The notes: generated by a model not told the origin, from the sequence alone. A stretch of 64,000 bases of DNA from Octopus bimaculoides (GCF_001194135.2 NC_069000.1:7269559-7333558), one strand, 5' to 3'. Shown: positions 1-64,000, counted from the stretch's first letter. Numbers and translations are program-made.

Positions 1-2017
1 TCATCATCAGTTAACGTCCGCTTTCCATGCTAGCATGGGTTGGACGATTTGACTGAGGACTGGTAAACCAGATGGCTGCACAAGGCTCCAATCTGTTCTG
101 ATAAGGTTTCTACAGCTGGCTGTCCTTCCTAACGCCAACTACTCCGAGAGTGTAGTGACCATTGAAAACCACCACTTGCAGGGATTTTACTTGAGTCGTT
201 TCTCAGTTAATTCCAGTAAGACAGAATTTGTGCAGGCATGGCTGTGTAAAAAGCTTGCTTCCTAGCCACATCATATTGTTCAGTACCCCTGCATGGTATC
301 TTGGGAATGGATTTGGTAGAAGGAAACTGAAATATTTGTATATTAGCATGTGTGTATATCTGTGTTTGTTCCCCAGCACGACTTTACAACAAGTCTGGGT
401 TTGTTTATGCCCCCATAACCTAGCAGTTTGGCATAAGTGACTGATAGAATAAGTTCAGTCTTTTAAAAAAATAAGTATAGGGGTCAATTTCTTTCAACAA
501 AGACTCTTTGAGGGGCTGCTCCAGCATGGCTGTAGTCCAATGGTTGTAACAAGTAAACAATAAAAGATAGATCAAATAATGTTAGCATATTTCATACATA
601 ATTATGTAATTAATGTTACATATTAGTTTAACATTAGTTTCTGTTCTATCATGCAATTGTAATCAAAGCCAGTCTAGGTTATTGATTTCAGTAGTTAAAG
701 GGAGTGGTTTTTGCAAATCAAGTGGAATAACAAAAGACCTTTTTTTAGAGATTCACTGATCTGTTGGTAATTTTTTTTTACCGATATACACACATACACA
801 CAAAATTCCACAATTTGTGTCCTTCAAATTCCCATCACAAGTTATTGGCGCAGTCAAGCCTTTGGCCAGGTTCAAACTCAGAATTACGTGGTGACAAAAT
901 AAAGTTTTGGTTACACTACCATGTCTACACCCTCCCTGCTGAATAGTAACTGGTTCCTTCTTCAATTAATCAGCACTTACACACACACATTTATTCAATC
1001 TTTCATGTTAATACTTAATGTAATAAATATTAAAATAAAAAAATAAAAAGTTTTTTTTTTTTGTGTGTTCACTTCAGAGGATAATTCACGGTAATTGTTT
1101 TATTCAACCTAAAGATCACCACAAGTCCACATCTATGTCATTCGACTTCAATTTTTCACAAAGCACCTCACAACAGACATAAACGTACTCGACTCCACAC
1201 TGAACCAACTAATACCTGGTGTTGCCTGTTAGTCGTTCTGGGGAGTCCTGCGACAAAAGTTGGAGATCATTTATCATCACAGAGCAGCAGCAGCAGCAGG
1301 AATGGAAAAGGGTTTAGCAGAAAATGGGAAACAGAATGTGTTTATGTGGGGGGGGTGTGTGTGTGTGTGTGTGCATCTATGTGTGTGAGACAAAAGGAGA
1401 ATTACAAAAACATTAATAGCATTGCAATAGAGTTCAAATGGTTCAATTAAGTTGATTTTGATAATTTTTAATCAGTGGCTATGTTAATATAGCATTTGTA
1501 GATACGGTAGTGGAATAATCAGCAGATATTATATATATATATATATAAATACATATATATTATTATATATATAGACGCACACACTATATTAATCATGTAT
1601 ACATTATATATATTAGATGTATTAAGGAATATTAGTAACAAAGAAAAAAGTGATAAGGTTTTATTCCAGAAGCTGTGAATGTCCCAGTGTTAGAGATTAG
1701 AGGGGTGGGGGCGGGGATTTTAATTAATTAGTTGATGACGTAATTATGGAGGTATTTTAATTAGTTTTGTTTAGTAATACGGCAAAATATATTATTACGA
1801 GTAATTTCAGTTAAATAACACGTGATAGTTGAAAAACAAAAAAAACAAAAAAAAATTTAGGAGGAAATAAATAAATAAATAAAACGAAAGCAGTGAAATA
1901 TAGCAGTCTGATTAAGAGAGACATTCATTTTGCTTGCTTGCTATCAAAGATTTTTTGCTGCACTCCGATCAATAAAGAACTTCGTTTGTCTGTCTAGCAA
2001 GATGTCGAAGTTATTTG

Positions 2018-5000
2018 CTAGCGAAGATTAGTCGTGTCGACAGAGGCCTTTAGGAATATAGTGTCATCTTTCATGAAGGGATAAGACTCAACTTCTGTTT
2101 GTGGAATAAAGTCAGGGCAACCAGTTGCTATGTTATAGTCACTTGATGGTTTATGAAAGCTTTTGCTGTTTGGATCAGGTAGGAATCTGTCACTATAATT
2201 TTTTTCTCCACCAAATTGATCGAGTACGGTAAGCGTAACTTTGTGCTTGAAAGGCCATGTAAGGATGTTGTCGTATTCTCCCTTCATTATTGTGAAATAA
2301 AAAGATAGATGTGTTCCTTTCCCTATTCCATCACCGTTTAGATAGACTTTGGCACACATTTTATAACCATACTTACTACTATAAAATGGCTCACTATATA
2401 TGAAAGAGGTCTTTGATGTTTTCAGTGCTGATTTCCATCGGGAATAGTTGCTAATTTTCATGAGAACTTCAGCATCATAATTTGGATGTGTCACTGAAGT
2501 CAACTTGGAATTCATTTCTTCAATTCTCATGTCATGGAGACCAATTTGTCGATCAATTGATGTTACTTGAGTCAGGAGTTGATCTAGAAAAACATTAAAA
2601 TGAATTTGTTGACATGGTTGCCTTTTGCACACACACACACACACACACTCCACCTCTCTCATACACCACAAACCCAATCATACCTGCTTCTGCCCCACTG
2701 AACCCAGTTGTCCCCCCACCCTCTTTGCTCGCTTCCGCACTGAACCCAGTTGTTGCCTGCGTCTGCCCCCAAACCCAGTCATCCCCGACCCTGTCCCCAA
2801 ACCTACTTGTTGCCCACCTCTACCCGAACCTAGTCATTCTGACTTCCGCCCCAACCCATTTGTTCACACTCGCACTCTGACACACAGAAATGAAATGCAG
2901 AAACTATTAATAAGTAGAAAATGCAAAAAGCCGGTCATTCCAAGAACTCACCAATAAGAGTACTAAGGTTTTGGATTGTGGTCATGTCAGTTATGGATTC
3001 TTTACTTTTTAGAATTTGTACTTGTTTGTCTGTTCCTTCTTTCAGTCGTTGTAAATCTTGATCCAATACTATTAACTTTTCTGTCAAATTCACAAATTTT
3101 TTCTTATTTTCAAAGTTTGTGTTAGAATATTTTTGAAACTCAGTTTCTATAGAAGAGAAACTGAATTCTACAGATTTTAAATCTTCTTCTGTCCGAGCCA
3201 CCACTTTGTCTAAGTTTTCCAAACGCTGACAAGTACGGGAATAATCCTGAAAATATGAAGAAACATTCAATAAGACAGTTTAAAGAGAAAACAAGATCAA
3301 ACTATCTTATCTCAACACTGGAACATTCAACAATCTCACTTAGGTGTTGGCAAAATGTCAACACACACAGCGATTCAAGAATTCTTTGGATCATTTCAAT
3401 AATACAGAAATATTTTCAGTTACAATTTTGTGCTGGTGGCATGTAAAAAGCATCATTTGAGCGTGGTCAATCCCAGTGCTGGCTGACTGGTCCTGTGCCA
3501 ATGACACATAAAAAGCACCATTCAGGCATGGTCGTTGCCAGTGCCGCCTGACTGGCTCCTGTGCCAGTGGTACGTAAAAAGTACCATTCAAGCATGGTCG
3601 ATGCCAGTCCTGCCTGACTGGTCCTTGTGCCGGTGGCATGTAAAAAGCACCAACTATACTCTTGTAGTGGTTGGCGTTAGGAAGGGCATCCAGCTGTGGA
3701 AACTTTGCCAGATCAGATAGGAGCCTGGTGCAGCCTTCTGGTTTGCCAGTCCTCAGTCAAACCATCCAACCCATGCCAGCATGGAAAGCAGATGTTAAAC
3801 GACAATGATGATGATGATGATGACTATCTTTGTTACTTTGTTTGTGCTTGTCCTTTGAGTGTATGCATATACAGTACATCTGCATTAACTATGGTATACA
3901 GAATAGTTATACACACACCCACACATAATGTATACATACACTGGCATTGAGAAGGGCATCCAGCCATAGAAAGCAAGCCAAATCAGACTGGAATCTGGTG
4001 CAGCTCTCCAGCTGACCAGCTCCAGTCAAACCATCCAACCCATACCAGCGTGGAAAACAGACGTTAAAGGATGGTGATGATGATAAGCCTCTATCTAGTT
4101 CCAATCAACCAAATTTACTTACGAGGCATTGGATAGATAAAGTTGCAGAAGGAGACACTTGCTGAAGGTATTAAGCATTAGGATTGAGCCAAAACCTTGT
4201 GACTGCGAAGTGAACACACACATGTATATATGTGTATGTGTGTGTGTGTGTCGTTTTATATACTTTATAAACACATGACAAAACATTTATTGCCCCCAAA
4301 AATAAACAAAATGAGAAAGGCAAATATGGTACGGAAACGAAAATGAAACTATTGAAGAAAAAAAGCAGGTGGAAGCGGATGTCTGATGATGATGATGATT
4401 CGGCAAATGATATAGAAACGAGTGTGAGAGTGTAAAACGAAGATAGATATACAGAATTATGAACTTTTATATCTTGGCTAAGATTCGTAATGGTGGTATC
4501 CATTTCGGTTATATGTCGGGCCATCATTTCAAGATGGATGTTACAGCTGGCATTTTGGTGATCCTTCATTTCCGTTTCATTGCCCTGAAAATAGAAAAAA
4601 GAACAAAAAAACAATAGAATCAACAATAACAACAGAATGGATTTTTGTTGTTATCTGTTGACCCTGTTGACATCTCTCTCCTGCAGGTGAATCACATCTC
4701 AGTCATTTAACACCAACAGCCATCCAATGGTTGAAGAAGACATCTAAGAGAAAGAGAACAGGGTATTGAAACAGATACTACTGACAAGAATATAGCAGCA
4801 TAAAAGTGGAGGTGTGTGGCTCAGTGGTTAGAGTATTCAGCTCACAAGTTCAATTCCCAGTGGCACTTCTATCCTAGAGTAAAACAATTTATTTCACGTT
4901 GCTCCAGTCCGCTCAGCAGACAAATATAAATAGTAACTGTAATTCAAAGGGCTGGCCTTGTTACATTTTGTGTCATGCTGAATCTCCCTGGGAACTACTT

Positions 5001-8000
5001 TACAGGTACACATGTCTGTGGAGTGCTCAGCCACTTGCAAGTTAATTTCACAAGCAGGATTTTCCACTGATCAAATCAACTAGAACACTTGTCATAATCA
5101 ACATAGTGCCAGTTAGTTTAGCAGCGCCATATAAACAATTCCAAAGACTCAGTTTTCACCAATGAAACAATGTTTTCTTATAAGAATGGAATGGAACAGA
5201 TTAGTGAAAACCGTTGAACAGATTAACATTTTTGATATCAACCTGCCTGGAACCACCCCTGGTTCTAGGATGCAAACTGCTTATTTTTAAATGAGCTGAA
5301 GGAAAACCTTCCATCAAAATTTCAAGTTAATCTAAGTTCTAAACACCAGTATAACAATGACAGAGTTATTTTGATTAAATGAAACAAAGGCAGTATAATA
5401 TTTCAAAATAAATATGAGAACAAAAGGGGTCAATGGGAATAAAGAATGGATTAATGCATTTAGATGTAGACAAATGTAAAACTGTTTCCTCTATAGGAGC
5501 AGACATTTGGTCTGCAGTGGACTACGAGGCATACCATGAAGATTTCACTGTAGAAAATAAAAAGTCTTTAGTCTGAATCCTAACTGACATTATTCAGTTT
5601 AGTGAGCCACTCAACTATTTGCAATTCAATCAAACTCAGCAATGCCAAGTCAATAGATCAGTTATTAATTCCACAGCTGACATCCCCAGTATCTTTTTAA
5701 ACCAGTGGATCTAAACCGGGGTCGATATGGCCCTTAGGGGTCCATATGAGACTTTGTTGTAAAAAGTTATGTGCAATAAATTGGTTATACTTCTGCAATA
5801 CACAAAAGAGTTTTTTAAATTTTTTAAAAATAGTTTCAGCTGAGAGCTGCGGCCATGCTGATATACCGCCGTTAGAGAGTACAGCAGGGTTCACCACCAC
5901 ACCCTGCCAGAGCCTCGTGGAGCTTTAGGTATTTTCGCTCAATAAACACTCACAATGCCCGGGCTGGGAATCGAAACCGCGATCTTACGACCGCAAGTCC
6001 GGAGCCCTAACCACTGGGCCAGTTTAATAATTATTTTTATAGAATCCCTAACAATATTTAATTATAAAAGTTCAACAGGATTTTTTAAACATCAAATGGC
6101 AATGATGGTCCACTCGAGTAAAATATGAATAAAAAAGGGGTCCATAGCCAAAAAAAGGTTGAGAACCACTGATTTAGACCAAGGTGGACTTTGCTGTTGA
6201 GTTCTCAGTGTGTTGGATCATAGACAAAGCAATGCTGTTGATATGAACTGGTGCTATTCACAAGTTGTAACCAAACATGAAGGTTTGATGGTTTTATCAA
6301 GAACCAGAAGAAACTAGAGATGGCCTGTGTCGGAAATTTCAAAAAGTGGAATAAATTTTGAAGAAAGATAAGAAGTCAGATATGTTAGAAGAGATGAGAG
6401 TGATGACAATAATTAAGATTTTAATGAAACAAAGATAAAAGCCACTTACTGTGAATTTACATCCAAAATTCTTAAATAAACAGTCTTTTGGTACTTCAGC
6501 ACATTCTTTCCAATGAGCAGACAACTGCAAGGTTAAAAATTATTATTATTATATCCATAAGTTATACAGAAATAAAAAAATAGAAGGGTGCCATATATAA
6601 TCTTAACAAAAAATGAAGCAGACTGACATGTAATTTTTGAACCTGTGGAAAGCATGCCAGATGCCGAAATATCATTCAACCAATTTCACATGATAACTAT
6701 GGCACTCTTCTGTTTATTATTATTATTATTATTATTATTAAAATTTTGGCACAAGGCCAGCAATTTCAGGGTAGGGGAATAAGTCAAATACGTCAACCCA
6801 GTACTCAACTAGTATTTATTTATTTCATCAACCCAGAAAGGATGAAAGGCAAAGTCAACCGTGGCAAACTTTAAACACAGAACATAGTGACAGACAAAAT
6901 ACCAGGCAAAATGCTTAGAGGTATTTCATGTCTTTGTGTTCTGAGTTCAAATTCAGCCAAGGTCAACTTTGCCTTTCATCCTTTCAGGGTCGATAAATTG
7001 AGTACCAGTTGCGTACTGGAGTCGATTTAAGCAGCTAGCCCCCTGCCAAATTTCAGGCCTTGTGCCTTTAGTAGAAAGGATTATTATAATTGTTATTGTT
7101 GTTTTTATCCCTACCTGAGATTGAACACACTCCTTTTGGCAATAATCACACGATACCATCTTATTTAGACATTCCTCAGCATGTGACTGCAACAGAAAGG
7201 TTAGAGTTGATTTCAAGGTTTTCATAAAGATGAAAAAAATTTATAGTCATGTAAATAAATTAAAAACAATCAATATATTAGTAGCAAAAAAATGGCCACA
7301 ATGTTCCCAGCATTGGTTGAAAGTGGTCAAGGGTTAAAAGTAGTGTTAGATCATGCGAGAGGTCAACTGGTGGTGTTAGACTGTAAGACAGATCAGCCAA
7401 TAGTGTTAGAATGTGAGACAGGTCAGGTGATGGAGTTAGAATGTGATATAGACCAGCTGGTGGTGTTAGGCAATGCGACAGGTCAACCAGAAGTATCAGA
7501 CCATGAGACAGGTCAACTAGTGGTGTTAGACCATGATACAGGTTAGCTAGTGGTGTTAGAATGTAAGACAGGTCAGCCGGTGATGTTAGACCATGAGATA
7601 GGTCAGCAAGTGGTGTTAGACTGTGAGACAGATCAGCAAGTGGTGCTAGACCGTGAGACAGGTCAGTTGGTTGTGTTAGACCATGCAACAGGTCAGACTG
7701 TGACAGGTCAGCTGGTGATGTCAGACCATGCGACAGGTCAGCCTGTAGTTTTAGAATGTGAGACAAGTCAGCTGGTTCCGTGAGAATGTGAGAAAAGCCT
7801 GCCAGTGAGACAAGTCTGCCAGAACAAGACAGGCCAGCTGGTGGTGTCAGACCGTGAGACAGGGCAGCCAGTGGTGTTGGATCATGTGACAGTTTATGTG
7901 GTATGTTAGACCATGTGACAGGTCAGCTTGGAGTGTTAAACTATGTATCACTATGAATTTTTGAAAATATCGAAACCTAATTGCTACTGAACTTCTTTTA

Positions 8001-11000
8001 GCATCCATAAAGAAACATTTTGATGCCTCATTTGTGAAATTTGGATGAATATTTTAGGAAGTATGATAATTTGAATGGTTAGCAAAATGGTTGAAATTTT
8101 GCTTAATTAATCTGTATAGTAGCCATATTGGTGATGTCATATCTTTGAAACTGAAGTGATTTTTCTTCAAATTACACAAATTAATAGTATCCATGGTAGA
8201 GCACTTACCTATGCTTTTTCAGGTTCTTAAAAATGAAACTTATTTTGTCATTTTTTTTTAATATTTAGGTAATCCACTCTGTGGAGTAGTTGGTGTTAGG
8301 AATGGCATCCAGCCATAAAATCCCTGCCAAAACAGACACAGTAACCTGGGATAGTCTTCTACCTGGTCATCTCCTGTCAGCCATCCTACTCATGCATGCA
8401 TGGAAGACCGGCACTATACGATGATGATGAAGTAAAGCCTATTTTCTTACATGTAACAAATAGTCAATTTTGTGGTGTCTTCAGACCCACCTAAATCCAA
8501 AAGTACAAACTACAGCGACTGGCACATTTGTAGTTGGTATAGAACTAAATAAATCCTGATATCTTGGAACACTTCAATAAAATTTTAACAAACTGTTAAA
8601 AATGGGTATAAATGGCAGGGTTTCAGATCAGGGCAGCCAGATAAGTTGGATTTCCTTCCTTTGACAGGGATTTTTTCACCACAGCCTTGTAGAGCTCTGT
8701 AGAAGAGATGACTTGCACAGTTTGACCACACAAAAAAGCCCATTTTTTTTGCTTCATCATTTTCATGTCAAAATACATTTCTTAAAATCCTACACTTACC
8801 TATGATGTCAGGGTCCCTCAAACACCCTGGTATTTCCACCCATTCACAAAGTTTGCCTGGATTTTTTTTTTTTTTTTTACTGTTGAACAGTAGCCCTCGA
8901 TTTAGTTCAATGCACTGGAGCACATAACTGAAGTTGTGTTGAAAATAGTCATGAAGAGGACTGATTCTGCTTTATTTGATATAAAAATTGATGGAGGTAG
9001 GTAAGGTAATCATTACGAAATATAAAATTTAAAATTTTATCATTAATTTTCAATTACAAAAAAACATTTTCTTCAAAGTTTTTTTATACCATTAGAAAGA
9101 AAAATTTCTCATGAATTCAATATGGTCATTGCCAAATATGGCCATGATTCAGTTCATATATCTGCCATTCATAAATGGTAATATTGAACACCTTTGTTAG
9201 TTGCCATTCCCTTACTCTACACCTGCATAATCAATACAAAAAAATGATTAATACAATTAATCTCAGTAAATTTGAAGAATTGGAAATGTGCCTTTCTACT
9301 GTAAAAGATCTGCATAGAAAAAGAGAAAAACAATGTTAGAGAGCAGAAATCATAGATCTATATATTATAATCATTTACAAGCAATCAGCCATTACCGAGT
9401 TACTAATATCTATTTTCATCCAACACATTTGAAATCTGCAAAGAACAAAAATAAATTAGATGCTAAATCCACATGCATCAAAACAACGTAGACGATCATC
9501 AACAGCAAAATCTTTAACTTATATTTTTTGCACCTGCCCTAAAAGCTATACAAATAAAAGCTATAAATTAGTCAAAAGAATCAAAGCCTTTCTTGTTCTC
9601 TCTTTCCTTCTTTATACCTGTAAATAAGAATTTGATTGAAATAAAGAAATAAAAGCACAACAATGGCTGAATGACACTCAACAATTTATGTGTGATAATG
9701 GCATGATCTAAAATCCTGGATTCATCAATCAAATGTCACAGTTATTCATCATAAAGACGAAATCAATGTGATCAACCTTGTACAGGTGTATCAATAAAGT
9801 CTGTTTTGAGTGGATTTCAAAAAATAGTGACCTGTTAACTTGGAGGAAAAGATTTAATTAAATGCTGTCAAAAGACTTGGTAAAGTATATACTATATCTT
9901 TTGTAGACTTGTTGTAGATAATCCCTTTCAGGAACCACCCAGGTATGGCCATTTGGATAAATCGCATCAAAACCACATGCGAAAATGAATTCCTTGTTAC
10001 CTGTGTCAACATCTTCCACAAAGAACTAGTGTTAAGCATTCTCATGCCCATAGCTCATAAACTAAATAACTATTCCTTCAGAAGCAATTACTTCAATGAC
10101 ACTATACCAATAAACCAATCTGATTCATTAACTACAGCAACCCATTCCACCTCGTTATTGAAATTAAATGATGGCTCGTTGGTTATTGAGTCTGATGATA
10201 ATACGTTTGCTCTGCTTGATTTTTCTTTCATCCTTTTTTTACTGCTAGGTTCAGCATACGGATCTCTTTTTACTAGATAACTGACTGGGCATGACAGGTC
10301 TCTCTAGTATATGTTGTAATATACCAAGCACAGCTTTCGAGTCTTGAACTAACTCATCCAAGTTTTTTCTCTTTTTTTTTACCATACACTAAGCACTTAC
10401 TAAGGACACCAAGAACGGCTTCCAAATATATCTCATCTCATTTCTTACCCCTGCCAGTGAAAACACTGATAGATTTATTATAGACATAAGAACATTGACG
10501 TCAGTTGAAGTGACACATGAGCCACCATGTTCTCTTACAGCATCCACCAATGGTTTTGTTTCTTCTTGTTTGGAAGCTTCTTCCATTTCTCTCTTCATTT
10601 TCATTCTTTGAGTCTATCCTCTACTCTATACACCACCACCCTCTGTCCAAATGTGTCCAACAGTTCCAACAAGATGCCCCAAGTGATGCGCCAATCATAT
10701 GGGATGTATGTGCCATTGAAGGATCATCTAGTGATGTTAGCCACTGGACACTGATCCTGCAGGAAAAGTGAAAAAAAAAATATCATAGAACATGCTAAAT
10801 TATAACAATAGTATATCACAATAACATGTAAGAACAGGTTCTATTATTTGAACTCGTAAGAAGCACTACATGTCCATTTTTACGTTCCTTCGCTTGATAA
10901 TTTATTTCATTTTCAGCAAAAAATAGAAACATAAATGTACATGACAAAACATTAAGTCACATACATACTGAGAATAAATACATTCATTGGGCCTCACAGA

Positions 11001-14000
11001 GGCAATATGGCCAATGCAGGTATCACATTACTAGCACCCAGGCTGGTGGCAGGTAAAACCACCTTTTGAGCACTGGGCCTCATGGAGGCGATGACAAATG
11101 ACCGAGACTTTTGGCAATATGCTGTGCTTGAGAAGACCCCCATCAAGCCAAGTGAAATTGTAGTCATGGTAGATATTGGTGTCATGCACATGGCACCCAT
11201 GCTGGTGGCACGTAAAAGCACCCACTTCACTCTTGGAGTGTTGGCATTAGGAAGGGCATCCAGCCGTAGAAACCATGCCAAATCAGACTGCAGTCTGGTG
11301 CAGCCCTTCAGCCCTGGTCAAACTGTCCAACCAATGTCAACATGGACAACAGACATTAAATGATGATGATGGTTGGCCAAATCAACGTAATAGAAAATGA
11401 AAAGAGAGGAATTAAGATAAGGCCTGGTAAGCCTTGTGTGTGGAAGTTCCTCAAAACAAAAAATATTATTTTGATTTATTGGTCAGTGTAAGTATTCAAT
11501 TTTATACGAGATGGGAGCATGAAAAAAAATCATGACACATTCTATCACACAAACAATCACATGCATAAAGCATGAAGTATGGCAACAGTAATTTAAAGTT
11601 AAATATCATCTACATTAAAGAAAAGAAAATAAGTGCAAAAATATAATCAATTAAAAAGAGACAGCAAAATCTTACCTATGAAATCAAGATGACTTCTTCA
11701 AAGAAAAGTGTGAAGGCAGCATGTCTTGATTGAAGATACAACCTTCAGAGTTGTTTCAATGAGAAAATAGCACTTTGATCCCAGGTAATTGGGAAAAATC
11801 ACCTGGGATCATCCCGAGTGGTAAAATTGTAGGAGAATCTTGTTAGTAGGAGGAAGATTGGATAGAGATTTCTTCCTGCCATGCCCTGTACTAAGGAACA
11901 CACTCCTCAAGAGCTTAAAAAGTTCAGCAGCTATTGTATTAAGAACAATGAGAATAAGATACTAGAATAATCCCTTTAAGGTAAATTTTAGTTGTACTAA
12001 AAATATATGTATATACTAACTGTGTATCCCAACATTGCTGGGTAATTTTCACTAACTTTAGCGGACTTTTCATCATCATCATCATCATCATCGTTTAACG
12101 TCCGATTTCCATGCTAGCATGGGTTGGACGATTTGACTGAGGACTGGTGAAACCGGATGGCAACACCAGGCTCCAATCTAATTTGGCAGAGTTTCTACAG
12201 CTGGATGCCCTTCCTAACGCCAACCACTCAGAGAGTGTAGTGGGTGCTTTTACGTGTCACCCGCACGAAAACGGCTACGCTCGAAATGGTGTCTTTTATG
12301 TGCCAGCCGCACAAGAGCCAGTCCAGGGGCACTGGCAACGATCTCGCTCGAGAACCCTACAAGGCCAGTCANNNNNNNNNNNNNNNNNNNNNNNNNNNNN
12401 NNNNNNNNNNNNNNNNNNNNNNNNNNNNNNNNNNNNNNNNNNNNNNNNNNNNNNNNNNNNNNNNNNNNNNNNNNNNNNNNNNNNNNNNNNNNNNNNNNNN
12501 NNNNNNNNNNNNNNNNNNNNNNNNNNNNNNNNNNNNNNNNNNNNNNNNNNNNNNNNNNNNNNNNNNNNNNNNNNNNNNNNNNNNNNNNNNNNNNNNNNNN
12601 NNNNNNNNNNNNNNNNNNNNNNNNNNNNNNNNNNNNNNNNNNNNNNNNNNNNNNNNNNNNNNNNNNNNNNNNNNNNNNNNNNNNNNNNNNNNNNNNNNNN
12701 NNNNNNNNNNNNNNNNNNNNNNNNNNNNNNNNNNNNNNNNNNNNNNNNNNNNNNNNNNNNNNNNNNNNNNNNNNNNNNNNNNNNNNNNNNNNNNNNNNNN
12801 NNNNNNNNNNNNNNNNNNNNNNNNNNNNNNNNNNNNNNNNNNNNNNNNNNNNNNNNNNNNNNNNNNNNNNNNNNNNNNNNNNNNNNNNNNNNNNNNNNNN
12901 NNNNNNNNNNNNNNNNNNNNNNNNNNNNNNNNNNNNNNNNNNNNNNNNNNNNNNNNNNNNNNNNNNNNNNNNNNNNNNNNNNNNNNNNNNNNNNNNNNNN
13001 NNNNNNNNNNNNNNNNNNNNNNNNNNNNNNNNNNNNNNNNNNNNNNNNNNNNNNNNNNNNNNNNNNNNNNNNNNNNNNNNNNNATCTTTTTCACCACAGC
13101 TTTGCAGATGATGGGAGAAAGCTTTTTACAAAAAACAATTTTTGAAAATTTATGAATTCCCCCTCCCCTGCCTTCCAAACCAATTTAGCCCAAATTCTTT
13201 TATGTACTACATACTTAAAATGATGGGATAATCCTTTCCAGTTCAAAAACGAATGTTTAGAAAATTTATCAATTGTATCCACTACCCAACTTACCCAATA
13301 CCAGTATTGGCCAATGTTTTTTTTTTTTTGCCCTACACACTTAAAAACAATGGGAGAAGCCTTGAAGATTAAAAAAGAAGATTTTGATAAAATGTAATTT
13401 CAAAAGAAAGAGAGGGAGATCTCTGTTGCTGTCACAAATTTTAAAATGTTTAAATTAAGTGAAAATTTTCAAATTTAGTTTATTGATGTACTTTTTCATG
13501 CTAAATCCAAGTTTGCGATTCAATTATTCCAGAAAAGTTTTAGAAAAATTCTACGGAAACTTAAAGTTAGATCATTAGGTAACAAAAGGAAAGTTATGAG
13601 TGAGAATTAATACATATACAAAGAGAGGGAGTGACAAAGTGTATGATGAATATATAGAGAGATAGATTGATGGTGATAGACAGAAAGTGGGAGAATAGTC
13701 AATCTAAAAGTTGAGTTATTTCTTGTAGCAAATTATATATATATTTTATTATTATTTATGAATGACATTGTCTGTAGGACACAGATTTCGAAAATGAAAT
13801 TCGTTTTCCTCAAAGATGCACCATTCCAGAGCCTTTTTGGGTTAAACATTCATACATAACCATATATATTAACATTTCTATAATAGATATATAATAATGA
13901 GCCAACAGTAAGCCAGTGACTAGGCTTGGAAGTTAACCAAAATGTTACCAACAGTCTTGTTACAAAGAGTAGTCTTTATCAATAAGATTATTCAATTCTA

Positions 14001-17000
14001 TTCAACTACTAGACTACCCATGACCTGTTGGGTTACTGGGGCAGTCTGAGTTTCCTAGCAACAGAGTTTTGTTGTGTGGGGTTTTTCTTCTTTTCCATGT
14101 TATTTTGCATGCTTTCAACGAATGTGACATCGAAATCACGCGTAAAGGAAAGATTTGGCTGCTATTTTATGCATGCCCTGCTACCATGTAATAGGTATTT
14201 CGGGTCCTTTATCGCAAAAATACATATGCAAAAATACCTGCTAGGTAAAATTCAGAGGTCATCCAGCACACATTAAACAGCAAGAGTGAATAAACAACAT
14301 TCTCAATACGATGATTACATACTAATTTTAGACTCTAGAAGACTTATTTATCTCAATTTAGTGCATTTTTTGATAAAAAATATGTTTACTTACCAATGAA
14401 TCTGTCCATTTTTTTAAAACTCTGGGTCAAAATTAATATTTGATCCATATTCCATTTGACCTCTCGCCACGTGGGAATCTGTCAGTTTGACAAATACTGT
14501 CAAAGTGTGTTAATCATATACAAAAAGTATATGATCAAAACTTTTTTTGACTTTGTGCTTTTTCACCATATTGTGGCTAAATTCAGCAATGACCATATTG
14601 AATTCATGAGAAATTTTTCTTTCTTATGGTACAAAAAACCTTGAAGAAAATATGTTCGTTTCTAAGTGAAAATTAATGATAAAATTATAACTTTTATATT
14701 TCATAACAATTATCTGACATACCCCATCAGTTTCTAATATCAAAATAAAAACAAAAACATTCATTTTTCTGATTGTATGATTTTCAACACAACTTGAGTT
14801 ATAGTGCTCCAGTACACTGAAAAAAAAAAAAAAAAAAAAGACAAACTTTGTAAATGCATAGAAATACCAGAATGTTTGAAGAACCCTGACATGTTATGTA
14901 ACCGTCAGATTTTAATTAAAATTATATGAGAAGTTCACATCCAGAACTTTCAAACAAGTATTTTGATATAAAAATGATGAAACAAGTGTGTTTTTGCTTA
15001 TTCTAACTGTGCTTGTCTCCACTGTACAGCGCTCTATAGTGATACTTAGTGAAACCCATGTGACAGGTCAGCTGGTAGTGTTAGACCATGTGACAGGTCA
15101 GCTGGTAGTGTTAGACCATGTGACAGGTCAGCTGGTAGTGTTAGACAATGCGACAGGTCAGCTGGTAGTGTTAGACAATGCGACAGGTCAGCTGGTAGTG
15201 TTAGACTAAGTGACAGGTCAGCTGGGTAGTTTTAGACCAAGCGACAGGTCAGCCGGTAGTGTTAGACCAAGTGACAGGTCAGCAGGTAGTGTTAGATAGT
15301 AAGTAAAGTAAAAGAAAAGTGAGTCACTTGGATATTACTGCCCTGAATGCTAAGACTCATAGGGCTGCTAACTTGGTTTCCACAGCTACTAAGTGACCAA
15401 GTTCACAATATTGCCTATGAACCGGATACCAGCCTGTTACAGGGTTAGCTCATTTGCAGCTGAGCTGACTGAAGCAATGTGAAATGAAGTGTTCTGCTAA
15501 GAAACTTGATGCATCACTCAGTCCTGGAATTCAAACAACAACCTTGCCATCATGGCTTAACTACTAGGCCATGCACCTTTACTGCTCATATAACAATAAT
15601 TAATTTCAAAAAACAAAAAGGAAAACAGAAAAAAAAGGAAGAAAGTAAATGGTGATAACTGACTGTTTTGTCACTTCTCCGTATTGATGAGTCACAATCT
15701 TCACACTTAATTATTTGAAACGGGCACGTCTCAATATGTTGCTCTTTCTCTTGTAAACAACCTGTCCATGTACAACCTGTGTTGCTACATTTTTTCTGCC
15801 AGTATTCGCAATTATTCAGGTGTTTGGAATGATCCTAAAAAAAAAAAATTTAACAAAAAAAAAAAACACAAAATTAGAAAATATTTTCACACACACACAC
15901 ACACTTCAAGAACACAATTTCATTACTCTTATATGTCTTCACTACAACACATCAAAAGACGTGTCTTCCGCATTGCAACATGCCAACAGGTGTGTTTTCC
16001 TCACTGTAACATGCCAACAGGTGTGTCTTCCTCGCTGTAACATGCCAACAGGTGTATCCTCTTCACTGTAACATGCCAATAAGTGTGTCTTCCTCCCAGT
16101 AACATGTCAACAGGCATATCAGAGATAATATGGTCAATATCTACATTACAATGTAGATATTACAACACTCAGTAAGACAGGGCTTCTTGCAGTGAATTCT
16201 CTTAACAAGGTTAGTGAGGACTATACCTTATTCTGGAAGGGCTATCCTGAGGACAGGACATCACCAATATGATATGAGATTTTTTTGTGAGAAAGTCTGC
16301 TGTCTGAGTTGAGTGAGACACCAGCTGGCATTAAAGAGCGGCTAATATTATTTCATGCTCCATTTGAGAAGTCCCAAGTCACATGATTGAGAACTTGTGC
16401 ATCTCCTGTGCAATGTAATCATCTGGATAAAGACTACTTCTATCAGACATTAGATTAAGTACTAACTAAAATACCAAATTAATACAAAACATCCCACTGT
16501 GTGATTTTTAATGCAGGAACAGGGAAGAAAAGAAAAAAAAAAACAAGGAATAATTGGTACTTATTCCATCAACCCTGAAAGATGAAAATTAACCTTTCAC
16601 CTTTTCGAGGTTGATGAAATAATAATGATGGTCACTTCTGTTGATTTCGACATACAAGTGTTTGAAGGGGAGGATTAAAAGAAAGAAGAAAAATTAGTAG
16701 CAGCAGTAACAACAACAACAACCAGAGAGAACAAAGAACACAAGTAAAGAAAGTGGTACTTACCGATAAATCTTTGTACAACATTTTTACAGGACAGCCA
16801 TAACATTTATTATAACAATATACAAGTTGGTGGTTGATGTATCTTCTTGCACTGAAGTCTTCATGGAGCTGAGAATGGACAAATTATTTAGATTAGTTTA
16901 TTTCAATGTTTCCCAATCTTTTCCAGTTGCCATCCCTTTTGGCTTCTGGGATGACACACAAGCACACACCTCTTTCTATAGCAAATTCAAAACATCTGTA

Positions 17001-17176
17001 TTTCACAAATAAAATTTAAATTAGTAAACCCATTTATTTTGCTGTTTTTACAATATGAAGGACTAAATTTACATCTTGCCCGTAACAAAGTTGTTTTCTG
17101 ATTTTCAATGGAATGGATGTACTTAGTGCAGGGATATCAACTTCCTGACATCTGGTTGAAAGGTACTAAAAAGTTG

Positions 17177-17244
<68 letters not shown>

Positions 17245-17706
17245 ACATATATGTATATATAGGTTTAAATGTATATGTATATATACATACATATAGACAG
17301 ACAGACAGATAACTAGATATATATATGTCTAAATAAAAGGTATGATGGTCACAGCTACACAACTATTACCCTGTTAACTAGTTATTCAAAATGACAATAT
17401 AAATTTCAGTCAAAAATGTGACATGTAAGTGAGATTCAGGAAGTTGTAAATTGTAAGAAAAAATTTTTTTTAAATAATTCAATTAATACAAACCTCAAAT
17501 TTTCTCAAAGTGACACAATCTTCCTCGTTTGCAGGACATGGTACACTGTCCACATTTTTCAACAAATTGTCAGCACATTCCATACAGATGCGGTGGCCAC
17601 ATCGTGTCATCATAGCATTCTTTAAAACATTTTTGCAAGAAATGCAAAGATAGGATTCTTCTATATTAACAAATTCTGGGGTAGGATCAGGCTTTGACAA
17701 GGCCAT
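2018..17706 (-). CDS. TRAF3: TNF receptor-associated factor, TRAF3-like (RING, 5 TRAF zinc fingers, coiled coil, MATH/TRAF-C), 8 coding exons, ~538-542 aa
   Basis: Exons on the minus strand: 17494-17706 (MALSKPDP...CISC...CGHRICMEC...[12 protein letters not shown]); 16764-16868 ([25 protein letters not shown]); 15664-15834 (DHSKHLNNC...CSNTGC...CEDC, GTCAGT donor); 7115-7186 (SHAEEC...CDYC); 6450-6524 (LSAHWKEC...[11 protein letters not shown]); 4453 or 4465-4584 ([18 protein letters not shown]; donor choice uncertain); 2952-3246 (coiled coil); 2018-2583 ([32 protein letters not shown]...WPFKHKVTL...[13 protein letters not shown]). All junctions are GT-AG and in phase. The MATH motifs as I recall them resemble TRAF3 more than TRAF2; exact orthology needs a phylogeny. 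Confidence 0.9.
2680..2860 (+). repeat. C-rich degenerate minisatellite in the last TRAF intron
   Basis: Repeated CCCC(A)CTGAACCCAGTTGT / CCCCAAACCCAGTCAT-like units. Confidence 0.6.
3431..3822 (+). mobile_element. 3' tail of an RTE-type LINE with internal ~70-bp tandem repeats and a (GAT)n tail
   Basis: About three copies of GCACCATTC...GCCTGACTGG...TGTGCCGGTGGCATGTAAAAA, then GGCGTTAGGAAGGGCATCCAGCTG...GTTAAACGA(TGA)n. Related copies lie at 1-155(-), 3945-4085, 8280-8430, 27625-27870(-), 30805-30940(-), 34325-34390 and 43865-43935. Confidence 0.7.
5703..6171. mobile_element. hAT (Charlie-like) MITE with a nested tRNA-derived SINE
   Basis: Ends are CAGTGGATCTAAAC and GTTGAGAACCACTG. The 8-bp flanks TTTTAAAC / ATTTAGAC match at 6/8 and look like a TSD. 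A SINE at ~5835-6020 (-) has a tRNA-like head with A box TGGCCCAGTGG and B box GGTTTCGATTCC. Confidence 0.65.
7335..7938 (+). repeat. 30-bp minisatellite, left half (~20 diverged copies)
   Basis: Unit approximately GGTCAGCTGGTAGTGTTAGACCATGTGACA. It explains the repetitive ORFs ([10 protein letters not shown] / [10 protein letters not shown]). Confidence 0.9.
11060..11372 (+). mobile_element. 5'-truncated RTE LINE copy (last codons of the ORF plus 3' UTR), nested in the TIR element
   Basis: The translation [21 protein letters not shown] resembles an RTE ORF C-terminus and is followed by the same 3' tail and (GAT)n as the other copies. Confidence 0.65.
12079..12371 (-). mobile_element. Young RTE-tail retrocopy nested in the TIR element
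   Basis: (CAT)n tail, then sequence nearly identical to the reverse complement of 41845-42165; it runs into an N-gap. Confidence 0.8.
15052..15298 (+). repeat. 30-bp minisatellite, right half (~8 near-identical copies)
   Basis: Same unit and orientation as 7335-7938; the copies at 15061-15210 are almost identical. Confidence 0.92.
15961..16115 (+). repeat. 31-bp minisatellite, ~5 copies
   Basis: Unit approximately GTGTCTTCCTCACTGTAACATGCCAACAGGT starting at 15961, 15992, 16023 and onward. Confidence 0.85.
16140..16520 (+). mobile_element. Decayed AP-endonuclease domain of an RTE-clade LINE
   Basis: The translation [12 protein letters not shown]...[11 protein letters not shown]...[10 protein letters not shown]...KDYFYQTLD...FNAGTG (with stops and frameshifts) follows the RTE APE pattern DIAALSETR...YTFFWKG...GINERL...FYxxLD...DFNARVG. 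Confidence 0.65.
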
Positions 17707-18439
17707 TTCAGGAAAAATAGATCTGAAAATAAACAAAGGAAGGTTGCTATGAAAGACAACTTGTTAGAAATACTACGTTAACAACAGGACATAGCTTTTT
17801 CTGCCTTGCGCTCGCTCACTCACACTTTCCGTGTGTGTGTGTCTGTGTGAGCAAAAGAGAAAGGTAATGGAGGAGTGCAGTAGCAGGTGAGACAAAGTGA
17901 TGTCCTCTCCAAATTAAGCCAGCATGTAACAAACATTAAAAAAAAAATGAAGATGATGATGATGATGATTGGATTTTCTTACTTGGGTACTTTATCGTTT
18001 ACTTGTTTTAGTCATCAGACTACGGCCATGCTGGGGCACCGCCTTAAAGAAATTTTGGTTAAAGGAACTGAACCCAGTACTTGTCTTTTTTTTATATAGC
18101 CTAGCACTGATTTGATTGGTCTCTATTCTCAAACCTCGAAGTTACAGGGATGTAAACACACCAACACTTCTCATCAAGTGACAGTCGGGGACAAACACAC
18201 ACACACACATAATATATACACACGCATACACAATGGGCTTCTTTCAGTTTCCATATACCAAATCCACTCACAAGGCTTTGGTTGGCCCAAGGCTATTGTA
18301 GAAAACATTTGTCTAAGGTGCCATGTACACCAAACTTTTACATACCTTATCTGTTTAGAGTACCCCTACCAGAAGCAGTTCACTTCTCTAGATATTTCTT
18401 TTTGCTTTTTCCTCATGAATGGAATTTTATAAATGACTT

Positions 18440-18472
<33 letters not shown>

Positions 18473-18814
18473 AACAAATAAACAAATGAGATGTTGTAAT
18501 AATAAGCACAGGAAATGAATTGCGTAGCGACAATAAAACAAATGATAAGGATATGATAATCACAGAATGAATAATTGAAATAATTTCCCATTTGCTGAAA
18601 CAATAAATCCTGAAATTCTCTTGAAATTCCAGATTCGAATGTGGGAGTGGAAAATTACAGAATTAGATCCCAGTTTCATATATGTAATAAGACAACAAAT
18701 TTAACCATGGGGAAAATTGTTACATCGAATGACAACTGGAGAATGAATTGATGTAACATCAACAATATCAATCTCAATAATGACAACACAATGGGGAGAA
18801 TTAGATTTTGTAAG

Positions 18815-19015
18815 TGAAATATTATAAGGTTTAACACCCCTTTTGGAATTCTCGTAGCCATGGATATACCAGGAATATTCTTTAGGGCATTAGACAAGCA
18901 TTTTCCTCCCTCTTGTAGATACAGTATGATATTTAGTGGGCATACTGTAAAATTCATATACTCTACTACATCTAATCTAGCTGATAATAAGACAGCAGTT
19001 AATAGTAAGAAATTA
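18815..19015 (+). mobile_element. Penelope-like element RT/linker fragment
   Basis: NIIRFNTPF...GIFFRALDKHFPPSCRYSMIFSGHTVKFIYSTTSNL matches the PLE motif IIWFNPP...GKxFLxLIDKHFP...KIFNRNTVKxSYSCxxN. Confidence 0.7.
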
Positions 19016-19744
19016 AATTATATTACTATTAATGAGTATAATTTTAATTTCTCAGGTCTGCTGCAAATAATTCACCTTTATCTATTACTAGCAATGCAAC
19101 CCAGCGTTGCCAGGGTGTTATGGCCTACAGCTGTATTGTATTATTTGCTCCTTTTTGTGGGCAGAATTGGCACAGCTGATATATAGTGAACTGGATTACT
19201 GACATAATGGAAGTTATTGTTTGTTTAAAAGTGAAAGGAGGGAGGATACAATTTGCGTGAATTTGCATGAAAGTGCTTTCTGTTTCTTAAGAAGGATCAC
19301 AAACTGTATTGTTTCATTGTATAGAAGTGGGTTATTATGATTTTGCCCAGAAATCATGTTTTCCAAATTTTAATTTATCCCCAATTTCCACTGCAATTTC
19401 TTAATTTGTAACTCTTTTTTGAATTTTTTTTTATCCACATAGAAAAATACAGAGATTATGAATCTGGGAAATATATTTTTTTAAAGTTTAATTTTTTTTA
19501 AAGACACACTCAATGCCCCTTCCCCCACCTCACCCATCATCTCCCCACTTTCAAAAGGCCAAAACCTCCCAATGTTTCATGCATGCACAGAATTCTACTA
19601 AAATAGCAGACATAAAAAATACCAGACCACCAGAAAACCCGACATGCTAGAAACAACAGGTAAACAACAATATTCCTCACTTTCCAAAAAGCTAAAAGTG
19701 AAATATTGGGAGTTTGTAGGTTTGATGTGCTATTATTATCTAGA

Positions 19745-20431
19745 AAACACAACCTTAGCTTCAGGGAAACAGGGCAAAGAGTGAATGATGTGGAAAGAAG
19801 GAAGCTAGAAATAATTCTCAGCTACAATGCGACGAAACAGGGAATAGGTATCTCTGTTCAAATGGCAAGCTACTTCACACGTCTTAGAAAAAGCATCAGA
19901 TGGTATCACAAGATTGCTTTTGAATACCTGCTCAAAACAACCATAGTAAATGCTTTGGTGATATTTCGAAAGAACAATCAACAGAAAGTGCAGATTACTG
20001 AATTTAGAAAATCTATTATTGAATCACTCTGTGATTTGGACACTCACCAACAATACCAAGAGCTGCAAGCACTAGTACATAACTTGAAAAGGTGCAGCGA
20101 AAGGGACAAATCGAACAGAAGTAGTTGATAATTTCTGTTACCTATGTAAGCTAAATTTGGTGGCGCATGGCTTAGTGGTAACAGATAATCTGGAAACATT
20201 TTATTGCGAGTGTCAGCTCTAGACACAAGTTCTCTGTAACCCAAAAGCAATAAAGAATTCTTAACAGCCTCCTTCATAGCTAATTTTGGTCAACTAGGTA
20301 ACAGAAGCTACCAAACACTTTGTAGGAGCCAGAAAAAAACTTATCTCATGTGTGGTGCTGATATTGTCGCTCTTTGCATCTTCAACGCAAAGAGCAACTT
20401 GCACTTCCTCGTCAACTTTCACCTACAATAA
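19745..20431 (+). mobile_element. piggyBac transposase relic (C-terminal catalytic part plus cysteine-rich tail), interrupted by a ~190-bp insertion
   Basis: KLEIILSYNATKQGIGISVQMASYFTRLRKSIRWYHKIAFEYLL...VNALVIF...ITEFRKSIIESL corresponds to piggyBac KPxIIxxYNxTKGGVDxxDQM...RKSxKWYxK, but the GVD Asp residues are lost. 20315-20431 reads KKTYLMCGADIVALCIF...NFH, which is CRD-like. Confidence 0.78.
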
Positions 20432-21418
20432 ATGCCCCCCCCCCCCCCCCGGCTCTTCTATACTGACCTTGGCCAGAACAGCCAGCTCAGGCACCGGCAC
20501 CCTTTGCACCCATCAGAATGAAGAGGCTCAATCGTTCACTACAGATTAGCTCCCCAGACACAAGTTAGTGCTGATGAAGCTAGTTACAGGTGAAATACAG
20601 AGACATCAGGAAGATATTGTTCCTTGGATTTGATGAGAAAGTTTTAAATAGGGTTCTATAAGTGGTGGCATAAACAAGGAGAGAGAAATGCTGGACTGGT
20701 TAGCAAGATAGTGATGTTGATGTATGAGAAGGTATGTTCAGTTGTAAGGACAAAAGAAAGGAACAGTGTTGGTATTAAGTCCTCTATTATATGCAGATGT
20801 GATGGAGGGGACAATTGGCACAGAAAAAAAATATTACAAGAGACATCAATTCAAAAAAAGATTTTTTTTTTTTTGTCTTTCTCAGATTTTTCTCACTGAT
20901 ATACAGCCACAAAAAATACCCATGTCCATCTGGGAGTACAGAAAGGGATCATTCCCATTACAAACGTAGCAATATTATCATCGACTGCTAGAAAAGCAAA
21001 AATGTTCCAGAAAGAAGCAACTACAGAGCTATCGCAGTTATTGTTGTTGTTGTCGAGCATCAGATCAACTCTGATTGAGCAGACCTACGACCGAAGGCGT
21101 CCCAGCCATGACCATCGTGTCATTTTTATATATCAAAGATTAGATTGATCATCCTTATTTAACATTGCAGAGTGTAATCCGAAAGATTTGAGATTTGACT
21201 GCTATCTTTAGCAGATCGAGGTTCCCTCGTGTTTTGCGATTATGTTAATCCAAAAAAAGAATGTTTTGTTAATTAACGACGATAATCAAATGGATTTTAT
21301 ATTGCAGAGAGACAAAACAGAATATGAAACGAAATAAATTCTGGGAAAAAATCTTCACTCAGAACCACTTCCCGAAACGAGGAAAAATTCATCGGAATTC
21401 ACGAAAATAGGTTCTTAC

Positions 21419-21730
21419 TGCTGCAACTACATAGTTACCGGGTTCTATTTGAAATCTCAGTACTTATTAAACACTTCGAATTCTGTTACCCAGAGGAGGG
21501 GGAAAAAAAAAAAAGAGGGTGGGTCAGTTGGTTCCAATAGCAGATTCATCTATTCAGTGGGCTAAGTAAGGAAAAAGGGGTCCACGAAAGGGAACAGTCT
21601 AATTTGGTTTGTATTCTTTCAAACTCCTAAACGTGAATGGAAGTATCATTTTAAAATAAAAGGCGGTCGGATTTTTTCCTTTCGTCAAATATTAAAAAAA
21701 ATTTTTTTTAAATGAATGACAAACGGAAGT
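21419..21730 (-). promoter_or_regulatory. Candidate proximal promoter and non-coding first exon of the TRAF gene
   Basis: Minus-strand donor GCA|GTAAGA at 21419/21418, CGGAAGT ETS motif at 21724-21730, and locally CpG-richer unique sequence. The RING exon begins at an acceptor (17722) 16 nt before the ATG, so it needs an upstream exon. Confidence 0.4.
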
Positions 21731-22519
21731 CGTCAATACGTTTGTTGAGTTCGATATTTAGTGAATCGATGTTTTAGGCAAGAATAACAGACACACATAC
21801 ACAGGGAAAAAAAAAACACCACCAAACATTATTTAAGACGAATCATCGAGGAAGAAACGATAGGTGATCGCGCGGCCTGCTAGAAAATGCAGCCAAATCT
21901 TTCAGTCACATTACACCCTACTGTCTTGAAAAAAAAGGGAAAGATTGCAGAATGTTGCCCTAGATATACTAGAAGTGAAAGAAAGAAGGGAGGGTCACGA
22001 CTGGAAAACCTTTGATCAGAGGTCTGTTCGATCAAGGGTGAATAAGGCCTGAAATCTATAATCCGACAGATGTAGATTAAATATTAAATTTTTTTAAAAA
22101 TTATTGTAAGAGTAAGAATATATGCGTGTGTGAGAGTGTATACACACACAATATATATGTATATATACGCAATTGTTCTCAAGGATCGTTATTAACTAGA
22201 GACAAATGAATAGACGGCTTAAATGCTTTAAGTCATATAAATTTTAAAATATGAAAAGAAACAAAAAAAAACGGCGACAAATTGGTGAATTAATTGTTTA
22301 CTTTGAATTAATGGTGATGAGAAAAGAAAACAGTAAATCTACGGCAAAAAAAAAAAAATCAAAATAAGTTAGTTACTAAAATAAAAACTGGAATTTTTCT
22401 GACCCAAAAATAAATAAGGGGAAACCCACTAAAATGTGAAAGCGAATGAACAGATTACGATCATCCAAAGAGAAATACAGAAGCCCTTTTATAAAGTCTC
22501 TCACACACACGTATGTATG

Positions 22520-22577
<58 letters not shown>

Positions 22578-22749
22578 GTCACGGCTTAAAGAAACTAGAT
22601 ACATTTATACATACATACATACACGTATATATACCCCGATCACTGACCATGAATAGCGAGGTAATGACGGCATAGGAAAGAAAACAGAATAGTATGAAAG
22701 ATCGAAATAATGTATGTAAGCGTGACTATATATATATACATATACATAC

Positions 22750-22806
<57 letters not shown>

Positions 22807-23005
22807 TATTGTTTAAGGTTTTTTTTTTTTTGCTCCTCTTCCTTTTGAAACACAGACAAAAAATTCGAAACGAAAAATCATATTAAAAGAAAGAAGAAAA
22901 AAAGCGAAGAAAGAGAAAAAAAATGGTAATAGAAGGAATTGGAATATAATTTGAAATTGTTGTTAAATGAAATAACAAAGCTTATTTGTGGTGGTTAATA
23001 CTTAC

Positions 23006-23281
23006 AGTGAAATCAACTGTTCACACACAACACTATTATGTTAATAGGAATTGTCAAGGAAAGCAGAAACCAAGTCACAGCTTTTTATGAACCTTTGCCT
23101 GTCATCACTGGATTGGTAAAACAACCACACTTTCACATGGAACCATACAAATCTTCAAACATCTTGCTCCTTAATGCAACCAACTAATTTTCAACAAGTT
23201 TATGAAAATAGGGGTTATTTAATGCCTAGTACAAGAGACTAGCTCATCGATATAACTTCCTGTCTAAGGCGAAACAGGAAG
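23006..23281 (-). promoter_or_regulatory. Candidate distal promoter and non-coding first exon of the TRAF gene
   Basis: Minus-strand donor ACT|GTAAGT at 23006/23005. Inverted ETS-like pair CTTCCTGT (23256-23263) and ACAGGAAG (23274-23281). An in-frame stop precedes the junction, so the exon would be 5' UTR. Confidence 0.4.
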
Positions 23282-24364
23282 GGCAAATCGAGACTTTTCT
23301 CCCTTCTTTCTAAGAGAAGTAATTAGTCATGTGGAGGAGAGAATTACACACGATTAATATATTACTTGTTCTTTTTCTCTCTATGTCTGTGTCTCAATAA
23401 TGTTTGTATTTACAGTCCTACACACATTCGTTTATCTATCTATATGTTGTGTGTGTGTGTGTATATGTATGTGTTGAGTGTGTCTGTTTATCTGTGTTAC
23501 GAGATAGTGCTCAGGATGTAGAGCAGGAAAAACGTGATCTTATAAATACGAGAAAGTACGAAATTTTCTTTATGCGTAGATAAAATTGCAACATATATAA
23601 ATATATACATATTAACTGTCAGAAGAAGAGTGAGAAAGGAGTACCCAATCCCATAATAGAAATTAATAATATATTTTATTTTGGCTGAGTCAGTATCTTG
23701 TTACACCTATAGGTGTGACTGAATTCGATGGGATTTGTACATATTTAGTTTTCTTGGCATAGGATGTGGTGTAGATGGAAAGAAGAAAGAGTAACTGGAA
23801 GGAATGATAAAACGGGAAAGACAAAAATATACAATGTGGGTGTGTAATCTATTTCATCATAACGTTCTTGAGTCTTCTTTTCCTGTTGACACAAATGCCA
23901 CACCCATTTTTTAATATAAAATAAGTACCAGGCTTTATCAATTTGTTTGATTTAAGCCCTTTAAAGTGGTGCCCCAGCATGGCTACTGTCCAATGGTTGA
24001 AACAAAAGATAAGAAATGTATGTGAGCATTAGAAAATATGAGGCAAGGGAGAGAAGATGATGATAACTGAGGTTTGGGAAAGGTACAGGGATGAACATAG
24101 TGGCCGATAGAGGATTAATCAATAATAGGTATGAGTTGGAATGTCGATGCTGAGCCTCTGACACAAGTTTGGAAAGTTTGCATAGTGGATTGAATGTTGA
24201 CATGAACCCTAAATCTTTAAGTCTTTTCCTTAAAGATGAAAACTAGTAATCCTTTTTACTTAATTTTTTTTGGCGGGGGGAGGAGCTAGTTGATTACATC
24301 GACCCCAGAGTTCAACTGGTACTTATCTCATCAACCGCAAAAAGATGAAAGACAAAACCGATCT

Positions 24365-24571
24365 GAACATATAATATAGACAAAAGGAAGAAAGAAAAGG
24401 AAAGAAAACATGGCTTAGACAAAAAGTCTAGAAGCCCAATATATTAAGAGCTCGCCCTATAGCCCTGATGGTAAATAATTATTTGCTCTTAACATATTGG
24501 GCTTCTAAACTACTTGTCTAAGCCATGTTTCTTTTCCTTTTCTTTCTTCCTTTTGTTTATATTATATGTTC
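24365..24571. repeat. 87-bp near-perfect inverted repeat with a 33-nt spacer
   Basis: 24365-24451 pairs with 24485-24571 with few mismatches. Confidence 0.88.
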
Positions 24572-24863
24572 TTGTTTTTCACTCTGGTGATGATCCGTTG
24601 CCTTAATTCGAATGCTCTACGAAGATGAAGAATTTTATTCTCGCACTTATTAATAAACTGCATTTTGGCAATCTGATCAGTAACGGTAGCATTTGACTAA
24701 ACCCTTTGTGGTTGTTCTTTTCACCCTTTATGTCCTGAATTCAAATCTTGCCAGATTCAATTTTATTTGATTCATTGTTGCCCTCTTTCCTTTCTTTTAC
24801 TCTTTTCCAACAGGTTGAGGTGCACTTGAGCAGTGTTGTTGTTATTATTATTATTATTATTGA

Positions 24864-25090
24864 AGGCGGCGAGCTAGCAGAATTGTCAGCATGCCGAGCA
24901 AAATGCTTAGCAGTATTTCATCTGTCTTCTTGTTCTGAGTTCAAATGTCACCGAGGTCAACTTTGCCTTTCATTCTTTAGGGCTGATAAATTAAGTACCA
25001 GTTACACATTGAAGTCGGTGTAATTGACTGGTCCTCTCCCCACAAAATTTAAGGCTTTGTGCCTATTGTAGAAAGGATTATTATTATTAT
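24864..25090 (+). mobile_element. SINE family B (GGCGGCGAGCTGGCAGAA... with an (ATT)n tail)
   Basis: Conserved GTTCTGAGTTCAAAT...GAGGTCAACTTTGCCTTTCAT...AAGTACCAG. Related copies lie at 6741-6900(-), 6905-7085(+), 28520-28650(-), 32710-32820, 36655-36870, 41000-41220, 41305-41550 and 52770-52995. Confidence 0.75.
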
Positions 25091-25689
25091 TATTATTATC
25101 TTTCCAGGGTCAATAAAATGAAGTACTGAGGTTAATATAACCAACTAGCTCCCTCCCGAAGTTTCAGGCCCTGTGCCTGAAACAACTATTACAAATTCTG
25201 TGGTTTTTGACATTTTTAGAGGTCATCTCTGTTGAAAATCCCACATTTTTGTTTCATCATTGCCAAGTTTGTGTGAACCACTCTTTAGACAATTTCCAAC
25301 AAAGACCATCTTAATTATATTTCAGAACACGATAATATTATTATTACTCATATATTTGTCATGGTAATTCTTTTTACTTTTAAGTTTACCATTCCCATAC
25401 ACTCCTATAAAGGTATTGGTCACTATTACTGATTATCACCTGCTAGCTATTCCATAGATAACAGCTGTGTTACAAATCTCTCTCTCTCTCTCTCTCTCCT
25501 TCTCTCTTCCTCCCTCTACTCTACGAATATGTGTTATATCATGTAGATTCCGAATAACAAACTTTTGTGGTGGGATACACATAAACGAAGTCCTATAAAA
25601 CATATTTCGGTGTATTTCTCTGTTCTACAAATCATAGGGAAAAGGTGAAAGAGAAATAGAAGATGATGAGTAATGTGGAAGACCTGCCA

Positions 25690-26105
25690 TGAGCAAACGT
25701 GGAGAAAATTCATCAGCTTGTGCATGAGGATCATCAGAAGATAATCAATGATGTTTTGAAGCATTCGAGGGAGGACATTCGGTGAAAGCAACTGGATCTG
25801 TGGCATGCGAAGAATAGGATTCTTCACAATGACAATGCACCCTGTCACCAAGTTCTCCTCACTTGTGAGTTTCTCACCAAAAACAACATAGTATCACTTG
25901 CGCACCCATCCTGTTTGCTAAATTTAGCACCTGTGGGTTTCCATCTCTTTTCCAAAACTGTTGTTGAGATCAAGAGCGAATCGTAGAAGGTCCTTGACTC
26001 ATTTATGGAAAACAACTTTCAGGCTGGATTCCAAAAAGTGGCAGGAACATTGGGACCTGTGTATTGCTATGCAAGGTGATTATTTCGAAGGAGATGATGT
26101 TAAAA
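25690..26105 (+). mobile_element. Internally deleted mariner transposase relic
   Basis: RILHNDNAPCH...EFLTKNNIVSLAHPSCLLNLAPVGFHLF...FQKWQEHWDLCIAMQGDYFEGDD matches mariner LHHDNAPAH...HPPYSPDLAPxDFxLF...RWxxCIxxxGDYFEGD. Confidence 0.8.
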
Positions 26106-27099
26106 CGTAGGTTAAAACTTAGGAAAATTATTTTTTATTAAACATTACTAGTCCAGGAACTTTGGGGGGAAAACAATTGGGGGGGTTATTTTTGAGAACC
26201 GTTCCTCACTCGCAGGTGTTTCTGAACAAGTCCATATTTGTAGAGAATTTCATTAACAAATATACATTTTCTTGAAAGTTAAGACGAATTGAAGTGGACT
26301 CCGGTGAATTTTCCAAAAATTCCCCACCGCACCCCAAAATTAGACCGTATCCTAATATGACACATATTTTATGCACTTTGGGAATCATTTCTGATGGAGA
26401 AAGGGCTCTCACATTTAGTAGCCTTTCATATTTGCAAGCCATTCATTTTCACTTTCAGACAGCGGGATGAGGTGGCGAGGAGTGTATGAATCAATTTTGG
26501 AGTTTTCTCATAGAAAATTTGAAATTGATTATTTTATTTTTTCTATATTCTTAATCNNNNNNNNNNNNNNNNNNNNNNNNNNNNNNNNNNNNNNNNNNNN
26601 NNNNNNNNNNNNNNNNNNNNNNNNNNNNNNNNNNNNNNNNNNNNNNNNNNNNNNNNNNNNNNNNNNNNNNNNNNNNNNNNNNNNNNNNNNNNNNNNNNNN
26701 NNNNNNNNNNNNNNNNNNNNNNNNNNNNNNNNNNNNNNNNNNNNNNNNNNNNNNNNNNNNNNNNNNNNNNNNNNNNNNNNNNNNNNNNNNNNNNNNNNNN
26801 NNNNNNNNNNNNNNNNNNNNNNNNNNNNNNNNNNNNNNNNNNNNNNNNNNNNNNNNNNNNNNNNNNNNNNNNNNNNNNNNNNNNNNNNNNNNNNNNNNNN
26901 NNNNNNNNNNNNNNNNNNNNNNNNNNNNNNNNNNNNNNNNNNNNNNNNNNNNNNNNNNNNNNNNNNNNNNNNNNNNNNNNNNNNNNNNNNNNNNNNNNNN
27001 NNNNNNNNNNNNNNNNNNNNNNNNNNNNNNNNNNNNNNNNNNNNNNNNNNNNNNNNNNNNCATTTAAAAAAATCTTTTTCGTTGAATGAATTACCGTGA

Positions 27100-28160
27100 C
27101 GTCATAATATGCCATAAAATCCTTTTTTTTTGGGCCTGGAAAATGGAGTGCAGTGGGAGTGGAACCCTCGGAAATTTCAGCCCCGCCCCCACTTCATTTT
27201 CAAATATTTTTTGCTGTTTCTTTCTTTACCCATATTTTTAGAATACATTTTGCAGAAGCGCAATAAGTGAAAATGCAGAGGCTATAGAAGTTTGTGGTAA
27301 CGAAGTTAGTGGAGAGATAAAGAATGATAGATAATTCATGTGTGTGAAACAAGTAAAAGTATAATTTTAAAACAAAATACCTTTTTCATACCTGTTAAAA
27401 ATCACTGGATATAATATATATATAAGATATAATAATCCCAAATTGCAGAATAGATTTGAAAAGCTAAAGCTCTTTCCCTTTGAAATTTTTGGCGCTGAAA
27501 TCGGGTAATTAATGTGTTTCAGTTTTGTGTGAGGAGAGGAGAGAGAGAGAGTGTGTGTGTAAGTGAGTGACGAAGTTTACCTAAACTTTCAATGGTATAA
27601 GCAATATATTACATATATCATCATCAACATCGTTTAACATCTGCTTTCCAGGCTGGCATGAGTTGGACGGTTTGACTGAGGACTGGCAAGCCAGGAGGCT
27701 GCATCAGGCTCCAAGCTGTTCTAGTAAGGTTTCTACAGCTGGATGCCCTTCCTAACGTCAATCACTCCGAGAGAGTAGTGGGTGCTTTTTAAACACCACC
27801 AGCACGGGGGACAATCAGGTGACACTGGCATCGACCACGCTCGAATGGTACTTTTTACGTGCCGCCTTCACACACATACACAAACTCTAACGTGTTTTAT
27901 TTTTAGATAAATTATTTATCATTCTTTATCTCTGACTTCGTTACCACTAACTTCTATAGCTTCACTTATTCATTTCAAACTTCTTTGAATTTTCAATCTA
28001 ATGTAATCCATACTCTCTCGAAAACGTATTTCTGCTAAATGTTATCTAAAAATATGGGTAAAGAAAGAAACAGCAAAAAATGGGGCTGAAATTTCCGAGG
28101 ATTCCACCCCCATCCACCCCGTTTTCCGGACCAAAAAAATGGGTTTTATGGCATATTAGG
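27100..28160. mobile_element. Palindromic MITE with ~240-bp inverted arms and a nested retrocopy
   Basis: 27100-27336 is the inverted counterpart of ~27908-28160 (27207-27242 equals the reverse complement of 28045-28080 at 36/36). An RTE tail is inserted at 27625-27870. Confidence 0.75.
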
Positions 28161-28172
28161 ATGTTGGCGAAA

Positions 28173-28312
28173 GTAAAGAATACGTACACCCGGTGTTCAA
28201 GGTTAGAGTTAGAAGTTAGGGTTAGCTTTCAGGGTTAGGGTTAGGACTAAGATTTAGGATTATGGTTAAGGTTTTTGTTACGCCGAAAACAGGTGGTGTA
28301 CGTATTCTTTAC
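28173..28312. mobile_element. Mini-element with 18-bp perfect inverted repeats enclosing GGTTAG-type repeats (HINE/Helentron-like, tentative)
   Basis: GTAAAGAATACGTACACC (28173-28190) is the exact reverse complement of 28295-28312; the interior contains GGTTAGAGTTAGAAGTTAGGGTTAG...GGGTTAGGGTTAGG. Confidence 0.55.
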
Positions 28313-28875
28313 CTCTGCTTTGGAGGTCACCGTAATTCATAAAAAAAAAAAAAATGCAATGATTCCGGGAGTGGGGCCAGTTTCCCACCCCACTTTTTTC
28401 CGAACAAAAATAAGGGGTTTGCAGCATATTAGGTCAGGGTACTTGATTCCACGCAAAAAATACAAGTTTTTTTTTTTTTTCTCAGTGAAAATCGTGTGGG
28501 TGAAAGTATCAAAATTTATCATTTTATCGACCCCAGAGGGATAAAAGGTGAAGTTAACCTCATTGGCATTTGCTTTCAGAACGTAAATAGCAGGAATAAA
28601 TGCTGGCAAGGCCTTTAATCTGACGTTCTAACCATTCTGCCAACCACCTTAGATGTTAAATGGTGAAAAGAGTAACACAATAATTGCGAAAGCATCAACA
28701 TGTGTGTGTGTGGGCGTGCGTACGCACACATACATACATATCATTCTTTCCCTGTTGTGATAAATATTTTAATGTGCCAAAAAAAAGTAGACAATAAAAT
28801 TCTAGACATAAGAAAAATATCTTTGAAAGCATATTTCAGAAATCTTGAAATATAAAAAAAAAAAAAAAGGAGGAG

Positions 28876-28963
28876 ACCGGAAGTTGCTTTCTTTTCTTTA
28901 ACTTCTTAGACAAGAGAGTGACATAATGATTTGTGACTTCAACGATTGACCAAAATATTTAAG
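28876..28963 (+). promoter_or_regulatory. Likely GPS2 core promoter (ETS site) and non-coding first exon
   Basis: Perfect ACCGGAAGT ETS motif at 28876-28884, followed by a strong donor AAG|GTAAAT at 28963/28964. The first coding exon has an acceptor at 31616/31617, upstream of its ATG. Confidence 0.55.
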
Positions 28964-31644
28964 GTAAATCCAAATAGATTTCTCTCGATTAATTATTATT
29001 TACTAATTGTTTAATTTGAATATAACTTATATTATCTTATTTTCAGAAAAAAATAATTTACGTTATATTTCCTGAAAGAAATGCAACAACAAACCCAATG
29101 TAAATAGTATTATTGTTTATAGCCAAATATATCTTGTTTAGCCCAAGGTCAGCTTTGAGACAATAATCTTTGGATCAGAGGTGTTCCAGCCGTAATCCTC
29201 TTGTCTTTTATTATAATTTTGACAACATTGTCTTATGTGTTTGTCCTCTTTTTTGTTTTACTCCTGTCAGTATGGTATGATTGGAAGGAAGATAGCTGTT
29301 ATATCTAGCTGATCCAGTGATCACTTCATGTCTCCCGCCCGCCTTCAGTTGTCATTACATCGTCTTTCTCTGTTTCATTCTCAATTTTTGACGTTTGAAG
29401 AATTTTTTAGTAATGCGTGGATCGTTTATATTTGTTTAACCCCAAATTAGCCCTCATTGAGCAAACACGATAACAGACTCTCCAGCCAAGCCTTTCTCAC
29501 CTTTTTCTGTCTATAACTACGTTATTTCAAGACGGCTTCGTGTTTTTATAGATTTTAATAACCACCACTACTGTAATAATTAAATGATATTTAGTAATGG
29601 ACATTAATCAATAACATTAATTTTAATTTATTATAAGGCATAGAATAGGGATAATTTAAAAACAGAATACAAAATATTTGTATACAGATTTGAATGGCGA
29701 CTTATAAATATGCATGTATCTACACACCCTCTATATGTTTGAAATGTTTTCAAGGCATGCGTGTGTTGTAGTTAGTAAGTTTAGGTTTTTACTAATTAAT
29801 TTTTTTTTTCCTTATTTCGTTGTAAGTTCTCTCTCCAGTTTGTTTAGAACAATGTTTCTCGAACTATCAATATTATTGTTTCATGCTAATACAACCTTTT
29901 TTTTAACGTGTTAAAAAAATTTGTCGTCTATCTATGTATATATGCGTGTAACTCAAATATAATCATATACAATTATCTCGAAATATTTTCTTCTGAAATA
30001 TAACCAACCGGACTTCCAGCCGTGAGAGAGTATGTTCCATCTATAAAAGACAGTTTTCTCTATCACATATTGTTTTTATTTGTAATCATAATATATTGAG
30101 GCTAATAATATATATACAGAGAAGAACGATATTAATAGTTCTCATTTCGGTCTATATAACTATTTTTTGACACAAATTAACGTTGATGCTGTTACTCTGT
30201 ATTTACAGCTTAATCATAATGGACAATTTGTCTTTTATTATCAATTCATATCAAAGAACCCAATGATGAGTTTTGATTTAGAACTAGAAGAAAATATCTT
30301 GTGTCTTTTGTGGATCTGACGTATTCAATATATCCTGGAAATGGCCGTCCTTAAGGATATTGAAGTGTGAACACCATACAACACAGTACAAAACAAAATA
30401 GCTGCCGTAAATTCAATCAAGCCGACCGACCGGTTCTTTTACTCCGAATAATAATTCTCCACGAATGATGTCACAACCTTTGTTTGATATGAGAGGAAGT
30501 ATTATTGATAGAATTTCCCACGTTTCCATTGAAAACACATGCATACATACTCACAGTTGCTGTCCACTTCACAAAGCATGAACTGGATCTCATTTCTGCT
30601 GTATATATACTTCTGTGTGTGTGTGTGTGTGTGTGTGTAAAGGGAGCAGCAGTGACTCGAGGGCCTATAATTTCGAGGATTTTTAGAAATAAAATTTGTC
30701 AAGAAATTGTGTTACTGTAGCATTTTGGATAATATAAAATGTAAAACTCTGCTTTATATTTTGATTTCTGCTTTCCCCATTCATAAAGTTAATACAAACA
30801 CATATCATCATCATCATCCTTTTAACATCATGCTTCAATATCTGCCTTGCCGTGGTTTCTGCGACTGGATGCCCTTCTTAATGCCAATCATTTTACAGAG
30901 TGTTGTGGATGCTTTTTTCCATGGCACAGTGCTAGTGAGGTTGCCATGTAGGTCACCAGACTAAAATTTCTTTTGACTAAATGGGGCCACAATCAAGACA
31001 AAGAAGTAGCTTTATGCTTGTAGATGAGAGATTAAATTATGAGAGACAGGCCAGAACAGGTTTCTTGCTACAAGGAAATACATGGCTGCTCACAATAAAC
31101 ATATATATGACAGGTTTCTTTTAACTTTCTTAGTTATTAATAAGAGCCTCTATCATGAAAGCAGTGTCCTTTGTTTCTAGGCTTCTGTGAGAATATGTCT
31201 TATCATGAGGAATATCACCTTATTTGACAAGTGATCTTTGCAACAGGAAAGGTGTCTGCTCATAGAAAATTCCTAACAGTTAGTCCGTGGATGGGACACC
31301 GGTCTATCACAGGATTACTCATTTTTTACCTGCTGAGTTGACTGGAGCAATGTGAAAGGAAGTCAAGGATACAATGCATCGCCTGGTCCAGGAATCAAAA
31401 CCACAACCACACAATCATGAGTCCAACACCTCAACCACTAAGTGCCTCCACTTTACCCTCCAAGATACATCAAAATCTTTTCTAACATATGAGTTCACAT
31501 CAAGAATTTTGTAAACCAAATATAAAAACAAAAAAAATTTTTTTTTCTGATAATTTATGTTGAATGGTGTTTTTTTAAATTGATTATTACAAAGAGAACT
31601 ATTCTGTAATTTTCAGAATTGAGGTTATAAAAATCGATCCCAAA

Positions 31645-33366
31645 ATGCCGGTTTTAATTGATCGCCCCAAAATGACAGTGGCCACTTACCAGGCTCTAAA
31701 GCGTCACATTATGAGAGAAAGGGAAAAGAAAAAGCAAGGTAAGTTGTTTTTATCATTTGTACATTTGATGTTTGTTGTCATATTTTAAATGTGTTTCAAA
31801 TTTAAAGCATTGCTGTTACCAACCTGCCTGAATGCACTTTTGCTTCCATGATTCAAAACATCCAATTTTAAAATGAATAAGTGCCAAGCTGAAAAAAAGA
31901 AGTACTGGAGGTCGATTCATTCGATTAAAAATCCAAGGCAGTGCCCCAGCATGGCTGCAGTCTAATGACTGAAACAAGTAAAAGATTAAAGATATTCCCC
32001 TCTCAGATTCACCTACTTATTACCACAGTCCTTCAGTTTTTCTAAGCCCTGTAAAAGTACTTGGAAGGTTGGGGCCTACAACCAGGCCTTTCGCGATACC
32101 CTTAAAGCTAGGAACTTTTCAGTGCCCCCACATAAGGGATGGCAACAGGAAGGGCTTACTACCTCAAATTTTACTTCTATCTAAGTCCTGCTAATATGGT
32201 AAAAACAGGCATCAAACAAGTTGAAACAAAAATTTTTGATCCAGCAAATTTATAATAAAGACATGCCATCCATGACCATCTTGTCTTAGAGATATTTGGG
32301 ATTACATTCTCTAATCTGTCCTTGTTGTGATTTGAGGCATGTTTGGCTGCTGTTTCTTGTAGGTTTCATGACCACCTGGAGGATTGTCTCTTAGTTCATG
32401 TTGAGAGCAATTGTTTATTTCAGTGAAATGTTAATTTGTTTATTTTATGATTGTTTCTTTTATAATTAGTTTGTTTTATGATTGTTTATTTTATAATTTG
32501 TTTATTTTATGATTTGTCAGAACAAGAACATGATGCTTTGGTTGAAAGATTAAAAAAAGAACGAGAACTTCAGAAAAAGAAACAAGAAGAAGATAATTTA
32601 ACACTCGAGCAAATAAAAGACCAGGTATGAAGTTAAATTTTGAAATAAATTTCATGAAATTCTCTTTCAGCATTTATTGAATATTGCTAATATTATTTTC
32701 TGTGGAGAGAAGGCGGGAAGCTGGCAGAATTGTTAGCAAGCCAGGTGAAATGCTTAGTGGTATTTTGTCTGTCTTCGTGTTCTGAGTTCAAATTCTGCCA
32801 AGGTCAACTTTGCCTTTAGTTTATTTTAACCCTTTTGCTGCAGAAATCAGATATATCCACTCGAAATTTCATTACCCTTCACTGCAGAAAGCAGTTTTAT
32901 ATACCAGTCTATCTTTTGTTGAGTAATGTCACATGTGAAAATGTAGGAGCCTTATGCCATTGGACAAAGGTCAGAAAGTGGTCCTAGTAAATCTAAAGGG
33001 AAACCACGGCATTACGTCCATCTTGGTCTCAACAACCAGAGAATTACAGTTTTGCTTGTTATTTCTGTATAAGTGTAGACATACACACACACACATTTGA
33101 AGTTCTGTGTTTTTATTTCAATAGATTGGGATGATGGAGTCAAAACATGAATCTTTGAAGAATGAGAAACATGAATTATTTTCACAGTTGAAAAAGGTTC
33201 TACACCAAGAAGATGAAACACGACGCCGAGCACAGTTAAAGGAACAAAGGTGAACTGTTTAGTTTCTGTGAACTTTTTTTCAAAGTCTTAGTTTATTTCT
33301 GTTCTTTTCTGTCTCATATTCAGTTGGATTTGTGTATGTATGTATGTATATATCTATCTATCTATC

Positions 33367-33431
<65 letters not shown>

Positions 33432-34466
33432 ATCTGTTCATCTATCTAGATATCTATCTATCCATCTATCTACCTATCTGTCCATTTACTTATTGATTGA
33501 TTCAGCTGTCTATCTATCCATCCACCTATCTATCTTTACACACACATATACACACAAATACATATATTAGCCAACATAAATGTTGATTGGTTGGTTGCTT
33601 TCTCTAGTCATGTTTTACATTATATAGAAAGTGAGAGAAAGAGTAAAAGAGACTGAGACACAGAGAATTAAGATAAGAGAGTTAACACTAATTTACATAT
33701 TCTATTTTCAGTGAACTTTTAAATTTCCAGCATCCTTATACTGTGACAGGACACCCAATGCTGTTACACCCTGGTGTCACAGGACGACCCACTTTGTACA
33801 AACCTCATCAAACAATCATTCCAGTAAGTACATGTGTTATATATAATGTACATACATACACACACATACAATTATATATCATCTGGATCGGTCAGGCTGT
33901 CCAGTGGCAAGTCAGCTCCATTGGCTACTGCATTTGTGCCATTCCCCTCATGCCATTCTCCTCCACCTTGTTCCAAACATCCTTCTTAAATCATCTTCCC
34001 ATCTGATTGGAGATCTTCCAAGCGGTCTCTTCTGTTCGTATGGGTACCACTCAACAACTGCATCAGTCCACCGATTGTCTCTGAACCTTTTGATATGACC
34101 AGCCCATCACAGCTCTGTGTGGGGGTATTCTGTGACGACATCCTTCGCTTCAGTTCTATTCCTGATCTCTTTGTGAGATTCCCAATATCAACTTTTCCAG
34201 ATATATATATATATATATATCCACACAAATGTATAATGTTAAGTCTAAAACAGTTACAAAAATATACACAAAGAACAAAGTATGAGTTTATATTTTAGTG
34301 TATTTATAAATTTTATATATTTATGTGCCGGTGGCATGTAAAAGCACCTATTACAATCTTGGAGTGGTTGGAATTAGGAAGAGCATCCCTGTCGAATATT
34401 ATGTGTGTATGCATGTATATGTTTGAGTATTTGTGTGTGTGTTTGTATGTGTTTGAGCTCGAATGC

Positions 34467-34520
<54 letters not shown>

Positions 34521-37500
34521 AAAACCTTAAAGCATGGTTTTATATCTCATTAGATTCAGCAACGTCTTCAGGGAATGAAAAGAACTCGTTCACCATCTCC
34601 TCCAGTGACCGTTTATCAACCATACCCTAATGAGCATAAATACCCCCAGGCATCTTATGCTATCACCACCAAGCAGCCAGCTGTTGTCTATACTCCCTCT
34701 CAAGCAGAATACAGTAAGTATCTGACAGTACCACTCTTTTTCATTTTTCATTGATGACAGCTTGCTAGAAACATTCTGTTCTGAGTTCAGACTATGCCCA
34801 AATCAAATTTGCCTTTTGGCTGGATTGATTAAATAATCAGTCAATTTTATTATTGTTATTATTATTATTTCTTCTTCTGGGATTATCATTCAACTATTTC
34901 CTTTCTTCTTTCCTGCCACCATCATCATCCCTAAACATTATCGATATTTAATTACTTGTTTAAGTAATTTCATTTGTCTTTTGTAGCTTATATGTAATTT
35001 TAAAGATATTGGCTTACAATACACACTCACACACACATACACACACACACTCTCTCTCACATATATAATCAGAGGCTGTATATATAATTGGGGAGAAGAT
35101 TAAAGAACAAATCTAGTAATACAGAAAAGAGAGAGAGTTAGAGATTGATATAAAAAGGATAAGTATAAGAAGGTGTCTTGCTACACAGGAGATACATGGC
35201 TACCCCACATTATGTAAAGGTGGGTGTGAGTAAGTTTTGTTTATTTATTTATCTATTTAATTATTTGTTCTATTTTCAGAACCTACCACCTATGGTCAGA
35301 ATCAACCACCACCCCAAGTAGCTTACGCCAGTCAAGGTACCCATGCTTACCAGCAGCAAGCAGTCCCATTCACAGCTGGCCCTCCTACCACTAAATACAC
35401 CACAACTCCAACTGTTGCATCTCAGTCGGCTTTTACATCTTACCCTGGTCATTATCCACAACAACAGAAGCCACTTACAGAATCCTACCCCCACAATTAT
35501 CAGTTACAGAGGATGCCACAAACAAGTAAGACAACTTCCTTCACTTTCCATTTTCATCACTGAAGCATATTTATTAGTTTTATATTGCAATTCATGAACT
35601 GTTGTGTTGTCATTGGTTACAAATGACCAGCCATCAGTTCATGGCATTACTTTGACTAGGGACTGAACAAATATGTCAAGTTGATTGACTTCATTTATAA
35701 ACACTGGCTTTTCAGTTTTCTCACTGAGGTTTACATCCTTCACTGGCATACATCGACAACAGATATGCACACACCTCTGTGTGTGTGTGTGTATGTTTGT
35801 GTGAGTGACAGACAACCATAAACAAGAAACTACATGTAGTTGTCGTCACTGATACAGATTTAGCTTTGTATAAATAAATGTTATTTTACTTTAGCTTACT
35901 ATACTGAGTACCTTTTGGGTTTTTTTTTCTTACTTAACTGCAAACACACCATTGTGAAACCACCATATATACACACACACATTTATATATAACACCTTCT
36001 CCTTGACTTATGACTAAATTCTCTTCCGACTGACACGTCATATGTCAAATTTATATTTTTCAACACTATTTTCATTCAAACACAACTGATGCTTGAAAGC
36101 AACTGAGTGAGAGATGGTGGTCAGCAGTGGGTGCCTGGGTCTGAAGGAGGCCTGCATTGCCAGATGCTGCCATAGTTATTGTTCATGCAACTGCTCAATG
36201 TCTGAAAATCAGTTTTTTATGTATTTATTTATCTTTTTATTTCCTTATTTTTTTGTGGTCGTATGTGTGGATGGTCGTAAGTCACATAGGTCATAAGTCG
36301 AGGAGGTGTATATATATATATATTTAAGTTTATATCCATTTTTCTATGCTTACATAGATGAGATGAATATATTATCAAGGCATTGTTTCACAGTTGGCTG
36401 TCCTTTCTCTTCTACCTTTACCTGTTTTTCAAACAAGGGACATCTAATTACACATGGCCTTGAAACTGCAAAACCAGTAGTGTGTATATGTGTGTGTGCA
36501 CTCACACAATGGGCTTCTTTCAGTTTTTATCAAATCTACTCACAAGGTTTCTCTTGGCCTTGGCTATGTGCAGTAACTTACCCAAGTTACTGCACAGCAG
36601 GATTGAACACAAAGCCACATGGTTGGGAAGTGAATTTCTGAATCACAGTTATGCTTGGTAGAATCGTTAGCTCACTGGACAAACTGCATAGCAGCATTTC
36701 ATCTGTCTTTACGTTTTGAGTTCAAATCCCACCCAGGCTGACTTTGCCCTTCATCCTTTTGGGGGTCAATAAAATAAGTACCAGTTGAACACTGGGGTTG
36801 TGGTAATTAGCCTTTCCCCTCCCTGACATTGTTGGCCTTGTGCCAAAAATTGAAACCATAATTATTATTATATAACAGTTTAAATTGAAGATTGTGTGTT
36901 TAACTAGCATTGACTTTTTTTTTTACCAAACTGATTTTTATGTTCACAAATTTTTGATTTTATTTCATCCCATTTTTGCATGCTTGCATGAGCAATATGG
37001 GTTTGTCTTGGAGTAAGTGAATGAGTTAACTGCCTTTGCAACCACTAACCACTCAACCATGAAGCAGAAGTGGAGCCTGTTTTCTTTTTCTTTGAGTTAA
37101 GCAAACTAAAGTCAATGGAGTTAAGTCCCTTGTTCATAGACACCAACACACTGTGGAAATAAGATTTGAACTTATAACAATGAGGCTCATAGTCCAAACT
37201 CTTAACCTAACTATTATAATCTTGTGAACTTGTATAATGTCATTATTGAGTAAAAAATTTAAATCTGTCGTTTAACTCCAGATTGGGTAGACCTATGATC
37301 AAAGGCTTTCCAGCCGTGACCATCACATCTTTTTAAAAGGCATCTAGGACAATATTTTCTAATTTGTATTTCCATTTCTGTTAAGATACTAGAGTGTAGT
37401 TTGAGGGAGATTTGATGAATATTTTTAGCAGGTTGAAAGTTTGTTTAGAAGCTTAATCCAGATATGTCTTGAATCTTATATTGTCTGATGAACATAACAA

Positions 37501-39220
37501 TCAAAGGTAATTTTAAAAGACTATAAAATGTAATTTAAAATAACATGACACATATTCGATTCTAAGTTACTGTATTCATTCATCTGTATCTATGTGATGA
37601 GGTTAAGAGCTGACCAGGTTGGTAAGGTGTTGGTTTATTAAACAATAAAGCCACTGTTCAGAACAACATGTTACAGAATGAGATCTATAGCCGAAACATG
37701 GTCCAGTCTCCCCAATTAAAGAAATACTCTGGGGTTGTTCATAGTGGAACTACATAGTAATCAAGGAATTTACTCACATGGAGATAGATAGTCTTTGAGA
37801 AGACTAGTGAACTGTAGACAGAGACTGAACTAGATCAATCTGGTTATCTATTATTCTGAGAGCTATTTGATTTGATTAGTAGACTGTGGTCTTAGCTGAA
37901 TAATATTGATCTGGCATGTATTACTGACGTGGAGGCATGTGGTTTTATGGTTAGGGTGTTGGACTCATGATCGTAAGATTGTGATTTCACTTCCTGGACT
38001 GGGTGACATGTGTTCTTGAGCAAAATACTTCATTTCATGTTGCTCCAGTCCACTTAGCAACTGACCAACGTCCCATCAAGAGGGTAAATATATATAAACT
38101 AGGAAACCAGCCCATATGAATTCATAGGGCTTGAGAATGATGGCTGTCCTTTTATATATTATTGACAGCTAGGGCAAGTGATTGGGAGTAGAATGTGATC
38201 TGAGATGAAATAACATTGATCTGATACATCACTGACAGCTAGAGGAAGTGATTGGCAATGAACTGTGTTCTGAGGGAATTTGATCTATTATTAACAGCTG
38301 TGTGATTGGAAGTGGTGTGTGGTCTGAGATGAAGTAGTATTGATCTGGTACGTATTACTGACAGCTAGAGGAAGTGATTGGTAGTGAACTGTGGTCTGAG
38401 CGAATTTGATTGATCTCTTTATCTATTATTAACAGCTATGTGATTGGAAGGGGAGTGTAGTTTGATATGAAATAACATTGATCTGGTTGCCTATTACTTA
38501 TAACTAGGGGTACTGTGGTCTGAAAGTGAACCACTTTGACGTGGTACCTATTCTCTGGGTATAAGTGATCTGAGGATATAAGTAAAGAGTGTTTTTGCCC
38601 TGAAATGCTGTAAAAAGAACAGCTGATTAGATCTCCAGACTCATGAGAATATACAAACTCAACCAGTTAATAGCAGATCTCTATAATTAATGAATGGAAA
38701 TAGTTTAATGAAGATTAATGAACCGTACAAGTTTATTTAGTTGTCGCTGCAATGTATAACCCAAGAAAAGATCTTGTACTGCTTAATAGGATATAGCTTA
38801 TAGTACATTTCCTGTAGTATATTCTATGTATAGTAATATATATATTTATATTAACTAATAGATTTGATGTGCTGTTATATTATATATACACTAATACATT
38901 CTGTATACTCTAACATATACCAATATATTTAACTATATACTAACGTAATTATATATCTATATATATGTGTGTGTGTGTGTTAGTAACAAAATAAAACCTG
39001 ATTGATTAACACTGCATTGATGAGTGAATAGTTTCTTTTAATAGTAGGGTATTGTTAATATGATGTCAATGGTTTCATGCAAATATATTCAGTTATTCAA
39101 TCATAGCTTGGATAATGCTGACAGCTCAATCATTTTGTTTGATGTGAATAGTGTGTGTTTGTTGACACATATACTCTGATATTCTACTATATGTCTATGC
39201 TATATACTAGTATGTATATA

Positions 39221-39259
<39 letters not shown>

Positions 39260-39277
39260 AATGCATTTCTACTACAT

Positions 39278-39321
<44 letters not shown>

Positions 39322-41213
39322 TACATATATACTGATTTATACTACTAGATATTAATATACTCTGTATAAATAGTATAAATATATCTTGGCAAGAGTGTGT
39401 GAGTGATGTTGAAGTTTTGGAGTCAGCAGATGTAAGCATAGAGATTCTCTGACAATATTGGAAGCAGATTGAGATTGGCAGCTCATGTAATTTATATAGA
39501 TGGTGAAACACTTCTAGAAAAAAAAAAACTTCCTTTATAAACTAAACTTTAATTGCAAAAACTGCCTTAAATCTGATCTGAAAAAAGGTAATATTCCTGT
39601 GAGAAGTTTAACAATAGTTGCAATTGTTCATAGGGGAACGTATACATTGAATGTGCCCCTCCATTCTGAAGAGAATCACATGAAACACTCAAAACTGAAG
39701 CAAGAGGCAAAGAAATGAAGCCCCATAGATATCAATAATCCAGTGAAATACTCAACTTGTAACCATAGTTGGCTGTCTAAGGCTGGTTGGCTGGTCTTGA
39801 TAACCAGTTAAGGATATGTGATCAAAAACAAGCTAATAATAAATCATCATGTGAAAGACCATATATCAAGTAATAAAGGTTGCCTTTCTGTTGGTATTCT
39901 GAAGAAACATGTCTGTACACAATATCAGTTGGCATGATTCTGCATTGCATTTAACTGAAAAGAGACATTTAATGTGGTCATTGTGATAAAAGCTGCTGAT
40001 CATCAGCTCCTTAGCAAACAATGGTCCAAGTAATTATTCAGTCAGCTCCATCAGGTGTACTATGTACTCATGTATTACCATGCTTGTTAAATTATAATCA
40101 ATTTAGTAAGGAAATCATTTTTTACACAATTTAATTAAACAAGGAAGGGCAGTGCTCCTAACTGGTTTTGGAGCTTCATATCTGATAAGAGGAAGGGAGG
40201 AAGCTAACCTCAGGCTGGAAGCCTGGTCTTAATGTTTGCAATAGAATGAACTCCACTGAAGCTACCCAAAGACCAAACATCAGATTAAATTGTAATGATC
40301 CCCTTGCTAGCTTCCCCACAGTTTCTGTCTTCCTGATTTCACTCAGGATTTTAGTAAGCATGAGACTGTAAGAGAAGACATTTGACCAAGGTGCTGCAGT
40401 CTAGAATTGAAACTGAGACTTTGTAGTTGTGATGCAAATTTCTTAACCACACCACCATGTGTGTACCCCTAACAGTTTTATCATTAATTCACTATCTGAT
40501 ATACTGATTAACGAAAAAAAAAAAAGCATTAATTAAACTTGGACATCCCTGTAAAGATATACTGAACCACTGTATATTCTGTTTTTGTTGTTTGTTTCTG
40601 TATTCTTGTCGTTGTTGTTGTTGTTGTTGCTGTAATGTTGAAATTAAAACTCTGCTATTTATCTCCATTTTCTGCTCCCTGTGAATTAGCTTCTCGCCAA
40701 GGAAGAGAACGGGAATATAAAGGTGAGATGCTGATCCTTCTAGCCTGTTCTGCGATGTCTCTTCAGGCATCAATATATTTCAATGTTGTTAAGGCTGCCT
40801 TCTGCACCTGTCTTCTCATTTCAATCACCAACATCCATTTGGGAAATTATCTTGTATACAATATGTCCATTTATATTCGTTTTATAATCCAACAAAATGC
40901 AAAATAGTAAACAAGTATTAGGGTTAGTTTCATAGTCTTATAAAGCATTCAAGGTTGTTGCTGTTATTACTATTATCATCATCATTATCATCATCATCAA
41001 GGCAGTGAGCTGGCAGAATCATTAGCATGCCAGGCAAAATGCTTAGCAGCAGTTCGTCCATCCTTTCACCCTGAGTTTAAATTCTGCTGGGGTTGACTTT
41101 GCCCTTCATCCTTTCAAGGTTGATAAAATAAGTACCAGTCAGACACTGGGGGATCGATGAAATCGACTTACTCCCTCCCATGAACTTACTGGCCTTGTGC
41201 CAAAATTTGAAAG

Positions 41214-41258
<45 letters not shown>

Positions 41259-44200
41259 CATCATCATCATCATCATTATCATCATCATCATTATTATCAT
41301 CATCAAAGTGGTGAGCTGGCAGAATCGTTAGCACACCAGACAAAATGCTTGGTGGTATTTCTTCCGTCATTACATTCTGAGTTCACATTCCGCTGAAGTC
41401 GACTTTGCCTTTTACCCTTTCATGGTTGATGAAATAAGTACCAGCTGAACACTGGAGGGAGTGGGGTTTGGTTTCAATATAATTGACTAGTTCCCTCCCG
41501 CCAAACCATCAGGCCTCATACCTGTTGTAGAAAGGATTGTTATTATTATATATATAAGAAATCATTATTATTATTATTATTTTATAAGAAGCAGAACATA
41601 TGCTTCTTTCATCTCTTGTTTGTTTCCTCACTCTACTTCTGACTTCTTCCTGCATCATCTCTTTCTTCTTAAAGATATTTGAAATGTTGTTACTTACAAT
41701 GTCAAACCAATAAGGATCATTGTTTATCCCATCTTCTTGGTTCTAGTCAACACTGACTCAGTGTGATATTGTTTAATACCCCATATATGGTCATACAAAA
41801 TCTCTCTCTACACACACATATATATATATATGTATTAGAGCGTGGCCGTTGCCAGTACCGCCTGACTGGCTCCCGTAGGATTTTCGAGTGAGATCGTTGC
41901 CAGTGCCCCTGGACTGGCTTGTGCGGGTGGCACATAAAAGACACCATTTCGAGCGTGGCCGTTTTCGTGTGGGTGACACGTAAAAGCACCCACTACACTC
42001 TCTGAGTGGTTGGCGTTAGGAAGGGCATCCAGCTGTAGAAACTCTGCCAAATTAGATTTGAGCCTGGTGTTGCCATCCGGTTTCACCAGTCCTCAGTCAA
42101 ATCGTCCAACCCATGCTAGCATGGAAAGCGGACGTTAAACGATGATGATGATGATGATGATGATATANNNNNNNNNNNNNNNNNNNNNNNNNNNNNNNNN
42201 NNNNNNNNNNNNNNNNNNNNNNNNNNNNNNNNNNNNNNNNNNNNNNNNNNNNNNNNNNNNNNNNNNNNNNNNNNNNNNNNNNNNNNNNNNNNNNNNNNNN
42301 NNNNNNNNNNNNNNNNNNNNNNNNNNNNNNNNNNNNNNNNNNNNNNNNNNNNNNNNNNNNNNNNNNNNNNNNNNNNNNNNNNNNNNNNNNNNNNNNNNNN
42401 NNNNNNNNNNNNNNNNNNNNNNNNNNNNNNNNNNNNNNNNNNNNNNNNNNNNNNNNNNNNNNNNNNNNNNNNNNNNNNNNNNNNNNNNNNNNNNNNNNNN
42501 NNNNNNNNNNNNNNNNNNNNNNNNNNNNNNNNNNNNNNNNNNNNNNNNNNNNNNNNNNNNNNNNNNNNNNNNNNNNNNNNNNNNNNNNNNNNNNNNNNNN
42601 NNNNNNNNNNNNNNNNNNNNNNNNNNNNNNNNNNNNNTGTTATTAGATGCCTCTACTGTAACCATAGATTTTAAACCAGTCTTAGCCTAATAAGCCACCT
42701 TGGAGCCCACAATGAGTAAGCTGTCAATCTGGTCAACTTCAGAGACATAAAGGACAAACGTTATGTATGTGTATGTAATGTATGTAATGTACGTATGAAT
42801 TGTATGTATGTAGTGTATATATGTAATGTATGTGTGTAATGTATGTGTGTAATGTATGTGTGTAATGTATGTGTGTAATGTATGTGTGTAATGTATGTGT
42901 GTAATGTATGTGTGTAATTTTATGTGTGTAATGTATGTGTGTAATGTATGTATGTAATGTATGTATGTAATGTATGAATGTGATGTATGTATGTAGTGTA
43001 TGTATGTAATGTATGTATCTATGTAATGTATGTATGCATGAATGAATGGTCAACATTATATAAATTTGCAGTTCAATTTGTAGAGTATAAATAATGAATA
43101 TTTTATAAATATAAACAAATTTAAACATGGAACAAGGAATAAATTACGTTTCACTGTTCATGGTATTCGAACTTACATACTAACTTTTCAAAGGTCAGCA
43201 TTTTAAATCAGGTATTTTTATAACTCCAGCATCACAGTATATACAATATCATCTAAGAGAGAGATGGTGGGAAAGTGTGTTGGGGGGGGGGGAAGAATTT
43301 ATCACTTCATTGTAATTATCAATCTTTCACTCTCTCTTTTCTTGAATGCTTCATTTGTGCAGCTCTGGGGAGTGAGGTGGATCTCCTACCCCAGATTTGT
43401 TTTCCTTGTATGTTGCATTGGGATGATTTTCAATCTCTTTGCAAATTTTGAGGAACACACATTACGAAATGGTGACATTGTTTCATGACAAACAAACATC
43501 AACTTTTATGTGTGTGTGTGTGTAAATGCACGTGTGTACACACACGTATATGTGTATATATAAACACACATGCACATTTATATATATGTGTGTGGATATA
43601 TAAAACAAAATTCTGCGCCTCTTTCAGCTGGTTACCTGAACACTGCCCACAGCTCAGCTCTCCCTCTGCAGCAACAATTAGAACATGCCAATCAGAAATC
43701 TGGATTTAGTGATGAGAAATTCAAAATGCAGACTGTTCAACAGGTAAGTGATATAGCACTCAGAACATTCATAACTATTTCTAATTTATGCATATAACTA
43801 CTTGTAGCACAGTACATTAATGTTTCTCATGAACGTGAAAATCAAATGGAAATTGTAGTTGTGATACCTGTGCCGGTGGCACATAAAAAGCCCCATCCAA
43901 ACGTGGCCAATGCCAGCGCTGCCTTGACTGGCTAGTAATCTTTCTCCTCCTCTATTATAAAAGAATGTGACTCTTCACCATTCATAGACTGCTGAATATT
44001 CTGATCTTTTAGAGATTCATTATGATTTAGAAGTTGAACAAGAGTAATTTCACTTCCAGTGGTTGACAGAAAATCTTTCACACTTTGAAGTGAACATAAA
44101 TTACTTCAGAAGACAACAGTTTTGCTAACTCATTAATTTGTTAATATATGTATGTCTTATGTATTATAATTGCTGTTTATTGTGAGTGTGGTGTGTGTGT

Positions 44201-45325
44201 GTGTATATGTTTATTTTCTTATATTAATCATTGTTATAGCAGCATATACGAGGAATTACACCAATCACAAGCCAACAGCAAACCCTGATGGCCCGTCCTC
44301 TGCAGATACAACAGAATTCACAGCCAAAGGTAAATCAGTTAGCACTTTTCACCATATATTTATTTATCTCACTTTCCAATCTTTTAGATGACTACCTACA
44401 TGTCATAGAATAGACCTGAAAGCAAAAAATACCTGTTATGCGGAGTAGGCTAAGTCACCTCTGTTTCAAGCATTCAAATCAGATCTCCAATCTGAAGCTA
44501 ACTTTTACCCTTCTTTCTCTGTCTCAGGTTTCCTTTAAATGGTTATTGAAACTATCCTTCTTCCCACCAGTCATCAAAACCCTATAAAGAATCAAAGGTG
44601 CTGTTATTTTTCCTTGTATGTATTAAAAGATATGTAAATATGCAGTCACTGTGAAAAGCTCCCACCACCACCACCACAAGGGAGTTTTTGGGCAGCTTGG
44701 GCTGAGAATTGAACTGACAAAATTGGTTACTATTTAACAATTTGGTGACATTAATTGACCCCTTTTTTCCAAGATGCTGAGGAATAGTAGTAGAGATTTA
44801 CTTACGAGAATCTGAATTAAAATATGCCATGCACAACTCAGTTTGTGTAATAGTATAAATAGTTGCATTGAATGACAACATGTATGATAATTTGGTGAAT
44901 TACCCTTATTTTATTTTTAACCTTTCACAGGGCAGCATAGTCACTGGCTATTCTGGACGTGGTTCTCAGCCCCAACCTCAACACACTACCGTCAGTTCTT
45001 ACCAACCAGTGACAACTCAGGTAAGTTCCTTTTTGTTTTTTATTCTTCCTCATCTCTTTGGTATATTATCATTATCTGTTATTCGATGACGGCTCTACTT
45101 GAGATTGGGGTCTGTGTAAGGGTACCTAGTGAGACAGGCTACTCTGTAGACCCTTTAAAGCAGGCATGGAAATTTTTTTTCAAGAAGTGGGCCACATGAG
45201 ACATCACTCACCATCAGACATGCTGCACTACTAAAAAAAAAAAAAATTCAAAGTAATTTTCCATCAGGTGTGTCATTCAGAAAGTCTGTCTGGATGTTTT
45301 GCTTCCTTGTCCCATTTTTGGTATT

Positions 45326-45372
<47 letters not shown>

Positions 45373-45570
45373 TATATTGCTGTTTTTGTACCCACAGAAA
45401 AACGGTTGTTTTTTTCTATCTATCTGTTATTTATATACACTAAATGGACCTTCATCTATCATTTGTTAATGTTTTTTTCTCCTCTACTTCAGGCTACATA
45501 TTCTGGTCACCAAGCTGCTGGACGTCCACAGGCATACACATCCCAGCAACCCCCTGGTCGTTACTATTAA
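31645..45570 (+). CDS. GPS2: G protein pathway suppressor 2 (NCoR/SMRT-HDAC3 corepressor subunit), 10 coding exons, ~404 aa
   Basis: Exons: 31645-31738, 32521-32624, 33125-33249, 33712-33823, 34554-34713, 35280-35525, 43628-43743, 44240-44329, 44931-45020, 45493-45570; 1215 nt in frame. The N-terminus [31 protein letters not shown]...[10 protein letters not shown]...[18 protein letters not shown] matches the GPS2 coiled-coil motif (MPALLERPK...ALHRHIMMERERKRQ...EKHQLFLQLKKVLHEEE). The C-terminal part is rich in Q/P/Y/T and contains [15 protein letters not shown]. Confidence 0.93.
33885..34190 (-). mobile_element. RTE-clade LINE C-terminal fragment in a GPS2 intron
   Basis: The minus-strand frame [49 protein letters not shown] is a typical RTE C-terminus. 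Confidence 0.8.
37810..38570 (+). repeat. Degenerate ~60-70-bp satellite with alternating A/B units, split by a tRNA-derived SINE (~37927-38150)
   Basis: Recurring ACAGCT...GTGATTGG...TGTGGTCTGAG...TTGATCT motifs, with alternating AGAGGAAGTGATTGG and TGTGTGATTGGAAG variants. Confidence 0.7.
41845..42165 (+). mobile_element. Young RTE-tail retrocopy in GPS2 intron 6
   Basis: Same family with a (GAT)n tail; its spurious ORFs are almost identical to those at 12147-12371. Confidence 0.8.
42760..43040 (+). repeat. Compound microsatellite with a 13-bp unit (GTGTGTAATGTAT)n
   Basis: Directly visible; it explains the His/Thr-rich spurious ORF 42739-43128. Confidence 0.9.
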
Positions 45571-46221
45571 ACTGCTTTCATCTAACACTGAGACACTTGA
45601 TGTTGCTTCGTAATTTTTGTTTTCTGTTATTTTTGTCAGCCATTGTGGTTTTGTATGTTTTTTTTTTTAGTCATAATCATAGTCTTTTTATTTTTCATTA
45701 AAACTGTCCCAAATGCTTGAAAGTAGTCAAACGAATTAATGGCAGGTTTAAGTGATAAATTCTTGTTAATTAAAAACAGCGGGTAATAAAGATTTAAAGG
45801 TAGGAACAGGTGTGAACAGGTTAGAAAGGTAGGAGATTCTCTGAAGTTCAACAATAAATGAGTCAGTAGCTCTATGGCCCCACTTAATAAATCCTCTAAA
45901 TAACGAGAGGAAATAATTGCTGTAATGAAAAACAGTAGTAGTCTTATTCTTCATCATGAAGATAGGGAAGATAATCATTATTGGAATATAAAAACTGTAC
46001 TAGTCTTGTAATTCTTCACTATAATGGAGATTTTTTTTCATTCCCTTTTACCATTGTAAGAAATCACTTATTTATTTGGTCTGCACACACACACACACAC
46101 ACTGGACTAGATTTGGCTGGTACTGCAGATATATATTAGATTGGTTGCAGGAATGACCAGTACCTTGGGTAAATATACTGGATTTGTACCCTTACATATA
46201 TATTGAACTTGTACTGTAAGC

Positions 46222-46545
46222 CTGAAAGTGCATGGCTCAGTTGTCAGAGCATCAGACTTACAACTGTGAGGCTGCGAGTTCAATTCCCAGACTGGGCCGT
46301 GTGTTGTGTTCTTGAGCAAAATACTTTTTCACATTGCTCCAGTACACTTGGCTGTGAAAATAAGTTGTGATGTCATTGGTGCCAAGTTGTATTGGCCTTT
46401 GCCTTTCTTTTGGACAACATCGGTGGCATGAAGAGGGGGAGGCTGGTGTGCATGGGGGACTGCTGCTCTTCCACAAAAGAACCTTGCCCAGATTTGTATC
46501 TAGGTCCAATTCCATGATCATTTGTGATCAAAGGGGTCTTTACCC
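46222..46545 (+). mobile_element. tRNA-derived SINE, family C
   Basis: TGGCTCAGTTG...GAGTTCAATTCC head, then TGTGTTCTTGAGCAAAATACTT...TTGCTCCAGT. Related copies lie at 4810-5110, 31255-31450(-) and 37927-38150. Confidence 0.65.
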
Positions 46546-47357
46546 TTTACTGTAAGCCTATTGAATCAGTAAATAAGTACCAGTAATATATTGAGTTCAT
46601 TGGTTAACAGTTTTTCTTTTTTTTTCCTCCCTTACAAAAATTTGGGAAACATTTTTAAGATATGACAGGGAAATTTTAAAAAACTTTTCACAAACCCCTA
46701 TTTAAGATTTGAATTTCTAATGTAGGGCAAGGAAGTGAGTAATATGTAATTTGTAATAAATTTGTATTTTAAAAGGGATATGTTTAAATGTAGCTAATTT
46801 ATTCTGAAGATATGTATATAGCTATATATTGATACTGCCATGTTAAAATTATTACCTGTTCTGGGGTAAATATTACTGGAAGCTGAGATTATATGCAAGG
46901 AAAAAAACAGGTGGGTGCTTAGTTGTTAATATTTAATGTTTTTCAACTTGCACTACACATGGGTGTGTTAGACAAGTGAATTACTTAACACACACAGGCT
47001 CACTCACATAGACACACAGAACACTTACACATATACATAGCCAGGCTCACATAGACACACAGCCACACTCACATACACACACAAATTCACAGCCACATAC
47101 ATACACAAATCGTATTGAACATCCTTTGTCTTTTTAATTTTTTATTCTGTTTTATTTTTCCTATTTTAACAACCATTTCCTACTCCAAATATAAGTTGGG
47201 CAGTTTTTTTGTTTTGTAAATTAAATATTTTTAGTGCAAGTGTATATTACAGCTGGAGACATTCTTACTGTGAAGTGCTCGACTGTATAAAGTAATTTGG
47301 TACCTTTAGCCAGCCACTTTGACTGAGGCAAGGAGACAGACACACAAACATATATAC

Positions 47358-47390
<33 letters not shown>

Positions 47391-47395
47391 CACAG

Positions 47396-47419
<24 letters not shown>

Positions 47420-47426
<7 letters not shown>

Positions 47427-47582
47427 TATGGCAGGCTTCTTTCTCCTTTCCGTCTACCAACTTCACTCACAAGGCTTTGGTCGGCCCGAGGCTATAGTAG
47501 AAGACACTTGCCCAAGGTGCTACGCAGTGGGACTGAACCTGGAACCATGTGGTTGGTAAGCAAGCTACTTACCACAGCCACT
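47420..47582 (-). mobile_element. tRNA-derived SINE, family A (head GGCTGTGTGGTAAGTAGCTTGCTTACCAACC...)
   Basis: tRNA-like head followed by CTTGGGCAAGTGTCTTCTACTATAGCC...GTGAGTGGATTTGGTAGA. Related copies lie at 51435-51590(-), 50380-50520(-), 55487-55600(+), 18230-18330(-), 36500-36640(-) and 230-335(+). Confidence 0.75.
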
Positions 47583-47764
47583 CTTGCACTTATAGTTACT
47601 CAGAAATAGAATATTAGACAAAATCATTTGATTCAAACAAACATTTAAGCACAGCTAAATACTGCATTAGCTGCTGGTGTAATTATTGTGATCTGACTGG
47701 ATTCTATTGTAACAGGTGTTAATTGATCTGGGGTTAGGATTTCCTCTGTTATTTTTGATCTCTG

Positions 47765-48160
47765 ACAGAACACTCAACAACTATAATCTGAGGTTCCACT
47801 CAACAACTACAACAAAAATGAGCTTGTACACAACAACAACAACAACAGTCTGAACTTAGACTCAACAGCTACAACTACGGTCTGAACTTACACTCAACAG
47901 CTACATCAATAGTTTGGGCTTAAATTTGATGATTCTGAAATTATATTCAACAGCTACAACAGTCCAAGCTTACCCTCGACAACTACAAGAACAACAATCT
48001 GAAGTTACATTCAACAACTATTAGCAATAGTAGTCTGAGGTTACACTCAATAACCACAACATCCAGCCTATGGTTACTCAACAACAGCACATTACACTCA
48101 CCAGCAGTGTGATCACCTTCAACAGTCTGAAGTTACACTCAATTACACTAGAAACAGCAC
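47765..48160 (+). repeat. Degenerate ~30-bp (AAC-rich) minisatellite
   Basis: Recurring GTCTGAAGTTACACTCAACAACTAC(AAC)n-like units. Confidence 0.65.
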
Positions 48161-49255
48161 ACGGTCTGAACAGTGTTGTCTTTAGGTACACTGGGCAATT
48201 ATCCAGGGGCCTCACATGTCTAGGAATCCAATTCTAATCTGTGGCTTCCTGTCAATAAATAAATACTATAGGGTCCAGTTCATTGATTTGCCCAGGGGAC
48301 TACAATGCAGCTAAGTCTGAGTCTGAGAATGCTTACTATTCCACTGACTAAGTATGTTAAACCAATGAGATAGCCTCTGTGTGGTCACTAAATATGCTGG
48401 AAATAGCAGCTAAATCTCCCTCAAATCACACCCTGTCCTTTTAGGAAAGGATGAACATATTGGACAATGTAGTCCTACCTAAAGTGACAGGATGGTCAGT
48501 GGTTGGCTGTCTCAATCATGGTTGGCATCAGGCTAAACAAAAACATTAAGATATGATGGAGTTTTGATAATTTATTACGTTATGATATTGTATAGGCTTG
48601 ATAGAAATACCTATCAGCTGAAATGGTAAAAAAAAAAAGAAATAATTGTAGGGTTGAATAGTATAAGTCAATTTGACATACCTATGTTCTATATTAGTAG
48701 TAGAGGGGAGTTAATTTGAAGATTGAGGCAACTTGACAGAGACATCTATCACTTGTAATGGTGACTATGGGGAGATAATTGTATATTAACGTCGTGCCTA
48801 AATCAGAAACCATTATGTACATGATAATTATGATGATGATGATAAATATTTGTTCTCCTGAACATCTAAAATATTGGATGGAAAATGGACACATTTTGTT
48901 CAGTTTTTGTTTTGTATTTGTTTTTATTTTAAAGATCATGAATTTTTATGTTTCGTTCACTAATTTTCAGTTTATTTATTGTTCTCAATGATTTCTCCAA
49001 ATTGAAAGGAAGAAATAAAACAGAAACTATTCTTTGGTTTCACCATTTAACTATTCTTTGCCTGCATCTCTTTGTTTCTATATATCTCTTATTAACCTAC
49101 CTCACTACCATCTCTCCTACACACACACACACACATATATGTGTGTGCGTGTTCTTATGGCAAGTTGTAATAAAAACAATTTTTCATTAAACTGAAGAAT
49201 TACTCAATACTTTTTGTAGAATACATATTTTATTATACTTTTAAAAGAGCGTTGA

Positions 49256-49337
49256 TAGTGACTTTGAAGTTGTAGCCTGCTAGACTTCAGACAGTCACAT
49301 AAAAGCTAGCAGGCTGAAACTTCAAAGGAAGTCACTA
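49256..49337. other. 82-nt hairpin of pre-miRNA size, or a tiny MITE relic
   Basis: TAGTGACTTTGAAGTTGTAGCCTGCTAG pairs with CTAGCAGGCTGAAACTTCAAAGGAAGTCACTA; about 30 bp of stem and a ~15-nt loop. Confidence 0.6.
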
Positions 49338-50749
49338 CTCTTCTTGTTAAAATATATACACACACACACACATATATAATGATTAACTTATCTATCATCT
49401 CTCAAAACACACACATGTATATAAATATTCATCAATATTCTCTGTCCATCACTCTACTTGTAAATTTCTTTTTTCATCAACATTTCAAAATTTAGATAAA
49501 TATATCAATAACCAAAACTAAAGAGAAACTAACCAAATATTTATTTTTCCTTGTTTCTCTTAGAAACTAATTTTCTGAATGAAATGCAATTTCAATTACT
49601 TGTAATAAAAGGTTTCAAAATATTGCTTATAAATTTTTGTCAACCTGCTGTACTTGATGACAAAAAAGACACACAGACTTACTAGACACACTCCAGTTTT
49701 AGCAGAAAAAAAGGTTGTTCGTGCGTTAAAGCATGTAATATTAGCTTAATGGTGGCCCAACTTAGCATGTAGGACTTGAGATGATATTTTTTTGAGAAGC
49801 AAAACGTCCATCTTATATGCCATCAAATATGGTATTTTAACAAATTAAAATCAATGAAATACTTAGCCAAGAAAGTATACAGAATTATTACAATTTTATC
49901 AGAATTGCTTTTTGTTTTTTTCCTATGAAATAAAATGATCTATGAGTAAATAGCTAGGGAAGAACAAGGACTATTAGTACTTTAAAATAATGGTGTTTCT
50001 TTCAGATTAAGAAACGGTTAATTTCCATTGTGACATATGTAAATAAAACTATGAATAATTGACAAAATGAGCAAGCTTGTTGTTTTTATTTCTGGCCAGC
50101 TGCGAAGTAATATGCTGTTGTTTAAGAAAAGCCAATATGGAGTCAGAAATAAATGTTGAGTGAACAAAATGTTTTGTGGGAACAACCAAATTTCTCTTAA
50201 ATTACATCTTACCAGCTCATATAAAAGTCAAATAAATCAACCCCAGTATCTATTTTTTTATAAGTCTGGTTCTTATTCTATCGGTGCCTTTTACCAAACC
50301 ACTATGTTAAGATGTAGACACACCAACATCAGTTGCTAAGTAGTGGTGGGGGACAAACACACATTTATATATATATATGATGGGTTTTTTATCTACCAAA
50401 TCCACTCACAAGACTTTGGTTGATCAGAGGCTATAAAAGAAGACACTTGCCAAGGGTTCCATGCAGTGGGACTGAACTCAGAACCACATAGGAAGCAATG
50501 TTCTTACCACACAGCCATGCTGATACAGTGAATTACTGAACAGAAAACTTGTAACCAAGAATTCGTTTCTTTTTAAGAATTTGTTAGTAAGAAAATCTGA
50601 AAACAAATGTCTATAAATAATTTTATTAAAAAATGTAAACATTTAACACCAATCTTAAGGCAAACAGACCAATATATGAAGTTAATTTACATTTAAAGAC
50701 ATTCAGTAAATCTTTTTATCTCCCCCTCTAAATATTTGAACTGTTCATG

Positions 50750-53663
50750 TTATTTATTTGAATTTTCAGTTGTTTGAATATTAATTTGATCAAAGTTTTG
50801 TATCAAGGAATCTGATTCTGAATTTTCATTTATAATTTGGTCTGTTGGTGGAAAATGTTGAGTTTCGTCCATATGTAGTGATGATCGACTTCCAGAATTT
50901 TCTCGGGCTGCTTCCAATAACTGATTGATAAGATATTGATCTTTGCTTTTGTGATCAGGCAAAACTGGTGGCCATGGATTCCCTGCAAACATACAACAAT
51001 GGAAATATGTTGAAATAGCATAAAAATCACAATACTTTTTAGCAAAAAACATTTTTTAAACAAGCACAAAACCTGACAAAAGACATTCAGATTATTCAAC
51101 TTGATGAGAAGACAATCCTGCTAATAATTTTTAAATTGTTTCTTACTCTTTTACTTGTTTCAGTCATTTGACTGCGGCCATGCTGGGGCACCGCCTATAG
51201 TCGAGCAAATTGACACCAGGACTTATTCTTTGTAAGCCTAGTACTTATTCTATCGGTCTCCTTTTGCCGAACCGCTACATTACGGGGGACATAAACACGC
51301 CATCATCGGTTGTCAAGCGATGTTGGGGGGACAAATACACACACAAACATACATACATACATATTTCATTTCATTTCATTTCAAAGTTTCAGCTCAGAGC
51401 TGCGGCCATGCTGATGCACCACCGTATATATATATGACGGGCTTCTTTCAGTTTCTGTCTACCAAATCCATTCACAAGGCTTTGGTCGGCCCTAGGTTAT
51501 AGTAGAAGACAATTGCCCAAGGTGCCATGCAGTGGGACTGAACCCGGAACCATGTGGTTGGTAAGCAAGCTACTTACCACACAGCCACTCTTGTGCACTT
51601 TCAAGTAATCACATGGTCCTTGAATGTCAATTATTCATTGTGCATTGAAATTCATTGAGGAAGAATATGGGCATCTGTATGAAGGTAATTTTTCATGAGG
51701 TGTCATTGAGAAAGTCCACTTTTGGGCTACATGCAGCCATGACTGATATAGACCATGGATATGAAGGGAGGAAAAGTGTGTATACAGTAAACACATTGAC
51801 TCAGTCACTGTTACTATCCAACATCATATGACTCTACCTTTTAATTCTAGAATTCCAAGAGCTCCATCTTTTCCTGGATAAACTGTTGGCAGTTTGTACA
51901 TGTCTGTAAAACTGGTGCTATAGTTAGAATAGCGAGGGACTAACACTTTAAACAGTTTTAATACCAAGTCCTTCTCCTGGAAAATACAAAAAAAAATATT
52001 ATTAGATTAAACAAATGACAAAAATGAACACAAAACTCTAAATAAATGAAATCTAGCCAATAACATGCTTTCTTGACCTTCAAACTGTTACTCCGTTTAT
52101 CCAGTACAAGAGTTACTTTCATCTTTTATTAAACAACCAAATAATTGTTTTATCAATCATAGCAGTGTTAAAGTGAAAGATGGCCAGAATTTGCTACACA
52201 TAGATCTAGGTTCCAAAGTTGTCAAGATTGAGAATCGATCCTATGTTACATACAATTAATTATCTTCATTTCAAAATATCATCTTCAACACAACTGGCTT
52301 TACCTATATTTATAAATATTGAAGGGTTTTTCTCATGTCTGTAACCAAGTAAATTACCAGAAAACTTACCAACAACCAATAATCAGCCATTTCCATAGTT
52401 TTAGGATCTTTGGGACCATTTTTAATGGCCAACTGAAGTAGCTGCAATTAAAAATATAAAACTCAGATTAAGATTAAAAGATAAGTTATTTAACGGTATA
52501 CACTCATCATCATTACATTTTGGTAGTAGATTTTGCCTTTTATTCCTCTGAAGCTGATAAAATAAAATCAGACAAGTACTGACAACCTGTGTTCGCGTGT
52601 TTACGTCCCTGTAACTTGGCGGTTCGGTAAAAGAGCTGACAGAATAAGTACCAGGCTTTAAAAAAAAAGTACTGGGGTCGATTCAATCAACTAAAAATCC
52701 TTCAAGGCGGTGTCCCAGCATGGCCGCAGTCTAATGACTGAAACAAGTCAAAAATAAAAGATGAATATTAAAGATAGCGATCTGGGAGATTCGTTGGCCA
52801 TAGACAAAATGCTTAGCAGCATTTCTTCCAGCTCTTTATATTCTGAGTTCAAATGCCACCGAGGTCAACTTTGTCTTTCAGCTCTTCGGGATCGATAAAA
52901 TAAAGTACCAATCAATCACTAGGGTCGATCTAATCGACTAACCTTCACCGTCAATTGTTGCTGGCTTTGTGCCAAAATTTGAAACAATTATTATTAGGAA
53001 GAGAGATGAGAACGGGATAAATGGTTATCTTATGAACTTTAATAGCTCACATCTGTTTCTGCTATAAGATGCAGTGGACTCATAGTTGAGTGCCTGAATA
53101 ATACCTTATAACTTCATCGAAACCTCGAAAATGAAGTGCAATTTATTTGGGAAAGAATGACATTTGCGCTTATATAGGGCACGGCATCAATAATAAAACC
53201 GAAATATTAAACACAGTTATTAATATTGTATTATATTGTGTTCTTAAAGAATAACGAGTTTCTTTTTTTTATTTGGTTCTGTATAATTATTTCTAATTAT
53301 CATTACTTAATTGTTAATGTGTTTTTTTTTACTGTTTGTACGCGTTGTAAAACCACCACTATTTCTATTTCTCCGCCCTTAACGTTTTGGGCCACAGATA
53401 TTAATTAATGATTTACTACTGATTGGTTTGATTATATGAAATCATGGAAAAAAGTAATTCTAGTCAGGACATTTCGTGGTACTTACTCTTTCTGTGTAAC
53501 CTCTAGCTTCATCAAGACGATGGTAGTAAGATTCTATTCGTTCATATCGGACTACAGCAGTAACTGTTCTACGAAGTCGTTCTAAACGAGCTGACGGGCC
53601 GCCACCAAGCCCCAAAGTGGCACTCATATACCTTGGACGTGAACGAACGACAAACTTCAACAT
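50750..53663 (-). CDS. MRPL17: Mitochondrial ribosomal protein L17 (bL17m), 4 coding exons, 206 aa
   Basis: Exons on the minus strand: 53487-53663 (MLKFVVRSRPRY...LGLGGGPSARLERLRRTVTAVVRYERIESYYHRLDEARGYTER), 52370-52441 (LLQLAIKNGPKDPKTMEMADYWLL), 51838-51976 (EKDLVLKLFKVLVPRY...GILELK), 50750-50982 (GNPWPPVLP...YLINQLLEAAR). 621 nt, in phase. Matches bL17m motifs (VRHERIE, DEMRGYAE, ADFWLTEKDLIPKLF, LLNQLL). AATAAA on the minus strand at 50622-50627. Confidence 0.94.
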
Positions 53664-54309
53664 TTTAATCGTTGAATCTGCGATTCCGAGTTAAGAAACT
53701 TCCCACAGACAAGAAGTGCTTGTGTCCGGTGTCAATTGTAAAATGTCTACTATTCACTCACAGACAACAGAGATACACTCTCTCCCTCTCTTTCTCACAC
53801 ACACATGCGTGCATATATACATACATACATATACACACACACGCACCAATATACATTCACACATAATATACTTCCTTGTTTTTTCTTTTTCCCTGCCGGG
53901 AATATTTCTATTGAGGACCCTTAGTTTAACCAACACCGTCAATCTCAACATGTAAACTCGCTTGGGTTGTTTCGTTCTTTCTGTTTGTCTTTAGCAAAAC
54001 TGATGTAATATTCAATACGTGAAATAGAGGGTCATGTGTATATTTTTTACCAAGTAAACCTTTTCTTTGTAAAACCGATATATATATGTTTTAAATATCA
54101 ACAAGAATGATGAAGCCAGCGGCTAATTTTAATATTTTCACACCAAAGAAACGTTCAGTTTCGCTAACAAGAATTAATGAAATTACATTTATTTACAATA
54201 CATCATCTCTGTGACCGTCACTTGTTTTCTTCTTTTAATTAAATAGCTTATTTAAAAAAATACTTGTAAGTAACTTTAATAAAATTGTTAATAATTTAAT
54301 GTAAACAGT

Positions 54310-54360
<51 letters not shown>

Positions 54361-54625
54361 GCACATGCACGTGTACCTCTGTATTATTTACTCATTCGTC
54401 GTGTCATAGCAAATATGAACCCGTTAACCGTTAAAGGTTCCAGTTACTAACAATCTTAGATATATTCAGAATCTGCACGTGGTCTTCATTGCCGACTAAA
54501 TTACGAAATAAGGTTTATAAATTTTCAACAGATTCATCAGAAGAACAACAACAAATGCTTTAAGTGGCTGCATCTTTAACGAAGATATTTCTGTTTAATT
54601 TCAAAGGTAGCAAGTTGGCCTTAAA
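53664..54625. promoter_or_regulatory. Probable bidirectional promoter region shared by MRPL17 and ATP23
   Basis: The two start codons are head-to-head, 962 bp apart. CACGTG E-boxes near 54368-54373 and 54476-54481. Confidence 0.6.
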
Positions 54626-57600
54626 ATGACCGAAGCGACAACAAATACTAATAATGATGGAGAAGCGACCCCGTTTGATACATCGAGGTATAAATCAAAT
54701 GAACATGCAGAGGATTTTGGATATAATTTCTACCCAGACAGAGCGAGTGCCAAACGGAAAACTTTCTGGGAAAAAATGTGGACTGAAGGTCGTGGAAAGA
54801 AATTTAAGTGTGAGGCTAATGTGACATGGTGTGTGGAAAATCGTGAGTGTTCATTATTTTCTACTCTTCTGATATTTCTGGTGTTTCTTAAATAATGTTT
54901 TGTGAAATGAAATTAACTAAACGAAGAAGGATTGCGATGCCGGGTTGACCTTGTTCATTGACTAGACACAATGTTTTAAGATCAAGCAGCACATACAATT
55001 TGTCATTGTCAGTCAAAGACCTTAGGGACTTTAATAATGGGATTTTAAACTTTTAATGTTCAAGTCTCGTTATACCAAGTGCTTTTACCTTTTGTTCTGC
55101 GACATGTCTTAAAAGGTCTGTAATGTCGTTGTTTATATTTTGATAAATGCCTGTATTAAAAGAAAACAAAGAATGGAAAATGAGAAGTGAAAGCTTTTTG
55201 AGAAATAAAGGTCCAATGATATTGGGTGACAAAATTCATCAGAGCGCTGTTCCATGAACTGGATAAAAGTAATTCTTTTCACATCTACCTCTAATGCCCT
55301 TGGGAAAGGGCACTCAATCTAATTTCCTGTCCCTAAAGTTTTTTGTTTGGCTACCAATGCAGGAACTTAGTATTGATAAAATGACGATCAGTATACAAAC
55401 GTTACTCTTTTATTGATTTCATTCATTCATTGGTTTAGTTGGCCATGCTATAACGGCGAAGAAAATTAACAAAATGTACTACGGGCGCAGGCGTGGCTGT
55501 GTAGTAAGAGGCTTGCTTCCCAACTACATGGTTCCGGGTTCAGTTCCACTGAGTGCCATTCTGGGCAAGTGTCTTCTACTGTAGCTTCGGACCGTCCAAA
55601 CTGACAAACAAACGAGGAGGGTATAAGGTGTGAGACGTGCTAAAAATAACGGTTAAATAGCCCTTAGATCACGCACCAAAACCGTTTTTTGTTTTGTTTT
55701 TGCATAATCGTATGAATTCCCGTGTGTAGAATACAATTTCGCAAACAATATTAAAAGTTGTGAGGGGTTACATGGCGTGCTTAATGAAGAATTCCGCCCA
55801 TGTGTGTGTGTGTGTGTGTGTATTGACCGTTGACTGAACACTATTCAATTTTTTTCTCCGTGTTTTTCTCCTTGTCTCCGTATTCTTTCTGTTGAAGAGC
55901 GTAGCTCGAAACGTCAAAGACTTTCCGTATTCCCGAGCGTCATACTAATATATACTTTTGTTATTTACACCACCTGTCCTCGTCTGTTGTTATTATTTGT
56001 ATATTCTCCCNNNNNNNNNNNNNNNNNNNNNNNNNNNNNNNNNNNNNNNNNNNNNNNNNNNNNNNNNNNNNNNNNNNNNNNNNNNNNNNNNNNNNNNNNN
56101 NNNNNNNNNNNNNNNNNNNNNNNNNNNNNNNNNNNNNNNNNNNNNNNNNNNNNNNNNNNNNNNNNNNNNNNNNNNNNNNNNNNNNNNNNNNNNNNNNNNN
56201 NNNNNNNNNNNNNNNNNNNNNNNNNNNNNNNNNNNNNNNNNNNNNNNNGCTTGACATTTTTATAGAGAACCCATTTCTCATCACCAGTCACTATTCGGTT
56301 CAAAAGAGGTTCATTTGTGAGATGTGACAGCAAGGAAGAGCACACATTCACTCTCTGCATGCAATTAGACTCGGAATTTGCTGACTTTTTCACTGGCGTG
56401 CAGGTGTCAATGAATGGTTGAATGAACAAATCCAAGCTTCTCTGCTAGTTCCTCAACAGTTATGATGGGATTTTGTTCCACCAGGTTTTGCAGGTCGTCC
56501 TCATCGAGATCTACACATCATCCAGGACAAGGATCATCTTCTAGACTCTAGTTTCCAGCCTGGAATATCTGGAACTACCGTTGACACTGGTTCATGCTTT
56601 TTGTCCAATTCCCATATACTGCATTAATATTCCTCACACTTTCCATTGTGTTGTTGCCTTTATTGAACTCATAAAGCAAAATAGGCCAAATATGCTCTTT
56701 TGTCACTTCCATTATAGCTTTGAAAAAATAACTGTTACAATCGAACTGTACTCTTCAAAAATTTCAGTAAGAATAAGGACAAGGTAAAATGACTACCTGC
56801 TTTTATAGCAAGTTGATGCAGGTAGTTTATCCTGTCCCCCTCTGACTTTTTGTTCATGCAATTGCAAAAACCACATTTTTTATGAGATGACCCAATATTT
56901 TGAGTAGGCCGTTTCTCTGTTGTACATTCTCTACATTCATCAATCTCTCATAATAACAACTCCATGGCTCTTTTCAGCAATACCATAATTCTCTCAACTA
57001 CACTCCCTTACAATCTAGAACACCTCACCCCTCTGATCCTTACATCACAGAATGTGTACAGAAGTTACTTTCTGCTTCTTCCTTTGTTTAGTACACCTCA
57101 CATCTAGCTTCTCTTTTAGCTGCTTGATATTACTCTCTGCTGCTCCCTTTCTAGTCTTTCCAAACCTGTCCCTTAACTTTTATTACACTATGTACCGTAT
57201 TATTTTACCATTATTTTATTTTCCATCAAGCTGAAAAGCAATTATGTATATAAATTCATTTGTTTTCTCTTTCTTGTTCTCTTTTAAATGTAGATCCTAT
57301 GGTGAAATTACTTTTAAGAGCTTTGAAACGTCATGGTTGGTAAGATGAACATTATTACAGGCAATTTCATTTAATTAATATTACATAATTTATGATTACA
57401 AAGATCAAGGTCAAATGTCTGCTGTCATCCCTGGACTTTAGTAAACAATACATTTTCATTAACCTCAAGGTCAAATGTCTGCTGTCATCCCTGGACTTTA
57501 GTAAACAATACATTTTCATTAACCTCAAGGTCAAATGTCTGCTGTCATCCCTGGACTTTAGTAAACAATACATTTTCNNNNNNNNNNNNNNNNNNNNNNN

Positions 57601-60600
57601 NNNNNNNNNNNNNNNNNNNNNNNNNNNNNNNNNNNNNNNNNNNNNNNNNNNNNNNNNNNNNNNNNNNNNNNNNNNNNNNNNNNNNNNNNNNNNNNNNNNN
57701 NNNNNNNNNNNNNNNNNNNNNNNNNNNNNNNNNNNNNNNNNNNNNNNNNNNNNNNNNNNNNNNGTCTGCTGTCATCCCTGGACTTTAGTAAACAATACAT
57801 TTTCATTAACCTCAAGGTCAAATGTCTGCTGTCATCCCTGGACTTTAGTAAACAATACATTTTCATTAACCTCAAGGTCAAATGTCTGCTGTCATCCCTG
57901 GACTTTAGTAAACAATACATTTTCATTAACCTACCCCAACCACATGTCCAGTCTTTCATGTTTGTAGGTCATTGTCTTGTGTCTGTTTTGTGTTTTTTCT
58001 TAATTACTTTGTTTGTCATCTTTGCCTGTGTAGAGGGTGTGTGAAAGTATATACATATACATGTTGAATAAAATCATAATTAACTGATCCTCCTGTATTT
58101 TCTTTTACCCAAAGCCAGGAACTTTTCAGCACCCTTTGTATATGTGTGTGTGTGTGTGCGCGTGTATAAAGTTATCTAATATAAATTCAAAATGTTTTAT
58201 AAATTTTGATATAAATATTTTTACTTTCTCATATATTTTGCTTGTATGTTGCTATGTATGTTACAATTTGTTATTTCAGCTCTAGTTTAGAGTATAGAGC
58301 ACTCTTTATCCTACCACGTAAAACATATAGATGTATTCAGATGCATGTGTGTGAAAATATATATATATATGTAGATAGATACATCAATAGATATAATGTT
58401 ATCTTATTTAAATATAATTATTCTGTGAAATGAAAATGTTTCTTGCTGTATTTCCAGTCCTGTCAACCTAAGACGCCATATTGCTTGTGAACCTTGTGTT
58501 GGTTATGTAAATGGAGGATATGACCCACAACAAAATCAGGTGAATATTTTATCATTTTATGGTTTTACATTTGTGTATGTACATGAATATATATATACAA
58601 GGTGCTGCACAGTGAAACCAAACGGCTGCAAAGCAAGATTCTTAACCATACAGATAAGATCAGGCTGGGCAAAGTTCAGAGAGTTCCTTACTCCTGCTGG
58701 CAACGAAGGGCCTGTCTCTCAGAGTGAAAGGCAGATTGTTTGATGCCTGTGTGGAAAAAGCTATGCTGCATGGTAGTGAAACATGGGCTGCGACAGCCAA
58801 GGACATGCGTAGGCTTGGAAGAAATGAAGCCAGTATGCTTCACTGGATGTGCAATGTCAGTGTGCACTGTCTGAATAAAATTCTAACCTTAAACATTATC
58901 CTAACACTAACCCTAACCTGAATCATGAAATTTAGTGTAGCCTGTAGATTGTAGTAAACTGCATGCTAAAATGATACTGAAGATTATAAACTATGTTGTG
59001 TGTGTATTCTTTTGGTTGGGGTGTTTTTTTGTCTGTTTTTCCATGCTATCATCAGTTAGACAGACATGTTATTTTGGCATTATTTTACAACCAGTTGCCA
59101 TTCCTGTTGTTTCTGGAATCTCTTATTCCACGTGTTTTTGACAGCTTAAAATGCATGGATGGTTTGTTGACAGAAGTGACAACATTGCTCACAGCTTGTG
59201 GCTTTCATAGAACTACAAAATTAAACAAACATACACATACACACCTACTTACAGATGAATGCAACACATGAGTAACTGATCCCTGCTGGTACCTGGCAGC
59301 TGTTGGTAAAACCACCATTCAGAGCCAGTGAACCAGTACTTGCATGGAAAGTATTATTTTTTATTTATTTAAAAAAAATTTTCTGGGTGCCAGATGCTTG
59401 AGAGTTCCCACTGAGTATCTGATAAGAGGTAGTTTACTATAGTCCCCTGATCCCAATCAACTAACTCAACTAGATGAATCTAATCAAATAACGACGATAT
59501 TTCTTTTCAGGTGGTGGTATGTCAAAATACAGCCAAGAAACGGTGGTTGTGTTGTAATGTGCTTGCACATGAGTTTATTCATGCTTTTGACTATTGCCGA
59601 GCTAAAGTAGACTTCATGAACATTCATCATTTAGCATGTACTGAGGTGAGGACAAAGTGTTGGCTTTTTATTCTTCTTTCTTGCTTCAATTTTGTTTCCA
59701 TTTCTTGCCGAGCATCTTCTTGACACTTAGGACAGAGAAACTCACTGTATACATTGATAGGCCATGAAAATAAATACACCAGATTGTTCATTTACAAAAT
59801 TATATAAAGTTATGTAAAAAAAAAAATACTTATGTACAATGTTATGCTCTTCTCAATACGTGTGACATACCAGTTAAAACAATCTCTTGCACTTCTTGCA
59901 GGGATGATAAGCCAGGGATATTTCTCAAATAATTTTCAGTTCCTTTCTTGATCATTCCTAATTCTCCTACAATCACTGGTATTGTAACTGCCTTCAGATG
60001 TCACATTTCTTCAATAAGAATGAGTAAATCTTTATATTTTCTGAACTTGTCAAATTCTTTTACTGTAATATTATTTTCACAAGGGATATTCAAGTCAATC
60101 AATAAACAGACTTTATTACTTTGGTCTTTTACAACAATATCCAGTTCATTAGCTTTGATGGTTCTGTCTGTATGTACAGGAAAGTCTTAGAAAATTGTTA
60201 CATTTTCTCACTCAGTTACAACCTCAGGGTGATGCTTTTTACCACTTGTCAACAGTTTTGATTTTATAATGCCAACCTTTTGCAACATTGAAATAATGAA
60301 ACTACATGATGACTGATTAAATATTTGTTGTTTCATCTAAAGTTACATTCTTACACCCTGATCTTTTCCCACACACCCATATATTGTAAGGTCACCATAT
60401 CCTAACAGCTGTTTCTTATAATAACTCACTTCAGAAATATTTAGTATCTGCTGCCATCATGTTATTTTCATGTCTAATTGATAGGGAACAAATAGTTTTA
60501 TATCATTGTCATCATCATTCTTTAATGCAGCATTTCTCAACTGTGGTTGCAGTAGAGAATGAGGTGGCTATATGCCAGATACTGAGAAGCTAAAATCTTT

Positions 60601-62237
60601 CAGAGAGAAGGAATGGGTGTTTTGCTGTAGAGGATATACAGGGCTACCCGACATTATATAAGGCTGGGAGTAACTGGGAAGGAAGATTATTTCTTTGTAT
60701 TATTTAATGTTTAAATCAGAATATATTTTCTAATATAGGCTCATGACCACAGATGCGCTATGTAGTAATGAATGAGTATTGAGGACTAGTGACTGACAAA
60801 ATGAAGTCGAGGGTATAGTGAGTGAGTTTTAGGGAGTACTACATGATAAAATGAATCTCAATGAGTTGAGGAAACTGTCACAAGAATTCTTGATGAATGA
60901 TTGATAGGCAATAAGAAAATTCTGAAGCAATTCATGCCAGCACGAAGTGGGTTGTTGTTGTCTTACTGTTTCTTCTATCTCCTGTCTTCTTCATGTTGTT
61001 ATCTTCTACTGTTCTGCCTTTTTCCTGTTGCTCTCTCTCTCTCTTCCTCTCTCTCTCTCTCTCTTCCTCTCTCTCTCTTCCTCTCTCTCTCTCTCTTCCT
61101 CTCTCTCTCTCTCTCTTCCTTTCTCTCTCTCTGATCTGACAATGGTAACCAAGGAAAAGATAGACAAAAAAGAAACATTGAGACAATGTAGGATTCTTCT
61201 TGATGCAGCCCAAAACAGCTTGGATAAATAATTAACATGGTGGTAGTGGTGGCAGTGATGACAGCAGCAATAGTGATGACAGTGGTGTTAGAAGTTTAAG
61301 AGATGATGGTGGTGGTGATGATGATGATAGTGGTGGTGGTAGTGGTGCAGATAGTATTGATGCTAGTTGTGGTGGCAATGACACTAATGATGATTGTGAT
61401 GGAGATGATGCTGATGATGACAGCGATGGTGGAGATGATGACGACAATGACAATGTTGAAGATAAAGACATGATGTTCAACAAAGAACTGAGGAGGAGAT
61501 GATTCTATTTTTGTCCTTTCGCTTAGTTTCTGTCTTCCATTATAATTCCATTCACAACCACTATGTAAAAGCAACTTCTTTCTCTATTTTCTTTGTGTCT
61601 TGTATTAAATCTAATCTCTTTGTGTTTTCGTTTTTCCCCCTTTTTCCCTAGATTCGTGCTGCCAACTTCATGCATTGTTCCTTTATGGCTGCTATGTCGG
61701 CTGGAAGTGCTTCGCCATTTAACATCAAACAAAAACATGCGGTCAGTTAGTTGTTGGATTTTAATTCTTCTTTCTTTTTTTTCTTCCTGATTTGAATTAA
61801 AGGACAAAAAAAAAAAAACCATTTTGATTTAAAATTTAATTAAATCTTGAAGGGGATTTTTCTGCAACTATATTTCTAGTGAAAGGGTATAATCCACTAA
61901 AGGTATCCCAGGACCAGGTGATGTTAAACTGAGTGACACATTAAGTCTACCTTACAAGGGAGTCATGGCAATATTCTTTATACTTGTGGTTATTTTAGAC
62001 ATGGCTTTTCTATATTCTACAATTTCTATATTATTACAGGATTGTGTGAAACAGCAAGCTGTAAAATCCATTGTTATTGTTCGGAATATATCAAATGAAG
62101 CAGCTTTAGAAATTGTGAATGAAGTCTTTGATAAATGCTACAATGATTTGGAACCTGTTGGCAGAATACCAAGGAAAGCTTCAAGGGATAATTATCGGGC
62201 ACTTTTGGAAGGACAGTTATATGGCTATTCGGAATAA
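54626..62237 (+). CDS. ATP23: Mitochondrial inner membrane protease ATP23 homolog (peptidase M76), 6 coding exons, 255 aa
   Basis: Exons: 54626-54842, 57294-57339 (HPMVKLLLRALKRHGC), 58458-58539 (RHIACEPC...GGYD), 59511-59645 (VVVCQN...VLAHEFIHAFDYCRAKVDFMNIHHLACTE, HEXXH motif), 61652-61741 (IRAAN...; GTCAGT donor), 62040-62237 (DCVKQQA...VRNIS...VFDKCYNDLEPVGRIP). 768 nt, in phase. AATAAA at 62350-62355. Confidence 0.95.
55845..56010 (+). mobile_element. Probable Penelope-like terminal repeat with a degenerate hammerhead-like core
   Basis: TTGAAGAGCGTAGCTCGAAACGTC at 55892-55915 resembles the (C)TGANGA...CGAAAC signature of PLE ends; truncated by the gap. Confidence 0.4.
56249..56800 (-). 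mobile_element. Mariner transposase relic (N-terminal HTH through the first catalytic Asp), cut by a gap
   Basis: ATG at 56712: MEVTKEHIWPILLYEFNKGNN...SLEDDPCPG...DEDDLQNLVEQNPIITVEELAEKLGFVHSTIH...RVNVCSSLLS...NEPLLNRIVTGDEKWVLY, with in-frame stops. Confidence 0.88.
57405..57932 (+). repeat. 60-bp tandem repeat with identical copies, spanning an assembly gap in ATP23 intron 2
   Basis: Unit AAGGTCAAATGTCTGCTGTCATCCCTGGACTTTAGTAAACAATACATTTTCATTAACCTC at 57406, 57466 and 57526, continuing after the gap. Confidence 0.95.
58630..58868 (+). mobile_element. RTE LINE fragment downstream of the RT domain, in an ATP23 intron
   Basis: IRSGWAKFRE.../KGRLFDACVEKAMLHGSETWAATAKDMRRLGRNEASMLHWMCNVSVH, with a frameshift. 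Confidence 0.82.
59885..60190 (-). mobile_element. Restriction-like endonuclease (RLE) domain of a non-LTR retrotransposon (R4/NeSL/CRE-type), decayed
   Basis: DFPVHTDRTIKANELDIVVKD...CLLIDLNIPCENNITVKEFDKFRKYKDL...M*HLKAVTIPVIVGELGMIKKG follows the RLE pattern WDxxIxTD...RPDIVV...IDVxIP...KExEKxxKYxDL...PVIVGALG. Confidence 0.8.
61030..61480. repeat. (CT)n/CTTC compound repeat followed by a (GAT/GGT)n low-complexity tract
   Basis: Directly visible in ATP23 intron 4; the source of the ER-rich and S/P-rich spurious ORFs. Confidence 0.85.
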
Positions 62238-63425
62238 CAATCAGAAAGAATTATTATTATTATTATTATTATTATTAAAATGAACATTGTGTTGAAATAT
62301 TTTTATTATTATTTAATATCATTTATCACAAATATAGTTATTGATTTCTAATAAAATTCATGAACTAAGTTCAAGTTGCTTATCAAAAACTCAGGAAGTG
62401 TGTGTGTGTGCGCATGTGTGCTCTTAACAAGAAGACTGACACTGCTGACTTTTTCATTTTGTTGAAGATTATAATTCAAACTGTTTAAAAACTGTAAGTT
62501 TGTGTCATAGAGCCTGGAGTGGTATCAAAAGGGTTAAAATGTTTATCATAAACATGTTTGAGTGTAATGCTTTCAACAAGCATTACACTTGAAAGGATGT
62601 TGGAAGCACATTTCTCAGTCTGTTACATTCTGTTGGGCCAGCTGTACATTGTCTTGACTTCCTGTTATAACTGACTGAAGAGACAATTAAAACTAATAAT
62701 GTTTTAGTTATGTACAAAAATGTTCATTGTGTACAAATCATGTATCAGCTGTTAAAAAGTAGGACACTATCCAGTTTTTTGATATGTAAACCTGAAAATT
62801 GTAATATTGGCATATATGCTATGGGTTTTTAATTCTGTTTTAATGTTAGAGTTAGGGAGTTGAATGCTGATTAGTTAATAGATGTGACACTCTTTAAAAA
62901 CTACATATCTCTTTGCTTTGGGTTAAATGTATTTCATTTTTTTTTATACCTAGTTGAAATCACCTATATGTACTGATCACACATGTGACCTATACACCAA
63001 AAAAAAAACAACTTAAAATAGAATATTCTATATAAGTTCTCAGCTGGTAGCATTTTGGATATATGTACATTTGGATATATGTGCATGTATAGGGATGATC
63101 ACTAAGTGGACATCCCTTTTGCTAGAAGAAGACCACCTACAGTCTGACCACTAAGAAAAGATTGTTTTCAAGAAAATTCAGCAAACACCAGAACATAAGC
63201 AAGCAAGACAAATGAAAAGATACAAAATATAAAAAATTAATCATAGACTGGTTTCTTTATTAACTACTTGCATAATTACTTACGGAATTGTCTGCAACTC
63301 TTCAGTATGATCGTCCTTTGCAATATAATTTGCAGAACTATACACAAGACGTCCACATGAGATTGAACATGTATTTAGTTCTAAAAGTCTTTGTTTTTGC
63401 ACGCCAAATAGCTGGAATAATTTAA

Positions 63426-63474
<49 letters not shown>

Positions 63475-64000
63475 CATATAGATATTTACTCACACATATG
63501 TATGCATATATAAATGTGTGTGTGGTTTAGAAGTTTGCTTCATAGCCACATGCTTTAGTTCAGATAATCACTTCTGCATTTTTCTCACTTAGTAGAACAT
63601 ATTCCACTGAGGAGGTCCAATAAAACTGGAACATGACTGTTACATTCTGTTGGTCTTAAAGGCCAGATCCTCCACTCTGACGTCACTGTCTACATTCTAT
63701 AAAATTTCGAATTGGCTGATCTTTTGTATATTGCTTTTACATTTGAACACCTATACAGGGTATCATCATCTCGGAGCTTCCAAAATGAAGCTCTGACGAA
63801 GCTATAGGGTGATACACAAGCACTCAACTGAGGTGCAATCCGATGGTCAGTCATGACCGAAGAGGGGGTCAGCTCAGCATACAAACACACACACACACAC
63901 ACATGAAAAGGAGAGTGGAGATTTATTCACATCCAAAACATTTTATTAAAACAGTTTTGTACAGTATATATAACAATGACCAACATATGTTTCAACTGCA

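Follow-up and report, generated by a model that had tools for sequence, protein, structure and literature searches.

An insert of about 7 kb interrupts an intron of a TRAF3-like gene in the window (the whole 64-kb stretch of DNA analysed here). It raises the question of which kind of transposon entered this site, and whether the copy carries a gene able to produce its own transposase. The initial annotation suggested a cephalopod family with long terminal inverted repeats (TIRs), a spliced gene and a mix of CMC-like (CACTA/EnSpm/Chapaev) and Sola-like features; in its strongest form, this reading would be an autonomous, cephalopod-specific CMC or Sola element with an intact spliced open reading frame.

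Insertion site, ends of the element and related copies

The insert occupies positions 7942-15048, and its length of 7,107 bp includes an assembly gap (12372-13083) of an estimated 712 bp. In line with the initial annotation, the site is a TRAF intron; the gene reads on the minus strand and has RING, TRAF zinc-finger and MATH exons. The best match of the MATH-domain exon in the sequence collections searched was 51% identical. The insert splits a 30-bp minisatellite into a left half at 7339-7941 (TRF period 30 at 7339-7892; repeat family D2 up to 7941) and a right half at 15056-15296 (TRF: 8 copies, 93% matches). Since both ends adjoin this same repeat, a single insertion is indicated. No second copy of the element was found within the 64-kb window.

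The whole copy, with its gene remnant reading on the minus strand, is collinear from end to end with the related element L001 (7866-14779). Full-length relatives from marine metagenome assemblies measure 6.2-12.8 kb and contain one spliced gene with three coding exons, encoding a protein of ~1,230 residues. Their TIRs of 11-16 bp begin with TAGGTA, and their target site duplications (TSDs) are 7 bp long. Perfect 7-bp TSDs flank L010 (CTATAAG), L011 (CTAACAG), L012 (CTATAAT) and L014 (CAATAAC). The target pattern is nTnnnAn; the targets are a minisatellite and AT-rich, non-genic sequence. L001 and L013 have intact ends and no matching TSD, which counts against the overall interpretation. Mobility is documented by a set of three copies in one assembly, which sit at different loci and are 99.8% identical across 6.25 kb. 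The family comprises 322 cluster representatives at E≤1e-30. Protein homologues, all named "hypothetical" or "uncharacterized", occur in Nucella, Lineus, Elysia, Plakobranchus and Ptychodera and thus span gastropods, a nemertean and a hemichordate; the family is therefore not specific to cephalopods.

When seven element ends, and the three nearly identical copies, were compared, the ends came out as TAGGTA.../...TACCTA, the base just outside varying among relatives. In the window copy the ends read TATGTA and TAAGTA, and its TIRs are 13 bp long with 12 of 13 positions matching: TATGTATCACTAT on the plus strand at 7942-7954, the 3′ end of the element, with its homologue at the L001 end (14767-14779), and TAAGTATCACTAT, the reverse complement of 15036-15048 (minus strand), at the 5′ end. 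The terminal 15-mers ACTATGTATCACTAT (7940-7954, plus strand) and ACTAAGTATCACTAT (15036-15050, minus strand) were the sole two matches in the window; the limits first proposed, 7939-15051, lie one position out at each end. The TSD, left open by the initial annotation, could be set at 7 bp from the perfect duplications of L010, L011, L012 and L014: GTTAAAC at 7935-7941 and GTGAAAC at 15049-15055 (both plus strand) agree at six of seven positions. The empty site rebuilt from the flanks gives a satellite unit of 31 nt and not 30 nt, which counts against this assignment. The class II TIR transposon was recognised correctly at the start. Its termini are not CACTA: with the flanking base the right end does read CACTAAG, but the outer AC/GT falls in the TSD.

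The long inverted arms are peculiar to the window copy

The inverted repeats of ~470 bp described earlier do exist. BLASTN aligned 8782-9144 with 14915-14574 (75% identity, 374 columns, E 2e-69), and nhmmer together with a global alignment extended the arms to 8685-9148 and 14570-15039, about 460 bp. Over their innermost 69 bp the identity reaches 90%, and this part contains the 39/39 exact inverted match between 9094-9132 and 14586-14624, confirmed by eye on the sequence. The right arm (14570-15035, minus strand) matches L001 7958-8702 and represents the element's native 5′ subterminal sequence, in which a block at 14574-14642, just upstream of exon 1, is conserved with L001 8326-8394. The left arm (8685-9148, plus strand) pairs with 14570-15039 of the other strand and, in inverted order, with L001 7877-8394; the terminal ~11 bp are missing from it. 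The five coding relatives L001, L010, L011, L012 and L014 carry no long inverted repeat. As judged from these alignments, the long "TIR" arose by inverted duplication of sequence from the element's 5′ subterminal region, a feature seen in the window copy alone among the compared elements, and not a feature of the family. Both arms are collinear within the same element family, which argues against two independent MITE insertions in opposite orientation, the alternative that the initial annotation had raised itself.

The left arm could also have come from a second related copy, if a 5′ fragment of that copy had been inserted or recombined in inverted orientation. The absence of the terminal ~11 bp would fit such a composite, as would the divergence of the arms (~17-25%), which is more than the mismatches of 1/7 (TSD) and 1/13 (TIR) would lead one to expect of a single young duplication. 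However, neither a TSD nor a second terminus flanks the left arm, which stands in place of ~430 bp of 3′ sequence of L001 rather than being added to it, and the 90% identity of the innermost 69 bp, with their 39 exact bases, also argues for rearrangement of one element. We consider a composite origin improbable.

The gene of the window copy is an internally deleted remnant

Comparison with L001, L002 and the homologous protein P0121 located the remains of all three coding exons on the minus strand. Coding exon 1 (14395-14460) was read against exon 1 of L001 (..ETGFRQIDEQI(S)|GTAAGTAAAC) and retains its donor G|GTAAGTAAAC, which is conserved. Because the ATG at 14409 stands opposite an Ile codon in L001, it is not the original start. 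The 59-nt intron proposed for this donor, with an acceptor at 14334, found no support, this reading meeting a stop in L001; the donor more likely pairs with an acceptor near 11942. The middle exon (11676-11942, containing HLDFIG) is 47% identical to that of L001 (E 4e-17), and its donor G|GTAAGA after 11676 is conserved with its phase in L001 and L002. The second intron measures 919 nt against 284 nt in L001, and contains nested SINE material at 10985-11371 (plus strand), which BLASTN matched to further SINE copies. The large exon begins after the acceptor AG at 10758-10757, which is conserved in L001 (9929/9930) and L002; its first ~40 codons lie at 10643-10756 (tblastn, 48% identity). The spliced gene on the minus strand, with splice sites at 11676 (donor) and 10757 (acceptor), was therefore correctly perceived at the outset, and its splice sites and phases are shared by the window copy, L001 and L002.

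The 3′ side of this exon piece is the junction of an internal deletion (at about 10644-10662). L001 10026-12462 is missing from the window, which removes residues ~49-852 (~804 codons) of the ~1,230-residue protein, including all catalytic residues; the DDE triad sought in vain in the initial annotation lies in the deleted part. Coding sequence resumes at 9861-10610 with residues ~866-1108 of P0121 (tblastn, 42% identity, E 6e-38), including a Tudor/Agenet-like domain (profile match to the Agenet domain 6ie4, E 6e-5). This part contains several stops and frameshifts, and the position of its stop codon is conserved. The coding sequence that is left is full of stops and frameshifts throughout, at variance with an intact open reading frame. 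With ends homologous to those of L001 and a transposase gene deleted internally, the copy has the structure of a non-autonomous deletion derivative. The gene is dead and no transposase can be made from it; the copy could at most once have been moved in trans.

The remaining segments follow the order of L001. Downstream of the stop codon, 9298-9458 (minus strand, 3′ UTR-like) matches L001 13641-13790, 8480-8612 (minus strand) matches 14220-14368, and the 3′ subterminal region (7955-8275, minus strand) is 70% identical to 14431-14779 (E 2e-45). The homology is broken at 8275-8480 by a nested SINE fragment on the plus strand with a (GAT)n tail, which matches SINE copies of the window at 3659-3828, 41994-42153 and elsewhere. 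Another nested SINE (12070-12371, minus strand) is cut off by the assembly gap and is 96% identical to 41863-42163, which likewise adjoins a gap. The sequence flanking the gap maps to L001 in the same order and orientation (14275 to 8702 and 11948 to 9329). Because both sides are collinear on one related element, the gap is placed in the counterpart of intron 1, and no reading frame is interrupted across it. BLASTN and tblastx matched the intron-1-equivalent sequence at 13084-14275 to none of the related elements, and Pfam gave no match to it either.

Splice signals and protein-like segments might also arise as noise in AT-rich intron sequence. Pfam indeed gave no match in any minus-strand frame of the copy, in keeping with the unassigned gene of the initial annotation, and a first word-based search with 148 residues was empty. 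Part of the protein-like segments does match nothing (CLMCAG...KHAK and a segment of 13 residues), and the only true coding remnant among them is the block formed by segments of 15 and 17 residues. The remnant finds P0121 at E 1.4e-47, and also P0122, and nucleotide homology is collinear across the whole element (E down to 1e-133). A chance origin is thus refuted, with virtually no probability left to it.

The transposase of intact relatives has a predicted fold closest to Hermes

The proteins of the intact relatives begin with a basic N-terminal exon, followed by a long coiled coil (~180 residues), an RNase-H-fold DDE domain and a C-terminal Tudor/Agenet-like barrel. D404, D478, C510, H513 and E787 are invariant in 38 sequences, C510-x2-H513 forming a C(2)H motif. 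The spacings are 74 residues between the two D and 309 from the second D to E, the latter interval holding an all-alpha insertion domain. In the AlphaFold model (pLDDT 81.7, core >90), strand 1 of a three-strand sheet carries D404, D478 comes directly after strand 4 (472-477), and E787 sits on a helix past the all-alpha insert. Foldseek against the PDB returned Hermes as all ten best matches (E 5e-6 to 1e-4, probability 1.00), with modest TM scores of 0.40-0.48 on the Hermes length, high rmsd (10-19 Å) and 11-14% identity in the structural alignment. The next match was ISCth4 (2e-3). The relatives encode a DDE transposase, whose predicted fold is closest to that of the hAT enzyme Hermes, and hAT-like is the best fit.

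The likeness to hAT elements extends beyond the fold. hAT transposases (Hermes, Ac, hobo, Tol2; Hermes structures 4D1Q, 6DWW and 8SJD) share the RNase-H-fold DDE domain, the large all-alpha insert between the second D and E, and the CxxH motif after the second D. The motifs follow a similar order, D-G-T-S, S-D-R-A-S-V-N, C-N-A-H-F-L and S-E-x-x-F-G in the family standing beside DxWTS, tDNAsN, CxAHxLnL and SERxFS in the hAT consensus, and the spacings come near the 68 and 324 residues of Hermes. Both groups have short TIRs and one gene, and the target pattern resembles the nTnnnnAn of hAT.

There are also differences. Where the hAT consensus is YARNG, the termini read TAGGT in L001, L010, L011 and L012, with four of the five positions fitting, and TATGT and TAAGT in the window copy. 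The family possesses, beyond what hAT elements have, the coiled coil and the Tudor/Agenet-like barrel. Among the 38 members, no hAT dimerisation domain (PF05699) was detected at E≤0.1 and no BED zinc finger, no zinc-finger family in Pfam matching and the upstream exons showing no Cys/His pattern. Because neither Pfam, with any transposase model, nor the sequence-level PDB search gave a transposase match, the hAT-like label rests on fold, motif order and spacing. Finally, hAT TSDs measure 8 bp and those of the window family 7 bp. The 7 bp are no absolute bar, since Repbase includes hAT families whose TSDs have this length (PMC4455052).

Comparison with other superfamilies

A CMC or Sola element as first proposed appears very improbable. 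The gene does have introns, arms of ~460 bp exist, and the transposases of CMC elements (CACTA/Mirage/Chapaev) are likewise large, encoded with introns and widely spaced between D and E; the likeness of the right end to CACTA is superficial. Against this stand the TAGGTA ends of the relatives with their variable outside base, TSDs of 7 bp and not 2-4 bp, coding relatives devoid of long TIRs, an open reading frame lacking ~804 codons and bearing many stops, and the homologues in gastropods, a nemertean and a hemichordate. The Pfam CACTA/KDZ models gave no match to the family, Pfam holding no animal Chapaev models. CMC, with its 5′-CAC(TA) termini, was rejected on termini and TSD length, and the predicted fold is nearest to Hermes. 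Sola, defined by 4-bp TSDs and family-wide long TIRs, was rejected as well.

Membership of some other superfamily that makes 7-8-bp TSDs or has a related fold, be it P, Dada, Kolobok, Mutator-like or a separate new one, is unlikely, though less so. To our knowledge, no PDB structure exists for CMC, Kolobok, Academ, Dada, Zisupton or Novosib, so that Foldseek cannot rank these, and the hAT Pfam domain and the BED finger were not found. However, Hermes provides the ten best structural matches and similar spacings, and 7-bp TSDs also occur in hAT. The window TSD lies within the 7-8 bp of the P superfamily. 7-bp TSDs are reported to be typical of P-superfamily elements such as Galileo, and Galileo/1360 elements combine them with very long TIRs, recalling the arms of the window copy (PMC2775673, PMC4168063). 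These arms are, however, not family-wide, and P-element transposase is absent from the top 50 Foldseek matches. Neither a THAP domain nor a P-type catalytic domain with GTP-binding insertion was recognised (no Pfam match to THAP or Tnp_P_element). Dada elements share TSDs of 6-7 bp, multi-exon transposases of >1,000 residues, aquatic animal hosts and internally deleted derivatives with our family (PMC3706591). In contrast, they lack TIRs, insert only into small RNA genes (snRNA/tRNA) and carry DxxH with CCCC/CCHC fingers (PMC3706591), whereas the family has TIRs, minisatellite or AT-rich non-genic targets and CxxH, and such fingers were not seen in it.

Proposed history of the window copy

The segment 7942-15048 is very probably an old non-autonomous copy of a class II DDE cut-and-paste transposon, inserted with a 7-bp TSD into the minisatellite of the TRAF3-like intron. 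By analogy with Hermes, the enzyme would cut both ends of the element, presumably by hairpin chemistry, make a 7-bp staggered cut at nTnnnAn and join the element to the target. The copy has lost residues ~49-852 through an in-frame internal deletion of 2.4 kb and gained, in its 3′ part, the inverted duplicate of its 5′ subterminal ~460 bp. Both rearrangements are of the kind expected of aberrant gap repair after excision, which may have been their cause. Ds (derived from Ac), KP and other deleted P elements also keep their termini and lose the central coding part, and their internal rearrangements are attributed to interrupted gap repair; in the window copy, unlike in these, the deletion goes together with the inverted duplicate of 5′ subterminal sequence. 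The copy later acquired three or more SINEs and numerous point mutations.

Results

Limits of the element and its host gene

A 30-bp minisatellite (consensus CCATGTGACAGGTCAGCTGGTAGTGTTAGA) lies on both sides of the insert, at 7339-7941 and 15056-15296, and the interval 7942-15048 is a single insertion into this array. The insert terminates in ACTATGTATCACTAT at 7940-7954 and in its near-perfect inverse at 15036-15050, the sole two matches to this sequence within the window. Excision in silico of the element together with one copy of the target-site duplication (TSD) restored the register of the satellite within 1 nt (31 versus 30). The feature proposed in the initial annotation is genuine and now has exact limits. 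Its host is a minus-strand TRAF (TRAF3-like) gene, within which the insert is intronic. This gene has its RING exon at about 17.5-17.7 kb; its TRAF zinc fingers are encoded at about 16.7, 15.7 and 7.1 kb, its MATH domain at 2.0-2.7 kb. The best match to the MATH-domain exon was 51% identical (Ciona); no close relative of the host was found with this query in the searched collections.

The gene remnant and its metagenomic relatives

Pfam gave no match in the protein-like segments of the initial annotation or in all three minus-strand frames of 9100-15051; the Pfam scan covered the element by its minus-strand frames, and tblastn and tblastx served for its plus strand. A word-indexed protein search with a 148-aa C-terminal composite also returned no match. 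A three-frame concatenate (1,052 aa) of 9857-10790 matched P0121 (1,108 aa, E 1.4e-47) and P0122 (1,043 aa), both of metagenomic origin. P0121 is encoded on L001, an 18.6-kb marine metagenome contig. The P0122 sequence recurred unchanged on four contigs; the marine metagenome samples behind them differ, one being the Tara Oceans run ERR599294, and the carrier (contigs L002 and L003) is probably a common planktonic animal.

To map the remnant, P0121 and the upstream L001 exon were searched against the window with tblastn. All the pieces are on the minus strand: a middle exon at 11910-11674 (47% identity, E 4e-17), the large exon's first 48 residues at 10786-10643, and residues 866-1108 at 10610-9861 (42% identity, E 6e-38), the last with several stops and frameshifts. 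Residues ~49-852 are missing from the remnant. Read along its minus strand, the window element is collinear end to end with L001 7866-14779, with four departures: a 2.4-kb coding deletion (L001 10026-12462), SINE insertions (8275-8480, 10985-11371 and from 12070 into an assembly gap), an unmatched 1.2 kb within intron 1, and the left of two inverted arms. The two stop-interrupted segments first taken as protein-like (CLMCAG...KHAK and its companion, 13084-14300) fall in a stretch for which neither nucleotide nor translated comparison gave a match to any relative. The window copy is an ordinary, decayed, non-autonomous DNA transposon.

The 2.4-kb deletion is in frame at 10644-10662 (DTFGQ/RVVVY). 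The frame may have been kept by chance (one in three), or else the gene may at one time have yielded a putative shortened protein, comprising the Tudor-like domain and the part encoded by the N-terminal exons.

Exon structure of the element gene

On L001, the exon ending in EEVDLDFLG closes at G/GTAAGT, and the next exon begins with GCCCAAGATGTCAAGCAGCTAAC after ttacag, in phase. The exon-intron arrangement of L002 is the same, and the window carries its signals at the same codons (after 11676 and before 10756), which bears out the donor 11676 and the acceptor 10757 of the initial annotation. The donor of the L002 intron is GC instead of GT (ATCG/GCAAGT). The exon-1 donor G/GTAAGTAAAC is likewise conserved (window 14394, L001 8581). 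When this donor of L001 was joined to an acceptor 61 nt downstream, the reading frame ran into a stop, while joining it to the middle-exon acceptor (L001 9346/9347; window ~11942) kept it in phase. For this reason the element gene is read as having three predicted coding exons, and the 59-nt intron suggested earlier, whose L001 equivalent is the splice meeting the stop, was not accepted. The ATG at 14409 of the initial annotation aligns with an Ile codon of L001 and so is not the ancestral start.

The inverted arms

The long inverted arms reported at the outset were recovered at 8782-9144 versus 14915-14574 (75% over 374 columns, E 2e-69), and nhmmer together with global alignment extended them to 8685-9148 versus 14570-15039. 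Their identity is about 83% across 417 ungapped positions of the global alignment, and the innermost 69 bp, which contain the 39/39 exact inverted run noticed in the sequence, are 90% complementary. In inverted order, the left arm (9144-8689) corresponds to L001 8394-7877; it occupies the place of about 430 bp of L001 3′ sequence (13790-14220). No long inverted repeat was seen in any of five coding relatives (L001, L010, L011, L012 and L014). The arms exist but are not a trait of the family, and what was called a long TIR is therefore best explained, from these alignments, as an inverted duplication of the 5′ subterminal region, limited to this copy or the sublineage to which it belongs. A foreign nested insertion was considered for the 735 bp that separate the left TIR from the left arm (7955-8684) and was discarded, the segment consisting of the element's own 3′ region and a SINE.

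The part of the arms that is most alike (9076-9144 and 14574-14642, including the 39 exact bases) coincides with a noncoding block conserved at L001 8326-8394, about 90 bp upstream of exon 1, which in L001 holds a AAGATGGCG-type motif. It may be a candidate promoter or transposase-binding region. Just two copies of a 22-nt direct repeat, TTTTTCACCACAGCYTTGYAGA, are present, one at 8672-8693, where the left arm has its outer edge, and one at 13087-13108, 3 nt past the gap; none would be expected by chance, and a further duplicated piece may be hidden in the gap.

The assembly gap

The gap at 12372-13083 starts within a SINE copy (12070-12371) that is 96% identical to 41863-42163, part of a copy that extends to 42167 and likewise runs into a gap (starting at 42168). 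One of these two copies meets its gap via the subrepeated head and the other via the (GAT)n tail. At 12372-13083 the assembly broke at a repeat, as is typical, and this SINE family seems to underlie the gaps of the scaffold. The two flanks match L001 in the same order and orientation (window 14275 to L001 8702; window 11948 to L001 9329), so that the scaffold join across the gap is plausible. By the same alignment, the gap would fall within what corresponds to intron 1 of the element gene, crossed by no reading frame.

Element ends and target-site duplication

Three copies from one assembly, on contigs L012, L013 and L014, are 99.8% identical over 6.25 kb and wholly divergent outside; their common sequence runs from TAGGTAGTCCC to GGGACTACCTA. 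The 7-nt flanks are identical on both sides of L012 (CTATAAT), L014 (CAATAAC), L010 (CTATAAG) and L011 (CTAACAG), and agree at six of seven positions around the window element (GTTAAAC/GTGAAAC). A TSD of 7 bp is favoured over 6 by the outermost base, which agrees between left and right in all five positive cases, and a target pattern nTnnnAn fits four of the five sites. Since ends and TSD are set by this comparison of copies, the ACTA or CACTA terminus of the initial annotation resolves into two TSD bases followed by TA. A 3-bp TSD with AGTAGG termini, derived from L010 and L011, was ruled out by L012-L014, where the ends are TAGG/CCTA and the TSD is 7 bp; TSDs of 8 bp, TTAA or TA, checked by eye, did not fit.

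Two copies have intact ends yet unrelated flanks and no TSD: L001 (7859-7865 and 14780-14786, CTACTAG/CTGTCAT, 3/7) and L013 (~7590 and 13836, AGCACAA/CAAGAAC, 1/7), the latter being 99.8% identical to copies with perfect TSDs. Recombination between copies, aberrant one-ended events or misassembly are possible explanations. About 5 kb upstream of its element copy, L012 carries a reverse-transcriptase open reading frame (RVT_1, 1403-2566), near which lies a 400-bp repeat common to L013; these contigs are repeat-rich eukaryotic DNA within metagenome assemblies. A scan of JGI metagenome contigs gave short loci only (at most 4.9 kb), none with both ends, and no contig location was found for the Nucella protein P0132.

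Transposase family and fold

HMMER against 1.84 billion representatives retrieved 2,272 proteins at E<=0.001 and 322 at E<=1e-30; the coiled coil may be what drives the weaker matches. The family has named members in Nucella, Lineus, Elysia, Plakobranchus and Ptychodera, all of them called 'hypothetical' or 'uncharacterized'; one UniRef entry of the family is named 'Tudor domain-containing'. Pfam run on 38 members yielded coiled-coil noise and no other family. Invariant in the alignment (P0121 numbering) are D404, D478, C510, H513, R606, N608, F611, N636 and E787.

The AlphaFold model has a mean pLDDT of 81.7, exceeding 90 over residues 330-950. It places D404 on the first of strands b1-b3, followed by helix a1 and strand b4 (472-477) with D478 straight after it, then strand b5 with C510/H513, a large all-alpha insert, and E787 on a later helix. 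A long coiled coil (132-311) and a C-terminal beta barrel (1014-1082) complete the model; a profile search tied the barrel to the Agenet domain 6ie4 (E 6e-5). Searches of the PDB at the sequence level found nothing beyond this domain and coiled-coil noise. With Foldseek against the PDB, the best ten matches were all Hermes (E 5e-6 to 1e-4, probability 1.00, TM 0.40-0.48 on Hermes length), ISCth4 came next at 2e-3, RAG1 was far weaker, and P-element transposase was absent from the best 50.

Discussion

Classification of the family

From the fold, as ranked over PDB structures, the order of the motifs, the D-D-E spacing, the short TIRs and the T...A target pattern, we consider it rather likely that the family belongs to a hAT-like group. 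It differs from textbook hAT elements by its 7-bp TSD, its TAGGT ends and the lack of BED and PF05699 domains; Repbase mentions hAT families with 7-bp TSDs (PMC4455052). The CMC and Sola assignments put forward initially both fail on termini and TSD. The P superfamily disagrees in fold and in its THAP domain, none of which was found here, and Dada disagrees in TIRs, target choice and motif (PMC3706591).

Literature searches found no published description matching the transposase family. A bolder and rather doubtful reading is that of an undescribed, deep-branching hAT-like lineage, possibly of superfamily rank. It would be defined by a 7-bp TSD (nTnnnAn), TAGGTA termini and a three-exon gene for a transposase of ~1,230 aa, in which a Hermes-like DDE core is joined by a long coiled coil and, at the C terminus, by a Tudor/Agenet-like domain that possibly reads chromatin, with no BED or recognisable hAT dimerisation domain. 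The lineage would occur widely among molluscs, nemerteans and hemichordates, with recent activity in one or more of the source organisms. A separate hAT-like lineage would provide a data point on TSD length (7 versus 8 bp) and on the accessory domains, coiled coil and Tudor-like reader, around a Hermes-type core.

Consequences for annotation

The family is poorly annotated and moderately interesting. Masking is appropriate for the 7.1 kb of the insert, a decayed DNA transposon. The open reading frames in it should not be annotated as genes, and in the TRAF3-like gene model it should count as intron. Several hundred database protein clusters labelled 'hypothetical' or 'uncharacterized', and the one labelled 'Tudor domain-containing', are members of one DDE transposase family unmodelled by Pfam, and a profile for it would clean gene sets of molluscs and other marine invertebrates. 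The 99.8%-identical copies L012-L014 are a candidate active element.

Neighbouring features

Upstream of the TRAF gene, a 154-codon open frame on the plus strand (19664-20125) matches the C-terminal end of the piggyBac-type DDE_Tnp_1_7 (E 5e-5) and is a further transposon remnant. An exon with an HEFIH motif at 59484-59720 (plus strand), perhaps together with 54611-54892, matches Peptidase_M76 (ATP23-like, E 2e-17) and marks a neighbouring host gene of the plus strand.
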